The notes under the pieces were generated by a model, which did no database searches, was not told where the DNA came from, and saw only the letters and a program-made list of their open reading frames with translations. Below are positions 1 to 64,000 of a stretch of 64,000 nucleotides of DNA, piece after piece. A program made the position numbers and the translations under genes. The DNA is taken from positions 77,175 to 141,174 of the IMG/VR virus record IMGVR_UViG_3300028601_000023; one strand, written 5' to 3'. The DNA comes from a virus. Lineage: Duplodnaviria; Caudoviricetes. Every line of letters begins with the position of its first letter. Positions within the stretch are counted from its first letter, which is position 1.

Positions 1-684
1 CGGAAGAAAGGAAACGGAATCATCACCAAAGCAATCAAGGGAACTATCTCTCCCGAAGAAGCAAACCGAATTCGTTTTCATGTTTGGGATCTCATTGGAT
101 TCAGATCTTATAATGACTCAACCAAATATCCTACTGCTGGATATAGAGCTCGTCGAGAATCTCTCATTCACAGGATCACTCCATGTTCTCGAGTTGAAAT
201 GATTGAGTCCAAGATTGTCAACAATATTACAGAAGCAATTGCTCATTTCAAAGAGATGCTTGCGCTTGGACAAGAAGGAACCATCCTGAAGAATCTCGAT
301 TTCATTTGGGATGGCAAGAGGGTTCAAGATTGCGTCAAGTTCAAACTGATCATTGAGAATACTCTGAAATGTATTGATGTCAAGATCTCTATTGAGACCA
401 AATACGAAGGGCAAATTGGAGCTCTGATATGTGAATCAGCTGATAAGAAGGTTGTTGTTTCTGTTGGATCTGGATTGTCTGATGATGATCGTATTAAATA
501 TAGCATGGAATCGCCGATCGGAAAGTTCTTCGAAGTACGTTCTAATGGTTTGATCTCAGATGAATCAGGATGGTCATTGTATTTGCCGCGCTTGGTAGAA
601 GAACGCTTTGACAAGTCAGAAGCAGATGATTTTGAGACCATTGAAGCCCTGTCTAATGGATCACAAATGCTGCTGAATGAATAA
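1..684 (+). CDS. 30: ATP-dependent DNA ligase, T4 gp30-like (5'-truncated)
   Basis: Frame open from base 1: RKKGNGIITKAIKGTISPEE..FHVWD, then GQEGTILKN, KFK and SLYLPRLVEERFDK, typical of the T4-type ligase C-terminal half. Confidence 0.9.
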   Translation, partial: RKKGNGIITKAIKGTISPEEANRIRFHVWDLIGFRSYNDSTKYPTAGYRARRESLIHRITPCSRVEMIESKIVNNITEAIAHFKEMLALGQEGTILKNLDFIWDGKRVQDCVKFKLIIENTLKCIDVKISIETKYEGQIGALICESADKKVVVSVGSGLSDDDRIKYSMESPIGKFFEVRSNGLISDESGWSLYLPRLVEERFDKSEADDFETIEALSNGSQMLLNE

Positions 685-705
685 CAGATTACTAAATTCT
701 CTTTG

Positions 706-713
706 TATAAATA
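706..713 (+). promoter_or_regulatory. T4-type late promoter
   Basis: TATAAATA in the intergenic gap upstream of thyX. Confidence 0.55.
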
Positions 714-740
714 AATCCCCGCTTAAAAATATGGAGGCAT

Positions 741-1511
741 ATGAAAGTTACTTTGATAGGTATTTCCGTCCCAAACATTCAACAGACTTATCAGGAGGAT
801 TGTGATCCAGACAAAGTTGTTTATACAGCATTAGCACAATGCTACAACGATTCTTTCAATCCGTTATCAGACAAATATCCTTCTGTAGAAGAGATGAAAA
901 AGGTCATTAATCATGTAATAAAATCTGGCCATCATTCAGTAGCAGAACATGTCTATTTTAGTTTTCTAATTGAAGATGTTAGTAGAGCATTGACGCATCA
1001 GTTGGTACGTCATAGAATTGCGAGTTATTCACAGAAATCTCAACGATATACTGATGGATCATTCTTTTCTTATGTAGTTCCACCGACAATTGCGAAGAAT
1101 GATGATGATCGTAAAGCATATGTAGATCATATGGAATCTACTCAGAAGCTCTATGCTAAACTTGTAGATTCTGGTGTTCCTCATGAAGATGCTCGGTTTA
1201 TTCTACCAAATGCGTGCACGTCCAATATAGTAATGACAATGAATATTCGTTCATTGGGTGAGTTCTTTGCTAAGAGACTTTGTAAGAGAGCTCAATGGGA
1301 AATTCGTGATCTAGCATCTGTAATGGCTGTTAAACTACAAGATGTTGCTCCGACGTTTTTCAAAGATAATAAACTTGGATATGCTGCATGTATTCAGAAC
1401 GGTTTTTGTAAAGAAGGAAAGTCTTGTGGTATGATGCCGAAACTAGACGATCTAAAGAATGCTTATAAAATTCTACAGGTACAAAAAGATGAAGTATATA
1501 ACAGGCGATGA
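741..1511 (+). CDS. thyX: FAD-dependent thymidylate synthase ThyX
   Basis: GHHSVAEH, RHRIASYSQKSQRY signature, EDARFILPNA, AQWEIR. Confidence 0.96.
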   Translation: MKVTLIGISVPNIQQTYQEDCDPDKVVYTALAQCYNDSFNPLSDKYPSVEEMKKVINHVIKSGHHSVAEHVYFSFLIEDVSRALTHQLVRHRIASYSQKSQRYTDGSFFSYVVPPTIAKNDDDRKAYVDHMESTQKLYAKLVDSGVPHEDARFILPNACTSNIVMTMNIRSLGEFFAKRLCKRAQWEIRDLASVMAVKLQDVAPTFFKDNKLGYAACIQNGFCKEGKSCGMMPKLDDLKNAYKILQVQKDEVYNRR

Positions 1512-1716
1512 AGCAACAGAATATATTTCTAAGTTTGAAGATGAACTGAAAGCTCTATTAGAAAAGTATAAAGCTGAAGCCAATATAGAAGATAACTGGA
1601 ACGGATATTCTGAATGTGGTAGAGATCTTCATATTGTATTTGAACTAAAAGATTGTTTAAAAGAATTAGAATTCGGTTCTTGGATAGATAAAGATACCAA
1701 AGGTAAAATTGAATAA
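1489..1716 (+). CDS. hypothetical protein
   Basis: ORF between thyX and nrdD; ATG at 1489 preferred over the track start. Confidence 0.6.
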   Translation: MKYITGDEATEYISKFEDELKALLEKYKAEANIEDNWNGYSECGRDLHIVFELKDCLKELEFGSWIDKDTKGKIE

Positions 1717-1734
1717 AGGAGATATATCGAAAGA

Positions 1735-3540
1735 ATGGCTAAAAAGTTAAAACCAATGGTCCGGTTGAATAAGGATCAGATCGAGCAGAAACAATTATTT
1801 ATTGATAGCTACAAAGGAGCGAAGAACGCTGCTATTGGATCTTCAGTAGATGCTAACTCAAATGTGGTATCTAAAACTGTTGCAACTCTTGGTGCTGAAT
1901 TATTTAAGGATTTTCATATTCAGATTAATAGAAAAACGGTCTATGATAAAATTGCTGAGATGTTCGATCAAGAAACAGCTGACAAATACGTAGAATGGTT
2001 AGAAGACCATCGAATCTATAGACATGATGAGACTGCTCAAACTCCTGGGACTCCATATTGTGTTGCTATCAATATGTATCCCTTTCTTGAACATGGCATG
2101 ACTAGACTCGGTGGAGAATCAAAAGCTCCTAAACATTTAGAATCTTATTGTGGATCCTTTATCAATTTGGTCTTTGCTATTAGTTCTCAGTTTGCTGGTG
2201 CTGTTGCTACTGTAGAATTCTTATTGTACTTTCACTATTTTGCTAAGAAGGACTATGGTGTCGATTATCTCCATACAGAAACCGAGAGAGTCAAATCAAA
2301 ACTTCAACATGTAGTATATTCTTTAAATCAACCCGCTGCAGCAAGGGGCTGGCAATCTGTATTTTGGAATGTTTCTGTATTTGATAGATACTTCTATGAA
2401 TCTATGTTTGGTAACTTTATGTTTCCAGACTTTACAAAAGTAGACTATGATGAATTCAACGAAATGCAGAAGTTCTTTCTTGAATGGCTATTAGATGAAA
2501 GATCTAAGTCTTTGCTAACCTTTCCAGTACTAACGGAAGCTTCTTTGAATGCAGAAGATGATGCAAAGGATTTAGAATGGGCTGACTTTATTGCAGAAAT
2601 ACGCGCAAAAGGTTTATCTATGTTTTCTTTTAATGATAAAACAGCATCAAGTTTGTCCAGCTGCTGCAGATTAGCCTCAAAGCTAGATGATACCATAAAC
2701 GATTTCTCATTCTCACTTGGGGCAGGCGGTGTTAGTACAGGAAGTACTAGTGTCATTACAATCAATATAAACAATGTAATACAGAAAGGTTATGAATTAG
2801 AAGAAACAATCAAAGAAGTACAGAAGTTCCAGGTTGCAAATAGAAAACTTGTAGAAGAATATGTTTCTGATGGATTGCTTCCCGCTTATAACGCAGGATT
2901 TATTAGTCTAGATAAACAGTTCGTCACACTTGGCGTTCTTGGACTAAACGAAGCAGCTGAGTATCTCGGTTATACAGTTGGCAACAATGACGCGTATAAA
3001 GATTGGGCTGCTGGGATTTTCAAATTGTTCTCGGATCTTAATTCTGAAGCTCGTCAAAAATACGGCATCAAATTCAATACTGAGTGTGTTCCTGGAGAAT
3101 CTCTAGGTGTCAAGTTTGCTAATTGGGATAAAGAAGCTGGTCTAAAAGTAAATCGTGATTGTTATAATTCATATATGTATCTACCAGAATCAACTGATAC
3201 TTCTATTCCAGACAAGTTTCAGCTTCATGGTGGAAATATTGCAGAAATGCAAGATGGCGGTTCTGCTCTACATTGTAATCTATCTCAGCTACCAGACAAA
3301 GAACTCTTCAGATGGCTTCGTAAACTTGCTGCTGTCTATGGAACAAAATATTGGACAACCAATGTTCTGACATCAGTCTGTGAAGAATGCGGTCATATTG
3401 ATATGAGAACAGTTGATGTGTGTTCTGTTTGTGGATCAACAAATATCAACTGGGCTACACGTGTTATCGGATATCTTCGTAAAATTGCCAACTATTCTGA
3501 AGGTAGACAGAAAGAAGCAGCTATCAGATATTACCACTAA
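1735..3540 (+). CDS. nrdD: anaerobic (class III) ribonucleoside-triphosphate reductase
   Basis: SSCCRL active-site loop, CEECG/CSVCG Zn ribbon, C-terminal RVIGYL glycyl-radical motif. Confidence 0.95.
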   Translation: MAKKLKPMVRLNKDQIEQKQLFIDSYKGAKNAAIGSSVDANSNVVSKTVATLGAELFKDFHIQINRKTVYDKIAEMFDQETADKYVEWLEDHRIYRHDETAQTPGTPYCVAINMYPFLEHGMTRLGGESKAPKHLESYCGSFINLVFAISSQFAGAVATVEFLLYFHYFAKKDYGVDYLHTETERVKSKLQHVVYSLNQPAAARGWQSVFWNVSVFDRYFYESMFGNFMFPDFTKVDYDEFNEMQKFFLEWLLDERSKSLLTFPVLTEASLNAEDDAKDLEWADFIAEIRAKGLSMFSFNDKTASSLSSCCRLASKLDDTINDFSFSLGAGGVSTGSTSVITININNVIQKGYELEETIKEVQKFQVANRKLVEEYVSDGLLPAYNAGFISLDKQFVTLGVLGLNEAAEYLGYTVGNNDAYKDWAAGIFKLFSDLNSEARQKYGIKFNTECVPGESLGVKFANWDKEAGLKVNRDCYNSYMYLPESTDTSIPDKFQLHGGNIAEMQDGGSALHCNLSQLPDKELFRWLRKLAAVYGTKYWTTNVLTSVCEECGHIDMRTVDVCSVCGSTNINWATRVIGYLRKIANYSEGRQKEAAIRYYH

Positions 3541-3555
3541 AATAAATAAAAGTTG

Positions 3556-3621
3556 TTGACATCTAGACTCCGAATGGTTATTCTAATCTTAATTGAACGG
3601 AAACATATAACCATTCGGAGT
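3556..3621 (+). promoter_or_regulatory. sigma70-type early promoter with anti-SD inverted repeat
   Basis: TTGACA 3556-3561, 17 bp, TATTCT 3579-3584; ACTCCGAATGGTTA (3567-3580) is the reverse complement of TAACCATTCGGAGT (3608-3621, RBS). Confidence 0.85.
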
Positions 3622-3625
3622 TATC

Positions 3626-3886
3626 ATGCTTTACCACCCCACTTACACTGCCGCAATTTCTACTGCTCTTGATTCCGCTGAAGAACTCGGTTATTCCTAT
3701 GATGAAAATGAATACTTTGATACAATAGCAATCGGAACATCTCGTCCAAAAGTTGGCGAGACTTCGAGATTCTCCCTTAGACTTCGTCACAATAGCATGA
3801 AAGCCACTGATGCTGATGTATATATTCATGTACAGGTTTATGGAATGGAATCTGGAATGTACGAACTTAACTTTTATATTCTGTAA
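3626..3886 (+). CDS. hypothetical early protein
   Basis: GGAG SD, directly behind an early promoter. Confidence 0.75.
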   Translation: MLYHPTYTAAISTALDSAEELGYSYDENEYFDTIAIGTSRPKVGETSRFSLRLRHNSMKATDADVYIHVQVYGMESGMYELNFYIL

Positions 3887-3894
3887 AACAATTA

Positions 3895-3923
3895 TTGACA
3901 TTCTATAAGCTATTAGTTATTCT
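3895..3923 (+). promoter_or_regulatory. sigma70-type early promoter
   Basis: TTGACA-N17-TATTCT followed by the shared AAACTCAATTGAAC leader. Confidence 0.85.
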
Positions 3924-3959
3924 AAACTCAATTGAACAACAAATCCCTGGAGGATTAAG

Positions 3960-4337
3960 ATGAACACACGATTTCATTATACTGATTTTTCAGTTTATTC
4001 CGACCTCTACAAAGACGTTTATGGATTTCGTCCTCGCAGTATTCCTTTCACAACAGTTGCAGAGTATCGAGCCGAGATGACACAACTCAGTGAGATGCTC
4101 AAAGATGACATTTCTGTAGAAAAACAAGAAATAAAATTTGCAGTTGATAGATTCAATCAAATTGTGTCTGATACCATGAATACTTGTAATTGTTCATGGA
4201 AAAAGGCTATTGATTTTTTAATGGATGCAGAAGACAATGTATATGTTTCTGATGATATGGAATTCTTTCTGTATCATTATGGAATCTATGGGAATCTAGC
4301 GTATGAGATTATCAGAAAGTACAAGGAGGAAAACTAA
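3960..4337 (+). CDS. conserved hypothetical phage protein
   Basis: YSDLYKDVYGFRPR motif recurrent in myophage early proteins; GGAGG SD. Confidence 0.75.
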   Translation: MNTRFHYTDFSVYSDLYKDVYGFRPRSIPFTTVAEYRAEMTQLSEMLKDDISVEKQEIKFAVDRFNQIVSDTMNTCNCSWKKAIDFLMDAEDNVYVSDDMEFFLYHYGIYGNLAYEIIRKYKEEN

Positions 4338-4338
4338 A

Positions 4339-4524
4339 ATGTTCGCAGATATTTATGTCAGAGACGGATACGGAGATACAATTATCAGACGCAAGCAGGT
4401 GAAGCATTGTCCTCATAAAGGTGAACGAGTCGAGTTGGATGGTGTATACTATAATATTGTCGATATAGTTCATCGTCTTGATTATGATTGTTTTAACCTT
4501 ATTTTGGAGAGGAGCTACAAATGA
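4339..4524 (+). CDS. hypothetical protein
   Basis: AGGAGG SD before ATG 4339; ATGA overlap with the next gene. Confidence 0.65.
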   Translation: MFADIYVRDGYGDTIIRRKQVKHCPHKGERVELDGVYYNIVDIVHRLDYDCFNLILERSYK

Positions 4525-4901
4525 AACTCGCTATTGTCGGATCCAGAACGTTTACCGATTATCTGTTTTTAGAATCTACTATAATGACTAGGATAAATAA
4601 AACTGTAACTGAGATCGTTTCTGGTGGAGCTCCTGGTGCTGATAGTCTTGCTGAAGATTTCGCAAAGAAGTTCCGACTGAAAATGAAAGTATTCCCTGCA
4701 GATTGGAAAGGGCTTGGAAAGAAAGCTGGATATCTTCGGAATATTTCTATTATAGAATATTCTGATATTGTAATTGCTTTTTGGGATTTTGTTTCTCCTG
4801 GAACAAAATCATCTATTAACCTTGCTTATAAGATGCACAAGGAATTGCATATCATCGACGTACGAACCAATAAAAATGGAGTTTATAATGAAAACATTTA
4901 A
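4521..4901 (+). CDS. SLOG/DUF2493 (YspA-like) family protein
   Basis: MKLAIVGSR, IVSGGAPGADSLAE, AGYLRN, AFWD..SPGT. Confidence 0.85.
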   Translation: MKLAIVGSRTFTDYLFLESTIMTRINKTVTEIVSGGAPGADSLAEDFAKKFRLKMKVFPADWKGLGKKAGYLRNISIIEYSDIVIAFWDFVSPGTKSSINLAYKMHKELHIIDVRTNKNGVYNENI

Positions 4902-5622
4902 GGAATTCATAGAAGAAGCAACTAAGGAAATGACCCTCAAACAGGTCATGAAGAAAATCAATGACGGCTACTGGGAAGCCGAACAAGATATGAAAGTTGG
5001 TCGTCACGCTATCCTTAGAGATATCAGGACCAAGAAACGGATCACTGTCTATATCAAGGAAGATCTAAACGAAGAATTTAAGACGGGTGATTACGTAAAA
5101 CACACAAAAAGTGGCGTTGTTGGCAAGATTGTGAATGTTGCCAGCGATAAGGCCGCCGTCGATGTCAAATGGAATAGTGGAAAAACCACTACAACTGATC
5201 CAAAGAAATTGACTAAATTCAATCTAAAGGAAGATCTAATCGAAGCTGCTCAAGAAAAAGATCTTGATCCTAAGAAGAAGATCGTTGTCAAAGGTGTCAA
5301 GGGAGCAAAGTCCAAGCCTTTCGTAAAGAAATTCAGAAATATGGACGCATACGAAAAGTGGACTGATTCTGATGAGTTTGGTGATTTCGAAGTTCATCAG
5401 ATTATGAATGAGTCTGATGAAGATAATTATATCAATGAAGCTGAGGACGTACACAACTTTATTAGTGACATGATCATGGACTTCGAAAAGAAACTTGAAA
5501 GTGTCATTTCAAAGGGTGCTAAGTCGATTGATCCAACTGTTCTTAAAGAACTCAAGAAACTTGAAGCTGAATGTGGCAAAGTTCGCAAAGGTAAATTACA
5601 CGACGTTAGACCTGGGCGTTAA
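4888..5622 (+). CDS. putative internal head protein (polyprotein-like) with capsid-targeting sequence
   Basis: N-terminus MKTFKEFIEE resembles the T4 IP targeting sequence MKTYQEFIAE; several internal (L/I/M)xE sites. Confidence 0.7.
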   Translation: MKTFKEFIEEATKEMTLKQVMKKINDGYWEAEQDMKVGRHAILRDIRTKKRITVYIKEDLNEEFKTGDYVKHTKSGVVGKIVNVASDKAAVDVKWNSGKTTTTDPKKLTKFNLKEDLIEAAQEKDLDPKKKIVVKGVKGAKSKPFVKKFRNMDAYEKWTDSDEFGDFEVHQIMNESDEDNYINEAEDVHNFISDMIMDFEKKLESVISKGAKSIDPTVLKELKKLEAECGKVRKGKLHDVRPGR

Positions 5623-5623
5623 T

Positions 5624-6034
5624 ATGAAAACGTTCACAGAATATATCAATGAGAGCTTTACAGTTAAAGCTGGCCTTCAGGGAGCTCTCAATGTCAATGG
5701 TAAAGACATTGCTAAAGTTGTAAAGCATGGAAACAATGTCTTTATTATGATTGACAAAAAAGACGGTGACAAAAATCGTCTTCTGGTTCCAGGTGGAAAA
5801 GATATGCTATCATCTGAGATAGTTGATTGGTTTACATCTTATCTCAAAAAGAATCCAAAGGTTCTGTCTGAAGATTTAGAAGAAGCGTATACTCTTTCTG
5901 GAACTCCCGAAGAAGCAAAGAAAGCGATAGATCAATACATGAAAGCTATCCAGGGTCTTGGAATTTCAAAAGAAATTGTCAAGGCTGGTGTAGATGCTAT
6001 CATGGCAAACTTCAAAAAGGATTGTAAAAAATGA
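5624..6034 (+). CDS. putative internal head protein
   Basis: N-terminus MKTFTEYINES; internal LSEDLEEA. Confidence 0.7.
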   Translation: MKTFTEYINESFTVKAGLQGALNVNGKDIAKVVKHGNNVFIMIDKKDGDKNRLLVPGGKDMLSSEIVDWFTSYLKKNPKVLSEDLEEAYTLSGTPEEAKKAIDQYMKAIQGLGISKEIVKAGVDAIMANFKKDCKK

Positions 6035-6303
6035 AAACATTTAGCGAATATTTGAATGAGTCTATTGATTATACAAAGAAAAAACATCCAGATGGCGGAG
6101 AGCTCGCAATTCTCATAAATCCTTTGAAAAATGATGGCGAAGATGGAAAGTATACAGTAGTGCTTCGTCCGAATAGAAAAAAAGGATCAATAAAAACTCG
6201 AAAATCTATAAACATACAATCTTTTAATAATCTTCATGATGCTGAAAAGGCAAAAAAAGAATATGCTATAAAATTTGGTTATGGTATAGTAGGATCGAAA
6301 TAA
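6031..6303 (+). CDS. putative internal head protein
   Basis: N-terminus MKTFSEYLNES; basic. Confidence 0.7.
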   Translation: MKTFSEYLNESIDYTKKKHPDGGELAILINPLKNDGEDGKYTVVLRPNRKKGSIKTRKSINIQSFNNLHDAEKAKKEYAIKFGYGIVGSK

Positions 6304-6825
6304 ATGATCAATTATTCACTCTTTGTAGAACTCTGTGATCTAGTAGAAAAGTATAAAGACCGTTATGAGGAATCTAAACGGTCTCATATTGAAAAGGTCA
6401 TAACAAACGGAAAGAAACTGTTCTATTCTGGAATGTTTCCGACACTACCAGATCTGTTTTTGTCTGAACTAGAATCTCATGACAATACAAAGTTCTACTC
6501 TGATGAATATTTTGGAGCAGTCCTTCGGCACGCTGTTAATTTCTGTGGTGCTAAATATCCCTCTAAAGATATAGAAGACTTTGCTAATAGTTCAATTGAT
6601 ACCCATAAGAAATTGAATTCTCATCATCCAGAGAGCTTTCTAAACCCAAATGATATGACTCTAATGCATCTTGCTTTAATGATATCTGACTGGGAAGCTG
6701 TTGCGTCAGAGGAAAAGAATTCTACTAGAGAATGGTGGAACAAGGTCAAGGGCAACTATAACTTTGATGATGAACATGTATATATGATTGAACGACTGAT
6801 TTGGTTTTTTGAGAACTATTCATGA
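6304..6825 (+). CDS. HD-like phosphohydrolase (DUF5662-like)
   Basis: H...HDNTKF...H..LNSHHPE...MISDWEA pattern. Confidence 0.6.
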   Translation: MINYSLFVELCDLVEKYKDRYEESKRSHIEKVITNGKKLFYSGMFPTLPDLFLSELESHDNTKFYSDEYFGAVLRHAVNFCGAKYPSKDIEDFANSSIDTHKKLNSHHPESFLNPNDMTLMHLALMISDWEAVASEEKNSTREWWNKVKGNYNFDDEHVYMIERLIWFFENYS

Positions 6826-7244
6826 TAACCTTTACTACCTTTCTAAATGAGTCTGTTCTAAAAGTAAAGAACAAGTCTCTATCAGTTGTCTCTGCTGACA
6901 GGAACAAACTTGTCAGCATCAATATTAAAAAATTTGATGAAGCTTTCAAGAAGTCTAATATGTATATCGGTCCTGGTGGATCTGGATCTATTCATGGTAG
7001 ATATAAACGGTTTGGAATATTTGTCTTTGGTGGAGTAGAAGATATTGGAGGAGGGATCAAGATTCCCTCCAAAGGTGTTGATTCAATTGAAGCTCCACAG
7101 GTTTCAGTCAATGACATCGGAGAGATCAGCTTTACCAATGGCCGGCATAGATATGCATGGCTTCGAGACAACAAAGCTGATAAGATTTTTGTTTCAATGG
7201 ATCCGACATCGATCAAGAACGCCAAGGACTTTGGATACATTTAA
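6822..7244 (+). CDS. ParB/Srx-like domain protein with capsid-targeting-like N-terminus
   Basis: MITFTTFLNES leader; ISFTNGRHRYAWL resembles the ParB-N (D/N)GxHR motif. Confidence 0.55.
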   Translation: MITFTTFLNESVLKVKNKSLSVVSADRNKLVSINIKKFDEAFKKSNMYIGPGGSGSIHGRYKRFGIFVFGGVEDIGGGIKIPSKGVDSIEAPQVSVNDIGEISFTNGRHRYAWLRDNKADKIFVSMDPTSIKNAKDFGYI

Positions 7245-7282
7245 AGACTTTCAAGCGCCGCAACGAAACAGTCAATAATATC

Positions 7283-7304
7283 GGGACCTTACGGTCCCTT
7301 TTTT
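7283..7304 (+). terminator. intrinsic terminator
   Basis: GGGACC-TTAC-GGTCCC followed by T6. Confidence 0.85.
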
Positions 7305-7315
7305 AATTTTCTGCT

Positions 7316-7830
7316 AATTTTGTTGGTAAATATACAGCAATTTTCGTCAATTTCGGGAATAGTCAATTAATTCAACAGGTTAGATGAAATATAGACACAC
7401 TCTAAGTGGTTGATTTAATTCAACAAAAAAAGATACCGTTATTTTCCACAACATTTTTCGTAAATCACAAAAGTGAACCGTTTAAAGTAGACAGCTGAAG
7501 GTTTTCTATATGTATTTCGCTGAATATTCTACTAGAGAAGAGCGAAGCTAAATCTTTCCACTGAGGGAACCGAAGTGGATGTCCGCAAGGACAAAACTCT
7601 GATGAGATTTTATTAGATCACCGGAGTGAATACTTAAAGTAGACAGCTGAAAGTATTTTTAGACTAAAACTTTAGAGTCTCTAAGGTGGGCGGTAAAAAG
7701 TATATCTAAATCGTTCTATGAAATTCTATTTCAATTAATGATCAACCAATTTCTTCTATTGCCTCTAATTGTTCCCTAGCGGGAAATGGCCTCGGTTCCC
7801 TTCGGCCAAAGTTTTAATGGTTTCTATAAA
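7316..7830. repeat. non-coding hairpin element, copy A (candidate replication origin or structured RNA)
   Basis: 7316-7463 matches 44097-44244 (143/148) and 7540-7680 matches 44320-44460 (140/141); ORF-free; multiple hairpins. Confidence 0.9.
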
Positions 7831-7997
7831 TATTTCTATGGAAACCTTCTATCAAATTTTCAACTAAGTTTCTATTAATTTTTATTCATTATTTCTATGT
7901 TATATCCATGTTTTATAGCTCCAAACTATATTTGCTTGTGACTAAGTATTCAAGATTATTGAAAATGATGAATTCGGCAACAATTTCAGCTATTCTA

Positions 7998-8026
7998 TTG
8001 ACAACTGAAGAATTTTGGAGTATATT
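7998..8026 (+). promoter_or_regulatory. sigma70-type promoter
   Basis: TTGACA-N17-TATATT upstream of nrdG. Confidence 0.8.
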
Positions 8027-8048
8027 AATCTTTTAACGGAGGATATCT

Positions 8049-8540
8049 ATGACTGAACAACTATCTCTATTGGCTTATCACAAACATCAATTCGTTCCGG
8101 TTGATAGAACACTTGAAATTTATTTTTCAGGATGTACTCATCAGTGTCCAGGATGTCATAACTCAGAACTATGGGAACGGACGTCTGAGAATACTACTTG
8201 GATCTCTCCTATGAATCTTGTTGAAGGCCTGTTAGACTACAAGGACATTGCTACATCGGTCCATATTCTTGGTGGGGAACCTTTGGACCAAGATCATCAA
8301 GCTCTTTATGTGTTTATTCATTTCCTTGACAGCGTTGGTTTCAAAAATATCATTTTCTTTACTGCAAATGATATATCAGAAAGCGATGTATCTAAAAGTA
8401 TTATGTTTGACTATTGTTCATTTGTCAAGGTTGGAGCTTATGATGAGTCCTTGACAGACGGTGCTTATGTTGATATTGAAACTGGAATCAAGTTAGCTTC
8501 ATCTAACCAGAAAATCTACAAAGGACGAAAACATGAGTAA
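8049..8540 (+). CDS. nrdG: anaerobic RNR activating enzyme (radical SAM)
   Basis: FSGCTHQCPGCHNSELW, LGGEPL, KVGAY, SSNQKI. Confidence 0.9.
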   Translation: MTEQLSLLAYHKHQFVPVDRTLEIYFSGCTHQCPGCHNSELWERTSENTTWISPMNLVEGLLDYKDIATSVHILGGEPLDQDHQALYVFIHFLDSVGFKNIIFFTANDISESDVSKSIMFDYCSFVKVGAYDESLTDGAYVDIETGIKLASSNQKIYKGRKHE

Positions 8541-8997
8541 AGAATACAAGAAGCATATGACCTTTTTGAGAATCGCAAAAGAATTTGCAAATCTGTCTCA
8601 TTGTGTTTCTCATAAGGTTGCTGCTATTGCTGTAAAGGATGGAAGGATCGTTTGTTCTGGTATCAATGGGACTCCTCCCGGAGATGCTAACTGTGATGAT
8701 ATCTTTGATGCTGATAATTTTGATAGAGAAGAACACAAAATCTTCTCAGACAAGAAAGAACTTCATGCTGAAATGAATTTGATTCTCTCAGCAGCTCGTG
8801 AAGGCATTTCGTTGAAAGGATCTACTCTATATTGTACGTTGTTTCCTTGCGGACAGTGCATCAAGAATCTTATGCTGTCTGGTATCTCTACTATCTATTA
8901 CGCAAAGGTCTATGACAGATATTCAGAAAAAGAATACAATGACACGTTGTGGTGGTGTCGGGATCGTGGAATTACTATTGAACATATCCAAGTATAA
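8533..8997 (+). CDS. cd: dCMP deaminase
   Basis: SHCVSHKVAA, SGINGTP, LHAEMN, PCGQC. Confidence 0.9.
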   Translation: MSKEYKKHMTFLRIAKEFANLSHCVSHKVAAIAVKDGRIVCSGINGTPPGDANCDDIFDADNFDREEHKIFSDKKELHAEMNLILSAAREGISLKGSTLYCTLFPCGQCIKNLMLSGISTIYYAKVYDRYSEKEYNDTLWWCRDRGITIEHIQV

Positions 8998-9000
8998 ATA
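8993..9000 (+). promoter_or_regulatory. T4-type late promoter
   Basis: TATAAATA upstream of ORF 9028. Confidence 0.6.
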
Positions 9001-9027
9001 ATTCAAAATAGACCCAAGGAGATTTAT

Positions 9028-9393
9028 ATGGCACGGAAAAAGAAAGATGTAGAAGTAGTTAAAGAAACATTTGATACTCCAGAAGAAGTGGTAGAACCAG
9101 TTGTAGAAACGTTTGCTGATATCACTGTAGATGAAATGCTTCCAGTATCAGATGCAGATGAAGAAGTTAAACCAGTAGTTGAAGAAATAGTTGAAGAAGT
9201 AAAGGATCCTGCTGTTAGTGAAGTATTATTCCCTCTAGTAGTTGGACTTGTTGCTGATGGATATCAGGCTAGTGATATCAAGGCTCGTGTAAAAGCTATT
9301 GTAGAAAAGCGAGAAATTCATGGAGATCTAACCAAATTCTATGAGCAACGTTTTACTAAGGATATGATTCTTGTTCTGTCGGAGCTTAAGTAA
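9028..9393 (+). CDS. acidic hypothetical protein
   Basis: AGGAG SD; E/V/P-rich N-terminal half. Confidence 0.7.
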   Translation: MARKKKDVEVVKETFDTPEEVVEPVVETFADITVDEMLPVSDADEEVKPVVEEIVEEVKDPAVSEVLFPLVVGLVADGYQASDIKARVKAIVEKREIHGDLTKFYEQRFTKDMILVLSELK

Positions 9394-9394
9394 G

Positions 9395-9721
9395 ATGGTA
9401 CTGACATTCAGAGAGTTTCATAATACTGTCAAGAAGGTTGAAGAAGCCTTTAACGAGAATACTGATGAGACTATCGAGGGCTTCTTCGAGAAACTAGAAG
9501 AAAAACAAGTCTGTCTTGAAACCGTTATGACTGGTGATATTGCTCAGATGACTCTTCCTCTCGGAGTTATGCGTAGACGTAAACCTATTCCGGAGACTGT
9601 TCCTGACAATTCAGAAATGGAAAAATGGATAGCTGCAAACAAAGCTGCTTTCAAGAAACGCTATGGTGATGACTGGGAAAAGGTCCTTTATTCTACAGCA
9701 GAAGCCCTCTACAAGAAATGA
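9395..9721 (+). CDS. hypothetical protein, possibly head-associated
   Basis: MVLTFREF CTS-like start; C-terminal FKKRYGDDWEKVLYSTA motif. Confidence 0.55.
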   Translation: MVLTFREFHNTVKKVEEAFNENTDETIEGFFEKLEEKQVCLETVMTGDIAQMTLPLGVMRRRKPIPETVPDNSEMEKWIAANKAAFKKRYGDDWEKVLYSTAEALYKK

Positions 9722-10290
9722 TAGTTGCTGGTGTAGATTACAGCATGTCGTCACCAAGCATTTGTGTGTACGATACTGAATCTGGTGATTTGTCTCATCA
9801 GAACTGTTTCTATTTCTATAAACAGGTTGTTCCGTCTATAAAGGAAATGAGTAGGATCTGTCAGTTAGATCTGATAAATATCTTTCCTGGATATCAGAGC
9901 AAGTTTGAAGATGAATTCACTAAAGTATTCTGTCTAGCTGATTGGGGATATTCTATCATACGAGAAATGAAAGTAGAACTTGTAGCTCTCGAAAGTTATG
10001 CTTTTGGTGCGTCTGGCAGAGTATTCAATATTGCTGAAGCTACTGGATTATTCAAGATGTTTCTTCGGTTGAACAAAATTCCTTTATTGACTTTTGCTCC
10101 ATCTCAGATTAAAAAGGTTTTTTCAGGAAAAGGAAATAGTAATAAGAACGCAATGATCAAATTCTACAATGATAAATATAGCGTTAATATGTGGGATATT
10201 TTTGGAGTTGAAGAAAAAGTTGAAGCTCCGATTGCTGATCTTGTTGATTCGCATGCTATTCTTTATACATATCTAGAACTAAAATCTTAG
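9718..10290 (+). CDS. RuvC-like Holliday junction resolvase
   Basis: IVAGVDYSMSSP, VALESYAFG, IKKVFSGKGNSNK, DLVDS. Confidence 0.85.
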   Translation: MIVAGVDYSMSSPSICVYDTESGDLSHQNCFYFYKQVVPSIKEMSRICQLDLINIFPGYQSKFEDEFTKVFCLADWGYSIIREMKVELVALESYAFGASGRVFNIAEATGLFKMFLRLNKIPLLTFAPSQIKKVFSGKGNSNKNAMIKFYNDKYSVNMWDIFGVEEKVEAPIADLVDSHAILYTYLELKS

Positions 10291-10299
10291 GAGGCCTTA

Positions 10300-10737
10300 A
10301 TGATTTACACCAAAGTTGGGGATGTAAAGTCCCCTTGTCGCGCTAATGATACTGATGCGGGTATCGACTTCTACGTTCCAAATGACTTTTCTCCAATTAC
10401 ACTTGATCCACAAAAAGACATTCTCATTCCTCTCGGAATCAAAGTACAAGTTCCAAATGGATATGCTTTAATTGCATTCAATAAATCTGGTGTGGCCACT
10501 AAAAAGAAATTTGTTGTCGGTGCGTGTTGTGTAGACGTAGGCTATGAAGGTGTTGTGCATTGTCATATTCTCAACGCTGGAACAGAACCACAAGAAATTA
10601 TTCCAGGAATGAAGATTGTTCAGTTTGTTCTTCTTCCTATTAGCTCAGCACATCCTAAAGAGGTATCTAACGATGAATATACAGCATGTTGTGGATCAAA
10701 CCGCGGAGCAGGCGGATTCGGATCAACTGGCGTCTAA
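10300..10737 (+). CDS. dut: trimeric dUTPase
   Basis: DAGIDF, KSG, VDVGYEG, KIVQ, RGAGGFGSTG. Confidence 0.92.
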   Translation: MIYTKVGDVKSPCRANDTDAGIDFYVPNDFSPITLDPQKDILIPLGIKVQVPNGYALIAFNKSGVATKKKFVVGACCVDVGYEGVVHCHILNAGTEPQEIIPGMKIVQFVLLPISSAHPKEVSNDEYTACCGSNRGAGGFGSTGV

Positions 10738-11011
10738 CTATACTGTCAATCTATATGTAATGGATCCTTCTGGGATCCGCGAAATACTTATTGAGACCCA
10801 GTTAGATTTGATCTCTGCTTATTATCTACAGAAGAATCTAAATGCTTCTATTGAACTATTGAGAAAAACAAAAGATTCTGTTGCTGTTTCATTTACTTAT
10901 ATTAAAGACGGCGAACTTTGTTCTTGTGGGTTTATCAATGTTGTTGGGATCGTTCATAACATTCCAGTATTGAAAGCACAAGAAATTCCAGATGAGGTGA
11001 TTGATGAATAA
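10616..11011 (+). CDS. hypothetical protein (start uncertain, probably downstream of the dut stop)
   Basis: Fills the gap between dut and the HAD gene. Confidence 0.45.
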   Translation: MFSLFFFLLAQHILKRYLTMNIQHVVDQTAEQADSDQLASNYTVNLYVMDPSGIREILIETQLDLISAYYLQKNLNASIELLRKTKDSVAVSFTYIKDGELCSCGFINVVGIVHNIPVLKAQEIPDEVIDE

Positions 11012-11378
11012 GCATAAAGGATATTCTCGTATTCTAATGGACATCGACAACACTATCTCGTTTACTACTGATAGGGACTATGCTAATGCGGTTCCTAATA
11101 TGCCAGTAATAAAAAAGATGAGAGAGCTTGCTTCTCAAGGTGTAAACTTTGTTTTGTTTACTGCTCGGGGAATGGTGACATTTGAAGACAATGTAGATGC
11201 AGCTGAGAGGCGTCATAGACCACAGCTAGAAGAATGGATGAAAAGGTACAATGTTCCTTATTCTGATATTGTATTTGGAAAACCATTTGCTTTAGCTATT
11301 GTAGATGATACTGCTATCAGACCAAATGAATTCTTGGAGTTATCTCTTGATAAAACAACACACACCGATAGTAATTGA
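11001..11378 (+). CDS. HAD-family phosphatase (capsule-biosynthesis type)
   Basis: MDIDNTI, FTARGM, FGKP, VDD. Confidence 0.85.
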   Translation: MMNKHKGYSRILMDIDNTISFTTDRDYANAVPNMPVIKKMRELASQGVNFVLFTARGMVTFEDNVDAAERRHRPQLEEWMKRYNVPYSDIVFGKPFALAIVDDTAIRPNEFLELSLDKTTHTDSN

Positions 11379-12771
11379 TAGCAACAAAAAGGAATCAGTG
11401 GTTTTCATGGTTCCTTTTTGTCCGTCCAAGACTATCAAGTATTCACCTATTTTTGGATTCAAGTATACAATTTTAAAGGAATTGCAGAACCAATTCAATG
11501 TGATCATTATCGGTGGAGACACTGAACTGTCTACAGAATTCAATTATTTTCGTCCAGACCAGAAAAGATTTGATGAAATAAAAGAATCAGAATTCAAGAA
11601 AAAGACTGAGACTGATAATCATTTTTTATATAACTATAATATCATCAAAGGCCATCTACGAGACGTTCTAAAAGTTATTTCTGGATTGAACGTCAAGTAT
11701 ATACTAAACAATGATGAAGGTATGTGGCTTCCGTTGATGAAGTATAAGCTCAAAGAATTTAAACACGAGTTCAACGAGTTCTTTGACTATACTGGAGATG
11801 ATCTTAGTATAATTCAAAAGAAAAATGAATATAGTGAAGAAGTCTCAAACAATATACATCGGCATGTCAATATTCTTGCATATTCTCAGGTCCGCCAAGC
11901 ATTTCAGTATTGTCTGATTGATGTTCTAGTTGAGATGTTTCAGAATACTCTAAAATCTTTTGACAATTTTGTTATAGATCCGGTGAACTTTGCTCCGTAC
12001 TATAATAACCTTCCGGTTCCAAATAGGAATCTTTATTTTGTTGATGACAATAGAGGAACACGTAACTTTCAGAAATTTCCAATTGGACAATTACAACACG
12101 CCTATCATGATGAAGCCGTTAAGACCATAAACCCGTTAGACGATGAAGATCCGATTGTAAAAGATAAAATCTTTATTCATTATAGCTCATTGTTCCATGA
12201 GAAAGGTTCTAGATTGGACCTGTGGAATTTATATTTCAAAGATCTAAGAATCGAAAATTCTTCTCTGTTTATTCCAATGAAGTCTAATGGATTCTTTTTC
12301 AAATCAGAAAAGGAATTGAACGGATCACAGCGTTTGATTTCTGAAATGGATAAACTATATAAGATTTTTGGAGAAGATCTTGTTGATGAAGTTAATTCGC
12401 ATCCAATGTATTGTAAATGGTTTAAACCCGAGCAATGCAATGATATTCTAAAGCAGTATCGTTATTCTACGATCATTCGTTGTATGTCTCATTATGATTC
12501 GTTGAACTATCGTCCGGTTCTATATACTTACAATAAAGTATTACCGTTGTTAGATCCAATGTATGATCCGGCATACTTACATATTCCGAAAGAGATTCAG
12601 GAATTGCTTTTAGTACGAGATCATAAAGACATTGAAGACAAAGTAAAGTATTACGAACAACGCCCACAAGAACGTGAAGATATATTGGAATTTCTATGGA
12701 ACCATTTCGAGATTGACAAATGGAAGAATCCAGAATATATTGACTCATTAATCAAATCATATTGGAGTTAA
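11305..12771 (+). CDS. putative DNA glycosyltransferase (GT-B, beta-glucosyltransferase-like C-terminus); start uncertain
   Basis: C-terminal LNYRPVLYTYNKVLPLLDPMYDP..LLVRDHKDIEDKV parallels T4 BGT ITLRVWETMASDAVMLIDEEFD..FYVNNRAELIDRV. Confidence 0.6.
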   Translation: MILLSDQMNSWSYLLIKQHTPIVIDSNKKESVVFMVPFCPSKTIKYSPIFGFKYTILKELQNQFNVIIIGGDTELSTEFNYFRPDQKRFDEIKESEFKKKTETDNHFLYNYNIIKGHLRDVLKVISGLNVKYILNNDEGMWLPLMKYKLKEFKHEFNEFFDYTGDDLSIIQKKNEYSEEVSNNIHRHVNILAYSQVRQAFQYCLIDVLVEMFQNTLKSFDNFVIDPVNFAPYYNNLPVPNRNLYFVDDNRGTRNFQKFPIGQLQHAYHDEAVKTINPLDDEDPIVKDKIFIHYSSLFHEKGSRLDLWNLYFKDLRIENSSLFIPMKSNGFFFKSEKELNGSQRLISEMDKLYKIFGEDLVDEVNSHPMYCKWFKPEQCNDILKQYRYSTIIRCMSHYDSLNYRPVLYTYNKVLPLLDPMYDPAYLHIPKEIQELLLVRDHKDIEDKVKYYEQRPQEREDILEFLWNHFEIDKWKNPEYIDSLIKSYWS

Positions 12772-12777
12772 AAATTT

Positions 12778-14178
12778 ATGGCTAATGTAATCTATGCCAA
12801 ATTCGGTAAAAGTATTCTTTTTGACGAATCCAAATGGTCACCAGCCGGAGGAGATAATGAAGCATCTTATCTCCTTTTTGCAATGGCTCGGTTCTATCCT
12901 GAACATACCTTTTGGATCGTTGGTAAATCTGATTGGGATAGAGTCTTTCCAGAAGGTCATGAAAAATTTCCAAATATCAAGTATATCTGGTCTAAGGAAT
13001 ATTGGGAAGATGCGACCAATCCGAACAAATATTCTGATGATGAAGATAAAAATGTCGTTATAGAAAAGTATTGTAACTATACATATAAGACATTTCAGCG
13101 TCTAGGAATTACTATTGATTACGGTATCCTTCTGATGGGAATTATGTACAATGCTCATATTCCGAACTGCGTCCCAAAGACTCGCGGAGTAAAGGATACT
13201 GATCCAATTGAATTTTGTAAGCCGTTAGAATGCCCGCTGAAGTATTCTTCTCATATCAATGTTCTATTGAATGAGACAGATGTTCCATGGATGATTATCT
13301 GTACTGATCCTCGCCAAACAAGAAACAAACCCAAGGATCTGATCAACCAAGCATATATTGTAGCATCTCAAATTGATGACGTCTATTCTAAAGCTGGAAC
13401 AAAACATTGGTATAACGGAAAGCACGTTCCTACTCTGAATGACAGACATCATGAGAGTTCTTATGCTGAATTCATCAATCTGTTATCTAGAGACCCTTAT
13501 ATGGAACTAAAGAATCTTGATCGAGATTGGTTTGCTAAAAAATCTGGATTCAATATGATAGTAAATGAGGGCATACCTTCAACAGATCCAAATAAGAAAC
13601 CTCCACGCTGGCATCCGTTGAATGAATATATTCTATCAGATCCATTGTTTGAATGTTCTATCTATGGCAAATGGACAGACGAAGTACTTGATTCTGATAG
13701 TAGATTTAAAGGACCGATCCACCCGAATAGTCTTGGAACTGTTCTAGAGACTACTAAATATACATTCTGTATTCCGATCGATGCTGGATGGATGACTTCT
13801 AAATTTGTCGAGATGGCCCACTTCGGAGTAATTCCGTTTCTACATAAGGACTATGCATCTAAATCACTGTCAAAGAATTTCATTGATGACTATTTCTTTG
13901 TTTCTTCTAAAGAAGATCTGTTCAATAAAATAACAGACTTGGAATCATCCTTTGATAAATACATGGCAGTCATTGAAAAGCTGAAAAAAATTATCTTTAT
14001 CAGTAATAGCATGGCTATGTATACTGGGGCCTTTGTTTCTGCTTCTATGGTCAATTTGATACACAAGCATGAACAACATACTGATATTTGGCCGTTGAAA
14101 ACAAAAGAATCATTAAAAGAAACAATTACATTGAAAGATTATATGAAAGTATCAAATCCCATGGATGCTTTTTTCTAA
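12778..14178 (+). CDS. putative DNA glycosyltransferase (GT-B)
   Basis: N-terminal KFGKSILF..GGDNEA; C-terminal IYGKW, TKYTFCIP..GWMTSKFVEMAHFGVIPFLH. Confidence 0.65.
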   Translation: MANVIYAKFGKSILFDESKWSPAGGDNEASYLLFAMARFYPEHTFWIVGKSDWDRVFPEGHEKFPNIKYIWSKEYWEDATNPNKYSDDEDKNVVIEKYCNYTYKTFQRLGITIDYGILLMGIMYNAHIPNCVPKTRGVKDTDPIEFCKPLECPLKYSSHINVLLNETDVPWMIICTDPRQTRNKPKDLINQAYIVASQIDDVYSKAGTKHWYNGKHVPTLNDRHHESSYAEFINLLSRDPYMELKNLDRDWFAKKSGFNMIVNEGIPSTDPNKKPPRWHPLNEYILSDPLFECSIYGKWTDEVLDSDSRFKGPIHPNSLGTVLETTKYTFCIPIDAGWMTSKFVEMAHFGVIPFLHKDYASKSLSKNFIDDYFFVSSKEDLFNKITDLESSFDKYMAVIEKLKKIIFISNSMAMYTGAFVSASMVNLIHKHEQHTDIWPLKTKESLKETITLKDYMKVSNPMDAFF

Positions 14179-14187
14179 GGAGTGCAA

Positions 14188-15480
14188 ATGAATTTTACTT
14201 GGTCAGTTATTGTCCCTCTCATCGGCGGACTTCCACTTGCTATGAAAAATGTTTTTGAGAAAGATCCTGAATACATAATGAGTTATTCTCCATTTCAAAA
14301 TAATGATAAACATTTTGTTTCTTATCTTCGTCAACATGGATGGAACGGAAAATATCATGTTCTTGATTCTGTAGAAGATTCTTGTATTGCTGATATTTGT
14401 ACTGATGAACCCGAAACAAATGTAGATGTGGTTGGAGCTGTTTGTCCATGTGCTGGACTATCTTCTTTATCCGTTACAAGTAATGCTGATTCAGCTGTCA
14501 ATCAATGGCTCTATACTTCAGCAGAATATGTATTGAAAAATCGGAAACCAAAGATCTTTTGGGGCGAGAATGCTCCGAGGCTTGCCACTGCGTCTGGAAA
14601 GAAGGTTGCTGATGAACTCTATGAGATCGGCAAAAAGTATGGATATCATTTTCTAATCTATTCAACCGAATCGCGTCTCCACGGCAATCCACAGATCAGA
14701 CCAAGAACTTTCTATTTCTTTTTCAATAAAACGCATTTTGCTTCTATGCCAGTTCTTTATGATATTCCCAAAGAAACCCTTTCTTATGAAGTAGTCCTTG
14801 CTAAACCTCTAATAGAAAATGATCCGATGAACATTCTAATGAATCCGAATGTTCCGTCAAAGGATCCATATTACTCTTTCTTATATGAGCATCTGCAGGC
14901 TGAGTCTCATCGTGATCTAATAGAAAAGCTTTGTCCGTCTACTAACGGAGATAACAAATCTGCTAATCTATTGGTTTATTCTATCGATTATGTCGATAAG
15001 AATCATGGTGGTCTTGACTATCTAATTGATTGGTTTAAAGATAATGGCTTTGAGCGTGCATCTAAACGTATGTCTGATGTAAAAGCAAAAAGAGAATGCA
15101 ATAAAGGAGCATGGTTGCATGGAACAACTGTTGCTAGAGATATAATCCCATCATTTGTTGCACATATGCCATCTTCTCTGATTCATCCATACGAAGACCG
15201 TTACTTGTATATTCGAGAAGGTCTCCGTCTAATGAAGATGCCTGATGATTTTATGCTTGCTAATGAGAATCCACTACGAGATCTAAATCATATCTGTCAG
15301 AACGTTATTGTTACTACTGCAGAACTAATGTGTAAAGAAATTATTCTTATGCTTACAGGGAATTCTCCAGTAACAGATGGGTCTTATGCTATACAGACTA
15401 ACAAAGGTGGAACAACTGCTATTTGTGATCGGACACCAGTTGATGATTTATCTATCTCTTCTTTAGATGATTTTTGTTGA
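14188..15480 (+). CDS. C5-cytosine DNA methyltransferase-like protein, atypical motif I
   Basis: CPCAGLS (motif IV), GENAP (VI), PQIRPRTF (VIII), HPYEDRYLYIRE..RLM..PDDF (IX), ICQNV (X); motif I reads PLIGG. Confidence 0.8.
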   Translation: MNFTWSVIVPLIGGLPLAMKNVFEKDPEYIMSYSPFQNNDKHFVSYLRQHGWNGKYHVLDSVEDSCIADICTDEPETNVDVVGAVCPCAGLSSLSVTSNADSAVNQWLYTSAEYVLKNRKPKIFWGENAPRLATASGKKVADELYEIGKKYGYHFLIYSTESRLHGNPQIRPRTFYFFFNKTHFASMPVLYDIPKETLSYEVVLAKPLIENDPMNILMNPNVPSKDPYYSFLYEHLQAESHRDLIEKLCPSTNGDNKSANLLVYSIDYVDKNHGGLDYLIDWFKDNGFERASKRMSDVKAKRECNKGAWLHGTTVARDIIPSFVAHMPSSLIHPYEDRYLYIREGLRLMKMPDDFMLANENPLRDLNHICQNVIVTTAELMCKEIILMLTGNSPVTDGSYAIQTNKGGTTAICDRTPVDDLSISSLDDFC

Positions 15481-15505
15481 CAGTAACTCAAAGAATGATT
15501 ATTGT
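15477..15505 (+). promoter_or_regulatory. sigma70-type promoter
   Basis: TTGACA-N17-TATTGT. Confidence 0.65.
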
Positions 15506-15541
15506 TTATCCATTAAATCAACCTAAACCTGGGGTTTTGAG

Positions 15542-15700
15542 ATGAAGATTTCAAAGGAAGAAATCAACAAGATGAATCGGGCTGATGAGTTTTACCACAT
15601 GTCGGTTGGCGAAAACAAGCGTCGGTGTAAAACTCATGAGTCTCAGAAACAGTATAAGAGAAAAGATAAGTATAAAAAAGATTTTTCGGAGGCTGAATGA
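15542..15700 (+). CDS. small basic protein (52 aa), not in the ORF track
   Basis: MKISKEEINKMNRADEFYHMSVGENKRRCKTHESQKQYKRKDKYKKDFSEAE; behind a promoter, ATGA overlap with rnh. Confidence 0.65.
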   Translation: MKISKEEINKMNRADEFYHMSVGENKRRCKTHESQKQYKRKDKYKKDFSEAE

Positions 15701-16584
15701 TTCTTTATGATTTTTCTGGTACTTTGTTCGCTGCAATCCACGTATCCCTTGCTCAGAACGGCTCTATTGTTACAGAAGAAAAGTTTCTTAGACATCTGAT
15801 CATTAACTCTCTACGTCATTGTAATAACAAGTACAAAGACAAATATGGAGAGATGGTTGTCTGTCTAGATTCTCGTGATGGATATTGGAGAAAGAAGGAT
15901 GTATTTCCATACTACAAATATGGAAGAAAAGAAGGACGCGAAGCTTCTGCTATTGATTGGAATACTATCTTTGTATCAATCAACAAGATCGTTGAAGAAG
16001 TAAAGACATACTTTCCGTATAAGATCCTCCAAGTTCCACTCTGTGAAGCTGATGATCTAATTGCTGTTCTTGCTAAGAATGCTGAAGAACTAACAGAAAA
16101 GAATATTCTTGATGAAATGACTCATCCTGTTTTGATTGTTTCTAATGATAAAGACATGAAACAATTGCATAAATATAAATGGGTTCGGCAGTATTTTCCA
16201 CAGAAGGATACTATTCTACGAGAAGCCGACCCAAAAATGTTTCTGATTGAACAGGTTCTGAAAGGCGATAAAGGAGACGGTATTCCAAATGTCAGGTCAG
16301 CAGCCGATTCATTTGTCGTTGGAAAAAGACAACTTCCAGTCACAGCGAAGTTCATTCGAGAATTCTTAGAGATGGGGACAGCTGCTTTTACTACTGCAGA
16401 ATATAACCGATACCGCGACAACAAGAAGCTGATTGACCTTTCAGAGATCCCGGATAAATATGAACAACAGATAGTTGAAGCATACAAATCGGCCAAACCA
16501 AATACAAACAAAATGGATCTCATGAAGTATTTTTGTGCAACAGATTTGAAACAGTGCTTAGAGAAGATATCTGAATTTTACTAA
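15697..16584 (+). CDS. rnh: RNase H / 5'-3' exonuclease, T4-type
   Basis: ILYDFS, YWRK..FPYYK..R, EADDLIAVL, SNDKDMKQL, GDKGDGIPNV. Confidence 0.93.
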   Translation: MILYDFSGTLFAAIHVSLAQNGSIVTEEKFLRHLIINSLRHCNNKYKDKYGEMVVCLDSRDGYWRKKDVFPYYKYGRKEGREASAIDWNTIFVSINKIVEEVKTYFPYKILQVPLCEADDLIAVLAKNAEELTEKNILDEMTHPVLIVSNDKDMKQLHKYKWVRQYFPQKDTILREADPKMFLIEQVLKGDKGDGIPNVRSAADSFVVGKRQLPVTAKFIREFLEMGTAAFTTAEYNRYRDNKKLIDLSEIPDKYEQQIVEAYKSAKPNTNKMDLMKYFCATDLKQCLEKISEFY

Positions 16585-16596
16585 AAGGAACAAACT

Positions 16597-17673
16597 ATGG
16601 CTTACACATTACTAGAAGTGATTGAGAATCCGAGGCGGATCAACAATATCGGAAGAGATTCTCTCTTCGATTATCTAGAAGAGGCGTCTAAAGATCAGGA
16701 AAGGTTTAATGCATATATGCAGATGTTGGACAACTTTGTTCCATGGGCTTATTCTGGTATTATGTTGGCTGCCTCTGATATCTATAGCCTAAAAGCATTG
16801 TTTGGTGATGAAATTGAAAATGCTGGAACAGTCAAATATGATCATGGATCTGTCGGACTACTTCCAGCAATCAAAATGATCTATACATATTATGAGATTG
16901 GGAATATTGTAGACGAAGTTCGTCGAGCGCAGATCATGACATATGCTGAATCGACTCTAGCATCAGACGATCATCGATTCTTTATCCGGATGCTTAAACA
17001 AGATGTTTCTAAAAAGGTTATGAAAGCGCTGAAACAGTATAAAGAAGATGGATTAATGCAGCCGAGATATGCCGAATACTTCAAGTTCTCTTATGAGAAA
17101 CCTGTTTTGTGTGAACCCGCATCAGATTTTTCATATTTCATTCCAGTATCTAATCTATCAACAAAAGTAAAGTGTGAGAATGTACTATATGAGATGGACG
17201 GATCTATCTCTTCTTATAATTTGAATACGATCTATTCTGAACTTCGTAAAAATGGAATCAATACTTTTGCTTTACCACTTCGATGCTATATCTATTTTGA
17301 TGGTGATGAAGCTGTTGCTTTTCAGACTCCCCAAAAAATGTACTATCTCAAAAAATGTATCTCATCTGCAGCAGTCTCATTAGCAGACGTAATTTCAAAG
17401 AATCCTACTCATATTCTTGACTGTGATATTGTTACTGGAGAAATCAAAGGATGCGCGTCAAAGGAAAACACAGAACTTGTAGAACGGTCTTTAGAAGTGA
17501 AATCTTCGTCTGTGTTAGCAATCCCAGTTCAGAATAACATCTACAGGATGCTACAGTGCGTTCTAAAGGATGATAACTTGATTACTATATCAACATACAC
17601 CGGATTCGAGAAAGCTCCCGGAAAGAAAATTAAAGTCATTGAACATAATCAGGTATTCTATCTGTTAGAATAG
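16597..17673 (+). CDS. hypothetical protein
   Basis: 358-aa ORF with SD; no motif recognised. Confidence 0.7.
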   Translation: MAYTLLEVIENPRRINNIGRDSLFDYLEEASKDQERFNAYMQMLDNFVPWAYSGIMLAASDIYSLKALFGDEIENAGTVKYDHGSVGLLPAIKMIYTYYEIGNIVDEVRRAQIMTYAESTLASDDHRFFIRMLKQDVSKKVMKALKQYKEDGLMQPRYAEYFKFSYEKPVLCEPASDFSYFIPVSNLSTKVKCENVLYEMDGSISSYNLNTIYSELRKNGINTFALPLRCYIYFDGDEAVAFQTPQKMYYLKKCISSAAVSLADVISKNPTHILDCDIVTGEIKGCASKENTELVERSLEVKSSSVLAIPVQNNIYRMLQCVLKDDNLITISTYTGFEKAPGKKIKVIEHNQVFYLLE

Positions 17674-17713
17674 AATCTTCAAAAACTTTTTCTTCTGAAA
17701 AGCGTTTTTCTGA

Positions 17714-17742
17714 TTGACAGATTAACGCTTTTTTTATATTCT
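17714..17742 (+). promoter_or_regulatory. early promoter overlapping a terminator-like hairpin
   Basis: TTGACA-N17-TATTCT; AAGCGTT...AACGCTT plus T-run spans the -35 box. Confidence 0.75.
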
Positions 17743-17769
17743 GTTTCTACCAATTGAAACGGGGGACAA

Positions 17770-17982
17770 ATGATCTGGATAAAATCTTTTTGGCTGGTTC
17801 TCACCGGATATGACTATTTTATTGTTGACGGCGAGGTCTTTGGGTATTATCATAAGGCTAAACCATACTACGATAGTCTAAACGATTCTCATGTTGTTAT
17901 GCTTGGTTACAATATTATTATTGGCAGGACTTCAAAGGTTCACGAAAAATATAACCGGAACGGCACGTCTGTTCAATTCTAG
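17770..17982 (+). CDS. hypothetical protein
   Basis: GGGG SD behind a promoter. Confidence 0.6.
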   Translation: MIWIKSFWLVLTGYDYFIVDGEVFGYYHKAKPYYDSLNDSHVVMLGYNIIIGRTSKVHEKYNRNGTSVQF

Positions 17983-17991
17983 GAGATTCAC

Positions 17992-19023
17992 ATGTTAGCT
18001 TACACCAAAGATCTAAAGGTTTTTCGTTCCAAGGATTTCAACTACAACTTTGATATGAAGACGGGATTCACTCAGCTCTGGGGCAGAACAGCTGATGAAG
18101 ATCCTGAAGTTGCACCGTTTCCTGTAATAGCCGACATAGAGATTACAGAGGTTTGTGCTGGACCCGGGGGAGTAATTTGTCCATTCTGTTATAAATCAAA
18201 CGTTCCTCATAAAGGTTCTGTAATGTCATTGGAACTTGCAAAGAACATCATCGACAAGCTTCCAAAAGAACTCACCCAGATTGCATTTGGTGTTGATGCT
18301 CAATGTGAATCCAATCCAGAATGGTATGAAATTTTTGCATATGCTCGTAGATCTGGATTCATTCCAAACGTAACTGTTGCAGATATTACAGAAGAGACTG
18401 CAGTAAAACTTGCAAACATGTGCGGGGCCGTTGCAGTTTCCAGGTATGCTGATAAGAACTGGTGTTATGACTCAATTGAAAAGCTTACACGGAATGGTCT
18501 AAAGCAGGTAAATATCCATATTCTACTCAGCGCAGAAACGCTTCCATGGGTCTATGAAACAATTGAAGACGCAAAAACAGATCCTCGTCTTGCTGGTCTG
18601 AATGCAATTGTATTCCTTTCGTTGAAACAGAAAGGCCGAGGTGTACACTTCAACAGAGTTTCTCAGGAGCAATACAAAGAAGTTGTAGGTAAGTGCTTTT
18701 CTACTGGTATAAGTTTTGGCTTTGACAGCTGTCAAGGCGCAGCATTTCTGAAGACTATCAAAGACCGTCCTGATTATAAAAAGATTGAGCAAAGTGTGGA
18801 TCCTTGTGAGTCGACAAGATTCTCCATGTACGCCAACGCTCGTGGAGATTTCTTCCCCTGTTCGTTTATGGAAGGAGTTCCTGGATGGGAAGATGGATTA
18901 TCCATTGCTGAAGCAAAAACATTTGAAGAGATCTGGACACACCCACGAACCGAAGAGTTTAGGAAGAAATGTGTCGAATGTCTGAATAATAAAATCGGCT
19001 GCCAATATTACGATATTATGTAG
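17992..19023 (+). CDS. radical SAM protein with SPASM/Twitch-like C-terminus
   Basis: EITEVC-x7-CPFCYK; C-terminal PCES..ANARGDFFPCSF and CVEC....C. Confidence 0.88.
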   Translation: MLAYTKDLKVFRSKDFNYNFDMKTGFTQLWGRTADEDPEVAPFPVIADIEITEVCAGPGGVICPFCYKSNVPHKGSVMSLELAKNIIDKLPKELTQIAFGVDAQCESNPEWYEIFAYARRSGFIPNVTVADITEETAVKLANMCGAVAVSRYADKNWCYDSIEKLTRNGLKQVNIHILLSAETLPWVYETIEDAKTDPRLAGLNAIVFLSLKQKGRGVHFNRVSQEQYKEVVGKCFSTGISFGFDSCQGAAFLKTIKDRPDYKKIEQSVDPCESTRFSMYANARGDFFPCSFMEGVPGWEDGLSIAEAKTFEEIWTHPRTEEFRKKCVECLNNKIGCQYYDIM

Positions 19024-19031
19024 AGGGATAT

Positions 19032-19253
19032 ATGACAGAAGAGAGTCTTGTATATAGACTACAAAAACGAGCAGAGATTCGTCGGCAAATTCCAGGTAGA
19101 AAATCTGTGCAGGAAAACAAACCTGACCGAATTGCTGATTTATTAGAGGAAGCTGCAGCTGAAATTCTATATCTGAAGAAGATTGTTGAAGCACCTTGGA
19201 AATGCGATGTCTGTGGTAATTATGTATCTAATGAATGCGCAGAAACGGAGTAG
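19032..19253 (+). CDS. conserved hypothetical protein
   Basis: RLQKRAEIRRQIPGRKSVQE..PDRIADLLEEAA. Confidence 0.75.
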   Translation: MTEESLVYRLQKRAEIRRQIPGRKSVQENKPDRIADLLEEAAAEILYLKKIVEAPWKCDVCGNYVSNECAETE

Positions 19254-19256
19254 ATC

Positions 19257-19691
19257 ATGAAAATTAGAAACGGATTTGTTTCCAATAGTTCAAGCAGTAG
19301 CTTTATTGTCATCAATGATTCTGGTAATAAAGTTCATCCTTCATTTGGAGATGTTCTTGAAATTCGAATGACTGATGGAGAATATGAGTTTGGGTGGCAG
19401 GTGGAAGAATATTACGACTTCAATTCAAAGTTCAACTGGTGCTATATCATTGCTTCGTATCAAGCAGAAGAAGAAAAAGAACGTCTTCACCAGATGTTAA
19501 TTGAAACAATTGAAGAAGAACTTTGTGTTCCAGTAGAAGTCAATTGGAATGCTCAATCAGAATATGACTATTATATCGATCATGGATCTGTTGAAGATCA
19601 TAATATGGCTATGTTTGATAGTAAAGAAGATCTAAAGGCATTTCTCTTTGATCCAGCAAGTTATATTCACAATACTAATGATAATATGTAG
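19257..19691 (+). CDS. MKIRxGFVSNSSSSSF-motif protein 1
   Basis: N-terminus MKIRNGFVSNSSSSSFIV. Confidence 0.85.
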   Translation: MKIRNGFVSNSSSSSFIVINDSGNKVHPSFGDVLEIRMTDGEYEFGWQVEEYYDFNSKFNWCYIIASYQAEEEKERLHQMLIETIEEELCVPVEVNWNAQSEYDYYIDHGSVEDHNMAMFDSKEDLKAFLFDPASYIHNTNDNM

Positions 19692-19697
19692 GAGACT

Positions 19698-19913
19698 ATG
19701 GAACTATCAGATCTAACATATGAAGCAGGATTTCCAGCAGACATGGATAAAACCCAGCCTATATATCTGTTCAATCCAGAATTTGGAATTATTTCTGTTC
19801 AACCATGTGTAATGTATAAGCAGGTTGTAACTGGAAAGTGGACAAGATCATATCTCGGTAGAACAAAAGCACCAAAAGGTATGACAGTATTCAATACAGG
19901 AGATAAAAAGTGA
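19698..19913 (+). CDS. hypothetical protein
   Basis: AGGAG SD; operon-packed. Confidence 0.65.
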   Translation: MELSDLTYEAGFPADMDKTQPIYLFNPEFGIISVQPCVMYKQVVTGKWTRSYLGRTKAPKGMTVFNTGDKK

Positions 19914-20041
19914 TATGCCCATATTGTAATAAATCTGTAAAGGATATGGTTGCTCATCTAGAGAAATCTGAAAAGTGTGCTGAGAAACATACACGAAACC
20001 TAACAGACCAAATAAAAGTAATACTAGGAGATAAGAAATGA
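19910..20041 (+). CDS. small zinc-finger protein (43 aa), not in the ORF track
   Basis: GTG start after AGGAG; CPYC...HLEKSEKC; 4-nt overlaps at both ends. Confidence 0.65.
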   Translation: MICPYCNKSVKDMVAHLEKSEKCAEKHTRNLTDQIKVILGDKK

Positions 20042-20340
20042 AAATTCGAGCAGGGTTTGTGTCTAATTCAAGTAGTTCAAGTTTTTGTATTTTGGGTGTT
20101 GTTGCTTCTGACGTAATCAACTCAGACATCAAATGGGATCTTCCAAAGGGGTTTGTTTCTGAATATGGTATCAGTGACTACGACGGCGAGCTGATTGGAA
20201 TGAATCCAGAGAGTCTTGATGAGAATATGACAATCAAACAGACAAAGGAATATATTGCGAAAACATTGTCAGAATCTTACGGCGTAGAAGTAAAGCCAGA
20301 AGAAATTCATTGGCACATGGACGGAGGATATGACGGATGA
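20038..20340 (+). CDS. MKIRxGFVSNSSSSSF-motif protein 2
   Basis: N-terminus MKIRAGFVSNSSSSSFCI. Confidence 0.85.
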   Translation: MKIRAGFVSNSSSSSFCILGVVASDVINSDIKWDLPKGFVSEYGISDYDGELIGMNPESLDENMTIKQTKEYIAKTLSESYGVEVKPEEIHWHMDGGYDG

Positions 20341-20699
20341 AGATTAGAACAGGATTTGTAAGTAATAGTTCAAGCAGCAGTTTTATTCTTCCATATAATA
20401 AAGATCTAACCGTTTCTATTACTATGGATGATCTTATTGATATTATAGATAACGCAGATGAATCCAGTGTAGAAGAACCGTTACATACTGTTGATGATGT
20501 CAATAAATATTTTATTGCGCAATATGGATTTAGAGATCAGACTATTGAAGATCTATTGAAAGATGATTATTATCAAGAAAAATATGATGAACTGATTGAA
20601 ATTATCAATAGAGGCCAGTCAGTACTTGTCGGTAGTATTTCATATCATGAACTGCTTGCTACGGCGTTGTTGACAAGAATGGGCGCTGAAATTGACTAA
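20337..20699 (+). CDS. MKIRxGFVSNSSSSSF-motif protein 3
   Basis: N-terminus MKIRTGFVSNSSSSSFIL. Confidence 0.85.
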   Translation: MKIRTGFVSNSSSSSFILPYNKDLTVSITMDDLIDIIDNADESSVEEPLHTVDDVNKYFIAQYGFRDQTIEDLLKDDYYQEKYDELIEIINRGQSVLVGSISYHELLATALLTRMGAEID

Positions 20700-20710
20700 A
20701 GGGAGTATTT

Positions 20711-21007
20711 ATGATTTTGGATAAGTTAGAAAAGTTACAAGCAGAAGCGGTAAAGATCTGTGGAAGTACAGCAAACGCAAAGTATACTCTACCAGAAGAT
20801 ATACTAGAGCAGATTCCTCAACAGTTCCGAGAGATGTATTCTAAGATGGATCCTTTCACTTGTTGTATTACATTGAATATGCTCAACTTTTACTTCAGAT
20901 CAATGTATGAAATGCTTAGTTCTGATGTAGATGTTGAACTATCAAGAGAAAAATTGAATTCTCTTATGGAAGAAGATCTTAAACTAATCTTCAAACAAAA
21001 AGATTGA
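20711..21007 (+). CDS. hypothetical protein
   Basis: GGGAG SD. Confidence 0.7.
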   Translation: MILDKLEKLQAEAVKICGSTANAKYTLPEDILEQIPQQFREMYSKMDPFTCCITLNMLNFYFRSMYEMLSSDVDVELSREKLNSLMEEDLKLIFKQKD

Positions 21008-21037
21008 CATTTAGAAAATAATAGATAGAATCAATTT

Positions 21038-21238
21038 ATGAACGACCGACAAAGACAGATTATCCATGAAATCGAATGGATAAAGAATAAGATTGAAGAA
21101 CTTAGACCATTGCTATTTAAAAGGCCTTCAGTTATAAAACAAATTCGAGATCTAGAACGTCAGATTGCTGAACGAAGGTATTCATTAATTTTTACTATCT
21201 ATGACAATGTAATTGACAAGGAGCGAGACGATGTCTGA
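21038..21238 (+). CDS. hypothetical coiled-coil protein
   Basis: Behind TTGACA-N16-TAGAAT at 21004-21031. Confidence 0.6.
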   Translation: MNDRQRQIIHEIEWIKNKIEELRPLLFKRPSVIKQIRDLERQIAERRYSLIFTIYDNVIDKERDDV

Positions 21239-21671
21239 TGAAGTTCAAATGGTGTCGAATTTGAAAACGAAAGAGGCGGTAAAGGTCAGTTACGAACAGT
21301 TTGAGAAGCTCCTAGCCGATGCCCTCTGGAAACACGCCGGGAAGCTCCGGGAGAGTCCGAGGACCTGTGCCGTGGACTACCGGCGCATGTTTGAGCGAAT
21401 GCCCCTCCTCGAAGGCTGGAGCCTTCTGGCCCTGGCTCGAGAGCATGAGGAATTCCACCCGGAACGGGTAGCCCAAATCGAGGGGCTCCTGAAAAGGCGG
21501 ACAGGAGCAGCGGAAATTTGTCGATCAGGGCGTGGCCTTTAGTTATAAAACAAATTCGAGATCTGGAACGTCAGATTGCTGAACGAAGACGTTCTTTAAT
21601 TTCTATCTATGACAAGGAGCGAGACGATGTCCGATGAAGTTCAAGTGGTGCTGAATCTGAAAACGAAAGAG
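21123..21671. repeat. imperfect direct repeats (21123-21275 and 21534-21671) flanking a GC-rich insert
   Basis: Both copies read GGCCTT.AGTTATAAAACAAATTCGAGATCT.GAACGTCAG...GAAAACGAAAGAG; the intervening 258 bp are about 60% GC by hand count. Confidence 0.9.
21231..21542 (+). CDS. chimeric hypothetical protein (phage N-terminus plus GC-rich body)
   Basis: AAGGAG SD; MSDEVQMVSNLKTKE is shared with ORF 21627. Confidence 0.65.
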   Translation: MSDEVQMVSNLKTKEAVKVSYEQFEKLLADALWKHAGKLRESPRTCAVDYRRMFERMPLLEGWSLLALAREHEEFHPERVAQIEGLLKRRTGAAEICRSGRGL

Positions 21672-22055
21672 AAGTTCAAGATTACTTCTGAAACAATTGA
21701 AAAGCTTTGGCCGAAAACAGAAGATGATTTTCAGAAACTCTTTCCTGGCCTAGGTTCCATCAGTAAACCATACAAGGATCCAATCGGTGATCGTCTCGCT
21801 GAATATCTTGTTACTGAAAAGAGATCTCTTATCATTACAATGTATATGCTTCAGAAGTTTACTGGAACTGTTTTTCCAATTTCTATCAAGGACAACGTTT
21901 ACTATCCAATGATCTTTAAGTATAGATCAGAGTTGCTTGAGATTCTTGAAGCTCTCGAAATCAATAATGCTGATACAGAATATCTCGAGCGGATCATCAA
22001 TTTGATTTTCATTAAGCTCACCGGTGGAATGTATACTTCTGCTGGAACAGATTAG
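21627..22055 (+). CDS. hypothetical protein
   Basis: AAGGAG SD; MSDEVQVVLNLKTKE. Confidence 0.75.
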   Translation: MSDEVQVVLNLKTKEKFKITSETIEKLWPKTEDDFQKLFPGLGSISKPYKDPIGDRLAEYLVTEKRSLIITMYMLQKFTGTVFPISIKDNVYYPMIFKYRSELLEILEALEINNADTEYLERIINLIFIKLTGGMYTSAGTD

Positions 22056-22066
22056 AAGGAGATAGT

Positions 22067-22222
22067 ATGGAACTAACGATTCGGATCAATGGAAAAGTTA
22101 TTCGTCAAAAAGCAATTAGGTTTTCTACTGGATATAAATGGGATCTACCTGGATATGTTATTGACCGTGAGCTGCAGGAGAAGGAACGTGACATCGATCG
22201 GAATACTAAGAAAGGTTCTTGA
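22067..22222 (+). CDS. small hypothetical protein (51 aa), not in the ORF track
   Basis: AAGGAG SD; MELTIRINGKVIRQK... Confidence 0.5.
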   Translation: MELTIRINGKVIRQKAIRFSTGYKWDLPGYVIDRELQEKERDIDRNTKKGS

Positions 22223-22562
22223 TGAAGCAGAGAAAAGCACTGTCTATCCTCACCGAGTTGGAGCAATTGTCTTTCGTGGAAAAAGGATACTGGGTTTCGG
22301 TCATAATTCCAATTCATTGTGCAGCCTTCATCCAAAGTATGTACGCTACAATGAATCAGTTCACGCTGAGCAAGCTGCAATATCTTCGCTTGATTGGTCG
22401 AAACTTCGAGGAGCTTCTATTCTTGTCATACGTCTCACTCGTAGAGGTAAACTTGCTATGAGTAAACCCTGTGCAATGTGTCAGGCTCTGATTGAACATG
22501 TAAAAATCAAGAAAGTATATTATTCTAATTCTTATGGTGAAATTGTTATGGAGAAACTATGA
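22188..22562 (+). CDS. second zinc-dependent cytidine/deoxycytidylate deaminase-family protein
   Basis: HRVGAIV, SVHAEQAAI, SKPCAMC; GTG start after AGGAGAAGG. Confidence 0.85.
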   Translation: MTSIGILRKVLDEAEKSTVYPHRVGAIVFRGKRILGFGHNSNSLCSLHPKYVRYNESVHAEQAAISSLDWSKLRGASILVIRLTRRGKLAMSKPCAMCQALIEHVKIKKVYYSNSYGEIVMEKL

Positions 22563-22747
22563 AATTTGTTGCTTTAGCATTTGATTTTCTATTGTATATT
22601 GTTCTTGGTTTGTTTATGATAGTGATATGTCCATTGATAGGATTGTTTGCGGGAGCATTGTTAGGCTTCAAACAATCCTTCAAATATTTTACTAATGGAT
22701 ATTTTATAATTCAAGATAAGGTAGTAAATAAAAATGAAGTTGAATGA
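22559..22747 (+). CDS. small membrane protein
   Basis: Long hydrophobic N-terminal segment. Confidence 0.6.
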   Translation: MKFVALAFDFLLYIVLGLFMIVICPLIGLFAGALLGFKQSFKYFTNGYFIIQDKVVNKNEVE

Positions 22748-23150
22748 TATTTTAGGATCTTGTACGAAAAGAGAGTTCATGGACTGTTATCGGAAATGCT
22801 ATCCGTATACTAATGATCTTGTTCTGCAGAAAATAGCTAAAGTCTTTGAAGAACTTGAATTCTTAGAAGAATCTGATTCAGAATTCAAATTGAAGATTGC
22901 AACAGTTTCATCAGATACAAGAACTGAATATATGGTCTATGGATATATTGATGAAGATGTCTATGGAGACATGAATGTTGAATGTGAAGATTGGAACAAC
23001 TGGCTTGGATCTGAATGTATCGTAGACCCATCAGTTTGTTCTGAACTTGAATTTGCTGTACATTGTGTCAAAGAAATGACTTTCTTTGGATTTACTCCTG
23101 AAGAAGTCCAAAGGAAAGTCGCTGAAATGAAAGCGGATCCTGAATTCTAA
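22734..23150 (+). CDS. hypothetical protein
   Basis: Acidic; W..WLG..HCVKEMTFFGF motif. Confidence 0.7.
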   Translation: MKLNDILGSCTKREFMDCYRKCYPYTNDLVLQKIAKVFEELEFLEESDSEFKLKIATVSSDTRTEYMVYGYIDEDVYGDMNVECEDWNNWLGSECIVDPSVCSELEFAVHCVKEMTFFGFTPEEVQRKVAEMKADPEF

Positions 23151-23172
23151 CCTTTAACCACTGGAGTCTATC

Positions 23173-23643
23173 ATGCGAATTTTTGGAAACATCATCTGGC
23201 ATCTGTTTTGTTTTGGGTGGCTGACATCTTTGATTTCTGTTCTATTTGGCGCTCTATTTTCTATTACTGGATTTCTAACACCGATTGGACTAGGATTGAT
23301 TCAGTACGCAAAATTTACTCTAGCTCCTTTTAGTTATTCTATGATCTCAAAGAAAGAACTTCGTCCAGTAACTCATCAGACTGGAATTCTATGGAAGTTG
23401 CTATCAGTTATTGGATTTATTTTCTATGCTCCGTTTGGAATTGCTTTGGTGATTCTAGGAGTCTTTCAAGCAATCGTATTGATTTGTACTATTATTGGAA
23501 TTCCTATGGCTATTCCATATATCAAGAGTCTCGGTACTCTATTCAATCCGATCGGAAAGGTTTGTGTTCCAAGAGTTGTCGCGACTGCGGTTAAAGCTCG
23601 GAACGATGCAATGGTAGTAGAAAAATATATTGGTAATGTGTAA
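23173..23643 (+). CDS. yccF: YccF-domain inner membrane protein
   Basis: MRIFGNIIW..FGW, PIGLGL, TIIGIPMA, FNPIGK. Confidence 0.85.
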   Translation: MRIFGNIIWHLFCFGWLTSLISVLFGALFSITGFLTPIGLGLIQYAKFTLAPFSYSMISKKELRPVTHQTGILWKLLSVIGFIFYAPFGIALVILGVFQAIVLICTIIGIPMAIPYIKSLGTLFNPIGKVCVPRVVATAVKARNDAMVVEKYIGNV

Positions 23644-23651
23644 AATACTTG

Positions 23652-23716
23652 TTGACAGTACTCCTTGGTTGAGTTATTCTAAACTCAATTGAACGGAACA
23701 ACAAAAACCAAGGAGT
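23652..23716 (+). promoter_or_regulatory. early promoter with anti-SD inverted repeat
   Basis: TTGACA-N17-TATTCT; ACTCCTTGGTT (23660-23670) is complementary to AACCAAGGAGT (23706-23716). Confidence 0.85.
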
Positions 23717-23723
23717 TTACAAA

Positions 23724-23894
23724 ATGTCTAATACAATCAAGTTCAAGAAAGGTGATGAAGTAAAGTTCTTTGAACATGGTAGTTTAATTCCAGTCTATGG
23801 AAAGATACTCTCTGTTGGAAAAGTAAACTGTAAAATCATCAGTTCTGATGGGTTGATATATTTCATCCCTCCAAGACTACTAAATTTTGATTGA
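23724..23894 (+). CDS. small KOW/SH3-like protein (56 aa), not in the ORF track
   Basis: MSNTIKFKKGDEVKF..YGKILSVGKVNCKI; AAGGAG SD. Confidence 0.7.
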   Translation: MSNTIKFKKGDEVKFFEHGSLIPVYGKILSVGKVNCKIISSDGLIYFIPPRLLNFD

Positions 23895-23908
23895 TAAATA
23901 ATGTATCA

Positions 23909-23973
23909 GGAACAATGAGCTAGCAGCCATCCCGGACCTTGAAACCGGTGTCAAGAAGTAACTTGATGTTCCA
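23909..23973 (+). ncRNA. tRNA-like small RNA / degenerate tRNA
   Basis: GGAACA/TGTTCC closing stem, CCGG/CCGG arm, TCAAG/CTTGA arm without a TTC loop; at the head of the tRNA cluster. Confidence 0.4.
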
Positions 23974-23988
23974 ATTGTTCTTTGAAAT

Positions 23989-24067
23989 CTCCCTCTCGCC
24001 TAACTTGGTTATGGCTCTCGGTTTGGAGCCGAGTATAATGCTTGTTCGAATCAAGCGGGGGAGACCA
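23989..24067 (+). tRNA. tRNA-Pro(UGG)
   Basis: CTCCCTC/GGGGGAG acceptor, CTCGG-TTTGGAG-CCGAG, GTTCGAATC, CCA. Confidence 0.9.
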
Positions 24068-24070
24068 TAT

Positions 24071-24142
24071 TCCGAAATAGCTCAATGGCAGAGCACGTGC
24101 CTGTTAAGCACAAGGTTTCTGGTTCGAGTCCAGATTTCGGAG
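24071..24142 (+). tRNA. tRNA-Asn(GUU)
   Basis: TCCGAAA/TTTCGGA acceptor, loop CTGTTAA, GGTTCGAGTCC; CCA not encoded. Confidence 0.9.
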
Positions 24143-24147
24143 CACAC

Positions 24148-24225
24148 GTCCTCGTAGTCCAACTGGTAGGAGACAAGAGATTCAAGATCTCTACAGTGTC
24201 TGTTCGAATCAGACCGGGGATACCA
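24148..24225 (+). tRNA. tRNA-Leu(CAA), short variable loop
   Basis: AGAGA-TTCAAGA-TCTCT, GTTCGAATC, ACCA. Confidence 0.85.
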
Positions 24226-24236
24226 GTAAAAATTAT

Positions 24237-24311
24237 GCCGGTATAGTTCAGTGGTAGAACGCTTGTTTTGTAATCAAGATGTCGGGAGTTCAAATCTCTC
24301 TATCGGCTCCA
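24237..24311 (+). tRNA. tRNA-Thr(UGU)
   Basis: GCCGGTA/TATCGGC acceptor, loop TTTGTAA, TCCA. Confidence 0.9.
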
Positions 24312-24320
24312 ATAAATTTC

Positions 24321-24398
24321 GGCCCTTTATCCCAACTGGTAGAGGAAGCTGCTTTAGAAGCAGTAAATGTCTCAGTTCGAATCTGAGAGGGGCTACCA
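24321..24398 (+). tRNA. tRNA-Leu(UAG), short variable loop
   Basis: GCTGC-TTTAGAA-GCAGT, GTTCGAATC, ACCA. Confidence 0.85.
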
Positions 24399-24402
24399 TT
24401 TC

Positions 24403-24478
24403 GTGTCTGAACCCAAATAGCGAGGGCACTGGCTGTGACCCAGTTGGCTAGTGGGAGCGTTACCCACCGGACACTCCA
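24403..24478 (+). tRNA. tRNA-His(GUG), atypical
   Basis: GTGTCTG/CGGACAC acceptor, ACTGG-CTGTGAC-CCAGT, T-loop AGCGTTA, TCCA. Confidence 0.75.
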
Positions 24479-24479
24479 A

Positions 24480-24592
24480 ATTTTGACCACTCTTAGCAGA
24501 GGAGCGTAGATACGGCGGATTGTCTTGCGGCACTTATCGATTACGTCACATCATCCAAGAGTAAGCAGACATGAGGGATGATTGGTCAAAAT
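24480..24592 (+). ncRNA. putative structured small RNA
   Basis: 10-bp closing stem ATTTTGACCA/TGGTCAAAAT enclosing three hairpins; GC-richer than its surroundings; within the tRNA cluster. Confidence 0.5.
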
Positions 24593-24597
24593 ATCTA

Positions 24598-24626
24598 TTG
24601 ACATTTTATCTTAACTTAGATATTCT
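24598..24626 (+). promoter_or_regulatory. early promoter
   Basis: TTGACA-N17-TATTCT upstream of tRNA(CAU). Confidence 0.8.
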
Positions 24627-24646
24627 ATTCTCATCTGAAACAATAT

Positions 24647-24722
24647 TGCCGTATAGTTCAATTGGTAGAATCCCCGGCTCATAACCGGACAGTTACATGT
24701 TCAAGTCATGTTGCGGCAACCA
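24647..24722 (+). tRNA. tRNA-Met or Ile2 (CAU)
   Basis: TGCCGTA/TGCGGCA acceptor, loop CTCATAA, GTTCAAGTC, ACCA. Confidence 0.88.
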
Positions 24723-24739
24723 AACCATCGGAGTTTCAA

Positions 24740-24916
24740 ATGAATCCGTCTTATTACAAAACAGCTCGCCAGATTTCTTCAACTCTTTTTGTCAAGATCG
24801 TTTTCTATTCTAAAGAGACCAATATGTTCTTTTGTGAAGTTCCTACCGATAAATCATATAAAACAAATAACGAACAATGGTTGCGGGCGGATGAACTGTC
24901 TGACTTTTGTTTATAG
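24740..24916 (+). CDS. hypothetical protein
   Basis: GGAG SD; MNPSYYKTARQ. Confidence 0.65.
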   Translation: MNPSYYKTARQISSTLFVKIVFYSKETNMFFCEVPTDKSYKTNNEQWLRADELSDFCL

Positions 24917-24924
24917 GGGCAAAA

Positions 24925-25164
24925 ATGAATATTCTAAAAGCATCTTTTGAGTTTGTGTTTCTGCTTTGTAAAAATCTATTTGTATTTTTATTATTAGCTA
25001 CAGCCTTTATAAGTTCTCTTATAGCTGTCGTTGTATTAGTACATATGATCATGTATTACTTTTTGCCGTACGATGTTATCAAGCTTTTTGCTTCTATTGT
25101 CGGAGTGTTTGTTTATCTGGTTATATTTTGTACTGTCATTCAGTTCAAACAAAGGAGAGGCTAA
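24925..25164 (+). CDS. membrane protein
   Basis: Two hydrophobic segments. Confidence 0.65.
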   Translation: MNILKASFEFVFLLCKNLFVFLLLATAFISSLIAVVVLVHMIMYYFLPYDVIKLFASIVGVFVYLVIFCTVIQFKQRRG

Positions 25165-25532
25165 TGTCATATTCTATCAAAATTGAATATACTACTGGTG
25201 ATTCTTTCAGTTCAGCTGAAAGAGATTCTATTCTTGAAGGAACGTGGACTGATCTGAAAATTCTTAAAAGAAATCTTCTACGTATTCAGAATCATTACAA
25301 GAAGTTTAATGAATTCTCTCGCCGGAATACCAAAGAATGGCTGAAAGATATGCCAGAAGGATGCGTCTATAAAGGAGATGAGAAATATCCAGACGCATAC
25401 AATTTGTCTTTAGAATTGCTGACAGACAAAGGTGATCCGTGGGTTTTCTTTCCGTTCTGGTGTGGATATTTTGAGCACTTGCATTCTGCTGAAATTATAT
25501 ATGTTGGAACTGAAACGAGGATAGAATTCTGA
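25164..25532 (+). CDS. conserved hypothetical protein
   Basis: IEYTTGDSF...FWCGYFEHLHSAEI. Confidence 0.75.
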   Translation: MSYSIKIEYTTGDSFSSAERDSILEGTWTDLKILKRNLLRIQNHYKKFNEFSRRNTKEWLKDMPEGCVYKGDEKYPDAYNLSLELLTDKGDPWVFFPFWCGYFEHLHSAEIIYVGTETRIEF

Positions 25533-25789
25533 TGAAGGACTCTTACTATAAACATTTACATTTCTTTTTCTTGGTTTTGCGCGTTTTTATTATGAATACT
25601 ATAAAGATCTCGTTCTTTGTAATTGCAGTTATATCATGTGTGATGATTATTTTGCTGGGAATACAAATGATTTTATTATATGCCGCTGAATATGCGACAT
25701 TAATATTTGTTGGCCTGTTTATTTTATTCATTATAATTCTAAAGACGTGTTATGAAGTTCAATATATAAAGGAAAAATATGAAAGCTGA
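25532..25789 (+). CDS. membrane protein
   Basis: Hydrophobic; operon-packed. Confidence 0.6.
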   Translation: MKDSYYKHLHFFFLVLRVFIMNTIKISFFVIAVISCVMIILLGIQMILLYAAEYATLIFVGLFILFIIILKTCYEVQYIKEKYES

Positions 25790-26027
25790 AAGATGCTCTG
25801 AGTATTGGATCTGCAACTGGTGTAGAGAAGAAATGCAAGAGGCTCCAGATTTCGCTATCTATTTCAACAAACAAAATATAATGGTCCATGGAATAGATGT
25901 AAACTTCTGTGATGACTTTCATTTCTGTTCAGATGAGTGCATGATTGAATTTTTTAAGACTTTTCTACAGCGTGGTCAGACAATTGCAAAGTTCGGTGAT
26001 GCATTGAACCTTCAAGGATATGTATAG
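25779..26027 (+). CDS. zinc-binding (TRASH/YHS-like) small protein
   Basis: CNWC...FHFCSDEC. Confidence 0.6.
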   Translation: MKAERCSEYWICNWCREEMQEAPDFAIYFNKQNIMVHGIDVNFCDDFHFCSDECMIEFFKTFLQRGQTIAKFGDALNLQGYV

Positions 26028-26036
26028 GAGATCTAT

Positions 26037-26459
26037 ATGCCTCTAATAGAAAACTGTCCAATGGGATTTGTTGTTAGTGGAACTCACAGACTCCAACCAA
26101 GGAATTCTGTTCTCATCCAAATAACTGATCCTGGATATCTAAGGCCTGTTCCATACTACAAGGATCAATTTGTCAAAGTATTCCATTATGAATTCCATGA
26201 TATAGATGAATCTTATACTGGTGATCTAGAACTAATTCCATTTAACTCAGAAATTGCACACGAAATACTTTCTATCATGGAATTCTGTTTATACCACAAG
26301 TATGACTTAATTGTTCATTGTCACGCTGGCCTCTGTAGATCCGGAGCAATTGCAGAAATTGGAATCATGATGGGCTTTGAAGAAGTTCATGATAATAGAT
26401 TACCAAATGTTCTAGTCAAAACACTATTACTAAAAGAATTGGGATGGTCTTATGAATAA
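26037..26459 (+). CDS. Cys-based (PTP/dual-specificity) phosphatase
   Basis: VHCHAGLCRS (CX5R), FHDID. Confidence 0.85.
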   Translation: MPLIENCPMGFVVSGTHRLQPRNSVLIQITDPGYLRPVPYYKDQFVKVFHYEFHDIDESYTGDLELIPFNSEIAHEILSIMEFCLYHKYDLIVHCHAGLCRSGAIAEIGIMMGFEEVHDNRLPNVLVKTLLLKELGWSYE

Positions 26460-26550
26460 GAATGTTGAGAAGTATGTAAACGGACTTTCTCCAAATTTAG
26501 CCTGTAAATATATTATAGAAAATTGAAAAGAAATCTAAAAGGAGTTTCTA

Positions 26551-27732
26551 GTGGCTTATCTGTATATTTTATTGATGTTCATTCTATTACCGTTTCGAAT
26601 GGTTCTGAGTTTTATTACTCAGTTTTTCTGGTTTCCAAAATTCAAATACAACAAACAACTGAAATCTTTTTCTGTTTCTGATGCTGACTATGCTAGAATT
26701 ATAGAAAAAGCTCAATCAGATCTAGAAGAAATCGGGGATGGTGGAGACGGCGCAAAGTTTCTGTCTATGTATCATTTTGCTTCTCGTATTGATCCAGAGA
26801 ATGTTTCCCCAACAGATCACATGTATCGGTTCTATCATGGTAAAAGTACATTCAAACGAAAGTTTAAGATAGAAGATAACGTTGGATATTCTACTTTCTC
26901 TGGCGATATGATGGCTGGCTCTGTTTTAGCTAGAGCAATAGACTGTGTATACGGCTACAAATATAAAGCAGACGATTTTATTTGTATCATCAAGAATATA
27001 GTCAATAACAAAATTCCATTCGCAGTTCCGCATCCTCATGGTGAACTTTATGGTAGAGGATTCATCTGGCCCATTTGGGGAGATGGTGCAGATGTATTGA
27101 AATGCGTTGCTATGATAGATACAGCTATTGCTTCTGGTGATCAGATTGGAAAACCACAATATCATTTAAATATTGTCAAGTATCTTATTCTTATTACTAA
27201 TTTTCCGTTGTGGATCTGGTCATATGATTCTGCTTTTATGGTTGGTAACACCTATCTGACAAAATGGTTTGGCCCACACTCTAGATTCTTGTATATGTCT
27301 AGTGCTTACATGTTAACAGGATCATGGTACTATAAGTTATTTTTGAAGCGATCATTCAAGAAATATGGTAGAATCGTCCCCGACATTGCGTATCTTTATA
27401 AGTATATGTTTCCAAAAGAAGATGCAGATCTATCATTTGCTAACTATCTTGTAGATGATTATGTCAGAAACGGAAAAGGAACATCTGTTTATACAGGTCC
27501 CAAAGCACCCTTCATTAATCTTGAAAAGTTTTTGCTATATCCTTTCAAGAAAGAAGATTATAAAGTAGAACTAGCAACAATGGTAGCAGAAGCAAGTAAA
27601 CGTTATGAAACACATATCTGGGAACGAGACCCATTTAAAGTAAAGACCGGTGATCAATCTAAATCTAGAGCAAACTGTATAGATCTTGTTTTGACTGCTG
27701 CTTTATCTAGACGTTTTTATGTTGACAAATAG
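26551..27732 (+). CDS. hypothetical protein with N-terminal membrane anchor
   Basis: 393-aa ORF, AAGGAG SD, GTG start. Confidence 0.7.
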   Translation: MAYLYILLMFILLPFRMVLSFITQFFWFPKFKYNKQLKSFSVSDADYARIIEKAQSDLEEIGDGGDGAKFLSMYHFASRIDPENVSPTDHMYRFYHGKSTFKRKFKIEDNVGYSTFSGDMMAGSVLARAIDCVYGYKYKADDFICIIKNIVNNKIPFAVPHPHGELYGRGFIWPIWGDGADVLKCVAMIDTAIASGDQIGKPQYHLNIVKYLILITNFPLWIWSYDSAFMVGNTYLTKWFGPHSRFLYMSSAYMLTGSWYYKLFLKRSFKKYGRIVPDIAYLYKYMFPKEDADLSFANYLVDDYVRNGKGTSVYTGPKAPFINLEKFLLYPFKKEDYKVELATMVAEASKRYETHIWERDPFKVKTGDQSKSRANCIDLVLTAALSRRFYVDK

Positions 27733-27740
27733 GAGATATT

Positions 27741-27968
27741 ATGACAATTAAAAAATTTATTAAATCTATGACTGAAACTGATAAGGTTTTATGTCATGAA
27801 GAGTTTTTAGAATATGAGAGATCTGGATTGGTAAAAGATGATGCCATTCTACGCAAGTATGTAGAAGAATATATCCAAAAGCATATGGGTGGGGAAGGAT
27901 CATTCGCAATAGTTTGCACGTTTATTATGTTTGAGATCTATAAAGAAAGCTATAGCAACCCATTCTAG
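27741..27968 (+). CDS. hypothetical protein
   Basis: AGGAG SD. Confidence 0.65.
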   Translation: MTIKKFIKSMTETDKVLCHEEFLEYERSGLVKDDAILRKYVEEYIQKHMGGEGSFAIVCTFIMFEIYKESYSNPF

Positions 27969-27975
27969 GAGTAAT

Positions 27976-28599
27976 ATGAGTTATTCTATCATTGATTTAA
28001 GGTACAATTCTATAACTGAAATCTTCAGCTATGACAGACTATTGCTTTGGATCAATGATAGTTGTTGTCATTGGCAGACTTGGAGAGGAGACAGAAAACA
28101 ACTTCTCAAATATACAATTGCTAATAATCCAAACGAATTCAGCTGGACCTATGAACGTCAAGTCAGACAGTATTTGATTCTTGATGAATATGACAGAATT
28201 ATATCTCGTGAGATTTTGACTGATGAAATTCTTTCCAAGACTAAAGAATGGTTTGGTACTATTAGAAAAGAACGAAATCGGGAACAGCTTGCAGCCTGGA
28301 AAGCAAAAAGAGAAATCATAGACGAACAATGGGAATTCTGGTCTTCTAGAAGAGATCGTTACAAATATTATGATTATCATCGTCATCCTCGGACTACACA
28401 AGAAAGATCTTTTGCTGTAGACGTGGATCACAAACCATATGTTAGAGGCAAAAGATCTCTTCCAAATCTCCCAGACTGGTATCAAGATATTCCGATTTAT
28501 ATTCACAGAAAGAAATCGTGGAAAGCACTGACAAAAAGAAAAAGACAGTGGAATCCTATTGACAAATCTATAGAATCAGAATATTCTAAACTCAATTGA
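27976..28599 (+). CDS. conserved hypothetical basic protein
   Basis: PRTTQERS..RGKRS..LPDWYQD..KSWK..KRKRQW. Confidence 0.7.
   Translation: MSYSIIDLRYNSITEIFSYDRLLLWINDSCCHWQTWRGDRKQLLKYTIANNPNEFSWTYERQVRQYLILDEYDRIISREILTDEILSKTKEWFGTIRKERNREQLAAWKAKREIIDEQWEFWSSRRDRYKYYDYHRHPRTTQERSFAVDVDHKPYVRGKRSLPNLPDWYQDIPIYIHRKKSWKALTKRKRQWNPIDKSIESEYSKLN
28559..28587 (+). promoter_or_regulatory. early promoter
   Basis: TTGACA-N17-TATTCT plus AAACTCAATTGAACGGAACAA leader. Confidence 0.85.
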
Positions 28600-28626
28600 A
28601 CGGAACAATAAACCAAGGAGTTTCAA

Positions 28627-28953
28627 ATGGGAAAGTATGATCATCAGGGTTCGTTTACATTTTGGGGAAATCGTATCTATCCTTTACCAGATGGTCTCGG
28701 AATCAACGTCAATTACAGCATGTACAGCTCAAGCATAGACGATATTTCTATTGATGAACTTGGAATCGTGTTTGATAATCTTTCTGAAGTAGATGCAAAA
28801 GATTTTTCCGATGTAGATTCTGTTATCAAGGCTAAAGATAATCCGCCCCATAAAGATGAAAGCCATATTATGATCAAATTGTTTTCATTGATCTCTGAAC
28901 TTCAGATCGAAGCATGGGAAGATTTTCAATCAAAAGGAAGGTTATCTAAATGA
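28627..28953 (+). CDS. hypothetical early protein
   Basis: AAGGAG SD. Confidence 0.7.
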   Translation: MGKYDHQGSFTFWGNRIYPLPDGLGINVNYSMYSSSIDDISIDELGIVFDNLSEVDAKDFSDVDSVIKAKDNPPHKDESHIMIKLFSLISELQIEAWEDFQSKGRLSK

Positions 28954-29222
28954 CTACTTTTACTTATGCAGATATGGTCAATACTGCTACAATGTTGGAA
29001 CTCTTTACTTTGTTAGAAGCTGATCCAAATGTTTCTAGTAGAATTGATGATTTTTTCTTTATCTATATCGATGGGCATTATGATATTGCTCCGATGCACT
29101 ATCCTATGCAATCTCTTTGCAAGTTTCTTGAAAATCCCGGCACCGTTGACGAAATTGTCGAGTTGTATGGATTAGAAATGATTGATCTTATTCGGTTCAT
29201 GTGTGGAGATTGTCTATTTTGA
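28950..29222 (+). CDS. hypothetical protein
   Basis: ATGA overlap with the upstream gene. Confidence 0.65.
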   Translation: MTTFTYADMVNTATMLELFTLLEADPNVSSRIDDFFFIYIDGHYDIAPMHYPMQSLCKFLENPGTVDEIVELYGLEMIDLIRFMCGDCLF

Positions 29223-29246
29223 TAAATAGATATCAGAGGTATATAC

Positions 29247-29429
29247 ATGGAAACAAAAGTTTTAGAAAAATTACAGATCTGTGACATTAATTCAAAAGAA
29301 CATACAGAACTGATGATTCGAATTGTTGAGTTGTTAAGTTCTATTGATAAACAAATCAAATCCCTCGAAGAATCTGTAAAGTCTGCTCATAGGAGGACAG
29401 AAAATGGAAATCAGATGCACGGAATGTAA
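29247..29429 (+). CDS. hypothetical coiled-coil protein
   Basis: GAGG SD. Confidence 0.55.
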   Translation: METKVLEKLQICDINSKEHTELMIRIVELLSSIDKQIKSLEESVKSAHRRTENGNQMHGM

Positions 29430-29601
29430 TGCACATCTTGGAGATATTACCGGGAAGATTCGACTGTCTATGACCAACTATATCTGTACAAAATGTCTCA
29501 AGAAACTAAAAGCAATGGAATCGTTGAAGAACTCTGGATATCCTAAGAATGATTTTGGAGATATCTTCGGCGATCTGTTCGGCGACACATTTAGACGTTG
29601 A
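29404..29601 (+). CDS. zinc-ribbon small protein
   Basis: CTEC...CTKC; AGGAGG SD. Confidence 0.65.
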   Translation: MEIRCTECNAHLGDITGKIRLSMTNYICTKCLKKLKAMESLKNSGYPKNDFGDIFGDLFGDTFRR

Positions 29602-29626
29602 CAGATCCGAATCGTTTGGGTATATT
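29598..29626 (+). promoter_or_regulatory. sigma70-type promoter
   Basis: TTGACA-N17-TATATT. Confidence 0.75.
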
Positions 29627-29647
29627 GATCCCAACAAAGGAGCTTAT

Positions 29648-29956
29648 ATGAAAAAGATCAAGACTATTATCATCTCGTGTCTGTTGGTTGTTTGTCTGCA
29701 GACATCAGCGTTTGCGTGGGGTGCTTTGGAACAGGGTATTCTCTGGGGTGTTGGCGGGACTATTGTAACACAGCAGCTGCTTCGTCCTCAGGTTGTTCAT
29801 GTTCATCCTGCATATCAACCAACATATTTTCCGTATACTCGGAGATACGTGGAACCATATCATGCCCCTCGTCCTGTAGAACCAATTTACAGAGAGACTG
29901 AAGCATACGATCCTGCTTGTGGTTGTTATAAGCGGGTCTTCATAAGAATTAATTAA
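29648..29956 (+). CDS. secreted/membrane hypothetical protein
   Basis: Signal peptide MKKIK..SAFA, followed by a Pro/Tyr-rich region. Confidence 0.7.
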   Translation: MKKIKTIIISCLLVVCLQTSAFAWGALEQGILWGVGGTIVTQQLLRPQVVHVHPAYQPTYFPYTRRYVEPYHAPRPVEPIYRETEAYDPACGCYKRVFIRIN

Positions 29957-29981
29957 GAACAATACTATCTGGAGGCATTTA

Positions 29982-30242
29982 GTGGATATTCTTTGTCCTT
30001 ATTGTAATGCAGACGCTGATCAGATTTTGATTACTGCATTAGATAAAGAAGCGTGTTGGTGCGATGAATATGGTGTTTACTACAAGAAAGTTTTGAATGC
30101 TACACCAGAAGAAATGGATACTGCTATTTACTCAAGTAACTATTGCTTCAAGTGTTGCGTCTGTGGATCCCTTCTACAACATTCTTATATCAACCATTAT
30201 TATATCCGGGAACTCGAACGGAATAAAGGTAAAGCAGCATGA
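29982..30242 (+). CDS. Cys-rich hypothetical protein
   Basis: CPYC..CCVCG; GGAGG SD. Confidence 0.65.
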   Translation: MDILCPYCNADADQILITALDKEACWCDEYGVYYKKVLNATPEEMDTAIYSSNYCFKCCVCGSLLQHSYINHYYIRELERNKGKAA

Positions 30243-30484
30243 TCAAGAAATACTGGTATGAAATCATTACTCCTCTTGGAACATTTAAATCTGATGGAGC
30301 AATGTGTACAGAAGAAACCTTAGAAAGAGCAAAAAAGTATATAGCTTGTGTATGTCAAGATGTTGCAAATCCAAATATAGCTTCTTCACATTGGTTTATT
30401 GTAAATAAAGAATTCGTTTACTTTCCAGATACTATTCTTGCTAATAGCATAATCAAAATCAAAACCGGATACAAATGGTGGTAA
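30239..30484 (+). CDS. hypothetical protein
   Basis: ATGA overlap. Confidence 0.65.
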   Translation: MIKKYWYEIITPLGTFKSDGAMCTEETLERAKKYIACVCQDVANPNIASSHWFIVNKEFVYFPDTILANSIIKIKTGYKWW

Positions 30485-30486
30485 TA

Positions 30487-30969
30487 ATGGAAACATATAT
30501 TAACTGCATGGATTGTCCTAACCATATTGTAGAAGCTGATCCAGATCCGCATGATTGGTTTTGTGATGACGATCAGGCTGTTCTATGTACTTTAGCAAAA
30601 AATATTAATAATCAACATCGTTGGTGTGATAATCGTGTTTGGGTTCATAGACCCATTACATGGAGTTGTAGACCACATCATAAACGAGCAGATTGTGTTA
30701 CTCCAGAATGGCGCCCGTTGCTTCACAAAGAAGAACCCGCCACGTGTATCTGTGAAGGCAACTTTAGAAATATTATAAAAGAGACTGGAGGGCTGATCGG
30801 AAAAGATTTTAAAGATGCTAACAATAGAACATGGGAGTTTGCTGGAGTTCTCTGGGCATCTGACGATTTTTATTATGTCTTTGAACTTGAATCATATGAT
30901 GCTGATATAACTCGGTATTGCTCTTGTATTGTTTCAATCGAACAGCACGGATTTAAACTTGTAGAATAG
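30487..30969 (+). CDS. Cys-rich hypothetical protein (possible fusion of two small proteins)
   Basis: CMDC..DPDPHDWFCDDD..C; second half begins CICEGNFR. Confidence 0.7.
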   Translation: METYINCMDCPNHIVEADPDPHDWFCDDDQAVLCTLAKNINNQHRWCDNRVWVHRPITWSCRPHHKRADCVTPEWRPLLHKEEPATCICEGNFRNIIKETGGLIGKDFKDANNRTWEFAGVLWASDDFYYVFELESYDADITRYCSCIVSIEQHGFKLVE

Positions 30970-30981
30970 TAAAAGAATTAG

Positions 30982-31049
30982 TTGACAGAACTCCTTGGTT
31001 CAGTTATTCTAAACTCAATTGAACGGAACAACAACAAAACCAAGGAGTT
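30982..31049 (+). promoter_or_regulatory. early promoter with anti-SD inverted repeat
   Basis: TTGACA-N17-TATTCT; AACTCCTTGGTT (30989-31000) is complementary to AACCAAGGAGTT (31038-31049). Confidence 0.85.
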
Positions 31050-31053
31050 TAAA

Positions 31054-31299
31054 ACGAACGTCAAGATCCACGATATTATCAAGTCCTACGATTTCCCTCA
31101 CAATACTTCTTGCTACGCTATTGGAATTGTTACTGCTCTTGAAGGTGACTATATCAACTTTACTTGTATTAAGCAGGTTTGGGAGGGTGAAGCAGTTGAT
31201 CCCAGTGAATATGAAAATAAAAAAGAAATGAGAACAGTCAAGCAAGGCTGCATGTGTTGTGACGAGGGGTTTCCCAATCGCGTAACAGTAATCGGATAA
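31054..31299 (+). CDS. hypothetical early protein with ACG at the expected start
   Basis: AAGGAG SD then ACG-AAC-GTC (xNVKIHDIIKSYDF). Confidence 0.6.
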   Translation, partial: TNVKIHDIIKSYDFPHNTSCYAIGIVTALEGDYINFTCIKQVWEGEAVDPSEYENKKEMRTVKQGCMCCDEGFPNRVTVIG

Positions 31300-31309
31300 T
31301 GGAGTTAAA

Positions 31310-32014
31310 ATGTACACTACACATAAACCGAAGAACCGATACAGACGCCCGAAACTGAATAAGACTTTTCTATTTTTGTTTGTTTTCGTTGTATTGTCAT
31401 TAGGATACTTCCATGTTCTGACCGATGATCTAGTAAAGAAACACAGGGTTGGAGTAGAACTAGCATATGAATCGGGATATGAACAAGCTGTAGAAGAGTA
31501 TAAGAATGATTATAGAATGGCGCATGAGATTATGACAGCGTTCTATGAGCATACTGATAATTCTTTCAATCAATATGTCCTATCTGAAAACAGAATACGA
31601 AAGATCATTGCTTTTTCTAATCCATCTCTAGACGAGAAAGTCATACAAGAATATATTGTTGCTATCAATAAATGGTCTAGACACTATGAACTTTCTCCGA
31701 TCTTTGTTGCTGCAGTGATTCATAAAGAATCCAATTTCAAAAAGAATGCTGTATCAAAGATTGGATGCCGAGGACCTCTACAAGTATATCCAAAATTTCA
31801 TAAAGAAAAACTGGAAGAGATCGGAATCAAAACAAAAGATCTCCATGTCATCGATCATGGTATTCATATAGGAATAATGATCCTCAAAGAATATTTGATG
31901 CAATGCGACTACGACTATCGAGCAGCTCTTACAAAATTTGGTGGGTTCGTCAATTCTGATTCTACTGAATATGTAAATGGAATCTTTGAGGTTGCTATCT
32001 CTGCCTATAAATAA
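31310..32014 (+). CDS. membrane-anchored lytic transglycosylase (SLT domain)
   Basis: TM helix; AAVIHKESNF, GCRGPLQV, ILKEYL. Confidence 0.85.
   Translation: MYTTHKPKNRYRRPKLNKTFLFLFVFVVLSLGYFHVLTDDLVKKHRVGVELAYESGYEQAVEEYKNDYRMAHEIMTAFYEHTDNSFNQYVLSENRIRKIIAFSNPSLDEKVIQEYIVAINKWSRHYELSPIFVAAVIHKESNFKKNAVSKIGCRGPLQVYPKFHKEKLEEIGIKTKDLHVIDHGIHIGIMILKEYLMQCDYDYRAALTKFGGFVNSDSTEYVNGIFEVAISAYK
32006..32013 (+). promoter_or_regulatory. late promoter of the lysis genes
   Basis: TATAAATA 20 nt before the endolysin start. Confidence 0.7.
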
Positions 32015-32033
32015 TTATATAGGAGAATAGCGC

Positions 32034-32600
32034 ATGGCACAATATGAAAAAATTATTCCTTTTGTACTGAAATATGAAGGGATCGACACCGTAACAGATG
32101 ACAAGCATGACAGAGGCGGAAAAACCAAGTACGGAATATCTCTGAAGTATGCTCAGCGTTCCAAACATAAACGGATCTTAGACAAAGATCAGAACGGTAT
32201 TATCAATGGCAAAGACATCGAGCTTTTAGAACTTGATGATGCTCTTGATCTATATAAGTTAGATTTCTGGGATGTTGCTCGACTTGATCAGGTATCATCT
32301 AATAGAAAAGCGTTTGTCTTTTTTGATATGATAGTCAATTCTGGTCTACGAAATGCTACTGGAGTTTTACAGAGAGCTCTACAAAATCTTGGACATACAA
32401 TCAAGGTTGATATGTCTTTTGGACCGAAGACTTTTGCTCATCTAGAAGAAGCTGATGAAAACCAGTTGGTTGCAAAATTCCTAGAACTTCGAGAACGATT
32501 CTTTAGACGTATTGTTGAAATGGATCCTTCTCAGAAAAGATTCATCAACGGATGGCTAAATAGACTAGATTGGATTCGTCGAGATATCAACAAAGTTTAG
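32034..32600 (+). CDS. endolysin, glycoside hydrolase family 108 with PG-binding domain
   Basis: YEG..DDKHDRGGKTKYGI, FDMIVNSG, FINGWLNR. Confidence 0.92.
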   Translation: MAQYEKIIPFVLKYEGIDTVTDDKHDRGGKTKYGISLKYAQRSKHKRILDKDQNGIINGKDIELLELDDALDLYKLDFWDVARLDQVSSNRKAFVFFDMIVNSGLRNATGVLQRALQNLGHTIKVDMSFGPKTFAHLEEADENQLVAKFLELRERFFRRIVEMDPSQKRFINGWLNRLDWIRRDINKV

Positions 32601-32608
32601 GAGACATT

Positions 32609-33013
32609 ATGAATTTTCTAAACTTTGAGATGATGTATCAGATCATCATTATCAATCTCTCTGTTGGATTTGTTTTTGTTATATTGTTTTCTCTATATAG
32701 GAATAGATCTAATGTGAATTTCTCTCAGATTCTAATGAGGGAAAATCGAATCTCCAAGGTTGGTGTTGGGTTCATCTTTGTGATGATGCTTGTTGTCTAT
32801 CAGACACTTACTGATAAGGAAATTGACGGATCTTTGGTTCAATTACTTATGGTTATATTCGGAGCCGAGATCACGGGCAAGTGGGTTGATACGAGATCAT
32901 CTAATGACTTCTTTGATTCAGGATATGATAATAATCGTAAAAGAAGTCGACGTCCTTTAGATGACACTAGAAAGCATTCTGAAATGGATGTAGACGATAT
33001 AAACAACTTATAA
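32609..33013 (+). CDS. putative holin
   Basis: 2-3 TM segments and a charged C-tail, directly after the endolysin. Confidence 0.55.
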   Translation: MNFLNFEMMYQIIIINLSVGFVFVILFSLYRNRSNVNFSQILMRENRISKVGVGFIFVMMLVVYQTLTDKEIDGSLVQLLMVIFGAEITGKWVDTRSSNDFFDSGYDNNRKRSRRPLDDTRKHSEMDVDDINNL

Positions 33014-33022
33014 GGAACAGAT

Positions 33023-33928
33023 ATGTCTTTTAGAACAATAATCAATTCTTATATCAGTCAGATCAATGCAGGTAAAAGTAGATATGATTCAATGTCGCAT
33101 GCATCTCCAAGCTCTACTATTACAGCTGTAAACAATGTATTGAATACTGCTGCTAATGCTATTGAATCTGGAATAGATTCAATGTTCGATGATCCAGACA
33201 TTACATCAGGGTCTAGATTAAACTTCTTGATTCTCAATGGATATTCTGAAGCGTTCAAAGAAGCTGAAAGTTGGCATGTCGGTCCTGATGATTTTACTCT
33301 AGAACCAAAATACTATCAGTGTAGAGGATTGTTCTATAAGTTAGCAGATATCGGAACTGCTGGCAAATATCTTTCTAACTATTCATATGCTGTATCAAAT
33401 GTAATACAAATTATGGCTAATTTCCAAGATATGTATCAAATATTTGTCATGCCTCCAGAAGGCGTTTCCAAATTGGATGAATTCTGGTTGGTTTATGCTA
33501 TGGATTTTAGTACACAAATGTTATCTGCTATAGATGTATTTGATACTGTAAGCAATGACTTTTTGTCTATTCCGGGAATGGTCAATTCATATAAAGACCT
33601 GGCGGAGACAGTCAATATGTCTATTGCTGTTGGAAATACATTTATTGAAAGTATCAATAAAGAAGCTTCTGTTGGCACTATCTTGTCTCAGTCATTTGCA
33701 AATATGGGATCATCTTTCGGTCTGTATAACAATTCTATCCAACAGATTTACAATATTCATATTGAATCTGTCACAGAAAATCAAAATTCAAAAAACTATC
33801 CACCTGATACTTATAATACCAATCTAAAACGAATTCAGAAAGCAAAGATTCTTAACTTTGAGTTATTCTTCAATATCTCTACGACTATACATAATAACAT
33901 TACAAACCTGCTGACTAAATATAGTTGA
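33023..33928 (+). CDS. hypothetical (possibly virion) protein
   Basis: 301-aa S/N/I-rich ORF in a late transcription unit. Confidence 0.65.
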   Translation: MSFRTIINSYISQINAGKSRYDSMSHASPSSTITAVNNVLNTAANAIESGIDSMFDDPDITSGSRLNFLILNGYSEAFKEAESWHVGPDDFTLEPKYYQCRGLFYKLADIGTAGKYLSNYSYAVSNVIQIMANFQDMYQIFVMPPEGVSKLDEFWLVYAMDFSTQMLSAIDVFDTVSNDFLSIPGMVNSYKDLAETVNMSIAVGNTFIESINKEASVGTILSQSFANMGSSFGLYNNSIQQIYNIHIESVTENQNSKNYPPDTYNTNLKRIQKAKILNFELFFNISTTIHNNITNLLTKYS

Positions 33929-33953
33929 CAGATGATTAGATCTGTTGTAGTCT
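33925..33953 (+). promoter_or_regulatory. sigma70-type promoter
   Basis: TTGACA-N17-TAGTCT. Confidence 0.7.
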
Positions 33954-33979
33954 AAACAAATCAAATAAACGGAGGCATA

Positions 33980-34567
33980 ATGTTTATATTTTTAGACTGT
34001 GAAACTCTCGGTAAAAAAGAAGCTTCTATTATTCTTTCTATCGGACTGATTGCTTGTCCAGATGATTATACTATGAAATCTTTCAAAGATGCAGTATACG
34101 ATGGTCTCTATATTACTCTATCGAAAAAAGAGCAGTATGATCTTGGGCGGACTGTTGATCAGAGTACTCTGGATTGGTGGGATAAACAAGGTGCAGAAGC
34201 AAAAGCCGTGCTAAACCCTTCTAAGACTCTTCCGTTGAAGAATTTTAATCAAACGGTTTGGAGCTATCTCAATTCAAAAGGATTTAACAAAAAGACAGCG
34301 AAGATCTGGTCACGAGGATTGATTGACGCTAAATGGTGGCACCATCTCTATGACTATACTCTCCCACAAGTAGATCCAAAAGCAATGAATCCTTTCGACT
34401 TTTGGATGTGGCGAGATACACGAACAGCTCTAGAACTTGTACATGGTGATCCAAACGGACAGCCTATGAATGTTCTAGTCAAAAAAGACGAATTCATCAA
34501 ACACAATGCGCTACATGATGCTGCTCTAGATTGCTGGAGAATGTATCTTGGTGACGCTCCTTTCTAG
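33980..34567 (+). CDS. dexA: DexA-like 3'-5' exonuclease (DEDDh)
   Basis: FLDCETLG, TLDWWDKQ, WSRG..D, RDTRT, HNALHDAALD. Confidence 0.85.
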   Translation: MFIFLDCETLGKKEASIILSIGLIACPDDYTMKSFKDAVYDGLYITLSKKEQYDLGRTVDQSTLDWWDKQGAEAKAVLNPSKTLPLKNFNQTVWSYLNSKGFNKKTAKIWSRGLIDAKWWHHLYDYTLPQVDPKAMNPFDFWMWRDTRTALELVHGDPNGQPMNVLVKKDEFIKHNALHDAALDCWRMYLGDAPF

Positions 34568-34578
34568 GAGGCCTTTAT

Positions 34579-36321
34579 ATGATTCATGTGATTATTCCTG
34601 CGGCTGGCCTTGGCACTCGGATGGCTCCTTTGTCATCTGGGTTATCCAAAGCTCTAATTCCAGTAAACGGTAAACCCATCATATCTTGGATAGTAAATGA
34701 ACTGTCTAAATATGATGATCAGATTGGTTCTATTAATATAATTGAATCTAAACTTGAAGACATTAGTCAATACTTTGACAATATTCAGACTAACGGAATT
34801 GCTTCTAAGATTGCCTGTATTCAGCAGGATCCTGCTTTCGGTGGACCTCTTGGAGCTATCTATTCTGCTATTACAGAAATTCATCTTGGTGTTGAAGATT
34901 CAGTACTTGTCTGGCTTGGTGATACTATCTTTGTTGATAGTGAATTTATTTTTGATAAAGAATCCTTTGTTGTAGTAGATAAACCAGTAAAGGATACTGA
35001 AAGGTGGTGTGTTGCTTCTATCAACTATAAAGATCCTCGACTTATCAACGAACTGTTTGATAAAGTCAATTTTGAAGATCTGTATGATCAGAACGAACTT
35101 TACTACCCACTGATCGGAATTTACTATTTCAAAAATGCTCTGAACTTTGTTGATGCATGCAATTTTACTATTGAAAACAAGAATGGAAAAATAGGAAATG
35201 AATATCAGATTGCTCCATGTATCAATAGATATGCACATGAAAAACATGTAGAAGTCTGTCATGCTGAAGATCGTTGGTATGATTGCGGAGAATTAGATAC
35301 TTATTATAAATCTTGTGCTAGGTTGTTGAATCTTTCAGCAAGGGAACAGACACTAATCTCAATTGATATTGATAAGCAGTGTATTGAAAAAGAATCTAAT
35401 CCGATGTCCAATAACTATATTACAAATTGCCACAAGCTTGATGCTGAAGTATCTTGGTTCAATGCTGCATCTGGTTATCAGCAAGCATTTGTTCCAACAG
35501 TATTAGATCATTGTGTTGATAAAAGTATGCATAGTCCAAAGATATGTTCCTATATCATGACATATGAACCAGGTAAAACTATGTCAGATATGTGGGTCTA
35601 TGAAAAGATATCTACATCCGCGTGGAAATCTATTCTAACAAAACTGATCAATACTATTCAGACGGTATTCCATCAGAATGACAATGAATCCGATGAGATC
35701 TATAAGAATATTGTAAAAGAATCCGATCGAAAGAGATACTTACAAGACTTAGAAAGAAGACTGCATCAAAGAGTACTTGACATTAATGAAAATCATGTTG
35801 TAATTTCTGATGATGAACTAGAACTGATCGGAAGATGGATTGCTAAGACTATAGAAAGATTGCAGCTAACAAACAGTGTAAAAAATATTATTGTTCAAGG
35901 ATCTTGTAATCGTCTCGTTCATGGAGATATGCACCTTGGCAATATTCTGTATGATGGTTTGTCTGGGAAGATTACACTAATTGATCCAAGAGATCCTGCT
36001 GGGGTATTTGTTGACAAAAGATATGATTACGCAAAACTAATGCAAAGTCTATTTACTGGCTACCATTCTATTATGGATAATATGTATAAAGTTGTAGATG
36101 ATACTATTATATTTGATTCACGTACACAAGCAATAATGTCTGAAAGCATGTGGGTACTGAAACAGAAATTGTCTAATGATGAATTCTATGCATGTCAAAT
36201 GCTTTCTGTCTTATTGCTATTAACTTGTATACCGTTTCATACGGATAACCCACAGCGACAGAAAGCATTTTATATGCGGTCAATTAACTTGATGCAATCT
36301 AATGCATATATGTTTCTTTAA
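34579..36321 (+). CDS. sugar-phosphate nucleotidyltransferase fused to an APH-like phosphotransferase
   Basis: IPAAGLGTRM..KALIPVNGKP, WLGD, WYDCG; C-terminal VHGDMHLGNIL, LIDPR, YDYAKL. Confidence 0.88.
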   Translation: MIHVIIPAAGLGTRMAPLSSGLSKALIPVNGKPIISWIVNELSKYDDQIGSINIIESKLEDISQYFDNIQTNGIASKIACIQQDPAFGGPLGAIYSAITEIHLGVEDSVLVWLGDTIFVDSEFIFDKESFVVVDKPVKDTERWCVASINYKDPRLINELFDKVNFEDLYDQNELYYPLIGIYYFKNALNFVDACNFTIENKNGKIGNEYQIAPCINRYAHEKHVEVCHAEDRWYDCGELDTYYKSCARLLNLSAREQTLISIDIDKQCIEKESNPMSNNYITNCHKLDAEVSWFNAASGYQQAFVPTVLDHCVDKSMHSPKICSYIMTYEPGKTMSDMWVYEKISTSAWKSILTKLINTIQTVFHQNDNESDEIYKNIVKESDRKRYLQDLERRLHQRVLDINENHVVISDDELELIGRWIAKTIERLQLTNSVKNIIVQGSCNRLVHGDMHLGNILYDGLSGKITLIDPRDPAGVFVDKRYDYAKLMQSLFTGYHSIMDNMYKVVDDTIIFDSRTQAIMSESMWVLKQKLSNDEFYACQMLSVLLLLTCIPFHTDNPQRQKAFYMRSINLMQSNAYMFL

Positions 36322-37058
36322 ACTCCATCATTAATATAAGCAATTGTGAGATCTCGAACGATTCCTGATCTCACAATATCATCAACATCGAATTCCGTAA
36401 TACCAATGTTATCAATTTCATAACGGTCAACAATGTCAATGAATTGCTCTAAACCGGATACTTTAATGTCTCTTTGTTTTAGATCTCCACAAAAGATCAT
36501 TTTTGTATTTTTTCCGATACGAGTAGACAAACATTTGATTTCAGAAAACTCTAATTGCTGTGCCTCATCAACAATGACAATGGTATTTTCAAAGTTTCTG
36601 CCACGCATTGTTTCCATAGGTTCTAGAATGATTTTGGGATGTTCTCCGTGCATCCATGTATTGACAACGTTAGATCCGGCGAATTGTTTAGCGTATGTTA
36701 GCATCTGTTGAATCCACGGAAGCATTTTTTCATATATGTCTCCAGGGAAGAAGCCCATTGTTTTACCAGTTGGAACAGCAGCACGACAGAGGACGAGACG
36801 TTCATAATTACCTAGCGCAAGTTGTTGAATTGCATAGCCAATGGCAAGAAAAGTTTTACCAGTGCCCGGGCACCCATGACCGACAATAATAGTATCTTTA
36901 CGTAATGATTTTAGAAATAGGATTTGATTTTCAGTCTGTGGAGCAATAGATATTTGAAAGCGAGGTTCTGATGATAGAAATTTTTCATGAGATTTGCGTT
37001 TCTTTGATTTGTCGGATTCACGCACACATTCTAGAGATTCAGCCTTTTTTCTACCCAT
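36318..37058 (-). CDS. phoH: PhoH-family ATPase
   Basis: GCPGTGKT, GFFPGD, MRGRNF, VDEAQ, TRIG, GDLKQRD, DIVRS. Confidence 0.95.
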   Translation of the reverse strand: MGRKKAESLECVRESDKSKKRKSHEKFLSSEPRFQISIAPQTENQILFLKSLRKDTIIVGHGCPGTGKTFLAIGYAIQQLALGNYERLVLCRAAVPTGKTMGFFPGDIYEKMLPWIQQMLTYAKQFAGSNVVNTWMHGEHPKIILEPMETMRGRNFENTIVIVDEAQQLEFSEIKCLSTRIGKNTKMIFCGDLKQRDIKVSGLEQFIDIVDRYEIDNIGITEFDVDDIVRSGIVRDLTIAYINDGV

Positions 37059-37070
37059 TTGATTTCCTTA

Positions 37071-37111
37071 ATGATATTTTAGTTGACATTGTATGTCAAC
37101 TTGATTATATT
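37071..37111. promoter_or_regulatory. overlapping divergent sigma70 promoters
   Basis: Palindrome AGTTGACA-TTGTA-TGTCAACT; plus strand TTGACA-N17-TATATT, minus strand TTGACA-N17-TATCAT. Confidence 0.6.
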
Positions 37112-37141
37112 TATTAATCATCAAAACAAAAGGAGCCTTTA

Positions 37142-37462
37142 ATGAATCAAGTAGTATTAATGAAAATGACCAATGGTGAAGAAGTTCTTGCAACTGTTGT
37201 AGCTGCTAATGACGATACCGTAACTGTGACTCATCCAATGTGTATCATGCCGAATCCTGATCAGCCTGGTGCTCTGATGATCTTTCCTTGGTCCGTTGTA
37301 ACTGTTGATCGGAACAAAACTATTGAAGTTGTAGTGAATCGGACAGCAATGGTTTTTATTGTTGACGAAATTCCATCCAACATTGAAAAGTTCTACCGTG
37401 AACAGACATCTGGAATTATTGTGGATTCCAGCTCTATGAATAACACCAAACTAATTCTCTAG
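37142..37462 (+). CDS. conserved T4-like Sm-fold hypothetical protein
   Basis: KMTNGEEVLA...PW...Y.EQTSGII pattern. Confidence 0.7.
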   Translation: MNQVVLMKMTNGEEVLATVVAANDDTVTVTHPMCIMPNPDQPGALMIFPWSVVTVDRNKTIEVVVNRTAMVFIVDEIPSNIEKFYREQTSGIIVDSSSMNNTKLIL

Positions 37463-37472
37463 GAGTATATCA

Positions 37473-37766
37473 ATGGCAAAGCAGAAAAAAGTTAAAGTAG
37501 AATGGGGTGGAATGCCTACTTCTGATGGTGATCTGAAGGTCATCAAGGCATCTATCGATGGTACCTTTGATATTGTAAAAGATATTGAGAATGCAAAGGA
37601 TGATTTGACCGACTATTTCAAAGAACTACATGAAAAGTTTGGTATGCCTCGTCGTGTATTCAACTTTCTTGTGCGGACCAATTACAAGGGCAATGCTTCT
37701 GAAGTAATTGACAAGAACTCTGAACTTGAAGAAGCATATGATGCACTTCAGAAGGTAGTTCTTTAA
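37473..37766 (+). CDS. dsbA: dsDNA-binding protein DsbA-like
   Basis: Size, helical pattern (EKFGMPRRVFN..V..NYK) and T4 synteny dsbA-33-59-32. Confidence 0.65.
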   Translation: MAKQKKVKVEWGGMPTSDGDLKVIKASIDGTFDIVKDIENAKDDLTDYFKELHEKFGMPRRVFNFLVRTNYKGNASEVIDKNSELEEAYDALQKVVL

Positions 37767-38041
37767 TGAATATGACACTATCTGAGATCCAGAAGAACTC
37801 TGCGCAGCTAGATAGTGAAGATTTACAACTTTATGTTATGAATGCTGTGCGATCTGGAGAGTGTGAATCTTATTTCGAAGCTCTCCAGAACTATATGGAA
37901 GAAAATGATATTGAAGATACTAATATCAAAAAATATCTTTCTCCTGCTCTATATGATATTCTATTCAAGGAATGCGCTAACAAAGGCGTTCTGACAGAGA
38001 AGTTGAATGATATTAGTATAGATGAGTTTATGGATGACTGA
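37766..38041 (+). CDS. 33: late transcription coactivator gp33
   Basis: SYFEAL..YMEENDIE..KKYLSPAL; C-terminal ISIDEF clamp-like peptide; synteny. Confidence 0.75.
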   Translation: MNMTLSEIQKNSAQLDSEDLQLYVMNAVRSGECESYFEALQNYMEENDIEDTNIKKYLSPALYDILFKECANKGVLTEKLNDISIDEFMDD

Positions 38042-38627
38042 TCAATGTCTACAAGATCCGTTTTCATTGTTTAAGAAATATGTTGCTGTAAAAGCGCATT
38101 TTACATCTGAGTTTCTTTATCATAATTATGGTGGAAATATTCGTATCACAACCAAAGCATTTTATAAAAGGAAGGATCGAGTTCTTTTTGAGTATCTTGC
38201 GAAGACTCTAGCTAAAAATGAAACTGTTCCTTACTTTGTTGCTCAGATAGTATATTCTAATAACATGTATATAGCGGATCTTTTAGAATCGGTTGAAAAG
38301 TCCAATCGGATATATGATGAATGGGTTGATCGGATGATGAATATTCGGACAAACTTTAAACGTGACTTGCAGGTGATCAAATCAGAATCATCTAAACGAG
38401 AAATGTTTAAAGTCGAAGATACTGATGATCATCCATTCATGTTTAAACTATACATACGGAGGATTATTACACCAGAAAGTTATTGCTTGCTGAATGATGC
38501 TATTGGACAATTGGATATGGATCATCATGATGGACTTGTGACTACTAACAATTTCAAAATGAAAAAATACCGATACTTTTTGAAAATAGACTCAACAGAA
38601 GTAAAAGAAATGATGAGATTGACTTGA
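38022..38627 (+). CDS. 59: helicase loader gp59 (start may be 38034)
   Basis: YVAVKAHF..Y..YGG...FYKRKDR..FEYL; ITPES. Confidence 0.85.
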   Translation: MSLWMTDQCLQDPFSLFKKYVAVKAHFTSEFLYHNYGGNIRITTKAFYKRKDRVLFEYLAKTLAKNETVPYFVAQIVYSNNMYIADLLESVEKSNRIYDEWVDRMMNIRTNFKRDLQVIKSESSKREMFKVEDTDDHPFMFKLYIRRIITPESYCLLNDAIGQLDMDHHDGLVTTNNFKMKKYRYFLKIDSTEVKEMMRLT

Positions 38628-38639
38628 TTTAGAATACCG

Positions 38640-38647
38640 TATAAATA
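38640..38647 (+). promoter_or_regulatory. late promoter upstream of gene 32
   Basis: TATAAATA. Confidence 0.65.
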
Positions 38648-38722
38648 GATCTATCAATGGGCAAAACATTAAACCGAAGAGCGAAATGCCAAGGTACCTA
38701 CGTATAGCCCGGGAGTGATAAT

Positions 38723-39625
38723 ATGTCATTTGCAGCGTTTAAAAAGAAAAGAAATGCGACCGAGATCCTTGAGAAGATGCAGAAGCCAGTTAAATCTTAT
38801 GAGAAATCTGAGTTTTACTATCCTGTCATCGACAAAGAAAAGGGTACTGCCTCCGCTGTTATTCGTTTCCTTCCTGGAAAGAATACTGACCTTCCCTATG
38901 TAACAGTTTATTCTCATCGTTTTAAGGGTGATGACGGGCGATGGATGTTCGTTGATCTTTGTGGTACTACTATCGGTAAAGAATGCGGCGTTTGTGGCGC
39001 TAACAAGATTCTATGGGAATCTGAACAGGAAGCAAAGCGCAAGATTGCTTCTGCGCGGAAACGTGATCGTAAGTATATCTTCAACGTTTTGATTGTACAG
39101 GATTCTATGCAGCCTGAGCTTGAAGGCACCGTTCAACCATATGCCTGTGGTCAGACAATCTTTGATCTGATTACTTCTGCTATGAAACCCGAGTTCGAAG
39201 GCGAAGAACTGAAGGATCCTTTTGATATTGATGAAGGAAACAACTTCATGCTTCGTATTCGTCGTGATCCTGCTAAGAACAACCAGGTAACATACGACAA
39301 GTCTAAGTTCGACGATACCAAAACTGCTATCTGTGACGGTAACGAAACAAAACAGAAGGCGGTCTATGAAGCAATGATCGATCTGAATAAGTATATTGAT
39401 CCTTCTCGTTTGATGGATGATAAAATGATGCAGGATAAAGTAGCTGCAGCTTATGCCACTTGTATTGGTGGAAGAGTTGTTGCTCCGGCTGCAAGTATTC
39501 CTACTCCGGAGCCCCGTGCATCTAAGGCTGCAGAAATGGATTCTCCACCTTGGGGTGATGATGAAGAAGGAACTGGATCAGAAGATGAAGATTTGGATTT
39601 CTTTCGAAAGCTTGCTAACGAATAG
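38723..39625 (+). CDS. 32: single-stranded DNA-binding protein gp32
   Basis: AVIRFLP, H.F..GRW..C.TTIG..C.VC, DPFD..EGNNF, YDKSKF, acidic tail DLDFFRKLA. Confidence 0.95.
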   Translation: MSFAAFKKKRNATEILEKMQKPVKSYEKSEFYYPVIDKEKGTASAVIRFLPGKNTDLPYVTVYSHRFKGDDGRWMFVDLCGTTIGKECGVCGANKILWESEQEAKRKIASARKRDRKYIFNVLIVQDSMQPELEGTVQPYACGQTIFDLITSAMKPEFEGEELKDPFDIDEGNNFMLRIRRDPAKNNQVTYDKSKFDDTKTAICDGNETKQKAVYEAMIDLNKYIDPSRLMDDKMMQDKVAAAYATCIGGRVVAPAASIPTPEPRASKAAEMDSPPWGDDEEGTGSEDEDLDFFRKLANE

Positions 39626-39644
39626 ATCTATATAGAATCAAATG

Positions 39645-39668
39645 AAAAGGGAGCGAGGCTCCCTTTTT
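39645..39668. terminator. bidirectional intrinsic terminator
   Basis: AAAAGGGAGC-GAG-GCTCCCTTTTT between convergent genes. Confidence 0.88.
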
Positions 39669-41456
39669 CTATCTCAAAGCGCCAGCAGCAAGTCCACCGA
39701 AAGGATCTGTCATATTGATAACTCTGTTCTGGTGGGTAGTTGAATTCACCGTGTTATTTACTATTGGTTGAACGTTAACATTATTCACATTTGTTTTAGA
39801 CAATTTTGTTTCATTTGCTTGTTGCGTTTTCAATCCAGCAACCATGTCTTTGTATGTATACGGCTTCAATGATTCTACAAGTTTCTTTTTACTATCCTGG
39901 TCTAACAATTCAAAAGGTTTTGCTTGAACTTGCGGCGTGGTTCCTGGAATATCAAGTGGATCATAAATAGTCTGTTTCTTTGTTGGTAAAGGCTCTAATT
40001 TAGTTGGATCTTCTTTAGGTGTTATAACCTTCTTTACCCAATCTGGAAGAATATCATACAGTTTATCAAATACCTTCTTAAACAAATCGGTCACAGGCTT
40101 GATAAAGAATTCTTGTATAGTATCTGTGATAGTTGTAAACGCATTCTTGAATGGTGAAATAATATTATCAAATGTTAGATTTGAAAGAGATTCAAATCCT
40201 GAACGAATTGGAGCAATTACAGATTCATTAAAAAGATCTTTCAAAAATGTATATGCTTCAACAGCAGGGTCTGATACATATTGCTTGAATAATCCTTGAA
40301 GATACGAATATCCTTCTATTACTGGATTCACAATATACTTCATAGCCAAACCGGATACATATTCATATCCTTCTTGGGTTTTCGTAATAAACCATTCATA
40401 CCCGTCAGATATCTTCTGAATAGAATATTCATATCCATCAGCCATCATCATCTTAAACCCTTCATATCCTTCAACGGCCCAGTCCTTCATAGAATTCCAA
40501 GCTTCTGCTGTTTTCTCGGTTAGATAATTGAATCCTTCTACTGCTTTTAGTTTTATGTTGTCAAAAGCTTCAAAAACAAAATCCTTTACTGCAATAATCT
40601 GGTCTTCGAATTTCTTATAGACATAACTAAGACCAGATAAAATAAGCATTCCTAGAGGAACAAGAAGCATTCCTTTCAAGAGCATTAGAACACCCTTGGA
40701 GAACACACCCATAAATCCCTTGGTGAATTTCCCGAAGAAGCTTGTAGAACCAGCTAAACCTGCTGCAGCATCAGCGCCTGCACGAACACGTTCTATTCTG
40801 TTTCCAGTAGTTGTGATATCACCGTCTCGAACAATTGGAGATTCTCTTTCTTCTATTTGAGATTGTCCTTCTTCTTGAGCGTCTCGAATAGCAGAGAAAA
40901 CTGATTCAGCAACTTCTGTCTGTAACTTCTCAGCTCTTTCCTTTTTAGTCTTTCGATTATCCATAAAGTTAGAAGCAAAGTCTCCGATACGAGTTGACAA
41001 ATAACTGAAGATCGGCGGCATGTCTGTAAATATAGTAGATAATACACCAGTCACATCACCAATCCTTTTAACAAACTGATTACCCATCCGATCAAAAATA
41101 GACGTAGCAGATTTCATTGAATCTATAGCAGAGTTGTATGCAGCAAGAGCAACTTCTTTTTCTTTATCTGTTGCAAATACCGAATCTTTAATAGCTGTCT
41201 TAATATACTCAAATGATTTGATCTGATCAGCTCGTTCTGACATAGAACTTCTAGAAGCTTCTTGTAACTGATCAGCAATGTTTGTCATAATAACATTGAA
41301 AGCAGCAGAGTTCCGTTTTAGATCTCCTGCAACTAACTTCTGTGACTCACGAATCCGGAGCTCAACAGACTTCATTGAGTTACCAGCTTTCTCTCGTTCT
41401 ATAGCTTCCTGAATGGTTGTTTCACCATTGTTGTTTTCTGGTCTTGGTAGCGCCAT
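39669..41456 (-). CDS. tape measure / baseplate hub protein (gp29-like)
   Basis: Long helical protein with aromatic periodic repeats (EGYE..) and a hydrophobic segment; follows gp26/51. Confidence 0.7.
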   Translation of the reverse strand: MALPRPENNNGETTIQEAIEREKAGNSMKSVELRIRESQKLVAGDLKRNSAAFNVIMTNIADQLQEASRSSMSERADQIKSFEYIKTAIKDSVFATDKEKEVALAAYNSAIDSMKSATSIFDRMGNQFVKRIGDVTGVLSTIFTDMPPIFSYLSTRIGDFASNFMDNRKTKKERAEKLQTEVAESVFSAIRDAQEEGQSQIEERESPIVRDGDITTTGNRIERVRAGADAAAGLAGSTSFFGKFTKGFMGVFSKGVLMLLKGMLLVPLGMLILSGLSYVYKKFEDQIIAVKDFVFEAFDNIKLKAVEGFNYLTEKTAEAWNSMKDWAVEGYEGFKMMMADGYEYSIQKISDGYEWFITKTQEGYEYVSGLAMKYIVNPVIEGYSYLQGLFKQYVSDPAVEAYTFLKDLFNESVIAPIRSGFESLSNLTFDNIISPFKNAFTTITDTIQEFFIKPVTDLFKKVFDKLYDILPDWVKKVITPKEDPTKLEPLPTKKQTIYDPLDIPGTTPQVQAKPFELLDQDSKKKLVESLKPYTYKDMVAGLKTQQANETKLSKTNVNNVNVQPIVNNTVNSTTHQNRVINMTDPFGGLAAGALR

Positions 41457-41480
41457 TTTAATATCCTTTTATCTGGTACA

Positions 41481-41645
41481 CTAAGTGTCATCTTTATCAG
41501 ATTGTATCAAGCCAACTAACAGTTCTAATTCAAAGGGAATTAGATCATATAAATCTGAATATGAAATTCCCCTATATTTGTTTATAGAATATAGCAGCTT
41601 GTACTGATCTAATAGACTTACCCCAGCGTACCTACTTCGAAAAAA
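41481..41645 (-). CDS. 51: gp51-like baseplate hub chaperone segment (likely reached by -1 frameshift from gp26)
   Basis: LLDQYKL..YRGISYSDLYDLIPFELELL resembles gp51; lies in the -1 frame after T TTT TTC. Confidence 0.6.
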   Translation of the reverse strand, partial: FFRSRYAGVSLLDQYKLLYSINKYRGISYSDLYDLIPFELELLVGLIQSDKDDT

Positions 41646-42352
41646 CTTTCTACACCCCTGTAATCTAGTTCTTCTTCCACATGACACTTCGGACATTTGA
41701 TCTTAACTTTTAGAACAGCATCTGGCATCTGTGAGAAAAAGTCTTTGAAACGTTTCAGAGCATCTTCTGGTAGAGCAAGAACCCATTCATAGATCTCATC
41801 ATCAGAGAAATCGGTAAATACTTCATCTTCCTGATAAACAGAGTCGATGCTATAAGCGTAGAGTCTCATATTGTATTCTATTTCATCTGTAGAATGTTTC
41901 TTGGCTTTACGAATAGTTGCAATCGATGGATATACCAATTTCATTTTGATTGATTCATCTACATCAACCAGAGTATTCTGAGTGACACCTTCAATCTTGA
42001 CGTCGTTTAGATCAATTGGTACTGTGAATTTTGTTCCACATTTTGATCCGTCTTCTAATAGATTATTGCAAAGCAAAGCAGCATTAGTAATAGATCCTTT
42101 TGAGATTCCAATAATAGCAATAAATGCAATTACAAGATCCGGCATTGCGAGTTGATCTATACGAATAGAATCATCATCGATGCAATTGCTAATCATCTGT
42201 ATAATAGAATCTTCAATATCTTCTGTGTTGCCCGCTTCTTTTGCAAGCAATAGGGTCTTCTCTTCTTTCAAAGTGATTGCTCTAATTCTAACAGTCTTTC
42301 CCAATATAGGAAGATCACATTTGGTCGTTGGTAACGTAACTTTAGGTAACAC
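41618..42352 (-). CDS. 26: baseplate hub subunit/chaperone gp26-like
   Basis: MLPKVTLP..RAITLKEEKTLLLA, LVYPS, FFSQMP, CPKC, GVESFF. Confidence 0.85.
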   Translation of the reverse strand: MLPKVTLPTTKCDLPILGKTVRIRAITLKEEKTLLLAKEAGNTEDIEDSIIQMISNCIDDDSIRIDQLAMPDLVIAFIAIIGISKGSITNAALLCNNLLEDGSKCGTKFTVPIDLNDVKIEGVTQNTLVDVDESIKMKLVYPSIATIRKAKKHSTDEIEYNMRLYAYSIDSVYQEDEVFTDFSDDEIYEWVLALPEDALKRFKDFFSQMPDAVLKVKIKCPKCHVEEELDYRGVESFFEVGTLG

Positions 42353-42934
42353 TTATGCCTCCAATTTTCTTGTATAAAGTAACTTGTATTGTCTATAGTT
42401 GACTGATGCTGAAAACGTCTGAACTTCTACAGCTTCATTATGAGACAATTGTAATCCGCCATATGAAATCAAATTGCAGTAGTTGAATTCATGCATAAGA
42501 ACTTGATTGTTTGCCTTGTCATACTCAGACACATTGATATCTACTACGGTATCATTGGGGTACGCGTATGCGCGAGTCTGTTGATTATAGATTGCAGCAC
42601 CCCAGTTATGAAATGAATCATATTCTTGTCCAGTGTTATATACAGTCAAATCAAGCTGTCCAAAATCAGCTGAGATCGTTGCATGAGTCTGAGTGCTTGG
42701 AATCTGTTTGGTATTAAAATTCACAGTCGGCAGAGCAACTGTATTGATCAGCATTCCAATATTAGAATCAAAGATATTCCGCGTTTTGACTCCTACTGGA
42801 ACGATTCTGATGATATACTTATTACCAAACAAGAATCCGCGTTTCAGTTCATTGTTTATTGATTCCATCCGGAAGATTTGAATTACTTCCGGACTGAATC
42901 TTGAATTGCTTAAATATGACGTATTATAATACAT
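42353..42934 (-). CDS. tail-tube-fold protein (gp54-like baseplate tube initiator)
   Basis: VALP...FHNW...AYPND..I.V.EYD...L.....VQTFSASVNYR. Confidence 0.65.
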   Translation of the reverse strand: MYYNTSYLSNSRFSPEVIQIFRMESINNELKRGFLFGNKYIIRIVPVGVKTRNIFDSNIGMLINTVALPTVNFNTKQIPSTQTHATISADFGQLDLTVYNTGQEYDSFHNWGAAIYNQQTRAYAYPNDTVVDINVSEYDKANNQVLMHEFNYCNLISYGGLQLSHNEAVEVQTFSASVNYRQYKLLYTRKLEA

Positions 42935-42937
42935 AGA

Positions 42938-43489
42938 CTAACCTCTGTTTCTATCTTTCCATACTGAAGTAGCAGTTGCCTTGTGAAAGTGAGCTAATGG
43001 AAGTTCAATTATATTAATCCATTCGTTCATCGGTACTTCAATCAATTTTGTTCTCATATGCGAAAAAAGATATCTTTTAAAGCAGTGCTTCCATCTTGAA
43101 TGAGATAACCCAAGAAGCTTCTTATAAGATATAGTAATATTATTTATACTACGACCGGATACAAGTTTTTGAAAAGGAACTAATTGTTCTAATAGATATT
43201 GACGTTCTTTAATCGGAAGATAGTGAAAGTTCAGACCATAGAATCCTCCGGGAGCAGCATCAACCAAAATGATACATGGGTTAGAATCCCAGTACGGCAA
43301 TTTGTCTTTAGTCTTTGCGTCATAAACCATTAGATACATTCTACCAACTTTTGGTCTAGAGACCTGTTTGACGTTTGGCATTTCATTCTTAATCTTATTG
43401 AATAACCAGTTCATAGATCTACGAGCATTTCTTGATACCGTAGATTTAGTAATCCCACCAAGGACTTCTTTTGCAAATTGATTTATCAT
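42938..43489 (-). CDS. 2: DNA end protector gp2
   Basis: GRMYLMVYDAKTKDKLPYWD..P, YGLNFHYLP, CFKRYL. Confidence 0.92.
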   Translation of the reverse strand: MINQFAKEVLGGITKSTVSRNARRSMNWLFNKIKNEMPNVKQVSRPKVGRMYLMVYDAKTKDKLPYWDSNPCIILVDAAPGGFYGLNFHYLPIKERQYLLEQLVPFQKLVSGRSINNITISYKKLLGLSHSRWKHCFKRYLFSHMRTKLIEVPMNEWINIIELPLAHFHKATATSVWKDRNRG

Positions 43490-44001
43490 TTCTTTTTACC
43501 TTTAGCTTTAAATAAATGTCTTTCAGTAACTACACAGAATTCAAATCCTCTCATCTGACAATACTTTTTGGCTGCTTCCCATTTTGCTTGGTTGACCATG
43601 TAAGTTTTCATCTGTTCTTTGAATTGTGCTTTTGCTTTTTCTGTTAGCAATCGTTTGACGACCGGAGTAATAGTCTGAGCAAACGGTTTGATCTCGACTA
43701 AGAATTTCTTTATAGTTCCATCCTTCTGTCTAACAGCAATAAAGAAGTCGATGAAATACCGATGTTGTTTGTTATCTATAGGAGATATGTACGGAATGAC
43801 AACTTCTTCTGATGCGTATTGAACAATAGCAGGATTCTCATCACACCACTGAATGAATTTTCGCTCCCATGAAGATCTATAGACGATGGATGTAGGATTA
43901 CCCATATATTTAGACGGATTCTTCGGACGATAGTATCCCTGATGATATCGGCTCTTCCGGGATATCGTTGGTTTTTTTGTAGTACTGTTGATATGACTCA
44001 T
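43486..44001 (-). CDS. 4: head completion nuclease gp4
   Basis: YRPKNPSKYMG..IVYRSSWE, SEE..IPY, RYFIDF, VEIKP, NQAKW; ATG at 44001. Confidence 0.92.
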   Translation of the reverse strand: MSHINSTTKKPTISRKSRYHQGYYRPKNPSKYMGNPTSIVYRSSWERKFIQWCDENPAIVQYASEEVVIPYISPIDNKQHRYFIDFFIAVRQKDGTIKKFLVEIKPFAQTITPVVKRLLTEKAKAQFKEQMKTYMVNQAKWEAAKKYCQMRGFEFCVVTERHLFKAKGKKK

Positions 44002-44096
44002 GTATATATTTATTGACGGCAAAAACCGCGGCAAAAGCACCTTTAAAGCAATGACCTATAACCTGCTTATATAATTAATGTTTTTGAATTTTCATC

Positions 44097-44761
44097 AATT
44101 TTGTTGGTAAATATACAGCAATTTTCGTCAATTTCGGGAATAGTCAATTAATTCAACAGGTTAGATGAAATATAGACACACTCTAAGTGGTTGATTTAAT
44201 TCAACATTTGTAGATACCGTTATTTTCCACAACATTTTTCGTAATTGCGGAGCAAATGACTATAAAGTGGCTATAGCTGAAGTTTTATTCTGTAGATTTT
44301 TATGGAAACTAACTGAAAGGAGCGAAGCTAAATCTTTCCACTGAGGGAACCGAAGTGGATGTCCGCAAGGACAAAACTCTGATGAGATTTTATTAGATCA
44401 CCGGAGTGAATACCTAAAGTAGACAGCTGAAAGTATTTTTAGACTAAAACTTTAGAGTCTTCATGGAATGATAGAAATAATTTAAAAGTATATCTATCAG
44501 CTTATAGTTATATTGACGAGCTTCTAATTGATAGATGAATTTCAATATCAACTAATTGATCATTCTCCGGTTCCCTCCGAATGATACCGTCACTAGTTCC
44601 TAGTGACAATGGTTTTAATGGTTCCTTTAAAATTCTATTCTAAATACCTTTATTGTTCGTTATTTCTAGATCCAAAACCAATAGGTTTTTAATCTAAGCA
44701 ATTAAATTTATTCTAATCTCATTCTCCGGTTCCCTCCGAATGACCGTCGCCAGTTCCTGGC
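44097..44761. repeat. non-coding hairpin element, copy B
   Basis: Two blocks nearly identical to copy A, plus a twice-repeated CATTCTCCGGTTCCCTCCGAATG (44561-44583, 44720-44742). Confidence 0.9.
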
Positions 44762-44997
44762 TCCGATATTTTGTTGGTCCTTATTTACTATTCTTGAAGT
44801 TTATAAATATCAATTAACGATTCTTTTAAATTTATTCTATTATTTTATATTATGTCCCTCCAAAACCAATTTAAACTGAATGTAAAGTATTGAAATTGGA
44901 AGGCCAGGCCAAAACTGATTGACAATTGGATGATGGTTGATATATGAATTGTTATTCAGTCTAATGAAACAAATATCAACCTTGGCTGAATTGCCTA

Positions 44998-45026
44998 TTG
45001 ACAGATATCTAGAAATGTTATAAATA
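44998..45026 (+). promoter_or_regulatory. promoter(s) of the polymerase-like gene
   Basis: TTGACA 44998-45003 and TATAAATA 45019-45026; another TTGACA-N16-TATATG at 44919. Confidence 0.5.
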
Positions 45027-45054
45027 TATCAAATCTTGTGGAATTAGGAGTCAT

Positions 45055-46896
45055 ATGTTTGTTTCCAGAAAACATCTAGCCGAACATTTGTCAGCAATAG
45101 AAGAGAATGAACTTTCAGCCGAAATCTTTATTGCTGATAAAATTCTCAATCATCCTGTTTTTTGTGACATTATCAACCCAGATCACAATTTTTCAACCGA
45201 TACCGTCTTTAATAAAGCCATCTATGATAAACTTGTTGCTGCTGCAACGCTAACAACAATATATCATTATCTTCGTGCGTCTAATATATCAATGTATGAG
45301 CAGTTTGCTGTAACTCCTTATATATTGAGCAAGTTCTATAGATTTGATAGAGATGTATTTCTCGGCTATGGTGCCGGAATTACACGCATGACAAAAGAAG
45401 ATAAGCCGTCATCTTATTTAAGTCCTTTTATAACTCATGTACAGCGCGGATACTATTTCTATAAGAACTGTCCTCAAAATAAGCTTCCAGAATATAGATT
45501 CACACAAGAAGCACTTGATCTATTGTTGACTATTGATTCAGATGATACTAAATATATCAAAATAGATCTTAAAAAGCATTATACTGCAGTTGCTGAATAT
45601 TCTTCAGAAATTTCGCGCCGTGGACAATTTGTAAATAAAGTTGAAGTTCCAGTCTTGGTATATAATGGAAAAGAATATACTAGAGGTAATGTTAGTTCTG
45701 CTATTGCTCATTTCTCCAAACAAAAAGGTCATCCATACGTTATTTGGAATAAAGAATATAAAAATGAAATACTTCCGAAGATGATTGAAGAATTTTATTC
45801 TCTTTATTCGTTTCCGGAAGTAAAAGTTCCGACCTCTCCAACAGCTAAAGAACTATTTGAATCTTCTACTATTAAAGTATATTCATATGACGAGTTCAAA
45901 TCTGAGTTTTATGAGATCGCTTTAGGAACTCCATGGTTGACAAAACAGAAAAATACTGTTTTTGAACATACCGCTCAGCTCGATCTATCAAACATTGAAG
46001 ATTTAATTGCTAACGAATCAAATAACTTACATGTAATCGCAACACTTGAACTAATTAAGTATGAGGCGTTCAAGACTAACAATAATATTAAGCTCGAATA
46101 TCATAGATCTCAGCATGGAAGACTCTACCAATCAGGACCGTCTCTGCAAATGTTACCCAAAGCAATTCGCAAGAAACTGTTGTCCAAATATACTGAAATT
46201 GATATTGCTTCATCAGTCTATTCTATTGTTTATAATTATGCAAAGAACAATAACTACACTGGTTCAATGGACCATATCACCAATTATGTAGATGATCCTC
46301 ATGGATTTCGAAAGAAGCTCCATTCTAATCTATCTGAAATTGATCCAACTGTGACGGAAGATTATGTTAAAACTAATCTGATTGCTGTTGCTTATGGTGC
46401 TAATTATAATGCTAACTATATTGGGTTTGATGCTCGTAAGAAATGTCCTCAGACTATAGCTGTCACGACTTCCGGCTATACTATGACAGATGTCCCAGAA
46501 CGGTTAGCAGACAACAAAGACTTCCAGAATCTCATTGCAGATTTCCGTGGAATTGTCAAATGGTATATAGATAATCATAAAGTAAAGACAGAAACTGGAA
46601 CATATTTTGAGAACGCTCTTGGTGCTAAGATGAAACTTGAACGTGGAACATCCCTTGGCAAGAAATTGGCTCATATGTATCAGGCTCTAGAAGTCATTAT
46701 TCTCGAAAAAATGGCATCAGTCCCAGTACCGAAGTATGGAAATCTATCGCTGAAGAGTACTCGAAACGGTATTGGTCTAATGCTTCATGATGGAATCTAC
46801 GTATTGAAAGAACATTTTGAAGGTATTCCAGATGTTAGTAAGTATTTCAACGAGTTCATCAAGAATGCTTTGGGATATGATCTGAGATTTGATTGA
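45055..46896 (+). CDS. family-A polymerase-like protein (Pol I/T7-RNAP palm, no recognisable exonuclease)
   Basis: HGRLYQSGPSLQMLPK, motif A EIDIASSV, motif B KTNLIAVAYG, HMYQALE, motif C LMLHDGIYV. Confidence 0.75.
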   Translation: MFVSRKHLAEHLSAIEENELSAEIFIADKILNHPVFCDIINPDHNFSTDTVFNKAIYDKLVAAATLTTIYHYLRASNISMYEQFAVTPYILSKFYRFDRDVFLGYGAGITRMTKEDKPSSYLSPFITHVQRGYYFYKNCPQNKLPEYRFTQEALDLLLTIDSDDTKYIKIDLKKHYTAVAEYSSEISRRGQFVNKVEVPVLVYNGKEYTRGNVSSAIAHFSKQKGHPYVIWNKEYKNEILPKMIEEFYSLYSFPEVKVPTSPTAKELFESSTIKVYSYDEFKSEFYEIALGTPWLTKQKNTVFEHTAQLDLSNIEDLIANESNNLHVIATLELIKYEAFKTNNNIKLEYHRSQHGRLYQSGPSLQMLPKAIRKKLLSKYTEIDIASSVYSIVYNYAKNNNYTGSMDHITNYVDDPHGFRKKLHSNLSEIDPTVTEDYVKTNLIAVAYGANYNANYIGFDARKKCPQTIAVTTSGYTMTDVPERLADNKDFQNLIADFRGIVKWYIDNHKVKTETGTYFENALGAKMKLERGTSLGKKLAHMYQALEVIILEKMASVPVPKYGNLSLKSTRNGIGLMLHDGIYVLKEHFEGIPDVSKYFNEFIKNALGYDLRFD

Positions 46897-46950
46897 CAGT
46901 AACGACAAAATATTTTACAAAAACCGATAAACAATGTTCAGGAGGCAAGC

Positions 46951-47883
46951 TTGAAACGACCAAGTATTCATGTCAGAGGTAGAAATGCGACCGAAGCATT
47001 TGAGAACGCAATTGTAACTTTAAAGGACGACCCGGATTTTATTTGTTCCCCTAGAGGACAGAAGATCCACGAATGCATTAATGCCGTAGTAGAAGTTGAT
47101 GACATTCATGACAATGTTGTATGGACACCAGATCGAAAGATCTCTCTAAAGTACTTAGTTGCTGAATTGTGTTGGTATCTATCTGGAGACCAATCTAGAA
47201 TCGGCGCCAATGCTATTGCTCATTATGCAAAGTTCTGGGATTCTATTCGTAATCCAGACGGAACGCTTAATTCTAACTATGGACATTATATCTTTAAACG
47301 TATGGGATCAGTTCTTCCATATTTTACTGATGCACACACTGATTACTTTGAAAAAAATCAATTTCAATACGTAGTAGAAAAACTAAAAGAAGATAAAGAT
47401 TCTCGTCAAGCGATTATCAATATTAATTCTATTCATCACAAACGATTTCCAACAAAAGACTTTCCTTGTACTACATCTATTCAGTTTATGATCCGTGAAG
47501 ATGTACTCTATATGACTGTTCATATGAGATCTTGTGATATTGTTCTTGGGTACTGCAATGATGTCTTTCAGTTCTGTCATATTCAGAAATTAGTATGGCG
47601 AGAATTGTCTGAGGTTTATCCAGCCCTAGAATGCGGATCTTATACACTTATGGCAAATTCTTTGCATCTCTATGAACGTCATTTTGATATGGCTGATAAG
47701 ATTAGTGAAGCAGATGGAACCGAAACTCCTGTTATGAACTCTACTGATTATTATTGTCCTACACTTGAAGAATATGAATCGTTACTTGGATTTGAAGCTG
47801 CTTTGCGTCTACATGGAAATGCAGCAAATCTAACATACAAACCAGAACTCATTCAGAAATATACAACTTGGTTAAGGGGTTAA
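46951..47883 (+). CDS. thymidylate-synthase-family dCMP-modifying enzyme (gp42-like hydroxymethylase or hydroxylase)
   Basis: AELCWYL, NSNYG, DSRQA, DFPCT, MRSCDIVLGYCND (Asp at the E. coli N177 position), SLHLYERH. Confidence 0.85.
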   Translation: MKRPSIHVRGRNATEAFENAIVTLKDDPDFICSPRGQKIHECINAVVEVDDIHDNVVWTPDRKISLKYLVAELCWYLSGDQSRIGANAIAHYAKFWDSIRNPDGTLNSNYGHYIFKRMGSVLPYFTDAHTDYFEKNQFQYVVEKLKEDKDSRQAIININSIHHKRFPTKDFPCTTSIQFMIREDVLYMTVHMRSCDIVLGYCNDVFQFCHIQKLVWRELSEVYPALECGSYTLMANSLHLYERHFDMADKISEADGTETPVMNSTDYYCPTLEEYESLLGFEAALRLHGNAANLTYKPELIQKYTTWLRG

Positions 47884-47884
47884 A

Positions 47885-48421
47885 ATGGCTATTATCGTTG
47901 AAGGAATTGACAATATTGGTAAGTCTACGTTCATTCAGAAACTTCGGAATGAAGCCTTTCCCTGGCCTGTAGTGCATTCATCTAAACCAGAAAAACTAAA
48001 GGTTCTAGGAGATTCCGAATCTCTTTATCAGATGCATTACTTTTCTACATGGTTTAATATGATGTCAGCAAGAAAATCTAATGTTATCTTTGATCGTCTA
48101 CATCTCGGTGAATGGGTTTATGCTCCTCTGTATCGTGGATATACTCCAACGTTTATTCCTGTTCTGCCTAGAGCTCGTCTTGATACTATTCTTGTTCTAC
48201 TAAAAGCAAATGATTTCTCCCTGATCGTTGATGATGGAAAATCTATTGATGCTAGTAATATGAAAAAAGAACAAGAATTGTTTCTAGATGCTTTCAAAAA
48301 GGATGAGATCTGCTTCAATAAACAGATCATTGAGATTGATTGTGACGGCGTTCGAAAGACTGTAGACGAATTGTATGATGAATTTATGAAGGTCTGGAAA
48401 CAAATGCTTCAGTCAATGTAA
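47885..48421 (+). CDS. dNMP (thymidylate-like) kinase
   Basis: IVEGIDNIGKST P-loop; FDRLHLGEWVYAPLYRG. Confidence 0.85.
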   Translation: MAIIVEGIDNIGKSTFIQKLRNEAFPWPVVHSSKPEKLKVLGDSESLYQMHYFSTWFNMMSARKSNVIFDRLHLGEWVYAPLYRGYTPTFIPVLPRARLDTILVLLKANDFSLIVDDGKSIDASNMKKEQELFLDAFKKDEICFNKQIIEIDCDGVRKTVDELYDEFMKVWKQMLQSM

Positions 48422-48434
48422 GCATTTCCTTCTA

Positions 48435-48474
48435 TATAAATAACAATGGGCGAGGCAGCAATGTCTTGCCTTTT
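48435..48474 (+). promoter_or_regulatory. late promoter plus terminator-like hairpin
   Basis: TATAAATA 48435-48442; GGCGAGGCA-GCAA-TGTCTTGCC-TTTT. Confidence 0.7.
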
Positions 48475-48491
48475 CTATTTTGGAGGTCTAT

Positions 48492-48776
48492 ATGCCTGGA
48501 GTTTGCCGTCTTGGAGATACATCAACTGGAGCATGCAAGTGTTGTCCAATTACTAACATCGGGGCTAATAGTAATGTTCTGATCAATGGATTACCACCAG
48601 CAAAAGTTGGAGATCTTTGGGGATATCATAAATGTGGTTGCAGTCATTCTAAAGAAAACTGTGTGATAGGTAATTCATCTGTATTAGTAAATGGATCTCC
48701 GATAGTAACAGTTGGAACAAAATTGTCTAATGGTGATTCTACAGGATCTGGATCTTCTGATGTAATGGTAGGATAA
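48492..48776 (+). CDS. 5.4: PAAR spike-tip protein (gp5.4-like)
   Basis: RLGD, NVLINGLPPAKVGD, H.C, SVLVNG, GSSDV. Confidence 0.88.
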   Translation: MPGVCRLGDTSTGACKCCPITNIGANSNVLINGLPPAKVGDLWGYHKCGCSHSKENCVIGNSSVLVNGSPIVTVGTKLSNGDSTGSGSSDVMVG

Positions 48777-48784
48777 ATAGAATT

Positions 48785-49183
48785 ATGAAAAGAGAAATAT
48801 ATTCTGATTTTGATATACTATTCAGACAAAATGAATTGACTGGTGATATTGTCAAAAAGAAAAATACTGAATCTATCAAACAGTCATTAGCTCTGTTATT
48901 TAAGACTCGGTATTATGATCGAAAATGGCATCCAGAGATTGGATCTTATTTTGCTGATTTGTTATTCAAACCAAATGATCCGTTCTTTCTGTCTGTTGTC
49001 AAAACAGAAGCAGAGAACCTGATAAAGAACTATGAGCCACGAATTAGATTGCTTGATCTAAAAATCTTTTTTGATTCTGCAGATGCTATAGATCGTGGAG
49101 AAGTAAAGATTGAAATGATATACGAAATTTTGGATCTATCTCAGACTGATACATTTGTTTATGTTATCAATCGGGTTAGATAG
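48785..49183 (+). CDS. 25: baseplate wedge subunit gp25
   Basis: YSDFD..F..., SIKQSL, HPEIGS, NYEPRI, RVR. Confidence 0.92.
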   Translation: MKREIYSDFDILFRQNELTGDIVKKKNTESIKQSLALLFKTRYYDRKWHPEIGSYFADLLFKPNDPFFLSVVKTEAENLIKNYEPRIRLLDLKIFFDSADAIDRGEVKIEMIYEILDLSQTDTFVYVINRVR

Positions 49184-49191
49184 GAGAACTA

Positions 49192-50916
49192 ATGAATACA
49201 ACTAACATTACTTTTGAAGGTTTAAAACAGAATATAGTAGAAGTACTTGCTACTAAAAATGAATTTAAAGATATCAATTTTACGGCTCCTGCTATTGTAA
49301 CTTTGATTGATGCTCTTGCTTATACTTCTCATTATTTACTACGATACGCCAATTTCAGTATCAATGAATGTTTTTTAGATTCCGCGCAACAGAGAGCAAA
49401 TATTGTTTCTCGCGCAAAGTCTTTGGGGTATATGCCATATCAATACTGCGCTGCTCGTAATAAGATTCGTTTGAAAGTAAAGAATCCTGAAGTAAATGTT
49501 ACTACATCTGATTTTGTACCGGCTAATACCGTTTTCACTGCAACAGATGGATCTTCTTCATATCGGTTCAGCTCTTTAGACAATGCATATTTCTATCTTG
49601 GAACCGATGGATTCTGGTATGCAGACGTATCAGTTGTAGAAGGAACATTTGCTGAAGAATTCTATACACAAGATTTAAACTACACAACAAAATATTTACT
49701 GTCCAATGCGCAGGTAGATACAAAGTATATCAGAGTAACTGTAAAGGACACTTCTTCTGCTATTGCATCAACCACTTTTGCTTTTGCTGATGATATTGCT
49801 GGTATTGGTCCTGAATCTTTGGTTTATTTTATGCAAGAGTCTTATGACGGCAATATAGAAATTCAGTTTGGTGACGGAGTACTAGGAAAGAAGCTTGAAC
49901 CAAACAATTATGTTTCTATTAAGTATCTTGTAACTTCTGGAGCAGAAGCAAACAATATTATTAAGTATGGACTATCTTATAATATTGGAGCGATATCATA
50001 TTCTGATATTTCTATTACACAGGTAGAACGTGAACTAATCGGATCTGACAAAGAACCAGATGAATCAGTAAAGTTCCTAGCTCCAAAGATGTATCAGCGA
50101 CAGAATCGAAACGTAACTGCACAAGACTATGCTGTTGCTATCAAATCCGTGTATGGTGATTGGATTCAGTCTGTTGCTGTTTGGGGTGGTGAAGAAAACG
50201 TTCCACCACAATATGGAAGAGTCTTTATTTCAATCAAACCAAAAGACATTGATATTCTAACAGATTTTCAAAAAGAAGACATCCTCGCTTCTATAGCAAA
50301 AAAGAATATTCCGTGTATCGGACTGGATATTGTAGATCCGTCTATCATCCAGATCGATATTGTTCTAAATATCAACTGGCATCCATATAAAACGAATCTT
50401 CTACGGTCTGAATTAACAAACAAGATCTCTGATGCAGTTATTAGATATTTTAACAATGAAGTTGAGAACTTTGGAACAGGATATAAGAACTCTCAGCTGC
50501 TTTCTATTGTAACCAATGTAGATCCTTCTATTGCTTCGGTTGCAACTGAAACGTCTATTAAGCAATTTGTGACTCCACTGTTTAATACTACTGCATCTCA
50601 TGTGTTCTTTTTCAATAACAAATTGAAACCTGGATCAGTTGTGATTGGAACATGGGTTGCTGTTGGATCTTCTACCCCACATTACATATATGATCTAAAT
50701 GGTAAACTGATTTATAACAATGGTCTTACTACTTCAGAAGTTGGAACGGTCAACTATACAACTGGAAGAATCAGCTTAGAGAGTTTCGATTTCGGCGCTC
50801 CAGCAAATACAAAAATCAAAGTATCGGCTGTTCCAGATTCGTTAGATATCAATTCAAGTAAAAATATTATATTAGGATTGGATTCTCATAACGTATTTCT
50901 TACTGATATAAAATAG
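49192..50916 (+). CDS. 6: baseplate wedge subunit gp6
   Basis: LIDALAY, FLDSA..R, LGY.P, FGDGVLGK, QNRNVTAQDY, WGGEENVPPQYGRVFI. Confidence 0.93.
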   Translation: MNTTNITFEGLKQNIVEVLATKNEFKDINFTAPAIVTLIDALAYTSHYLLRYANFSINECFLDSAQQRANIVSRAKSLGYMPYQYCAARNKIRLKVKNPEVNVTTSDFVPANTVFTATDGSSSYRFSSLDNAYFYLGTDGFWYADVSVVEGTFAEEFYTQDLNYTTKYLLSNAQVDTKYIRVTVKDTSSAIASTTFAFADDIAGIGPESLVYFMQESYDGNIEIQFGDGVLGKKLEPNNYVSIKYLVTSGAEANNIIKYGLSYNIGAISYSDISITQVERELIGSDKEPDESVKFLAPKMYQRQNRNVTAQDYAVAIKSVYGDWIQSVAVWGGEENVPPQYGRVFISIKPKDIDILTDFQKEDILASIAKKNIPCIGLDIVDPSIIQIDIVLNINWHPYKTNLLRSELTNKISDAVIRYFNNEVENFGTGYKNSQLLSIVTNVDPSIASVATETSIKQFVTPLFNTTASHVFFFNNKLKPGSVVIGTWVAVGSSTPHYIYDLNGKLIYNNGLTTSEVGTVNYTTGRISLESFDFGAPANTKIKVSAVPDSLDINSSKNIILGLDSHNVFLTDIK

Positions 50917-50924
50917 GAACTAAC

Positions 50925-52640
50925 ATGAGTGATATGTTTAATTTAATGCATGAACGAGCTTTTCCATCGTTCTATAAAGAATATGCACCAAAGCTTTTGG
51001 AGTTTTTCAAAGCTTTTGTAGAACATTTAGAACAAGATGAACACGCCGGCCATATTATAGATAAGCTTGTTGAAAATCAGGATATTGATGCTGCAGAAGA
51101 AGATTATTTGTTAATGCTGAAATCTGAATTGATGCAGGGTTTCCCAGAAGTACTGACTGCAGAGCTCAGAATATTGTTAAAGAATATTTCTATGATGTAT
51201 CGTGCAAAAGGATCAATTGCATCATATGAATATTTTTTCAATGTTTTTTACGATGCAAGAGTCCGAATTTCATATCCTAAAGACCAGATGCTAAAGACTT
51301 CTGACGGAAGATGGATCCAACCTACATATATTATTCCAGTTGAATATTCAGAATACGGTGATTTGTCTAAATATATTAGATATAGATTGATTGGTTCTGA
51401 ATCTGGTGCATCTGGAACAGTAAAAGACGTTCAGCCGTTTATGTTTACTGGAGATCTTCTACCAAAATTAGCAATGGTAATCACTAATGTAGTAGGACAG
51501 TTTGTTGCGGATGAAGAAATTATTCTGACTTTTACTGAGTTCGGTGTAGAACCAGACGAAGACACTCTGACAATTTCTGTTGTAGAAGTTAGTCCTGGAT
51601 ATTATGACGGTACTTCTGGATTGCTTGATTCTGATATGGTAATTCAGGATTCATATTATTATCAGGATTTTTCGTATGTTCTATCATCTGAGATTCCAAT
51701 TTCTGAATATATTGATCCAGTGACTCGGTTGATTCATCCAGCGGGTTTAAAGATTTTTGGAACTGTTACTGAAGATATTTCTAAGTTTATCATGGACGTT
51801 CCAGCGGTTGATTACTTCAGAATGTGGTATTTGAAATTTCTTCAGACGATGGAACTGAATACATCTTTTATTGCTGATACGAATATCAATCTTGAGATGC
51901 AAGTTCAGGGCAAACTTAGAGAAACGATAGATGTAGCATTAGCAAACGAATCTTATTTACTATCTGATAAATTTGAAGATCTACAAGTTCAACATTTTGC
52001 TAGATCTTCTAATATGTCATCTTTCATGATCTTCGATTCATCTGGTAATTATATTCATGACATTGATTGGAACACATTAGATCTGCCATCTACAGTTAAT
52101 AGCAATGAAATGTTGACAGTCTGGAGAACAGATGCTGAAAAGGAATACTTTGAACGCATTATCCAACCTAGCAATATTATTCCGATTATAGCTGAAGAAT
52201 ATAATTCAGTAGTTCCAGGAATCTTTATTAATGGAATGAAAATTGCTGCTAAAGATATGACAAGAACAACATCCCAATATACTTTAGTAGGTGGATCATA
52301 TATCGGGGAAATTGCTACCATTATAAATCCTTTATCTGTAGTCAATACAAGATACGAATTCATCACTAATACAGCTCATCTAACAACAAATTATTTTACT
52401 ATTGCAGAACAACATTTAAAAAGCTATCATGCTATTCCGTTTGTAAATGGATATTGTTGGTGGAATAAAATGGTTCTTGTTGGAAATAAATTATATTTTA
52501 CTTCTGTAATTCCATCAGGATCTTTTATTGAATTTTTATCGTTAAAACGTAGATCCTATAATCAGGTACAATCATATAGAGTACCTCTCAACAAAAAACT
52601 TTATATAAATAATATTAAACTTAACAAGTATATGCCGTAG
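50925..52640 (+). CDS. 7: baseplate wedge protein gp7-like
   Basis: YRAKGS, KTSDGRW, IQDSYYYQDFSYVL, IHPAG. Confidence 0.78.
   Translation: MSDMFNLMHERAFPSFYKEYAPKLLEFFKAFVEHLEQDEHAGHIIDKLVENQDIDAAEEDYLLMLKSELMQGFPEVLTAELRILLKNISMMYRAKGSIASYEYFFNVFYDARVRISYPKDQMLKTSDGRWIQPTYIIPVEYSEYGDLSKYIRYRLIGSESGASGTVKDVQPFMFTGDLLPKLAMVITNVVGQFVADEEIILTFTEFGVEPDEDTLTISVVEVSPGYYDGTSGLLDSDMVIQDSYYYQDFSYVLSSEIPISEYIDPVTRLIHPAGLKIFGTVTEDISKFIMDVPAVDYFRMWYLKFLQTMELNTSFIADTNINLEMQVQGKLRETIDVALANESYLLSDKFEDLQVQHFARSSNMSSFMIFDSSGNYIHDIDWNTLDLPSTVNSNEMLTVWRTDAEKEYFERIIQPSNIIPIIAEEYNSVVPGIFINGMKIAAKDMTRTTSQYTLVGGSYIGEIATIINPLSVVNTRYEFITNTAHLTTNYFTIAEQHLKSYHAIPFVNGYCWWNKMVLVGNKLYFTSVIPSGSFIEFLSLKRRSYNQVQSYRVPLNKKLYINNIKLNKYMP
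52604..52611 (+). promoter_or_regulatory. late promoter
   Basis: TATAAATA upstream of gp8. Confidence 0.55.
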
Positions 52641-52649
52641 GAGAACAAC

Positions 52650-53483
52650 ATGGCTGCTATTCTTAAATCCGATATTTCTGTTCTAAATACAGAACACTTT
52701 ATAAATGCCGTTCTAAATGGATCATCCAACGTATATGTTGCATTATCCAAAACAGCTGAATGGGAAAATGAAAATCTTCCTCCAACTCCAACAGATTCAA
52801 TGAACGATGAAAATGCATTTCGATCAGATATCATCGGTATCAAACGTATTACTCCGTCTAATCTAGCTGTAATGGTTCCACGTATCAACTGGACCGTTGG
52901 AACAACTTTTGCTCCGTTAGATCTAACTGTTGAAGCAGCTGAACGTGCTACTAACTATTTTTGTTTAACTTCTAGCAACATGGTATTTCAGTGTATCGGG
53001 GCCGGACTTGGATTAACTTCTCAGGAACCTGCCACTCGAGGAGCTTCTGTTGTTACTGCTGATGGATATACTTGGAAATATCTTTATGATCTTCCAATTG
53101 CAATGATCAATGCTGGCCTATTACTAGATGCATGGATGCCAGTTCCATATAGTACCCGCGGTGAATATCCAGGCGGTACACTGACATCAGAACAGTTTAA
53201 CTTTGGTGATGTTTTTGCTAATAGAGTATTGGGAGCTCACAGAATTCTTGTTGCTCTAACCTTTGCAGATGAAACCCCTGAAATCCCGTATGATATTGCA
53301 TTCCGCCAGGTTGGACTTCTATATGATCCGAAAGACAATTCTGACGCTTTTATTGCTGGTGATAAATATTCCGCTGCAGACTTCAATGTAACTTCTGGCG
53401 AACTGGTTTATCTTGATAACAAAAGACGTGTATATAGAGAAGTTGGGCAGTCTGAAACAGTTAATTTGATTTTGGTATTCTAG
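52650..53483 (+). CDS. 8: baseplate wedge subunit gp8
   Basis: W.NE..PP.P, VPRINW, ADGYTWKYLY, FRQVGL, SGELVYLDN. Confidence 0.88.
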   Translation: MAAILKSDISVLNTEHFINAVLNGSSNVYVALSKTAEWENENLPPTPTDSMNDENAFRSDIIGIKRITPSNLAVMVPRINWTVGTTFAPLDLTVEAAERATNYFCLTSSNMVFQCIGAGLGLTSQEPATRGASVVTADGYTWKYLYDLPIAMINAGLLLDAWMPVPYSTRGEYPGGTLTSEQFNFGDVFANRVLGAHRILVALTFADETPEIPYDIAFRQVGLLYDPKDNSDAFIAGDKYSAADFNVTSGELVYLDNKRRVYREVGQSETVNLILVF

Positions 53484-53492
53484 GAGAGTTTA

Positions 53493-56400
53493 ATGACTAA
53501 TCCATATAAGCATGTAGGGAGTGAATCTCCCTACTACGATGATTTTGATGTTTCTAAAAATTATGTGAGAATTATGTACAACCCTTCTAAGGGTGTGCAG
53601 GCTCGTGAACTTACTCAATCTCAGACTTTACTACAGAATCAGCTTGCATCTTTGGGTGGGTATGTATTTAAAGATGGATCTGTAGTTAAAGGAGCTCGGA
53701 TTTCTACATCTTATAATCAGCCAGCTCTACAGATTAAACTGATTAATGCTGATGGGGCTACTATTACGCCAGCTAATCTTGTTGGTAAAGTATATATTGG
53801 CTCTACATCAAATCAGCCTATTATTGTTACTGGACTTTCCAACGAATCTCGGTATATTCTGTTTTCATATATGGGATCAGAAATTACAGACGGCGAAACC
53901 TTTGTAGACCAAGCAGATCCTTCTATGAATTTTATCATGGAATCTGGTACATTGTCCAATGCGTTTGTTGCTGCGTCTGGTGAAGGAATTCTTTTCATCG
54001 ATGGATATTTTTGTTTTGTTGAACCACAAAATATCTCTATTGGTGTAAATGTACTCGATACTGATACATATCATATCGGCTATATGATCGAACGTAAATA
54101 TGTAACATCTGAAACCGATTCATCTCTAAATGACCCTGCTGCTGGATCTTATAACTATAATGCTCCAGGTGCAGACAGATATCAGATAAACGTAGAATTG
54201 TTTGGATATAAGGATGGTGATGCTGAGATCACCCCTGAGATGCTTAGTAATTATTTGCCGCAAATTATTATTACCGGTGACAAACTGTCCCTAGAACAAA
54301 CATCTGATCCCAATTCTGATCTAATGGACACACTTGCTCAGAGAACATTTGAAGAATCTGGCTCATATGCTGTTAATCCTTGGAAGATCTATCTTCGTGA
54401 ACATGATTCTGATCTGTCTAAGTTTGTAGCAGAAATTCAGCCGGGGCTTGGTTATATTCAAGGGTACAGAGTTAACAATATTGCGTCTAAAGAAATTGAG
54501 ATCAACAAGCCTCGGACCTTTTTGAATAAAGCTCATATCTCTTCTTATATTCCAGATGCTGCATATACTCTAGCACTGATTGATGATGTCACTGGTGGAA
54601 TATCTGGTAAAGGAATACCAGACTATCAGAAGCAGGAAATAGTAGAAGTCATGACCGGTGTTGATGGAACCGGCTCTGTTCTTGGTGAATGCCGAATCAT
54701 TAATATCTATAAATCTGGCAATAGTGTATTCGTATATCTACGAAATACATCTGCTATTCAGAATGCATTTTCTGGTGCTAAATCCATCAGATCTAAAGCA
54801 AATCCCGGCCTACTGTATATTAATCTATTCCTAGGAACTGTTGGATCTGCTACGTTCGTTGCTGGATCTTCTGTTCCGATTATCAACTCAACATATTCTA
54901 AAGTCAAAGAAATTGTTTCTGGTGAAATTGAATATGAATCTACTCGTTCTTATGTAGCTACTTCAGAGGTTTCTGGTAATACTATCAATTTGACTGAGTC
55001 TGATACTACTATTGATTTTCCAACATTTGTAGGATTGGTTTCTGTTTACAATACTTCTACTGGTGTTCATCTGAATATTAATAATCTGTCTTTGACTCCG
55101 AACAACTCTGGATCGGTTTCAGTTGCAACTATTGCGGGCGCATCTATTGAAAATGCTACTTCTTATACAGTAGTTCTTCGAATTCAGAGAGATCTGATGG
55201 GTATTCGTACAAAGGTTGCTGCTAATGGTACTACATCTGCTACAATCGGGAGTACTGATGATTTTATTACATTGAATCAAGAAGATATTATTGATATCAT
55301 TTCAGTAGTTCAGACATCTAATACTACCGTAAATACTCCAGCCGATCTCAAAGATGAGCTCGTTTTCTTTAATGGGCAGTCTGATTTTACTTATGGAGCG
55401 GGTGTTGTTTCTGGCTTTAGTGCACTCCCAAGCACATACAAAAATACTCCTCTTGGAAATACTGCTTATACTATCACCTTTAGATATTATAACCACGTCG
55501 GCCAAGGACCATTTGTTGCTAATTCATATGTGACTGTCGGCAATGCTACGTTCTTATCAGATATTCCTGATATCTATTCTATTATTCCAATCTATAAGTC
55601 TGCATCTGGATTGTCATATGTGCTGCGGGATTGTCTTGACTTCAGAGTAAAAAGTACAACCTTGAATTCGACTGGGATGCTATATCCTGCTCATAGAACA
55701 GAACTTGAATTCACTGCAAACATTTATCTTCCTCGTACTGACTATATTTGGGTTGATAAAAACGGTGTGTTTGGTGTATCTCCTGGGATTCCATCTGAGA
55801 ATCCACAATTACCAAACATTCCATCCAATGCTCTTTCTATCGGAATGATCGCATCTAAAGCATATGTGAACTCTCTCAAAGATGAATCTATAGTGACTCT
55901 TATTGAGAATCCTCGATATACTATGTCTGATATCGATAGAATCAATACACGTCTTAAGAACGTTGAAGAAGTTGTTTCATTGAACCTCTTAGAACAATCA
56001 GCTGTTAACATGATGATTCTTGATGAAAATGGAATGAACAGATATAAGTCCGGGATCTTCACAGATAATTTTGAGACTTTTGATAATTCAGATTTTACTA
56101 ATGATGAGTATGACTGTACTATCGATTCTGCGGAACAGTCTATTAGGTGCCAGTTTGATGCTGAAAATTATGATTTGCTATATAATGAATCCTCAAGTTT
56201 AAACACAAAGAAGAATGATATTACTATTACTCTTCCATATACAACTATAGCTTTTGCAGAAAACAAATACGCATCAGAGTATATGAATATTCAGAAGCTA
56301 TTGTTCTATACATGGAAGGGATCTTTAAAGCTTTCTCCGTCTATTGATACTTGGGTAAACAACCTTGGAAATATTATAGTAAAACAGACATTTGTTGAAG

Positions 56401-58535
56401 TACCAAAACCACCTACACAATTTAGATCATGGTCAACAAGCTATACTGTAACTAATCACCAGCGTGGTGTAAACTGGGGATTTGGGGATCGTATTGGAAA
56501 AAGAGTTGTTACAACTAATACTATAACAACCTCTTTTACCGACGCAGGATTCGCACTATCTGGTTCTTCATCTGTAGCAAAAGAATCTGTTGATGAGTAC
56601 ATGAGATCTAGAACTGTAAATTATACAGCAACAGGACTTCGTCCCGGCGTTGCATTAAAAGCTACTCTTGATGGCAAACCATTGGTATTGTCAAACGCGA
56701 CTCCAGCCTCTGATGGCACCTTATCTGGGACATTTGTAATTCCAGCTGGTGTTCCTGTTGGCACCAAGCTTGTTTTGCTTGAAGATACAAGCAAAACATC
56801 TGTTGGATCTGCTTATTACACCGCTAGAGGCAAAACTATTTGGAATGAAGTTTCTCAAACTTATATTAGGCAGTGGAAAGCTTCAACCGCCACTTCTTCT
56901 GTTGTTGCAGAATATGCATGGGATCCTCTTGCGCAATCGTTTTTTGTTGAAGAAGAAAACGGGGTGTATCTTGATTCTATTGATATATTCTTTCAGAGTA
57001 AAGATGATAATATTCCAGTAGATATTTTTGTTGTTGAGTGTGTAAATGGATATCCTTCTGACAATATGTTGGAATTTTCTCAAGTACAGAAACAGTCTTC
57101 TGAAGTTAATATTGGAGCAAACGTACCAACCAACTTTAAATTCAGTGAACCGCTGTTTCTTGAAGGAAATAAAGAATATGCGTTTGTTGTAATTACACCT
57201 TCATATAAGTATAACATTTATACTTCTACACTCGGAAAAACTGATCTTATTACTGGAATTGGTATTGCTGAACAACCTGTTCTCGGTTCGTTGTTTTCTT
57301 CACAGAATGCAAGAACGTGGACCGCAGAACAACTATCAGACATCAAATTCAAAATTAATAAATGTGTATTTTCTACATCTGTTAGTTCTGAAACTGTTTT
57401 TGATCTACCTTTGCAGGCCGAAGAATATGAAGTTGCCATGCAAACTCTTGTAGCAAATATCTTCACTCCAACAAAAACTTCAGCAAAGTTTTATTACAAA
57501 TGGAGCTCTGACGCCACCTGGACAGAGTATGACAACAGATCTGATATTTTCAATACAACATTGAAAACTATCTTTGCTGCTGGATCTGGTAATCCTGTTC
57601 CGTTCTCTATTAAAATTGTAATGTCAACTGAAGACATCAATGTATCTCCTCAGATTGATACTGAACAGGTATATGGGATCTTTGTAAAGAATCTTGTAAA
57701 GGACTCTTCTGATCCAGTTTATATCTATAACGCTGGAACATATGTATCTAATAATCTTGTGCTAGCAAATCCTGCTAATGATATCAGAGTAATTCTTGAT
57801 ATGGTTGCTCCCGGATTCTCTGATGCTGATATCTTCTTTAGAACCACAGACTATCAGCCGATCTATGTTACTCATGCTACTGTTGGTCTTGGTATAGATA
57901 TCTCGGCCGGTCCAAAGCTTGATGGACAAACTTGTCAAGTATTTTACTACAACAATGTATCTAAGAATCTTGAACCAAAGTCTCAGGTAATTGTAACAGG
58001 GTATGACGCAGATACAAGAAAGATCTTTTTGAGATCTGTTGGAAATCCAGATGAATTTGCCATGATTCAAAATGGTGATCTCACTCAGACACTGTATGAT
58101 GGCATATCCACTGATTATACTGCGATTCTAATTCTTCCGATAAGTTCAAGTGTGAATATCAATTGCCCTGCTTGGACCGCAACAAACTATGCATCTGGGG
58201 CATATGTTACATATCTTGGATACATTTGGAGAGCAAGAACTGCTGCTATATCTTTGAATACTCCGTCTGACTTGTCTATTGTATGGGAAAAAATTCATTC
58301 ATTGAAAACTGTTTCTTCTCTTCTATTGGACGATACTGTTATTTGGCGAAAGATGAAACGTAATAGTATAAATAACAATATTGATACTCAGAATTCATTT
58401 GTTGAATATTCATACTATCCTGAGATTGATGTTGATACAGAATTCAAGTCTTTCGCAATAAAAATTGATTTGAAATCTCGGAACAAAGTAGACGTTCCAA
58501 GAGTAAAGAATCTTAGAGCAATTGCTACAGTTTAA
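53493..58535 (+). CDS. large virion structural protein (DUF4815/VrlC-like)
   Basis: SPYYDDFD, VQARELTQSQ, APGADR, RTFEESG.Y, DPLAQSF, FAIKIDL..PRVKNLRAIA. Confidence 0.85.
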   Translation: MTNPYKHVGSESPYYDDFDVSKNYVRIMYNPSKGVQARELTQSQTLLQNQLASLGGYVFKDGSVVKGARISTSYNQPALQIKLINADGATITPANLVGKVYIGSTSNQPIIVTGLSNESRYILFSYMGSEITDGETFVDQADPSMNFIMESGTLSNAFVAASGEGILFIDGYFCFVEPQNISIGVNVLDTDTYHIGYMIERKYVTSETDSSLNDPAAGSYNYNAPGADRYQINVELFGYKDGDAEITPEMLSNYLPQIIITGDKLSLEQTSDPNSDLMDTLAQRTFEESGSYAVNPWKIYLREHDSDLSKFVAEIQPGLGYIQGYRVNNIASKEIEINKPRTFLNKAHISSYIPDAAYTLALIDDVTGGISGKGIPDYQKQEIVEVMTGVDGTGSVLGECRIINIYKSGNSVFVYLRNTSAIQNAFSGAKSIRSKANPGLLYINLFLGTVGSATFVAGSSVPIINSTYSKVKEIVSGEIEYESTRSYVATSEVSGNTINLTESDTTIDFPTFVGLVSVYNTSTGVHLNINNLSLTPNNSGSVSVATIAGASIENATSYTVVLRIQRDLMGIRTKVAANGTTSATIGSTDDFITLNQEDIIDIISVVQTSNTTVNTPADLKDELVFFNGQSDFTYGAGVVSGFSALPSTYKNTPLGNTAYTITFRYYNHVGQGPFVANSYVTVGNATFLSDIPDIYSIIPIYKSASGLSYVLRDCLDFRVKSTTLNSTGMLYPAHRTELEFTANIYLPRTDYIWVDKNGVFGVSPGIPSENPQLPNIPSNALSIGMIASKAYVNSLKDESIVTLIENPRYTMSDIDRINTRLKNVEEVVSLNLLEQSAVNMMILDENGMNRYKSGIFTDNFETFDNSDFTNDEYDCTIDSAEQSIRCQFDAENYDLLYNESSSLNTKKNDITITLPYTTIAFAENKYASEYMNIQKLLFYTWKGSLKLSPSIDTWVNNLGNIIVKQTFVEVPKPPTQFRSWSTSYTVTNHQRGVNWGFGDRIGKRVVTTNTITTSFTDAGFALSGSSSVAKESVDEYMRSRTVNYTATGLRPGVALKATLDGKPLVLSNATPASDGTLSGTFVIPAGVPVGTKLVLLEDTSKTSVGSAYYTARGKTIWNEVSQTYIRQWKASTATSSVVAEYAWDPLAQSFFVEEENGVYLDSIDIFFQSKDDNIPVDIFVVECVNGYPSDNMLEFSQVQKQSSEVNIGANVPTNFKFSEPLFLEGNKEYAFVVITPSYKYNIYTSTLGKTDLITGIGIAEQPVLGSLFSSQNARTWTAEQLSDIKFKINKCVFSTSVSSETVFDLPLQAEEYEVAMQTLVANIFTPTKTSAKFYYKWSSDATWTEYDNRSDIFNTTLKTIFAAGSGNPVPFSIKIVMSTEDINVSPQIDTEQVYGIFVKNLVKDSSDPVYIYNAGTYVSNNLVLANPANDIRVILDMVAPGFSDADIFFRTTDYQPIYVTHATVGLGIDISAGPKLDGQTCQVFYYNNVSKNLEPKSQVIVTGYDADTRKIFLRSVGNPDEFAMIQNGDLTQTLYDGISTDYTAILILPISSSVNINCPAWTATNYASGAYVTYLGYIWRARTAAISLNTPSDLSIVWEKIHSLKTVSSLLLDDTVIWRKMKRNSINNNIDTQNSFVEYSYYPEIDVDTEFKSFAIKIDLKSRNKVDVPRVKNLRAIATV

Positions 58536-58536
58536 T

Positions 58537-58558
58537 TGGAGGGTCTTAAGACCCTCCA
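58537..58558. other. perfect 22-bp palindrome (intercistronic hairpin)
   Basis: TGGAGGGTCTTAAGACCCTCCA; no T-run. Confidence 0.7.
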
Positions 58559-58570
58559 CAAGGATATAAG

Positions 58571-58792
58571 ATGAAGATAGAAAGATCTGGTCCAGGCATT
58601 ATAAATACTGATAATGCTGCATATGAAGAAGCAAAAGCCCGTCTTGCAGCATTATTGAAAACAAAAGAAGAAAGAAGTAAATTCGAATCATTAATTCAGA
58701 GGGTGTGTGCATTAGAACATAATGTAAACCTTCAACAAAAAGAAATAGAGGAGTTGAAGAATGCCTTCGAATCCAACAGTCGCTCTAGGTGA
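58571..58792 (+). CDS. small coiled-coil virion-associated protein
   Basis: GIINTD..AY then coiled coil, following the DUF4815-like gene. Confidence 0.7.
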   Translation: MKIERSGPGIINTDNAAYEEAKARLAALLKTKEERSKFESLIQRVCALEHNVNLQQKEIEELKNAFESNSRSR

Positions 58793-59414
58793 TACCCTAG
58801 GTCTTTGGCGCGATAAAATAAATTTAACTATAGCAGAAGTCAACTCCCATATTGGATCTTCTGGTGGTGCTCATGCTGATGTAACTACTACTGTTGCTGG
58901 CTTTATGAGTGCAGCTGATAAAACAAAATTAAACGGCGTTGCTAATAACGCCAACAACTATACACACCCTGCCACACACCCTGCTTCTATCATTGTAGAA
59001 TCTACTACTAAGAGATTTGTCACTGACGCAGAAAAAGGAGTCTGGAACCGAGCTGTTCTAAAAGATTCTGAAACGGGTGCGGCTCTTTTACCAGTAGGAA
59101 CAGAAGCACAGCGTCCTGGCTCGCCATCTAATGGTCTTATTCGATATAATACCGAGCTGAATTCGTTTGAAGGATATTCAAATGGGGTCTGGGGAGCAAT
59201 CGGTGGTGGAGGTGGAGCAATCGGTGGTGGAGGTGGAGCAACTGGCGGTGGTGTAGAACCCAATAAAGACGATATTTTCTATGAGAATTCATCTATTGTA
59301 AATAACAACTATACTATTACAGCCGGAAAAAATGCAATGACCACAGGACCAGTTTTAATTGATGATGGTGTAAATGTAGCTATTCCTGATGGTTCACGTT
59401 GGGTTATTCTATAA
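58761..59414 (+). CDS. tail fibre/appendage structural protein
   Basis: DT...WRDKIN, GFMSAADKTKL, LPVGTEAQRP, IRYNT, FYEN..NYTIT. Confidence 0.75.
   Translation: MPSNPTVALGDTLGLWRDKINLTIAEVNSHIGSSGGAHADVTTTVAGFMSAADKTKLNGVANNANNYTHPATHPASIIVESTTKRFVTDAEKGVWNRAVLKDSETGAALLPVGTEAQRPGSPSNGLIRYNTELNSFEGYSNGVWGAIGGGGGAIGGGGGATGGGVEPNKDDIFYENSSIVNNNYTITAGKNAMTTGPVLIDDGVNVAIPDGSRWVIL
59193..59241 (+). repeat. 21-bp in-frame tandem duplication (GAIGGGG x2)
   Basis: GGAGCAATCGGTGGTGGAGGT twice, then GGAGCAA. Confidence 0.85.
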
Positions 59415-59433
59415 AATTTTAGGAGATAATTAA

Positions 59434-60606
59434 ATGCCTATTGTATTAAATGGTAGTACAGGAATAACTACTGAAGGGATAAATGTAGATACTATAGTAG
59501 ATTCTATTGGTACTGGATCACCTTCTGTTCCTAATGGATTTGAGCAGATGTTTGTTCTACCAGTAGGAACGTTGATGTGGTTTACTGGTAATATTGCTCC
59601 CGCAGGATATCTTGTTGCAGATGGTACATTACATAGTAGAGCCGCTTATCCAGATTTATGGAGTTGGATTGTTACGAGTGGTAATCTTGCAGTAAATGAT
59701 TCTGTATGGGATGAAGGGCAATATAGTCCCGGTGATGGTGCTACTACCTTCCGTGTTCCTAAAGTAGACGATAGGTTCATTCGTGGTAAGTCTGGTACAA
59801 GGGCTGTTGGTTTGGTGGAAGAGGATGCGTTTCAGGGACACGCAATTGGCAATCCAGCTAATGCCACCAAACCCCTAAGACAGCAAATAAATGATTTCTA
59901 CGCGAACCCAACAACAAGCCAACCTAACGCTGCGGCCTTTTTGGGGTCGAGCAACACCGCACTTCCCTTGGCCGTCCCTATCTCTGACGGCATCAACGGC
60001 ACTCCCCGCACAGCCGACGAAACCCGCCCCAAAGCACTCACAATGCTCCCATGTATTAAAGCGTTTGATTCTGTTGTAGAACCATCTGTTTTAAATGCTG
60101 CTGAAATGGTTAGTACTATTAACGGCAAATTAGATAAGGATCAAAATATTGTTTTGGGAACTTCTGTTCCTGCCTCTGGTACTGCTGTGGACTTCGTTGG
60201 GATACCTGAAGGAGTCAAGCGAATTACAGTGATGTTTGATGGGTTTAGTACTAATGGAATTAGCCTCCCACTACTTCGGATTGGTAGTGGGGAAGTAGAC
60301 ACCTCTGGATACGTCAGTAACGCAAACTATTCATCGTTCATTGCCTCCTCAACGGTTGGCTTTTTGTTCATGCAAGGTTGGTCAGCCCCAGTTTCGCTAT
60401 CAGGGGCACTGGTATTAAATTTACTGGAAGGTAATATGTGGCTTTACAATGGACTCACAACAGATATTCCACCGGTTGGAAACCGTGTTGATACTTCATG
60501 CGGGAGAAAGCTCCTTTCAGGCGTAATAGACCGCATCCGCATCACCACAGTAAACGGAACAGACCAATTCGACGCTGGCACAATCAACATTAGTTGGGAA
60601 TTCTAA
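59434..60606 (+). CDS. tail fibre protein with collar domain
   Basis: PVGTLMWF..APAGYLVADG..YPDLW..TFRVP..FIRG; ETRPK; C-terminal SWEF module. Confidence 0.85.
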   Translation: MPIVLNGSTGITTEGINVDTIVDSIGTGSPSVPNGFEQMFVLPVGTLMWFTGNIAPAGYLVADGTLHSRAAYPDLWSWIVTSGNLAVNDSVWDEGQYSPGDGATTFRVPKVDDRFIRGKSGTRAVGLVEEDAFQGHAIGNPANATKPLRQQINDFYANPTTSQPNAAAFLGSSNTALPLAVPISDGINGTPRTADETRPKALTMLPCIKAFDSVVEPSVLNAAEMVSTINGKLDKDQNIVLGTSVPASGTAVDFVGIPEGVKRITVMFDGFSTNGISLPLLRIGSGEVDTSGYVSNANYSSFIASSTVGFLFMQGWSAPVSLSGALVLNLLEGNMWLYNGLTTDIPPVGNRVDTSCGRKLLSGVIDRIRITTVNGTDQFDAGTINISWEF

Positions 60607-60625
60607 TTTCTATAAGGAGAAATAT

Positions 60626-60988
60626 ATGCATATTACACAAGTAGATATCAAAACAGGTAAAGTTATTCAAAGAGAACTTACAGAACAAGAACAAGCAGCT
60701 CTTCCTAAAATTACACAAGAAGATATTGACAAGCAAGCAAGAGAAGCTTTTAAAGCCAATCGTGAGGAAGCAGTAAAAAACATTAAAGTAGAAGTAGATG
60801 GTATGATTTTTGACGGTGATGAAACCTCTCAAACTCGCATGTCGAGAGCCATTCAATTAATGAATGATACAGAAACTACTCTTTGGGTTCTTGCTAATAA
60901 TGAACCAATTCAAGTAACCAAAGCCCAATTATCAGAAGCATTAAGACTTTCTGCTGAAGAGCAAACAAGACTTTGGGATATGGAGTAA
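60626..60988 (+). CDS. tail fibre assembly protein (DUF4376-like)
   Basis: IKVEVDGMIFDGDETSQTRM..WVLANN..QL.EAL. Confidence 0.78.
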   Translation: MHITQVDIKTGKVIQRELTEQEQAALPKITQEDIDKQAREAFKANREEAVKNIKVEVDGMIFDGDETSQTRMSRAIQLMNDTETTLWVLANNEPIQVTKAQLSEALRLSAEEQTRLWDME

Positions 60989-60991
60989 GTA

Positions 60992-62146
60992 ATGGCTAAA
61001 TTAGCATTACAGGGAAATGATGCAGGGACTGGAACATTTACGTTACAGGCTCCCGCAACTAACCTAAATAGAAATTTGGTGTTACCTGACGTAGACGGCA
61101 CATTAAGTACTATGGAGCAAGTTAAATTACCTATTGGTTCTTTTATGTGGTTTACTGGTACTGTTGCTCCAGAAGCTTTTGTTGTTGCAGATGGACAATT
61201 GAGAAGTAGAGCAGCCTTCCCTGACTTGTGGGCATTTGCACAGGCCAGTGGGAACATCTCTGCTGATGATGCAAGTTGGGATGAAGGTAAGTACTCTCCA
61301 GGTGATGGAAGCACTACCTTTAGAGTACCTAAAGTAGACGATAGGTTCATCCGTGGTAAGTCTGCTACGAGGGCTGTTGGTTTGGTGGAAGAGGATGCGT
61401 TTCAAGGTCACAATCACGCGCTGTATGGTCAAGCAGATGCGCTCACTGGACCCGGTGGCCCACCAAGAAGTGATCTTGGTGGGGCTTTATTGGCAAATAA
61501 TCAAGTAAGAGAGGCCACCAGTGACGGGACTAACGGCACTCCCCGCACAGCCGACGAAACCCGTCCCAAAGCACTCACAATGCTCCCCTGCATCAAGGCT
61601 TATGATGTCATTAGTGATCCTAATGTGTTGAATGCTGTTGCAGTGGTGAATGAGATTAGTAGGCTTGAGAGTGAGAAGCTGCGTAAAGATGAGAACATCA
61701 ACCTTGGTGTAAGTGTCGCTGCCTCTGGCACTGCTGTTGATTTCGTTGGGATTCCAGAAGGTGTCAAGCGCATTACAGTGATGTTTGATGGGGTTAGTAC
61801 GAATGGTGCTAGCAATCTTCAAATGCAAATTGGGTCTGATACCTTTGAGACTTCTGGGTATTCTTCGATTGTGCAATTCTCAGGTACACCAACAGCGTTT
61901 GGGGGTGGTTTCGGGGTTGCTAGTTCTGTTGCTGCTACATCGTCCATGCACGGAATTGCTTCGATATTATATATATCCAACAATAAATACGCCGAGACCT
62001 CCAACATTAGTTCTGTTAATGGTGTGGTATTTGTAAGTGCTGGATCAAAAACACTCTCAGGACCGCTCACAAAACTCCGAATCACCACAGTAAACGGCAC
62101 AGACACATTTGACGCTGGTACCATCAACATCTCATGGGAGTTCTAA
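60992..62146 (+). CDS. tail fibre protein with collar domain (paralogue of 59434)
   Basis: Same collar and SWEF modules. Confidence 0.85.
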   Translation: MAKLALQGNDAGTGTFTLQAPATNLNRNLVLPDVDGTLSTMEQVKLPIGSFMWFTGTVAPEAFVVADGQLRSRAAFPDLWAFAQASGNISADDASWDEGKYSPGDGSTTFRVPKVDDRFIRGKSATRAVGLVEEDAFQGHNHALYGQADALTGPGGPPRSDLGGALLANNQVREATSDGTNGTPRTADETRPKALTMLPCIKAYDVISDPNVLNAVAVVNEISRLESEKLRKDENINLGVSVAASGTAVDFVGIPEGVKRITVMFDGVSTNGASNLQMQIGSDTFETSGYSSIVQFSGTPTAFGGGFGVASSVAATSSMHGIASILYISNNKYAETSNISSVNGVVFVSAGSKTLSGPLTKLRITTVNGTDTFDAGTINISWEF

Positions 62147-62198
62147 TTATATGATTACAACTATTGACATAAAGACTCTCGTTAAAGGAGAAATATAA

Positions 62199-62420
62199 AT
62201 GGCTGGTATATTAAACGTAGACGAAATTGCAGATAGCACAGGAACACGCCCCGTTCTGTTTGCAAGAGGTGTTCAAAGTTCATTTTACGAAACTAAAGCA
62301 GTTATCGATTATAGTCATGCAATTACTGCTGGTCATAATGCAATGACTGTTGGACCAATTACTGTTGCTGATGGAATCACTATAGATATCCCAGATGGTA
62401 GTACTTGGACGGTGATATAA
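62199..62420 (+). CDS. small tail-fibre-associated protein
   Basis: C-terminus paralogous to ORF 58761 (ITAG.NAMT.GP...IPDGS.W). Confidence 0.7.
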   Translation: MAGILNVDEIADSTGTRPVLFARGVQSSFYETKAVIDYSHAITAGHNAMTVGPITVADGITIDIPDGSTWTVI

Positions 62421-62452
62421 TGGCTACACAAGTTACACAAGGAGAAATATAA

Positions 62453-63034
62453 ATGCCTACTAAAATACAAGGTGGACTTGGAATAGATAAAGTACAAGAT
62501 GGTACTGTTGGTCTGTCTGATGTTGATACAGAATTATATGGAAAAATTACTGCTTTGACTACTATTAATTTAGGTGAAGCAAAGACTGCAAGTGGAACGG
62601 TGGTTGATTTCGTTGGGATTCCTGAAGGGGTCAAGCGGATTACTGCGATGTTTGATGGTGTTAGTACGAACGGGGCTAGTCTTCCTGTTGTAAGACTAGG
62701 GGCAGGGACAGTGGATGCGTCAGGGTACAATTCTAGTGTCTTCGGTCAAATTTCTGGAGCATCAGGGGCGGCTGCTATTTCTACTGGATTTGGGGTGCAC
62801 TCGGGGGTGGCCGCACCAGCAGTGACAAGAAACGGGGCGCTGATACTTACTAAAACTCAGGGGGATACGTGGTACGCCACTGGCACTTTTTCTGACACAG
62901 GGGCCACACATAGCGCCGGGTTTAGTAGTGGTACTAAGACCCTCTCAGGCCCCCTAGACCGCCTCAGAATTACCACAGTAAACGGCACAGACACATTTGA
63001 CGCAGGGACAATCAATATTAGCTGGGAGTTTTAA
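62453..63034 (+). CDS. tail fibre tip-module protein
   Basis: Third copy of DFVGIPEGVKRIT...FDAGTINISWEF. Confidence 0.8.
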   Translation: MPTKIQGGLGIDKVQDGTVGLSDVDTELYGKITALTTINLGEAKTASGTVVDFVGIPEGVKRITAMFDGVSTNGASLPVVRLGAGTVDASGYNSSVFGQISGASGAAAISTGFGVHSGVAAPAVTRNGALILTKTQGDTWYATGTFSDTGATHSAGFSSGTKTLSGPLDRLRITTVNGTDTFDAGTINISWEF

Positions 63035-63039
63035 TTATC

Positions 63040-63492
63040 ATGGCAAGTATTATAAAGGTAGATAGAATCTTAGATTCTACTGAATTAGGTAAAGTTGATA
63101 TTCCTGGTGGGGTCGAAACCACAGAATTGATTGCAGATACATGGAAAAATATTGATGGAACAGAAAATTATAAATGCAAGTGTTGGGTAAATTTTGATGG
63201 AACTACTACGCCACCAACTGTTAGAGCTTCTGGGAATGTAAGTAGTGTTGCTAGGAATGCTACTGGAGATTACACAGTCAATTTCATAATACCCATGGAA
63301 GATGCTAACTATATCGTAACAATGACAGCTGGTCCTGCTAGTGACACTGCAAATACTACGGGAGGATCTGGTAAAATATACAATACATCTTCTATGGTAG
63401 CTGGTTCTGTTCGAGTACAATTTATATTTACTACAGATACAACTTCTGGACTATTTACCCCTAAAAGTGCATGTCTGTGTATACATAGATAA
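63040..63492 (+). CDS. tail fibre-like protein
   Basis: CWVNFDG...RASGNVSSV....GDYTVNF..PM.DANY. Confidence 0.75.
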   Translation: MASIIKVDRILDSTELGKVDIPGGVETTELIADTWKNIDGTENYKCKCWVNFDGTTTPPTVRASGNVSSVARNATGDYTVNFIIPMEDANYIVTMTAGPASDTANTTGGSGKIYNTSSMVAGSVRVQFIFTTDTTSGLFTPKSACLCIHR

Positions 63493-63507
63493 AAGGAACC
63501 AAAAAAT

Positions 63508-63705
63508 ATGAAAGTAATTATATATCCAATAGACAATTCAATAGCGGTAATGGCTCCTTCTGGTGTTCTTTCTGTAGAAGAAACAGCACTAAAAGATGTT
63601 CCCACAGGTGTTCCATTTTTTATAGTAGAACACACAGAACTTCCCACAGAACCACAAGAAACATGGGAAGTGGACTTTAGTAATCCAGATGGGTATGGAG
63701 CTTAA
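63508..63705 (+). CDS. tail fibre assembly-like small protein
   Basis: ALKDVPTGVPF.IV...LP....W..D...PDGYG. Confidence 0.7.
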   Translation: MKVIIYPIDNSIAVMAPSGVLSVEETALKDVPTGVPFFIVEHTELPTEPQETWEVDFSNPDGYGA

Positions 63706-63708
63706 CAA

Positions 63709-63921
63709 ATGAAAATTACAATTAACAAAGAAAAGCTAAACGAAATAAAAAGACAAGAAGTTCTTTCAAATCGTTCTCAAGCATATATTAAAGAATCTGA
63801 TCCATTGAAAGTAGAAGCAGAATATGATGCTATGAAAAATGGAACAGATCCAGACTATACTAAATGGATGGAGAAGGTTGCTGAAATAAAAGCAAGATAT
63901 CCATTCCCAGAGGTGGTATAA
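63709..63921 (+). CDS. tail fibre assembly-like small protein
   Basis: R..AY..ESDPL...W..KVAEIKARYP. Confidence 0.72.
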   Translation: MKITINKEKLNEIKRQEVLSNRSQAYIKESDPLKVEAEYDAMKNGTDPDYTKWMEKVAEIKARYPFPEVV

Positions 63922-63922
63922 A

Positions 63923-64000
63923 ATGCCTATAAGTTTAAAAGCTAATTCAGATGGTAGTGCAGAGATATTGAATGGTGTTATAAGCGCATTAAAAATCAAT
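63923..64000 (+). CDS. tail-related protein (3'-truncated)
   Basis: GAGGTG SD; MPISLKANSDGSAEI runs off the window. Confidence 0.55.
   Translation, partial: MPISLKANSDGSAEILNGVISALKIN

Follow-up and report, generated by a model that had tools for sequence, protein, structure and literature searches.

The phage genome studied here is that of a T4-like phage, represented by a 141-kb contig that CheckV estimates to be about 80% complete; the window is the whole 64,000-nt stretch of this contig that was analysed. The only ORF-free gaps of at least 250 nt in the contig are three gene-free, near-identical regions at about 28.5, 84.7 and 121.5 kb, here called cassettes, each of which has gene blocks on both sides. 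Copies A and B lie in the window and copy C (contig 28127-29181) lies outside it, so that the element described as duplicated in the first-pass annotation is indeed repeated, but is triplicated. The sequence AGGGAACCG occurs five times in the window, compared with 0.11 expected (0 of 100 shuffles reach five), and eight times across the contig, in every case within one hairpin type and inside one of the three gaps.

The features of copy A, in window coordinates, are as follows.

7283..7304, plus strand: intrinsic terminator GGGACC-TTAC-GGTCCC with a T6 run (terminator scan), which ends the upstream operon and forms the left border of copy A
7316..7465, plus strand: block 1, conserved in primary sequence
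7465..7501, plus strand: module 1, a hairpin TCAC-AAAA-GTGA (7465-7476) followed by the motif TAAAGTAGACAGCTGAAGG
7540..7680, plus strand: block 2, a row of short hairpins P0-P6 recognised by folding
7541-7549, plus strand: P0 of block 2, AGC-GAA-GCT
7557..7579, plus strand: P1, the plus-strand motif hairpin TCCACT-GAGGGAACCGA-AGTGGA, with a 6-bp stem, tandem G·A/A·G, GG/CC and an apical GAA
7580-7593, plus strand: P2 of block 2, TGTCC-GCAA-GGACA (core GTCC-GCAA-GGAC at 7581-7592)
7598-7617, plus strand: P3 of block 2, weakly supported
7618-7629, plus strand: P4 of block 2, TCAC-CGGA-GTGA
7630-7656, plus strand: P5 of block 2, whose loop contains a second AAAGTAGACAGCTGA motif
7661-7680, plus strand: P6 of block 2
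7714..7998, plus strand: array of TTCTAT hexamers in one orientation across the right arm, a candidate iteron or unwinding region
7787-7808, minus strand: right-arm hairpin TGGCC-GAAGGGAACCGA-GGCCA (the plus strand carries CGGTTCCCT)
7772-7785, minus strand: right-arm hairpin TTCCC-GCTA-GGGAA, which follows the preceding hairpin on the minus strand
7825..7832, plus strand: T4-type late promoter box TATAAATA, directly downstream of the right-arm hairpins
7998..8026, plus strand: sigma-70-type early promoter for nrdG, TTGACA-17 nt-TATATT (11 of 12 positions match), the right border of region A

Copy B matches copy A in two block pairs, 7300-7463/44081-44244 (about 93-94% identity) and 7535-7680/44315-44460 (98%), and the right arm is duplicated once in copies B and C. 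Its features are these.

44097-44244, plus strand: block 1
44245-44255, plus strand: module 1 in its GCGGAGC allele, TTGC-GGA-GCAA, followed by a variable gap
44320-44460, plus strand: block 2, with P1 at 44337-44359
44589-44607, minus strand: first right-arm subrepeat, hairpin 1, GTCACTAG-GAA-CTAGTGAC
44561-44583, minus strand: first right-arm subrepeat, hairpin 2, CATTC-GGAGGGAACCGGA-GAATG
44746-44764, minus strand: second right-arm subrepeat, hairpin 1, G-GA-GCCAG-GAA-CTGGC-GA-C
44720-44742, minus strand: second right-arm subrepeat, hairpin 2, CATTC-GGAGGGAACCGGA-GAATG

The hairpins reported in the first-pass annotation were all found at their coordinates in both copies. The terminator sequence that borders copy A also precedes copy C and the copies of a sister lineage known from metagenome contigs. 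Block 1 of copy A, in which no supported fold was found, is 99-100% identical to that of copy C and about 86% identical to the orthologous sister-lineage copy; its opening 36 nt are invariant across nine copies, and it contains direct repeats (TTAATTCAACA twice, and ACAGCAATTTTCGT with ACAACATTTTTCGT). In the divergent gap between the blocks a hairpin is kept in spite of its different sequence, as had been claimed: TCAC-AAAA-GTGA in copy A is replaced in copy B and some relatives by TTGC-GGA-GCAA, which contains GCGGAGC and is followed by TAAAGTGGCTATAGCTGAAG. The sequence GTAGACAGCTG occurs five times in the contig, always on the plus strand and inside the cassettes, and a 19-nt motif, TAAAGTAGACAGCTGAARG, is repeated twice, with its occurrences in the contig likewise restricted to the cassettes. 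TTCTAT is present ten times in region A (12.5/kb), eight times in region C (7/kb) and twice in region B, against 1.5/kb across the contig (8-fold enrichment in A and 5-fold in C). The late promoter box TATAAATA is found 21 times on the plus and twice on the minus strand of the contig, once each in regions A and C and twice in B.

Covarying hairpins and their strand arrangement

The 11-13 nt "loop" of the motif hairpin itself folds, as GA / GG-GAA-CC / GA. This hairpin occurs eight times in the contig, three times on the plus strand, always in a left arm, and five times on the minus strand, always in a right arm, so that the GA-GG-GAA-CC-GA hairpin is on the plus strand at the left and the minus strand at the right of all three cassettes. 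The sister lineage keeps all three cassette sites, and its stems differ from those of the present genome in ways that preserve pairing. The P1 stem CCACT/AGTGG is replaced there by CTGCT/AGCAG (two compensatory pairs), and the right-arm stem TGGCC/GGCCA by TGACC/GGTCA, again compensatory. Within the present genome, the accessory hairpin of the second right-arm subrepeat of copy B differs from that of the first by two compensatory pairs, and it has tandem G·A in place of two pairs when read on the minus strand (on the plus strand these would be C·T and T·C); the first subrepeat folds with z = -3.3 to -4.0. The GA-GG...CC-GA frame is retained while these stems covary. Conservation of the loop in relatives thus holds for the minus-strand copies and for this frame, but not for the plus-strand AGGGAACCG: the plus-strand loop reads GAGGGTCTACCGA in all six sister-lineage copies, where P1 is TCTGCT-GA-GG-GTCTA-CC-GA-AGCAGA with an apical GUCUA in place of GAA, and the exact AGGGAACCG-type plus-strand loop is specific to the present genome.

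Across block 2, 89% of the cells are paired and 11 are double-change cells, values equalled in 0 of 500 shuffles, with the covariation currently resting on two alleles per hairpin. The P2 loop is GCAA in some copies and GAA in others, and the G·T pair of P3 is plus-strand-specific. The plus strand of block 2 folds at -42.6 kcal/mol (z = -2.6), and nearest-neighbour folding does not separate the two strands (RNA z = -2.6 versus -2.1, DNA energies about equal). A long helix in the minimum-free-energy fold, ACUCUG/CGGAGU, is destroyed in the relatives L030 and L047, and the two-hairpin model of P3 and P4 is therefore preferred; a pairing of the upstream terminator with the A-run of block 1 was also discarded, being absent in relatives. 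The compensatory stem changes (in P1, the right-arm stem and the accessory hairpin of copy B), together with motif conservation and the strict strand arrangement, suggest selection on the hairpins themselves. This comparison of related sequences supports the proposal, made when the element was first noticed, that its hairpin structure is under selection.

The small hairpins also resemble known DNA structures. A mini-hairpin was counted where the sequence matched exactly a G-N(1-2)-A loop closed by two G-C pairs. The GNA/GNNA motifs GCGAAGC, CCGAAGG, CCGCAAGG, GCGGAGC and CCGCTAGG are 11-fold enriched in the cassettes, which make up 2% of the contig and hold 13 of its 58 canonical mini-hairpins; 1.17 would be expected (binomial P = 1e-10, a value that overstates the case because the three cassette copies are not independent). 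Counted as distinct sites there are about 6 per ~1 kb compared with ~0.4 expected, and the excess is still strong. The exact motifs GCGAAGC (three), CCGAAGG (one), CCGCAAGG (two) and GCGGAGC (one) are mostly on the plus strand, and CCGCTAGG and CCGAAGG (two each) are on the minus strand; the former strand predominates in the left arm and the latter in the right. The loop repertoire is GAA, GGA, GCAA, GCTA and GTAA, closed by C-G, and one exception to the strand pattern is the upstream terminator in the left arm, which bears a GTAA loop on the minus strand. As DNA, GCGNAGC and GCGNNAGC are equally stable (Tm 76.5 C each), as are mini-hairpins with GAA and GCAA loops, and such motifs are found in the G4 origin, RSF1010 ssiA (CCGAAGG) and the N4 hairpin promoter (GCGGAGC) (PMC13037366). 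The single-stranded DNA role that the first-pass annotation favoured from GCGAAGC has gained support from the motif counts and from the GCAA/GAA exchange in P2, and it stays a candidate role.

A candidate replication origin and its alternatives

If read as DNA, each cassette would act once the duplex opens, most likely as an origin or priming region. The plus strand of the left arm would then fold into a series of small hairpins tipped by G-N-A or G-NN-A, among them the exact ultrastable mini-hairpins GCGAAGC, CCGAAGG/CCGCAAGG and GCGGAGC, and the minus strand of the right arm would form like hairpins that include the GA-GG-GAA-CC-GA core. The model for this is RSF1010 oriV, which presents a dedicated primase with two similar hairpin signals, one on each of the complementary strands (PMC8567376), together with the G4 complementary-strand origin: the hairpins would resist single-strand-binding protein and mark the start for a primase, a helicase loader or a polymerase. 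Given their placement on the plus strand at the left and the minus strand at the right, synthesis that uses the strands with the hairpins as templates would proceed away from the centre on both sides. The TTCTAT array, whose units share one orientation, may serve as an initiator-binding or unwinding region, and frequent homologous recombination would keep the three copies near-identical. We infer that the active form is DNA and the process replication initiation, and we tentatively favour, at a probability of roughly 0.4, the reading of the cassettes as cis-acting single-stranded DNA signals, most plausibly replication origins that resemble RSF1010 ssiA/ssiB with a TTCTAT array.

Several observations count against an origin or bear on it. 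Copy B has only a weak TTCTAT array (two hexamers), and RNA, too, typically has GNRA-like loops and tandem G·A. Characterised T4 origins are promoter-driven R-loops, not hairpins. GC skew gives no origin signature, since it tracks gene orientation, and its inflections were rejected. No RepB'-type, AEP or DnaG-type primase was detected in the (~80% complete) contig: PF16793 (RepB'-type primase) had no match, as was also the case in control genomes, and the Prim-Pol, Toprim_2, Toprim_4, DNAG_N and Zn_Ribbon_Prim profiles had none. Because the contig is incomplete, a primase may be encoded outside it. A possible DnaA box in block 1, TTTTCCACA, was discarded because it reads TTTTCCTCA in the sister lineage, and TAGACA of the 19-nt motif was rejected as a sigma-70 -35 box because its -10 candidates are inconsistent between copies.

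A serious rival, although one that we consider unlikely on balance, is that the cassettes encode structured non-coding RNAs, one transcribed rightward through blocks 1 and 2 and at least one leftward from the right arm, with a common protein-binding hairpin (tandem G·A and a GNA/GNRA tip). Two features present here are familiar from RNA: GCAA and GTAA belong to the GNRA loops, and proteins commonly bind RNA at tandem G·A. In addition, the stems covary, the G·U pair of P3 is valid on the plus strand only, the plus-strand fold of block 2 is as stable as given above, and a promoter-like TTGAAT-17-TATAGT lies on the minus strand at 7953-7925 (TTAAAT-17-TATAGT in copy C and the sister lineage). That minus-strand site is lost, however, in the B-type subrepeats, a scan for sigma-70 and TATAAATA promoters found none in front of either block, copies A and C are preceded by a strong terminator, and neither transcript has clear terminators. 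In a gathering-threshold Rfam search of the whole window only tRNAs pass, and in both of its cassettes at E up to 10 the best E was at least 1.2, with scores far below gathering, so that the element matches no Rfam family. The GAA and GGA triloops and the GCTA loop are, moreover, unusual in RNA and standard in DNA mini-hairpins (PMC13037366). Two specific RNA candidates were rejected: a hammerhead ribozyme (CUGAUGA in block 2) has no covariance-model match and its motif is lost in the sister lineage, and for a tRNA fragment or T-arm likeness ARAGORN reports only the tRNA cluster at 23989-24722. A special case, raised in the first-pass annotation, is a single plus-strand RNA spanning the cassette in which the P1 loop kisses the loop of a downstream terminator-like hairpin and so controls read-through into the downstream genes. 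The present genome offers 10-11 bp of complementarity (predicted -18.6 to -20.5 kcal/mol) and a short plus-strand U tract (GTTTTAATGG) after the right-arm hairpins, just before the late promoter. This complementarity is, however, automatic when the same motif lies on opposite strands, and it is not accompanied by covariation: the apex is GUCUA in six of six sister-lineage copies while the downstream loops are unchanged, which leaves 3-5 + 4-5 bp of pairing at a predicted -10.7 to -14.2 kcal/mol, uncompensated by any second change. Read on the plus strand, the right-arm hairpins would moreover have UUC and UAGC loops and pyrimidine mismatches, and here too no promoter was found; we give the kissing interaction the slimmest chance of the readings considered.

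The cassette copies evolve in concert. Copies within the genome are 94-100% identical and orthologous copies only 79-93%, compared with 68-84% at four-fold degenerate sites. The cassettes could be homologous linker repeats, either substrates for recombination between modules or merely maintained by it, with hairpins that are incidental or promote breaks. Alleles are mosaic among copies and lineages (the relative L051 combines the block 1 of the present genome with a sister-type P1), in L029 gp46 and nrdG are connected through a cassette, the lineages differ by the inversion of an approximately 27-kb module adjacent to copy B, assemblies break within cassettes, and the long repeats of Campylobacter group II phages offer a published analogy (PMC4546147). 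The inversion breakpoints nevertheless lie outside the conserved blocks, one of them at the right end of an IS605 element; there are no tandem arrays of 72-86 bp units as in the Campylobacter phages, and the compensatory stems, conserved motifs and strict strand arrangement indicate that the hairpins themselves are under selection. We regard linker repeats as an improbable explanation of the cassettes. An IS200/IS605-derived non-autonomous element (PATE/MITE) was rejected, the same three sites being occupied in both lineages and the right-end hairpins of the resident IS605 element (GGAAC-ACGG-GTTCC and others) being unlike those of the cassettes.

It is very improbable, finally, that the hairpins or the 19-nt motif are start sites for an accessory 613-aa family-A-polymerase-like enzyme, read as single-stranded DNA hairpins by a minimal enzyme of this kind that would serve as a primase or RNA polymerase directed by hairpins, in the manner of N4 promoters or a dedicated primase system. 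The 324 C-terminal residues of the enzyme are modelled at pLDDT 94.6 and match the palm and fingers of the DNA Pol I family (Foldseek probability 1.0, E ~1e-6), with conserved D, K...YG and HDG motifs (HDG stands where HDE is expected, and an exonuclease domain is undetectable); the AlphaFold model of the 613-aa protein made without an alignment (pLDDT 33) was unusable, and a profile of the protein had no matches among PDB sequences and Pfam. The N4 promoter mini-hairpin GCGGAGC in the B allele, the confinement of the 19-nt motif to the cassettes and the failure to detect a DnaG or AEP primase in the contig would fit such an enzyme. Its best structural matches are, however, DNA polymerases and not RNA polymerases, and its gene adjoins a cassette in the present genome only, the 310-nt upstream region of the sister lineage being without the element. 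Two distant homologues of the protein are on contigs of 2-3.6 kb, where the context is uninformative.

Relation to known systems

A DNA signal of the kind proposed resembles RSF1010/IncQ oriV, where hairpins of like sequence lie on opposite strands a few hundred bp apart (PMC8567376, PMC13037366); the CCGAAGG mini-hairpin of ssiA recurs in a P2 allele (copy C and relatives), and an array of short same-orientation repeats lies near the cassette hairpins. The differences are that RSF1010 is a plasmid whereas the cassettes are in a phage, three per genome and with many hairpins per arm; that its iterons are 20 bp and the TTCTAT units 6 nt; and that the cassettes have no sequence similarity to ssiA, with no RepB', RepC or RepA homologues detected in the contig (nor any match in control genomes). 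In the primase-dependent complementary-strand origins of G4, St-1 and alpha3, GCGNAGC- and GCGNNAGC-type hairpins are likewise grouped in non-coding DNA, where they are proposed to keep single-strand-binding protein off and to be the feature that primase recognises (PMC13037366), but those are single-stranded DNA phages with one origin on one strand, whereas the cassettes are in a double-stranded genome and have hairpins on both strands around a centre. The N4 early promoters, which are DNA hairpins with a stem of 5-7 bp and a GNA triloop that the virion RNA polymerase reads, share the exact GCGGAGC with the B-type module 1 allele, and the present genome encodes an enzyme of family-A fold; in contrast to N4, no giant RNA polymerase of the N4 type was seen, the enzyme best matches DNA polymerases, the tips of the other cassette hairpins are longer and composite, and a transcription unit is not evident downstream.

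Among T4-related phages, Campylobacter group II phages (CP21, CP220 and CPt10) also have a few long, similar non-coding repeats between modules, with a module inverted between close relatives beside a repeat and assemblies that break there (PMC4546147). Their repeats comprise, however, two arms with as many as 18 tandem units of 72-86 bp that have a core consensus, and they sometimes enclose genes, whereas the cassettes are unique blocks with covarying hairpins and without tandem arrays, and no sequence similarity to those repeats was found. The phage collections that were covered yielded no cassette homologue: blastn against a phage collection gave no cassette match, pattern scans of IMG/VR (the P1 sequence, the paired inverted motif and GTGAATACYTAAAGTAG) gave only chance matches in unrelated context, and a metagenome scan with the start of block 2, in a set that may lack close relatives, gave none. 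Distant relatives reached through the peptidase gene (27-37% identity) lack the AGGGAACCG motif at those loci, and the closest named phage, SRB7757, was rejected as a carrier, having a tRNA array after gp46 instead of the element. A T4-type genome has several dispersed origins linked to recombination, a likeness to the three cassettes. T4 oriF and oriG consist of a middle promoter and an unwinding element, are primed by R-loops and are not hairpin clusters, whereas no MotA-type middle promoter or other promoter was recognised before the cassette.

The cassettes explain the broken or hybrid contigs of this lineage and mark points of module exchange. Should they turn out to encode RNAs, they would define a new family of phage RNAs whose unusual hairpin is common to both strands, and if the family-A-like enzyme does start at them, this would be a new origin-priming system that combines features of the N4 hairpin promoter and the IncQ ssi signals. 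To our knowledge, origins and cis-acting DNA signals of T4-related phages other than T4 are essentially undescribed, and the cassettes provide a sequence-defined candidate signal in three copies with covarying hairpins, which its strict strand arrangement makes directly testable. We know of DNA mini-hairpins with GNA loops so far only from single-stranded DNA phages, IncQ plasmids and N4 promoters; if the origin reading is true, their use would extend to large double-stranded DNA phages.

Intergenic cassettes and their genome

The contig is 141,174 bp long with 36% G+C, of which the window is the last 64 kb, and its completeness is estimated by CheckV at ∼80%. It encodes T4-type proteins (gp46/47, UvsW, UvsY, gp32, gp59, gp23, sheath, baseplate proteins and NrdDG), a family-B polymerase (contig 36874–37656) and a DnaB-type helicase (contig 43067–43594); its nearest named phage is Nitratidesulfovibrio phage SRB7757, whose gp46 is only 37% identical. 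A RecA/UvsX-like ORF (contig 39420–40361; L058:420–1361) matches the Pfam families RecA, Hom_end_hint and Intein_splicing and terminates in a Hint/intein N-terminal fragment. At window 59420–63036 lie three diverged tandem copies of a ∼1.5-kb gene segment (70–86% identity; repeat families D2, D3, D5, D7 and D8), which probably represent paralogous genes for tail fibres or receptor-binding proteins.

In this contig just three gaps of at least 250 nt lack an ORF, and these are the cassette regions A, B and C. The element, described as duplicated in the first-pass annotation, is in fact triplicated, and the third copy (C, contig 28127–29181) sits between gp46 and a peptidase gene. In SRB7757 a tRNA gene array fills the space after gp46 (L053:6150–7540); here cassette C occupies that space, and six tRNA genes sit elsewhere (window 23989–24722). 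The parts of a cassette, in left-to-right order, are as follows.

Left border: a terminator in copies A and C, a divergent gene start in copy B
Block 1, ∼150 nt: conserved in sequence, the first 36 nt invariant in nine copies
Module 1, after block 1: a small hairpin, then the 19-nt motif TAAAGTAGACAGCTGAAGG
Variable gap, 40–140 nt: between module 1 and block 2
Block 2, ∼140 nt: a succession of short hairpins, P0 to P6
P5 loop, in block 2: the second occurrence of TAAAGTAGACAGCTGAAGG
Right arm, one or two subrepeats: hairpins that are purine-looped when read on the minus strand
Rightmost features: TTCTAT hexamers, the T4-type late promoter box TATAAATA and, last, the early promoter (sigma-70-type) of the next gene

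All hairpins reported earlier were found where they had been placed, and the loop motif AGGGAACCG occurs five times in the window against 0.11 expected. This shared "loop" is itself folded, with a stem, tandem G·A/A·G, GG/CC and an apical GAA triloop. A pattern search finds exactly eight such composite hairpins in the contig, three on the plus strand in left arms (stem TCCACT) and five on the minus strand in right arms (stems TGGCC or (AT)CATTC). Block 1 has no supported fold. The TTCTAT array is enriched 8-fold in A and 5-fold in C but is weak in B.

Across the whole contig TATAAATA has 21 plus-strand and only two minus-strand occurrences, a bias that fits T4-type late promoters and the direction of most genes. 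There is also a five-member family of early-promoter cassettes (window 3546–3611, 3885–3950, 23642–23707, 28549–28614 and 30972–31037) composed of TTGACA, 17 nt, TATTCT and then AAACTCAATTGAACGGAAC, which is conserved; the family recalls the promoter/stem-loop cassettes of other T4-type phages.

Sister lineage, stem covariation and rearrangement

No cassette homologue was found in the phage collection or by pattern scans of IMG/VR. Sister-lineage metagenome contigs (protein identity ∼90–94%), obtained through protein-cluster look-ups, have cassettes at all three orthologous sites (A in L023; C in L030 and L031; B in L047, L048 and L051). Across the nine aligned copies 89% of cells are paired (slid controls, 30–41%), and none of 500 shuffles reached the 11 double-change cells, although each hairpin has two alleles only and the independent covariation events are therefore few. 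In the P1 stem CCACT/AGTGG is replaced by CTGCT/AGCAG through two compensatory pairs, and in the right-arm stem TGGCC/GGCCA by TGACC/GGTCA; between the two B subrepeats an accessory hairpin differs by two compensatory pairs, and tandem G·A (minus strand) takes the place of two further pairs. P2 is either GTCC-GCAA-GGAC or GTCCC-GAA-GGGAC, and the module-1 hairpin either TCAC-N4-GTGA or TTGC-GGA-GCAA; support for P3 is weak. The proposed selection on hairpin structure is supported by this covariation; of the supposedly conserved loop, relatives keep the GA-GG...CC-GA frame but not the nine-base string.

Copies within a genome are 94–100% identical, whereas orthologues between lineages are 79–93% identical and four-fold degenerate sites of flanking genes 68–84%, which indicates concerted evolution with moderate, patchy constraint. 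Cassette alleles are mosaic among copies and lineages. In one ENA contig (L029:7101–10492) gp46 is joined directly to nrdG, 56 kb away in the genome studied here, through a hybrid cassette, C-type on its left and A-type on its right; either this is a genuine recombinant or the assembly is chimeric at the repeat. Short-read assemblies break within cassettes. A ∼27-kb module beside copy B (from contig 122008, window 44834, through the end of the contig and on from position 1 to 7815, if the two ends adjoin) is inverted relative to two independently assembled sister contigs (L012:9690–10001 and L047:5380–6520). At one breakpoint (contig 7816) an IS605 element has its right end (tnpA 6225–6653, minus strand; tnpB 6713–7858, plus strand), and a 61-bp hairpin-bearing stretch (7816–7876) is found at both sister-lineage junctions. 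A similar arrangement is seen in Campylobacter group II phages, which are T4-related and have long repeat regions separating their modules, but the tandem-unit architecture of those repeats is absent here (PMC4546147). Those phages likewise have head-completion genes in or beside the repeat regions; beside copy B, the gene at window 43486–44040 (minus strand) matches a T4 head-completion ("head closure") PHROG and a TnsA-like endonuclease N-terminal Pfam domain.

Single-stranded DNA or RNA

The cassette loops are GAA, GGA, GCAA, GCTA and GTAA, closed by a C-G pair. Extraordinarily stable DNA mini-hairpins (GCGNAGC, GCGNNAGC and CC..GG variants), in which a GCAA/GAA swap like that of P2 is neutral (Tm 76.5 °C for both), are known in the G4 origin, RSF1010 ssiA (CCGAAGG) and the N4 hairpin promoter (GCGGAGC) (PMC13037366). 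The loop set matches this rule, which counts for DNA, and all three exact strings are present in the cassettes. These make up 2% of the contig and hold 13 of its 58 mini-hairpin motifs (1.17 expected, the three copies not being independent). In the left arm it is the plus strand that carries purine-looped hairpins and in the right arm the minus strand, the upstream terminator excepted (minus strand, CCGTAAGG), so that a single plus-strand RNA would have UUC and UAGC loops and pyrimidine mismatches on the right. Neither a sigma-70 nor a late promoter was found ahead of either block, and in A and C a strong terminator stands before the cassette, which again counts for DNA.

Tandem G·A and GNRA loops are frequent in RNA, and loops and mismatches of these kinds, together with a G·U pair in P3 and a block 2 fold somewhat better than shuffles (z = −2.6), would suit cassettes that act as structured RNA. 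So would the promoter-like minus-strand site TTGAAT-17-TATAGT, which is kept in A-type subrepeats but not in B-type ones. The mini-hairpin loops and their enrichment, the strand arrangement and the lack of a detected promoter favor instead the single-stranded DNA role raised in the first-pass annotation, although the function is unproven. Its other suggestion, that the P1 loop kisses a downstream loop within one RNA, is highly improbable. The plus- and minus-strand motifs would indeed share 10–11 complementary bases, but any motif repeated on the opposite strand would do so automatically. All six copies from the sister lineage carry GUCUA in place of GAA at the P1 apex while the downstream loops are unchanged, and the predicted loop-loop energy weakens, uncompensated, from −18.6/−20.5 kcal/mol to values of −10.7 to −14.2 kcal/mol.

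A candidate origin or priming region

Taken as single-stranded DNA, the cassettes may be cis-acting elements, with an origin of replication or a priming region as the likeliest role; we give this reading a probability of about 0.4. The closest worked-out model is RSF1010 oriV, where an initiator on iterons and helicase opening expose two like hairpin signals on complementary strands, and leading strands are then started both ways by a dedicated primase (PMC8567376). If the hairpin-bearing strands of a cassette served as templates, synthesis would proceed outward to its left and right, and the TTCTAT array could be the initiator-binding or unwinding region. T4 has several dispersed origins, which the three dispersed cassettes parallel.

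Neither a DnaG-type (Toprim_2, Toprim_4, DNAG_N, Zn_Ribbon_Prim) nor an AEP primase (Prim-Pol, RepB_primase) was detected with these six Pfam models in the ∼80% complete contig, nor any primase among the genes near the helicase; at that completeness this is only a lead, since the portion not in the contig could encode one. A 613-aa protein, encoded next to copy B at window 45055–46896, has no Pfam, PHROG or PDB sequence match. Its residues 290–613 have 60 distant metagenomic relatives, and their model (pLDDT 94.6, 29-sequence alignment) matches DNA Pol I-family polymerase domains (Foldseek probability 1.0, E ∼1e-6), with Pol I, apicoplast Pol and Pol theta the best structural matches; this predicted fold confidently points to a family-A DNA polymerase-like palm and fingers domain in the C-terminal half. 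Sister-lineage contigs have 310 nt of element-free sequence upstream of this gene, and their copy B remains beside a gp4-like gene, so the physical coupling of gene and cassette is not conserved. It is quite unlikely that this enzyme acts in trans at the cassette hairpins. The element would be a variation on known kinds, namely hairpin-marked origins or priming signals and the inter-module repeat regions of T4-related phages.

Follow-up and report, generated by a model that had tools for sequence, protein, structure and literature searches.

Genes and features at the locus

The window, a stretch of 64,000 nucleotides (positions 77,175 to 141,174 of IMG/VR record IMGVR_UViG_3300028601_000023), belongs to the 141-kb genome of a distant T4-like phage in which a non-coding cassette of 0.6-0.9 kb is present in three copies (Table 1). 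Copy C has gp4 as its upstream neighbour and precedes the gene of a 613-aa polymerase-like protein, itself followed by thymidylate synthase, a dTMP-kinase-like gene, PAAR, gp25 and gp6. The + strand gene blocks that lie 3' of the cassettes hold an nrdG-like gene and a dCMP deaminase, a peptidase, and the polymerase-like gene and thymidylate synthase; a gp46/SbcC-like gene precedes copy B. A preliminary description of the locus had overlooked both the two other copies and the polymerase-like nature of the adjoining gene.

Table 1. Features of the cassettes, of the adjoining gene and of the hairpins in four further phage lineages (window positions unless stated otherwise).
Feature	Position	Strand	Sequence or remark
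Cassette copy A	~7300-7830		
Copy A, left main hairpin and GCAA hairpin	7557..7593	+	identical to copy C
Copy A, right unit	7772..7808	-	TGGCC GAA-GG-GAA-CC-GA GGCCA, 1 nt, TTCCC-GCTA-GGGAA
Cassette copy B	genome 28.2-29.1 kb		
Cassette copy C	~44097-44780		
Copy C, block 1	44097..44244	+	AT-rich, 29% GC
Top-strand mini-hairpin	44321..44329	+	AGC-GAA-GCT, contains GCGAAGC
Left main hairpin	44337..44359	+	TCCACT GA-GG-GAA-CC-GA AGTGGA
GCAA hairpin	44360..44373	+	TGTCC-GCAA-GGACA, directly abuts left main hairpin
Helix	44376..44407	+	ACTCTG...CGGAGT
19-nt repeat	44415..44433	+	TAAAGTAGACAGCTGAAAG; second, degenerate copy at 44263-44282
Right unit 1, main hairpin	44559..44585	-	ATCATTC GGA-GG-GAA-CC-GGA GAATGAT
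Right unit 1, accessory hairpin	44589..44607	-	bottom strand GTCACTAG-GAA-CTAGTGAC; top strand GTCACTAG-TTC-CTAGTGAC
Right unit 2, main hairpin	44719..44743	-	TCATTC GGA-GG-GAA-CC-GGA GAATGA
Right unit 2, accessory hairpin	44749..44761	-	bottom strand GCCAG-GAA-CTGGC; top strand GCCAG-TTC-CTGGC
Sigma-70-like promoter	44998..45026	+	TTGACA-N17-TAAATA, 28 nt upstream of the polymerase start codon
Gene of the 613-aa protein	45055..46896	+	minimal family-A polymerase core predicted at residues ~302-613
SRB7757 hairpins		three +, then two -	GA-GC-GAA-GC-GA
L153 hairpins		+, then -	+ GA-AC-GTA-GT-GA; - GA-AT-GAA-AT-GA and GA-AC-GAA-GT-GA
L163 hairpins		+, then -	+ GA-GG-GAA-CT-GA; - GA-GG-GAA-CC-GA
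L168 hairpin		+	GA-AG-GAA-CT-GA

The cassettes are AT-rich, with 23-29% GC in the stretches that separate their GC-rich hairpin islands. Within block 1, 44097-44206 (110 nt) and 44212-44244 (33 nt) are 100% identical in all three copies and hold short internal repeats (TCAATT and TTAATTCAACA); block 1 might act as a promoter, as a site of unwinding or as a site of protein binding. The two TAAAGTAGACAGCTGAAAG copies are direct repeats on either side of the left hairpin block. The motif TTTT(A/G)(A/T)TGGT occurs on the + strand only, after every right unit and also at the start of block 1, and a true terminator (GGGACC-TTAC-GGTCCC followed by T6) marks the left edge of copies A and B only.

The two right-hand units (44559-44607 and 44719-44761) had been placed exactly to the base in the preliminary description, and each indeed reads on the bottom strand as a GAA-triloop hairpin followed by a hairpin with GGAGGGAACCGGA in its loop, mirroring the top-strand unit at 44321-44373 some 220 nt away. 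The large GGAGGGAACCGGA-bearing loop is present as described but is itself structured, a GAA triloop on a 2-bp mini-stem with tandem G.A beneath. The refined motif runs from a variable Watson-Crick stem through GA and a covarying 2-bp mini-stem to a GNA triloop, and back through the other half of the mini-stem, GA and the other half of the stem. The left main hairpin, which can also be written TCCACT-GAGGGAACCGA-AGTGGA, is unchanged in all three cassettes. Its abutting GCAA hairpin is represented in copy B by TGTCCC-GAA-GGGACA, so that the hairpin is retained while the loop type is switched. In the helix that follows, copy B has G>A, by which a T.G wobble becomes T-A (the other strand would have C.A); this favours folding of the top strand. 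The small hairpin at the start of the unit contains GCGAAGC, a classic and very stable DNA mini-hairpin sequence (PMC13037366). On the right, CATTC-TCCGGTTCCCTCC-GAATG recurs at 44561-44583 and 44720-44742 inside identical 25-nt copies (44560-44584 and 44719-44743), and the stems of the two accessory hairpins differ by compensatory changes. The main hairpin of right unit 2 is kept at 100% in a relative whose polymerase is 94% identical, with diverging flanks. Finally, the right unit of copy A is an exact mirror of the left unit in order, spacing and loop types (main hairpin, then C-GNNA-G), built on unrelated stems.

These hairpins are specific to the cassettes. Allowing up to one mismatch, GAGGGAACCG occurs seven times in the window (mean 0.93 and maximum 4 in shuffles), and a relaxed structural scan of the 141-kb genome returned eight hairpins, all of them cassette-borne, plus two weak strays, where shuffles predict about one. 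Across the genome, generic GNA-triloop hairpins do not exceed chance (28, against 23 in shuffles), but those of the cassettes are enriched and strand-sorted. All left-hand ones are on the + strand and all right-hand ones on the - strand, as the preliminary description had claimed for copy C, save the left-edge terminator of copies A and B, a C-GTAA-G hairpin of the - strand.

A polymerase-like gene and its cassette across lineages

The 613-aa protein has the invariant residues of a polymerase core (D383 in motif A; K439, Y447 and G448 in motif B; H578-D579 in motif C) and lacks an exonuclease domain. Its AF2 model (pLDDT 81) matches Pol I in Foldseek at E about 1e-5, and VIA comparison of residues 302-613 gives Z 12-13.6 to Pol theta, Taq and T7 DNA polymerase and also to T7 and mitochondrial RNA polymerases (11.8-13.0 for the latter two, 11.8-13.6 overall), which leaves DNA and RNA polymerases tied. 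The model thus predicts a minimal family-A polymerase fold, Pol I- or T7 RNA polymerase-like, in which the position of the steric-gate Glu is Val, Ala or Thr and motif C is HDG. Sequence searches of Pfam, NCBIfam, PHROGs and PDB gave no match for this protein or for 27 aligned homologues. A T4-late-like TATAAATA overlaps the sigma-70-like promoter of the gene, and TTGACA-N17-TAAAT(A/T) precedes the homologues in 7 of 11 loci. The same phage encodes a gp61-like primase (genome 55682-56665; missed by Pfam Toprim_2, Toprim_4 and DNAG_N), which rules out the extra polymerase as the sole primase of the phage.

The same hairpin design is found upstream of homologues of the 613-aa gene in four further lineages, SRB7757, L153, L163 and L168 (Table 1). 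The first of these, Nitratidesulfovibrio phage SRB7757, is cultured and carries both the hairpins and the polymerase homologue; in its complete genome the hairpin cluster occurs at the polymerase locus only, and a cassette origin would be expected at genome ~65.4-65.9 kb. The mirrored layout, with left-hand hairpins on the top strand and right-hand ones on the bottom strand, was scored as present in all three cassettes and in each of the four other lineages. Among the hairpins compared, outer stems are all different, the mini-stem covaries across lineages (GG/CC, GC/GC, AC/GT, AT/AT, AG/CT), and the apex is G-N-A in 13 of 13 distinct hairpins from five lineages (GAA in 12, GTA in one). The choice of the bottom strand for the right-hand hairpins is supported by two observations: (i), G.T wobbles in the right-hand hairpins of SRB7757 (GT/GC mini-stem, ATAACC/GGTTGT stem) pair on the bottom strand only; (ii), the conserved tandem G.A would become C.T on the complement.

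Loci without the polymerase gene were also without the cluster: 544 kb of related T4-like loci lacking the polymerase gave isolated chance-level matches only, and the gp4-region loci of 80 related phages had neither motif cluster nor polymerase gene. The motif is absent at two homologue loci whose upstream sequence would suffice to show it, L159 (~610 nt of upstream sequence) and L151 (no intergenic gap), and five polymerase loci found in a metagenome scan, with little or no upstream DNA, did not show it either. Long contigs carrying polymerase homologues repeatedly stop 30-850 nt upstream of the gene, which fits a cassette that is repeated or hard to assemble. Other searches were uninformative: blastn of 43000-46500 against cultured phages and protein-pattern searches for the polymerase in IMG/VR gave no match, a scan for cassette homologues with GAGGGAACCG-N15-40-CTGATGAG gave nine chance matches, and a three-part cassette pattern was found in none of the metagenome contigs. 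In IMG/VR, CTGAGGGAACCGAAG matched 53 loci by chance within coding sequence, with the exception of L017, where the match is a tandem hairpin of unrelated appearance.

Candidate functions of the mirrored hairpins

What could the mirrored hairpins do? The cassette keeps its position upstream of polymerase genes whose proteins are just 26-36% identical across lineages, which argues for a functional tie between the two, and the combination of variable arms with a conserved centre points to an extruded hairpin rather than a double-stranded operator. Based on this co-location in five lineages, we give a nearly even chance to an undescribed initiation system of this T4-like clade, in which a minimal family-A polymerase would start chains de novo at mirrored DNA hairpins. 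The preferred reading, which we advance tentatively and from sequence, is that the hairpins are strand-specific single-strand DNA initiation signals for the family-A enzyme within an origin-like zone firing outward.

The polymerase-like enzyme would be made early, from its sigma-70-type promoter, and the AT-rich cassette would open or become supercoiled so that the hairpins extrude; only the purine-rich strand, top in the left unit and bottom in the right units, would gain extra stability from tandem G.A and the GNA triloop. The enzyme might then recognise the hairpins and start a chain de novo on that strand. Since templates are read 3' to 5', synthesis would proceed leftward from the left unit and rightward from the right units, creating two diverging forks to be taken over by the T4-type replisome of the phage (PolB, DnaB-like helicase and gp61-like primase). 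The three cassettes could represent three such origins, of which copies A and B, with no polymerase gene beside them, would have to be served by the enzyme in trans. The preliminary description had suggested a bidirectional origin or paired priming sites on grounds of symmetry, and the suggestion has gained from the two-fold mirrored grammar, the place upstream of a family-A polymerase-like gene and the likeness to known signals; GC skew, however, is silent, showing no origin signature and tracking gene orientation alone. Further points count against the initiation-signal reading or sit uneasily with it: the motif is missing at L159 and L151; the need for a second priming enzyme beside the gp61-like primase is not obvious; TTTT(A/G)(A/T)TGGT has no mirror partner and is left unexplained by an origin zone; and, of the two orientations of the closing pair in DNA GNA triloops, the hairpins of this phage have the less stable one, G-GAA-C (PMC3201870).

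Ranked second, after initiation signals, is the unlikely possibility that the hairpins are N4-like promoters and that the family-A enzyme is a single-subunit RNA polymerase reading extruded template-strand hairpins. The right units, on the template strand, would then drive the + strand DNA-metabolism genes rightward while the left unit drives leftward transcription. Such a role would suit the core fold, equally good against T7 and mitochondrial RNA polymerases, as well as a motif A (D-I-A-S-S-V) without the steric-gate Glu and a motif C that is H-D-G, not H-D-E; it would also suit the location of all three cassettes upstream of + strand gene blocks and that of TTTT(A/G)(A/T)TGGT, on the template-5' side of every right unit at the position of an N4-type start site. 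However, leftward transcripts from copies A and B would run antisense into the upstream + strand genes, sigma-70-like or T4-late-like promoters already serve the downstream genes, and T4-like phages rely on a modified host RNA polymerase. The hairpins themselves compare with N4 in part: N4 vRNAP promoters are strand-specific template-strand DNA hairpins with a GNA-type triloop and a sheared G:A, not equivalent to the hairpin of the non-functional strand (PMC4496689, PMC13037366), and they are read in single-stranded or extruded form by a polymerase of the family-A/T7-like superfamily, as would be the case here. Yet N4 promoters have a continuous 5-7 bp stem and conserved sequence from -17 to +1, whereas the present hairpins combine a covarying mini-stem of 2 (rarely 3) bp, tandem G.A and a variable outer stem of 4-14 bp, and no N4-like flanking consensus is present around them. 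In addition, N4 vRNAP is a 1,106-aa domain of an injected 3,500-aa virion protein, unlike the 613-aa protein with its sigma-70-like promoter, and mirrored opposite-strand pairs and triplication are not features of N4.

It is improbable, and slightly more so, that the cassette is a regulatory or recombination module similar to PeSLs, or a set of sites for another hairpin- or cruciform-binding protein (a polymerase-operon repressor or a structure-specific nuclease), with no chain initiation at all. Three direct copies sharing a 110-nt block at 100% identity do suggest ongoing gene conversion or recombination, and the gp46/SbcC-like gene before copy B would be in keeping with it. The PeSL cassettes of T4-type phages are likewise repeated intergenic regulatory cassettes (PMC2839356, PMC4122927); copies A and B begin directly after a terminator, as PeSL elements do (PMC4122927), and sigma-70-like promoters are nearby. 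But a PeSL is a short composite of terminator and promoter that occurs many times over in hyperplastic regions (PMC2839356, PMC4122927), unlike these three 0.6-0.9 kb arrays of strand-mirrored purine-loop hairpins with their link to a polymerase gene; no -35/-10 pair lies next to the mirrored units, and their T-run is weak and displaced. A regulatory or recombination module is also hard to reconcile with the constant place of the cassette across lineages and with arms that vary around a conserved centre.

Least credible among the rivals, and quite improbable, is a + strand non-coding RNA made of a block 1 promoter, a structured block 3 and right-unit terminators, or one in which the pyrimidine-rich loops of the right units kiss the purine-rich left loop. 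Folded as RNA, the + strand of 44310-44465 gives z = -2.8, compared with -1.6 for its complement, the G>A of copy B is wobble-compatible on the + strand only, the hairpin at 44589-44607 is followed by TTTTA and was flagged as terminator-like, and left and right loops are complementary over 10-12 nt. This complementarity, however, is a trivial result of motif inversion. In L153 the loops of the two sides are unlike (GTA and GAA, AC/GT and AT/AT), which breaks inter-loop pairing while each intra-hairpin mini-stem is retained, and the kissing-loop model is down-weighted. The wobbles of the SRB7757 right units, which pair on the bottom strand only, and the tandem G.A conserved on opposite strands would be left unexplained by a + strand RNA. 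The T-run is 4 nt long and lies 4-5 nt off the stem, unlike that of the real phage terminator. Rfam, searched with the whole window at gathering score, returned only tRNAs, and with 43950-45100 at E up to 10 it returned only noise and no family match; ARAGORN found a tRNA cluster at about 24 kb only.

Three other candidates were discarded: a hammerhead ribozyme suggested by CTGATGAG at 44379-44386 (Rfam unsupportive, no proper stem II or GAAA after it), small ORFs starting at GGAGG...ATG in each unit (frames of just 3-7 codons), and transposon ends (the inverted pair does not enclose the polymerase gene, and lineages share a stable synteny of polymerase, thymidylate synthase and baseplate genes).

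Known initiation systems and significance

Mini-hairpins with GNA or GNNA loops mark the G4 origin, ssiA of RSF1010 and the N4 vRNAP promoters (PMC13037366, PMC4496689). The oriV of RSF1010/IncQ plasmids has one hairpin signal on each strand, ssiA and ssiB, from which RepB', a dedicated priming enzyme that the plasmid itself encodes, starts in a strand-specific manner; ssiA contains a CCGAAGG mini-hairpin (PMC13037366). The likeness here is one of arrangement only: RepB' is unrelated to the family-A fold, the hairpin design differs, and the phage has several units per side and three cassettes per genome, with no RepC-type iterons identified. RepB_primase (PF16793) has no match in the record (~80% complete) or in SRB7757, nor in the control genomes. 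The complementary-strand origins of G4, St-1 and alpha3 use GCGAAAGC-type mini-hairpins at the primase start on single-stranded DNA (PMC13037366), but these are single-stranded DNA phages relying on host DnaG and on one strand only, whereas here a double-stranded T4-like genome has mirrored signals and its own family-A enzyme.

On the enzyme side, primase activity has been predicted for the A-family TV-Pol enzymes and proven for the CCPol-MP of SCCmec, which initiates preferentially at a site near its own operon (PMC2579912, PMC7581432, PMC10061031). By predicted fold and motifs, the 613-aa protein resembles these enzymes in being a viral minimal family-A core without exonuclease domains. It differs from them in having no adjacent gene for an SSB-like MP partner or a D5/Cch-type helicase, and hairpin signals of the present design have not been described for TV-Pols.

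To our knowledge, how replication starts in environmental T4-like phages is essentially unknown; the origins of T4 itself use R-loops made by host RNA polymerase and are not conserved. A compact, sequence-defined hairpin and an uncharacterised family-A polymerase make a testable pair of cis element and enzyme, for which SRB7757 provides a cultured model, and the cassette could account for the breaks in metagenomic contigs at this spot in these phages. If the initiation-signal reading is true, this would be the second known family-A enzyme that reads DNA hairpins, after N4 vRNAP, and the hairpins would be the first origin or priming signal to be defined for any TV-Pol-like enzyme, as well as a natural template signal for TV-Pol-like primase-polymerases. 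It would also yield a small initiation module with strand specificity that might find in vitro use, and the initiation system would be one that this phage has multiplied to three sites in its genome.

Three direct copies of a hairpin cassette

The IMG/VR virus record is 141 kb long and ends with the 64-kb window; the genes show the source to be a distant T4-like phage. The two tandem units (44561-44761) of the preliminary description lie, with the rest of copy C, in a 1-kb gap without ORFs (44041-45054) that separates divergent gene blocks: minus-strand genes on its left include gp4 (head completion), gp2, gp3 and the baseplate hub, and on its right lie gp6-like and gp7-like baseplate genes, gp6 being only 31-34% identical to its closest cultured relatives (Nitratidesulfovibrio phage SRB7757, a pelagimyophage and cyanophages). 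The sequence read-out bears out the coordinates and sequence of both units and also their bottom-strand order, a GAA-triloop hairpin followed by a hairpin with GGAGGGAACCGGA in its apparent loop. They share a 25-nt repeat (44560-44584 and 44719-44743, identical and 159 nt apart by self-comparison), followed each time by a short hairpin whose stem differs from the other by compensatory changes; a top-strand hairpin group sits ~220 nt to their left, and DNA folding gives all copy C hairpins z-scores of -2 to -4.

Alignment and self-BLAST identify a non-coding cassette of 0.6-0.9 kb in three direct copies (A, B and C), with hairpin islands of 44-62% GC within spacers of 23-29% GC; 44097-44206, 44212-44244 and most of 44320-44433 are identical across the copies. 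The right side carries one unit of a second type in A, one of each type in B, and units 1 (44559-44607) and 2 (44719-44761) in C. The core 10-mer is strongly over-represented (with at most one mismatch it occurs 7 times, where shuffles average 0.93 and never exceed 4), and the core motif occurs at exactly three places in the genome, a + strand copy being followed at each, 210-530 nt to its right, by one or two on the - strand.

The apparent loop of the main hairpin is itself structured, the order being outer Watson-Crick stem, GA-containing purine linker, 2-bp mini-stem, GNA triloop, mini-stem partner, GA linker and outer-stem partner. A full-genome scan found 8 hairpins of this design and 2 weak strays in 141 kb, against ~1 in shuffles. 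The mirror symmetry first proposed for copy C is real and no by-product of one palindrome, because the right unit of copy A, read on the bottom strand (main hairpin, 1 nt, TTCCC-GCTA-GGGAA), repeats the order of the left unit (main hairpin, then TGTCC-GCAA-GGACA) with unrelated stems. Nor are GNA hairpins simply common on both strands elsewhere: over the whole genome generic GNA-triloop hairpins are no commoner than expected by chance, inside the cassettes they are enriched roughly 9-fold, C-GNNA-G tetraloop hairpins are roughly 24-fold enriched there, and both kinds lie on the + strand at left and the - strand at right, the sole exception being the left-edge terminator of copies A and B (C-GTAA-G on the - strand).

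Several further features accompany the cassettes. The 110-nt stretch 44097-44206 is 100% identical in three direct-orientation cassettes 37-56 kb apart, which implies that the stretch is under strong constraint or that gene conversion is still going on in this recombination-proficient T4-like phage; short repeats lie within it (TCAATT three times, TTAATTCAACA twice). In every cassette the left hairpin block lies between direct repeats of TAAAGTAGACAGCTGAAAG, which contain a CAGCTG palindrome and are spaced 150-190 nt apart. The motif TTTT(A/G)(A/T)TGGT(T/C)(T/C), found on the + strand only and not mirrored, comes directly after each right unit, regardless of which type of hairpin ends that unit, and also begins block 1 (44097-44244); it could be a start region, a promoter part or a weak terminator tail, and in copy A a T4-late-like TATAAATA comes 4 nt after it. 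Elsewhere in the window is a cluster of six tRNAs (Pro, Asn, Leu-CAA, Thr, Leu-TAG, Met; 23989-24722).

The polymerase-like gene beside copy C

The 613-aa ORF at 45055-46896 matches no sequence in Pfam, NCBIfam, PHROG or PDB. An exhaustive search gave ~60 representative homologues, most of 480-580 aa, and D383, K439, G448, H578 and D579 are invariant in a 28-sequence alignment. The AlphaFold model built from that alignment (pLDDT 81; >90 over residues 300-613) matches family-A polymerases (Foldseek E ~1e-5, probability 1.0; VIA Z 12-13.6 across ~275 residues). Because DNA polymerases (Pol theta, Taq, T7) and single-subunit RNA polymerases (T7, yeast mitochondrial) tie structurally, and given the motifs (A, D-I-A-S-S-V without the steric-gate Glu; B, K...YG; C, H-D-G), a DNA product cannot be called over an RNA product. 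The phage also encodes PolB, a DnaB-like helicase and a gp61-like primase, so the enzyme is an extra. That primase (genome C1:55682-56665, locus L176 283-1269; phrog_47, E 1.7e-47) was missed by Pfam Toprim_2, Toprim_4 and DNAG_N and found only via its SRB7757 homologue. As at 7 of 11 homologue loci, TTGACA-N17-TAAAT(A/T) here lies within ~60 nt of the polymerase start codon, and the gene is probably expressed early by host RNA polymerase.

Conservation upstream of homologues and the strand that folds

Homologue loci with a few hundred upstream bases usually carry hairpins of this design, ordered alike: polymerase-sense units are distal and antisense units proximal. In the cultured SRB7757, whose polymerase is 28% identical over the core, they occupy a 1.1-kb upstream gap, and the rest of the complete 142.6-kb genome has no such cluster. 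The SRB7757 cassette (locus L149, PV062637.1, 2220-2640) includes a ~200-bp tandem duplication; a long-stem hairpin occurs in each duplicate, on the sense strand in the first and the antisense strand in the second, and its loop, GA-GC-GAAT-GC-GA, is a tetraloop version of the motif. Locus L168 adds weaker variants, recognised by eye (an AAA-loop copy, sense; a 1-bp mini-stem copy and TCCC-GAA-GGGA, antisense), and in L148, with a 94% identical polymerase, unit 2 is unchanged within flanks diverged by ~10%.

Each of the 13 distinct hairpins has a different outer stem, and the mini-stem covaries. Pairing is seen in 91% of cells of the aligned hairpins, compared with 50% after shuffling, and two-sided changes in 34 cells, compared with 11; these figures are partly circular because the selecting scan requires pairing. 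Density is an independent statistic: 13 hairpins fall within ~3.5 kb of upstream sequence, whereas ~1 per 100 kb is the figure both for chance and for 544 kb of polymerase-less relatives. By our own arithmetic, given the orientation counts, all five lineages would show the perfect sense-then-antisense order by chance roughly 1 time in 500. The motif is absent upstream of L159 (~610 nt searched) and L151 (which lacks an intergenic gap) and was not found in ~300 nt upstream in L170-172. Upstream of two more homologues (L162 and L164) are hairpins with a common ACGTGAA loop element, which may be a diverged form of the signal. A 330-kb jumbo-phage contig (L017 7420-7500, IMGVR_UViG_3300042316_000402) has two tandem CATTA-ACTGAGGGAACCGAAGGC-TAATG hairpins containing a 15-mer identical to one in the window phage's left unit; its 12-kb locus has no polymerase homologue. 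Homologue-bearing metagenomic contigs of up to 70 kb, long ones of 15-70 kb among them, nearly always break off 30-850 nt short of the gene on its upstream side (L148, L150, L152, L153, L159, L162-L165 and L168-L172), for one protein in three independent assemblies, which is suggestive of a repeated cassette or hard-to-sequence hairpins upstream in those phages too.

Covariation alone cannot choose the folding strand, because the complement of a hairpin is a hairpin as well. Three features do choose: (i), tandem G.A and the GNA loop exist on the purine-rich strand only, the complement having C.T mismatches and a TNC loop; (ii), G.T wobbles pair on that strand only (the right-hand GT/GC mini-stem and ATAACC/GGTTGT stem of SRB7757, the left-hand GG/CT of L163); (iii), accessory loops are GAA/GCAA on the top strand at left and GAA/GCTA on the bottom strand at right. 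Since these agree, the two sides would function on opposite strands. Loop-loop kissing is argued against by L153, where left and right loops are no longer complementary and each mini-stem is kept.

Features of the cassettes and of hairpins at homologue loci (L-numbers; unprefixed positions are in the window)
Feature	Sequence	Position	Strand
Cassette A		~7300-7830	
Cassette B		genome ~28.2-29.1 kb	
Cassette C		~44097-44780	
Repeats, copy C	TAAAGTAGACAGCTGAAAG	44415-44433, 44263-44282	
Repeats, copy A	TAAAGTAGACAGCTGAAAG	7483-7501, 7635-7653	
Motif sites	TTTT(A/G)(A/T)TGGT(T/C)(T/C)	44608-44625, 44766-44781, 7809-7825, 44097-44110	+
Form 1, left unit	TCCACT GA-GG-GAA-CC-GA AGTGGA		
Form 2, units 1 and 2	ATCATTC GGA-GG-GAA-CC-GGA GAATGAT		
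Form 3, second right-hand type	TGGCC GAA-GG-GAA-CC-GA GGCCA		
Left mini-hairpin	AGC-GAA-GCT	44321-44329	top
Left main hairpin	TCCACT-GAGGGAACCGA-AGTGGA	44337-44359	top
Left accessory hairpin	TGTCC-GCAA-GGACA	44360-44373	top
Hairpin after first 25-nt copy	GTCACTAG-TTC-CTAGTGAC	44589-44607	
Hairpin after second 25-nt copy	GCCAG-TTC-CTGGC	44749-44761	
SRB7757	TGATGATTCGGCAT GA-GC-GAA-GC-GAG ...; CTTTTGTCAT GAA-GC-GAA-GC-GAA ...; TGTC GA-GCC-GAA-GGC-GA GACA		sense
SRB7757, after sense ones	ATAACC GA-GC-GAA-GC-GAA GGTTGT; TGAACACC GAA-GT-GAA-GC-GAA GGTGTTCA		other
L153	ATTCT GA-AC-GTA-GT-GA AGAAT		sense
L153, after sense one	CCTTCCT GA-AT-GAA-AT-GA AGGAAGG; TTGCCG AGA-AC-GAA-GT-GAA CGGCAA		antisense
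L163, in order	TATCCTGAAC GA-GG-GAA-CT-GA GTTCAGGATA; AATCCC GA-GG-GAA-CC-GA GGGATT		
L168	13-bp stem around GA-AG-GAA-CT-GA		sense
ACGTGAA-loop hairpins	AACTT-ACGTG-AAGTT; CGTAAGTGAA-...ACGTGAAA-TTCACTTACG	L162 1-88, L164 40-80	

Hairpins as candidate initiation signals

GNA/GNNA mini-hairpins are unusually stable in DNA and far less so in RNA, and mark three known strand-specific initiation sites, the G4-type origin (DnaG), RSF1010 ssiA (RepB') and the N4 early promoters, where the reading enzyme is a family-A RNA polymerase (PMC13037366, PMC4496689). Primase function was predicted for minimal family-A "TV-Pol" enzymes (PMC2579912); for one of them, CCPol-MP, DNA primase activity is proven, and it prefers a start site close to its own operon (PMC7581432). 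By analogy, the cassette hairpins would work like N4 hairpin promoters or IncQ ssi signals and appear to belong to neither: N4 promoters differ in stem architecture and flanks, and RepB' of RSF1010/IncQ was not found with the cassette phage in a search without a positive control. Nor is the cassette a PeSL (PMC4122927); no Rfam family fits it, and our literature search found no paper on this hairpin design or its family-A polymerase link in T4-like phages. We class it, provisionally, as a new hairpin design within the known class of hairpin initiation signals.

Our best reading, a tentative one, assigns the mirrored hairpins to the neighbouring enzyme as its single-strand initiation signals. 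The closest rival, which we consider unlikely, keeps the same recognition with an RNA product, as at N4 hairpin promoters; all cassettes do lie upstream of + strand DNA-metabolism genes, with the conserved TTTT(A/G)(A/T)TGGT immediately template-5' of every right unit, but in copies A and B transcription to the left would yield antisense RNA, and ordinary promoters are already there. A recombination, regulatory or other protein-binding cassette seems improbable, and a + strand non-coding RNA with terminators is very doubtful, opposite-strand function arguing against it. That the hairpins exist, are conserved and mirrored and stand next to the polymerase gene is established; every later step we infer. 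As initiation signals, they would act as follows: the AT-rich cassette would open and the hairpins extrude, those of the purine strand persisting, and the enzyme would start outward-growing chains, those begun at the top-strand unit extending to the left and those begun at the bottom-strand units to the right. The result would be a bidirectional origin, with three per genome in the window phage.

What the first reader, a model, noticed from the sequence alone, without database searches (positions are those of the whole stretch)
45055..46896. Pol A-like protein with RNA-polymerase-like substitutions
Seen: GRLYQSGPSLQMLP parallels Pol I GRLSSxxPNLQNIP. Motif A reads DIASSV where Pol I has DYSQIE, so the steric-gate Glu is replaced by Val. 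Motif C is HDG rather than HDE. No exonuclease motifs are recognisable and the roughly 330-aa N-terminal region is unassigned. Known: T7 RNAP has Gly at the gate position and HDS in motif C. Inference: it may incorporate ribonucleotides, acting as a primase or mini-RNAP, with the N-terminus binding the hairpins.
Basis: partly seen in the sequence, partly recalled or inferred. Interest (0 to 1): 0.8.

Follow-up and report, generated by a model that had tools for sequence, protein, structure and literature searches.

The report
Mini family-A polymerase beside hairpin repeats
A T4-like phage that already has a full replication machine also carries a stripped-down, proofreading-free relative of DNA polymerase I / T7 RNA polymerase (TV-Pol type) that, in several distantly related phages, sits just downstream of conserved DNA hairpins, so it probably starts nucleic-acid chains at those hairpins, though nobody has tested it.

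Summary
The 613-aa ORF (45055-46896, +) has an invariant Arg hairpin, motif A Asp, motif B K-x7-[Y/F]-G and motif C HDG across 29 relatives. Residues 300-613 fold with high confidence as a family-A palm plus fingers (Klenow and Pol theta Z 14.2; T7 RNAP Z 12.1). There is no exonuclease, the thumb is two short helices, and the N-terminal 300 aa remain unassigned.

It is not a new enzyme class. Its best structural matches are virophage 'DNA replication proteins' of the TV-Pol family (Iyer et al. 2008). Its architecture equals divPolA2 (Yutin et al. 2024). This scan has met TV-Pol-type enzymes in at least 15 other genomes. No sequence model (Pfam, PHROGs, NCBIfam, PDB) detects this clade.

The phage has its own PolB, clamp, loader, helicase, gp61 primase and gp32, so this is an accessory enzyme.

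What appears new is the setting. The gene follows a ~1 kb non-coding element present three times in the genome. In six of nine lineages the upstream DNA carries long-stem hairpins with ~13-nt loops of a shared pyrimidine-triplet pattern. Long contigs repeatedly break there.

Best reading (about 0.4): a hairpin-directed primase-polymerase. Whether it uses rNTPs or dNTPs is untested.

The parts
45055..46896 (+). ORF of 613 aa: a minimal TV-Pol-like family-A polymerase. It has an RBS (AGGAG) at 45046-45050.
   Evidence: dN/dS is 0.10 against L001. There are 60 relatives among 1.84 billion cluster representatives.
45055..45954 (+). N-terminal region (aa 1-300): mixed alpha/beta, poorly conserved, fold unassigned. 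There is only a weak winged-helix hint for aa ~25-165.
   Evidence: pLDDT is 57 when folded alone. The best VIA Z is 3.8 to MukF, TubR and MarR-type proteins. dN/dS is 0.17.
45955..46893 (+). Polymerase domain (aa 301-613): a two-helix thumb stub, the Arg beta-hairpin, an RRM palm and fingers.
   Evidence: pLDDT is above 90. PDB, BFVD and Atlas matches are. dN/dS is 0.02.
46117..46122 (+). G355-R356, the invariant Arg of the beta-hairpin. It corresponds to Pol I R668 and T7 RNAP R425.
46201..46218 (+). Motif A, D383-IASS-V388. The Asp is invariant. Position +5 (Glu in Pol I, Gly in T7 RNAP) is I/T/V/F/A/S across the family.
46369..46398 (+). Motif B (O-helix), K439-x7-Y447-G448. K and G are invariant, and Y447 is Y20/F8/C1. 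The position of Pol I R754 (residue 435) is not Arg (Y15, E4, K3, L3, R1).
46786..46794 (+). Motif C, H578-D579-G580. H and D are invariant, and G is present in 28 of 29.
44041..45054 (.). Copy B of a ~0.8-1 kb ORF-free element that occurs three times in the genome, all in the same orientation. It lies directly upstream of the gene.
   Evidence: There is no Rfam match. It is 91.9% conserved against L001 while dS is 0.31.
44097..44244 (.). Block 1, about 148 nt, essentially identical in all three copies apart from a 5-6-nt patch.
44320..44433 (.). Block 2, about 114 nt, nearly identical in all three copies. It holds three adjacent hairpins. One stem differs between copies but keeps its pairing.
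44337..44359 (.). Purine-loop ('R') hairpin: 6-bp stem and 11-nt loop. The loop is complementary over 10-13 nt to the loops of the two Y hairpins.
   Evidence: (I3, I4).
44559..44585 (.). Pyrimidine-loop ('Y') hairpin 1: 7-bp stem and 13-nt loop TCC-GG-TTC-CC-TCC.
   Evidence: (D1).
44589..44607 (.). Hairpin with an 8-bp stem and a 3-nt TTC loop, followed by a T-rich tract. It scores as terminator-like.
44719..44743 (.). Y hairpin 2, with the same 13-nt loop and a 6-bp stem. It is followed at 44749-44761 by a 5-bp stem with a TTC loop.
44919..44946 (+). Early-type promoter-like site, TTGACA-N16-TATATG. Copies A and C have TTGACA-N17-TATATT at the same place.
   Evidence: Read. It was not reported by the consensus scan because the last base of the -10 hexamer is G.
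45019..45026 (+). TATAAATA, the T4 late-promoter consensus, 29 nt before the ATG.
   Evidence: 21 copies on + against 2 on -. Eleven lie 5-60 nt upstream of a same-strand ORF, against 1.4 expected.
7279..8048 (.). Copy C of the non-coding element. Copy A lies outside the window at genome 28127-29181.

Best explanation
Identity (about 0.9 confident). The gene encodes a catalytically intact, exonuclease-free, thumb-reduced polymerase of the Pol A / T7-RNAP superfamily. It is of the minimal 'TV-Pol / divPolA2' kind, with an extra 300-aa N-terminal region. It is carried as an accessory by T4-like and other large myoviruses that already have a complete replisome.

Mechanism (inferred, about 0.4). 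It is a site-directed primase-polymerase. The conserved hairpins in the adjacent non-coding element become single-stranded or extruded. These hairpins have long stems and ~13-nt loops with three Y-T/C-C triplets at 5-nt spacing, and they occur on both strands. The enzyme recognises them, presumably through its N-terminal region, and starts a short chain de novo with its two-metal active site (D383, D579; R356 holding the template or primer; K439 and Y447 holding the incoming nucleotide). The 3' end is then handed to the phage PolB and clamp. With three copies of the element spread over the genome, this would give three dedicated initiation sites (origins) that do not depend on host RNA polymerase R-loops.

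Whether the product is RNA or DNA is open. The loss of the Glu gate and of the aromatic at K+4 predicts weak discrimination against rNTPs.
For: Shown:

(1) Fold and invariant catalytic residues, and strong purifying selection.

(2) The closest structures are virophage and polinton-like 'DNA replication proteins' and uncharacterised phage proteins (BFVD E 1e-9 to 1e-7, rmsd 4.4-5.3 A). These rank ahead of true PolAs at about 1e-5. Atlas neighbours are fused to D5_N and DUF5906 helicase modules. That is the TV-Pol family, which was predicted to be prim-pols (PMC2579912).

(3) One TV-Pol, CCPol, has been shown to prime de novo with a partner protein, preferentially at a site next to its operon that serves as the origin (PMC7581432).

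(4) The phage has PolB, clamp, clamp loader, DnaB-type helicase, gp61 primase, gp32 and UvsX. The enzyme is therefore neither the replicase nor the general primase.

(5) Gene and element are linked across lineages. The gene follows an ORF-free gap of 0.67-1.1 kb in this phage, in L012 and in Desulfovibrio phage 7757. A loop pattern fixed was then found in a held-out lineage, L028/L029, about 470 nt upstream of the gene. The generalised motif gives 3 hits in the 2.8 kb of gaps against 0 in the other 138 kb of this genome. In other loci it gives 9 hits in 9.4 kb upstream against 2 (one site) in 87 kb elsewhere. It gives 0 in 50 kb of a divPolA2 phage and about 0.1 per shuffled genome. Stems are unrelated between phages while the loops are alike; for example, the L032 and L007 loops are 11/13 identical.

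(6) Five long contigs (15-71 kb; four lineages) end 286-840 nt upstream of the gene. By my arithmetic about 0.2 such cases would be expected from random breaks. This is what a multi-copy element causes, and in this genome the element is present three times.

(7) The element is more conserved than synonymous sites and folds far better than shuffles on either strand (z -5.0 and -4.0).
Against: There is no biochemistry for any member of this clade.

The generalised loop motif was defined after seeing the data. The pre-fixed strict pattern hit only one of about five held-out lineages. Three of nine lineages with usable upstream sequence lack the motif: L027 has no gap at all, L031 has none, and L012 is only a near miss.

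The N-terminal region has no demonstrable DNA-binding fold.

The Arg of the RxxxK motif, which holds the incoming triphosphate in Pol I and T7 RNAP, is missing. That could mean an altered reaction.

The gene carries a late-promoter-like TATAAATA and, in this phage, sits between late structural genes. This is not what one expects of an early origin initiator, although an early-type promoter is also present.

T4 itself initiates without such an enzyme.

The elements each end in an early-type promoter, so they could be regulatory or ncRNA regions that merely share module junctions with the gene.

CCPol needs an SSB-like partner, and no partner is evident here.
Confidence: 0.4

Rival explanations
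1. It is a specialised DNA polymerase for repair, gap filling or lesion or modified-base bypass, as Yutin et al. proposed for divPolA2. It extends existing primers with dNTPs, and the upstream hairpins are unrelated regulatory DNA.
For: The architecture is the same as divPolA2: an active palm, no homologous thumb, no exonuclease, an unknown N-terminal domain, and a regular PolB also present (PMC11348598). The best sequence link to any described family is to divPolA2 (hhalign E 0.011 on the shared GRxY...Q.LPK..R...D.KA signature). The neighbours are pyrimidine-nucleotide enzymes in several lineages: a thymidylate-synthase homologue plus a kinase here and in L001/L007, and dUTPase/dCD in L012 and L028. 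The Pol I minor-groove readers are kept (R356 for R668, Q365 for Q677, Q543 for Q849).
Against: It does not explain the cross-lineage association with motif hairpins or the contig breaks. The divPolA2 representative locus has no such hairpins. Both Pol I sugar selectors, the equivalents of E710 and F762, are lost.
Confidence: 0.2
2. It is a hairpin-promoter-specific RNA polymerase (N4 vRNAP-like), made late and perhaps delivered with the virion. It would transcribe outward from the hairpins on single-stranded or supercoiled DNA.
For: The motif traits are RNAP-like: GRxY as in T7 RNAP R425-V-Y427, small residues at D+3/+4, no Glu gate, an A-Y-G-[A/S] motif B without an aromatic at K+4, and HD followed by a small residue. 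VIA Z is 12.1 to T7 RNAP, 12.3 to mitochondrial RNAP and 8.2 to N4 mini-vRNAP. N4 vRNAP uses hairpin promoters (PMC4496689, abstract seen; promoter details are from my own knowledge). The gene has a late-promoter motif. The hairpins lie at the head of gene blocks, and purine-loop hairpins on opposite strands would point outward.
Against: The domain is about 310 aa, with no specificity loop, intercalating hairpin or promoter-binding domain of T7-like RNAPs. There is no match to PF00940. The R627 equivalent is absent. The Y639 equivalent is Phe in 8 of 29 members. T4-like phages use host RNAP, and this genome shows both early sigma-70-like and T4 late-type promoters. The best structural kin are replication proteins, not RNAPs.
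Confidence: 0.15
3. The gene and its hairpin DNA form a selfish mobile module, and the enzyme is a TV-Pol-type replicative-transposon polymerase. The extra non-coding copies would be non-autonomous derivatives.
For: TV-Pols are typical of transposons and small mobile elements (PMC2579912). The gene's neighbours differ between lineages: baseplate genes, topoisomerase II, RNase H, dUTPase. The non-coding element is multi-copy with two blocks that are about 100% identical. The family is patchy: 60 clusters in 1.84 billion, and one cultured phage in 50,697 records.
Against: No integrase, resolvase, transposase or D5 helicase is next to any of about 12 loci. No terminal repeats bracket the gene. 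Close relatives keep the same position (L001, L007). The three copies share the same orientation and each ends in a promoter for downstream genes.
Confidence: 0.12
4. It is a catalytically dead polymerase fold reused as a DNA or RNA-binding or structural protein.
For: The Arg of RxxxK and the third carboxylate (Glu of HDE) are missing. The gene lies among structural genes in this phage.
Against: Both metal-binding Asp, the hairpin Arg, the O-helix Lys and the Y/F-G are invariant or nearly so over 29 sequences at about 22% identity. dN/dS in the domain is 0.02.
Confidence: 0.03

Closest known systems
TV-Pol (Transposon-Virus polymerase) family, Iyer, Abhiman & Aravind 2008 (PMC2579912); e.g. 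the N-terminal domain of Sputnik V13 / Zamilon 'DNA replication protein'
   Same: It has the minimal Pol A / T7-RNAP core: a two-helix thumb, a beta-hairpin with an absolutely conserved Arg, an RRM palm with two conserved Asp, and HTH-type fingers with the conserved Lys. It is never linked to a nuclease, some members have an extra N-terminal globular domain, and it occurs in viruses that may have other polymerases. These are the best structural matches (BFVD E 1e-9 to 1e-7).
   Different: There is no detectable sequence similarity. The family profile finds nothing in Ma-LMM01, a named TV-Pol host, and no library model hits. The Arg of RxxxK is not conserved. There is no D5-like helicase, resolvase, integrase or transposase nearby. 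The hosts are T4-like and large myoviruses. The gene is associated with a hairpin-bearing multi-copy non-coding element.
divPolA2, Yutin et al. 2024 (PMC11348598); representative AUR84708 of Vibrio phage 1.063.O
   Same: It is encoded in addition to a regular PolB. It has an active palm, no thumb homologous to other DNAPs, no exonuclease, an N-terminal globular domain of unknown fold and a variable neighbourhood. It shares the signature GRxY...Q.LPK..R...D.KA...S.LY (hhalign E 0.011).
   Different: The sequence link is marginal (42 columns, probability 4%). BLASTP and tblastn find nothing. divPolA2 is 430 aa against 613 aa here. Its locus has only a 124-nt upstream spacer and no motif hairpins in 50 kb. 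Its authors favour a repair role.
CCPol-MP primase-polymerase of SCCmec (Bebel et al. 2020, PMC7581432; Rice 2022, bioRxiv 10.1101/2022.12.02.518924)
   Same: It is a small A-family polymerase with a shortened thumb and no working exonuclease, carried as an accessory by a mobile genome. It initiates DNA chains de novo near a specific site adjacent to its operon. This is the only biochemical precedent for the proposed mechanism.
   Different: CCPol keeps the Pol I sugar selectors (E174 for E710 and F225 for F762) and uses dNTPs. It needs a separate OB-fold partner (MP) and is linked to a helicase (Cch2). It is found in Firmicutes elements. Here both selectors are lost, no partner or helicase is adjacent, and the putative site is a hairpin array rather than iterons.
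Single-subunit RNA polymerases that read DNA hairpins: N4 vRNAP (PMC4496689) and mitochondrial RNAP acting as primase at OriL (cited in PMC2579912)
   Same: They belong to the same superfamily fold (Z 8-12). They share GRxY, HD followed by a small residue, and the lack of a Glu gate. They initiate de novo at stem-loops in single-stranded DNA.
   Different: Those enzymes are 900-3500 aa with dedicated promoter-binding elements. There is no PF00940 match here. The hairpins here have ~13-nt loops, not the 3-nt loops of N4 promoters (the latter from my own knowledge).
Canonical family-A DNA polymerases (Pol I Klenow, Taq, Bst, Pol theta, T7 gp5)
   Same: The palm and fingers topology is shared, as is the order of the TGR block and motifs A, B and C. 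The 'P-x-L-Q-x-x-P' and 'Q-G' blocks are also shared.
   Different: It fails PF00476 at E up to 10. It has no exonuclease domain. The thumb is reduced from about 120 residues to about 40. E710, F762, R754 and E883 are all replaced. It is not among the 19 PolA subfamilies of Czernecki et al. 2023 (PMC10201439).

Membership tests
TV-Pol (Iyer et al. 2008) | N-terminal thumb unit built on two antiparallel helices | tested here: met
   In the model, two helices (314-320 and 325-340) are the only elements between strand 301-308 and the Arg hairpin. The Klenow alignment starts at residue 537.
TV-Pol (Iyer et al. 2008) | [quoted passage not shown] | tested here: met
   Strands 344-351 and 357-360 form the hairpin, and R356 is invariant in 29 of 29.
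TV-Pol (Iyer et al. 2008) | RRM-like palm with two conserved metal-binding Asp | tested here: met
   D383 and D579 are invariant. The palm superposes on Klenow and T7 RNAP.
TV-Pol (Iyer et al. 2008) | Fingers with an RxxxK motif | tested here: not met
   K439 is invariant, but position K-4 reads Y15, E4, K3, L3, R1, P1, I1, M1. A nearly invariant R419 lies 20 residues upstream and might substitute; that was not tested.
TV-Pol (Iyer et al. 2008) | No fusion or linkage to a nuclease domain | tested here: met
   No exonuclease domain was found by Pfam or by fold. No nuclease neighbour is conserved.
TV-Pol (Iyer et al. 2008) | Detectable sequence relationship to named members | tested here: inconclusive
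   The profile A2 finds no match in Ma-LMM01 at E up to 10. The structural matches to virophage TV-Pol-helicase proteins are the best in BFVD. No TV-Pol HMM was available to me.
divPolA2 (Yutin et al. 2024) | Second, diverged PolA with an active palm, no homologous thumb, no exonuclease and an unknown N-terminal domain, encoded beside a regular PolB | tested here: met
   compared with the description in PMC11348598.
divPolA2 (Yutin et al. 2024) | Sequence similarity to the representative AUR84708 | tested here: inconclusive
   hhalign gives E 0.011 over 42 columns covering the Arg hairpin to motif A. BLASTP is not significant.
Family-A DNA polymerase (Pfam PF00476) | Match to the DNA_pol_A model | tested here: not met
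   There is no hit at E up to 10 for the protein, for 29 relatives or for the genome.
Family-A DNA polymerase (Pfam PF00476) | Motif A D-x-x-x-x-E steric gate and an aromatic at K+4 of motif B | tested here: not met
   Position 388 is I/T/V/F/A/S and position 443 is T17, N11, I1. The references were verified.
T7-like single-subunit RNA polymerase (Pfam PF00940) | Match to the RNA_pol model, and the promoter-recognition elements | tested here: inconclusive
   There is no PF00940 hit, but the control search rang in none of the control genomes. The domain of about 310 aa leaves no room for a specificity loop or an N-terminal promoter-binding domain of the T7 kind. The fold Z is 12.1.
T7-like single-subunit RNA polymerase (Pfam PF00940) | R627-x3-K631 and a Y639 that reads the 2'-OH | tested here: not met
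   The Arg is absent. The Tyr position reads Y20, F8, C1.
CCPol-MP type primase | Adjacent small OB-fold partner and a helicase gene | tested here: not met
   There is none in this window or in most loci. Only the high-GC subgroup has a 75-87-aa ORF overlapping the start of the gene, and it has no Pfam match. Its fold was not predicted.

The most novel reading that the evidence does not exclude
T4-like and related large myoviruses possess a previously unrecognised kind of replication origin. It is a multi-copy non-coding element displaying hairpins with ~13-nt pyrimidine-triplet loops on both strands. It is fired by a dedicated, thumb-less TV-Pol-like primase-polymerase that recognises the hairpin loop in single-stranded DNA, in the manner of N4 vRNAP or mitochondrial RNAP at OriL. 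The enzyme lays down a primer, possibly of ribonucleotides or mixed nucleotides, for the PolB replisome. That would make initiation independent of host RNA polymerase.
Probability: 0.3. Interest if true: 0.8.

Novelty: new variant of a known kind. Interest (0 to 1): 0.55.

Why it matters
Minimal TV-Pol-type polymerases were predicted in 2008 to be primase-polymerases, and only one distant member (CCPol) has been tested. This clade is invisible to Pfam, PHROGs and NCBIfam, and it occurs in phages that already have a full T4-type replisome. So it must do something that replisome cannot do.

The comparative link to a conserved hairpin-loop motif gives a concrete, cheap experiment, which most TV-Pol findings lack. 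One can assay the protein with hairpin oligonucleotides and with rNTPs or dNTPs.

If the enzyme does prime at hairpins, it would define a new origin type for T4-like phages. It would also be a second, independent example of Pol A-fold primases, and a compact hairpin-directed polymerase of possible use as a tool. It would also explain a recurrent assembly break in metagenomic phage contigs.

If it turns out to be a primer-dependent dNTP polymerase, it is simply one more divergent accessory PolA.

Tried and rejected
(1) Sequence-library assignment. Pfam, PHROGs, NCBIfam and PDB sequences gave nothing for the protein, for 10-29 relatives or for profiles.

(2) The word-index homologue search found only the 94% twin. 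IMG/VR had no confirmed relative. The metagenome scan then worked with a tighter alignment.

(3) 'The phage lacks a conventional primase, so this is its primase'. I rejected this. PF13155 and PF01807 found nothing, but T4 gp61 itself does not hit those models. A gp61 homologue is present at genome 55682-56668 (E 9e-34).

(4) Helicase fusion as a sequence bridge to TV-Pol. Ten weaker relatives carry no Pfam domain at all.

(5) A known RNA family in the upstream element. Rfam gave nothing at E up to 1.

(6) RNA versus DNA role of the element from folding. Both strands fold equally well, so this is uninformative.

(7) The strict loop pattern as a universal signature. It fails in L012, L024 and L032, which are near misses, and in L027 and L031.

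(8) Motif hairpins at the ends of the Desulfovibrio phage record. There are none; the ends share a different 86-nt inverted repeat.

(9) Multi-copy test of the element in the 352-kb and 52-kb contigs. Those records are not held.

(10) Expression or molecule ends from public reads.

(11) N-terminal domain assignment. The separate fold had pLDDT 57 and the best Z was 3.8.

(12) Timing from promoters. Both an early-type and a late-type signal are present, so timing does not discriminate.
Full report
**1. What is there.**

The ORF at 45055-46896 (+) encodes 613 aa, preceded by AGGAG four bases before the ATG. The window belongs to a 141-kb IMG/VR virus record estimated at about 80% complete. The virus is T4-like. 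It encodes:

- gp32, gp53-type baseplate, PhoH and a thymidylate-synthase homologue
- gp4 head completion and gp2 end protector
- PolB
- a DnaB-type helicase
- the gp45 clamp and gp44 loader
- a gp61-type primase

The protein under study is therefore an accessory. It is neither the replicase nor the general primase.

**2. The observation.**

An exhaustive HMMER pass over 1.84 billion cluster representatives found only 60 relatives. Only the C-terminal ~300 aa is conserved.

In 29 aligned members (17-30% identity), the invariant columns are Y349, G355, R356, R372, D383, K439, G448, N520, E546, H578 and D579. Column tallies show the following:

- The block reads GRxY, with Y in 27 of 29.
- Position D+5 of motif A is I/T/V/F/A/S, never Glu.
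- K439+4 is T/N/I, never aromatic.
- The Tyr before the invariant Gly is Y20/F8/C1.
- Motif C is HDG in 28 of 29.
- The position of Pol I R754 / T7 RNAP R627 is not Arg.

The gene is under strong purifying selection against a 94% relative. dN/dS is 0.10 overall, 0.02 in the polymerase domain and 0.17 in the N-terminal region.

**3. Fold.**

With the 29-sequence alignment, AlphaFold2 gives pLDDT above 90 for residues 300-613.

- Foldseek against the PDB returns only family-A DNA polymerases at the top.
- VIA-align over 48,161 chains gives Klenow Z 14.2 (271 residues, 3.8 A), Pol theta 14.2, Pol nu 12.7, yeast mitochondrial RNAP 12.3, T7 RNAP 12.1, T7 DNAP 11.7 and N4 mini-vRNAP 8.2. The fold is therefore certain, but it does not separate DNA from RNA polymerases.
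- Only two short helices lie between the first strand of the domain and the Arg hairpin. Klenow has about 120 residues of thumb there.
- No exonuclease domain exists.
- The N-terminal 300 aa fold poorly (pLDDT 57 alone). Their best matches are winged-helix proteins at Z up to 3.8-4.5, which is within noise.

**4. Which known kind.**

No sequence library recognises the clade. Against predicted viral structures, the best matches are not PolAs. They include the Zamilon virophage 'DNA replication protein', a Qinghai Lake virophage 'helicase/primase/polymerase', a Pyramimonas orientalis virus 'origin-binding protein domain' protein, and uncharacterised Caudovirales and Dickeya phage proteins. These score E 1e-9 to 1e-7 with rmsd 4.4-5.3 A. 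ESM Atlas neighbours are fused to D5_N and DUF5906 helicase modules.

This is the TV-Pol family of Iyer, Abhiman and Aravind (PMC2579912). That family is defined by four features:

1. a two-helix thumb
2. an Arg hairpin
3. two palm Asp
4. fingers with RxxxK

It is never linked to a nuclease and was predicted to be a primase-polymerase. Three of the four core features are met here. The Arg of RxxxK is not.

A sequence bridge could not be shown. The profile finds the Desulfovibrio phage homologue at E 1e-36, but it finds nothing in Ma-LMM01, a TV-Pol host named in the paper.

It is a second, diverged PolA with an active palm, no homologous thumb, no exonuclease and an unknown N-terminal domain, found beside a regular PolB. 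That is the same architecture. hhalign of the family against its representative gives E 0.011 over the Arg-hairpin-to-motif-A stretch, with a shared GRxY...Q.LPK..R...D.KA signature that Pol I and T7 RNAP lack. The link is marginal but is the best to any described family.

SCCmec CCPol, counted among TV-Pols in 2008, is the one tested relative. With its partner MP it primes de novo with dNTPs near the element's origin. It retains the Pol I Glu and Phe sugar selectors (PMC7581432).

The 19 PolA subfamilies of Czernecki et al. contain nothing like this clade.

**5. The surroundings, where the interest lies.**

The 1,014 bases upstream (44041-45054) have no ORF above 35 aa. The three largest ORF-free gaps of the genome are homologous and co-oriented. 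They lie at 28127-29181, at 84453-85222 (window 7279-8048) and at this gap. Two blocks of about 148 and 114 nt are essentially identical in all three copies. They are followed by variable numbers of hairpin modules, and each copy ends in an early-type promoter.

The element contains three motif hairpins:

- a hairpin with an 11-nt purine loop (44337-44359)
- a hairpin with a 13-nt pyrimidine loop complementary to it (44559-44585)
- a second hairpin with the same 13-nt pyrimidine loop (44719-44743)

**6. The same arrangement elsewhere.**

The Desulfovibrio phage homologue follows a 1.1-kb hairpin-rich gap. L012 has a 0.67-kb gap.

Long-stem hairpins with 12-14-nt loops of the form Y-Y-C, two bases, T-K-C, two bases, T-C (or its complement) lie upstream of the gene in L006, L007, L024, L028/L029 and L032. 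The stems are unrelated between phages. The usual order is purine-loop hairpin, then pyrimidine-loop hairpin 100-220 nt later, then the gene 400-600 nt further on.

I fixed a strict pattern before fetching more loci. It then failed on four lineages, three of which had under 185 nt of upstream sequence. It succeeded on one new lineage, L028/L029, at the expected place.

A generalised pattern, which is post hoc, gives the following:

| Sequence | Length | Hits |
|---|---|---|
| This genome, the three gaps | 2.8 kb | 3 |
| This genome, the rest | 138 kb | 0 |
| Other loci, upstream of the gene | 9.4 kb | 9 |
| Other loci, elsewhere | 87 kb | 2 (one site) |
| A divPolA2 phage | 50 kb | 0 |
| Shuffled genomes | 141 kb each | about 0.1 per genome |

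Three lineages lack the motif: L027, L031 and L012 (a near miss).

Independently, five long contigs from four lineages stop 286-840 nt upstream of the gene. That is the behaviour expected of a multi-copy repeat. The L001 contig begins inside the repeated hairpin module.

The upstream 439 nt are 91.9% identical between two phages whose synonymous sites differ by dS 0.31. The region folds with z -5.0 and -4.0 on the two strands.

**7. Mechanism.**

What is shown:

- an intact two-metal polymerase core of the minimal TV-Pol kind
- accessory status in the genome
- a conserved physical association with a constrained, multi-copy, hairpin-bearing element

What is inferred:

- The enzyme recognises those hairpins in single-stranded form.
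- It starts a chain that the PolB replisome extends, so the three elements act as origins.

The precedents are CCPol-MP (priming next to its origin), and N4 vRNAP and mitochondrial RNAP (hairpin-directed initiation). The loss of the Glu gate and of the aromatic at K+4, together with GRxY and HDG, suggests poor exclusion of rNTPs. However, the Tyr/Phe variation at the Y639 position and the missing Arg argue against a dedicated RNA polymerase.

Timing does not help. TATAAATA, which behaves as a real promoter-like signal in this genome (11 of 23 copies lie 5-60 nt before a same-strand ORF, against 1.4 expected), sits 29 nt before the ATG. An early-type TTGACA-N16-TATATG lies 110 nt upstream.

I put the hairpin-directed primase-polymerase reading at about 0.4. 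The rivals are a repair or specialised DNA polymerase (0.2), a hairpin-promoter RNA polymerase (0.15), a mobile-module replicase (0.12) and an inactive protein (0.03).

**8. Novelty.**

The enzyme class is known (TV-Pol 2008, divPolA2 2024). Other follow-ups in this scan reached the same class for proteins in at least 15 other genomes.

This clade is a sequence-undetectable variant that lacks the RxxxK Arg and both Pol I sugar selectors. It is found almost only in metagenomes; one cultured phage among 50,697 records carries it, and that record is unannotated.

I did not find the conserved hairpin-loop element that accompanies it described in the papers I read. I therefore file it as a new variant of a known kind, of moderate interest, with a directly testable hypothesis.

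Noticed in passing
window 7279-8048; genome 28127-29181 (outside the window): These are two further copies of the ~1 kb non-coding element. They are co-oriented, share two blocks that are about 100% identical, and each ends in TTGACA-N17-TATATT. The three copies lie roughly 56 and 37 kb apart. Identical direct repeats of about 150 nt in a recombination-proficient T4-like phage are themselves unusual.
   Followed up: partly
window 45019-45026 and genome-wide: TATAAATA (the T4 late-promoter consensus) occurs 21 times on the + strand against 2 on the - strand. Eleven copies lie 5-60 nt upstream of a same-strand ORF start (1.4 expected), including before the PAAR and baseplate genes and before this polymerase gene.
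   Followed up: partly
genome C1:55682-56668 (outside the window): The phage's gp61-type primase (30% identical to T4 gp61) is invisible to the Pfam models Toprim_2 and Zn_ribbon_DnaG, and so is T4 gp61 itself. Absence of those Pfam hits must not be read as absence of a primase in T4-like phages.
   Followed up: yes
window 46951-48421 and 34579-36321: A thymidylate-synthase homologue (310 aa) and a small P-loop kinase-like protein lie directly downstream of the polymerase gene. A fused NTP-transferase/APH-type kinase (580 aa) lies elsewhere in the window. Together they suggest a modified pyrimidine in the DNA. In other lineages the polymerase gene is followed by dUTPase/dCD instead.
   Followed up: no
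L024:408-632, L028:2550-2777, L032:2373-2636: In the high-GC subgroup (733-749-aa proteins), a 74-87-aa ORF overlaps the start of the polymerase gene, which suggests translational coupling. It has no Pfam match. It could be a partner subunit analogous to CCPol's MP. I did not fold it.
   Followed up: no
L015:2-87 and L014:1498-1583 (ends of OR395405); L006 about 5060-5130: The two ends of the Desulfovibrio phage 7757 record are an 86-nt inverted repeat (87% identity). Part of it occurs once more, about 120-180 nt upstream of that phage's polymerase-like gene. This could be an assembly break at a repeat or a real terminal feature.
   Followed up: partly
window 43486-44040 (-): The gp4-type head completion protein (PHROG 'head closure', E 3e-56) also matches Pfam Tn7_TnsA-like_N (E 2.5e-23). 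It should not be mistaken for a transposon endonuclease.
   Followed up: yes
window 23989-24722: There is a cluster of six tRNA genes: Pro, Asn, Leu-CAA, Thr, Leu-TAG and Met.
   Followed up: no
L031:2806-5193: In one lineage the polymerase-like gene is followed by a SocA/Panacea-domain protein and a MoxR-type AAA_5 ATPase. An AAA_5 ATPase also follows copy A of the non-coding element in this genome, at C1:31571-32761.
   Followed up: no
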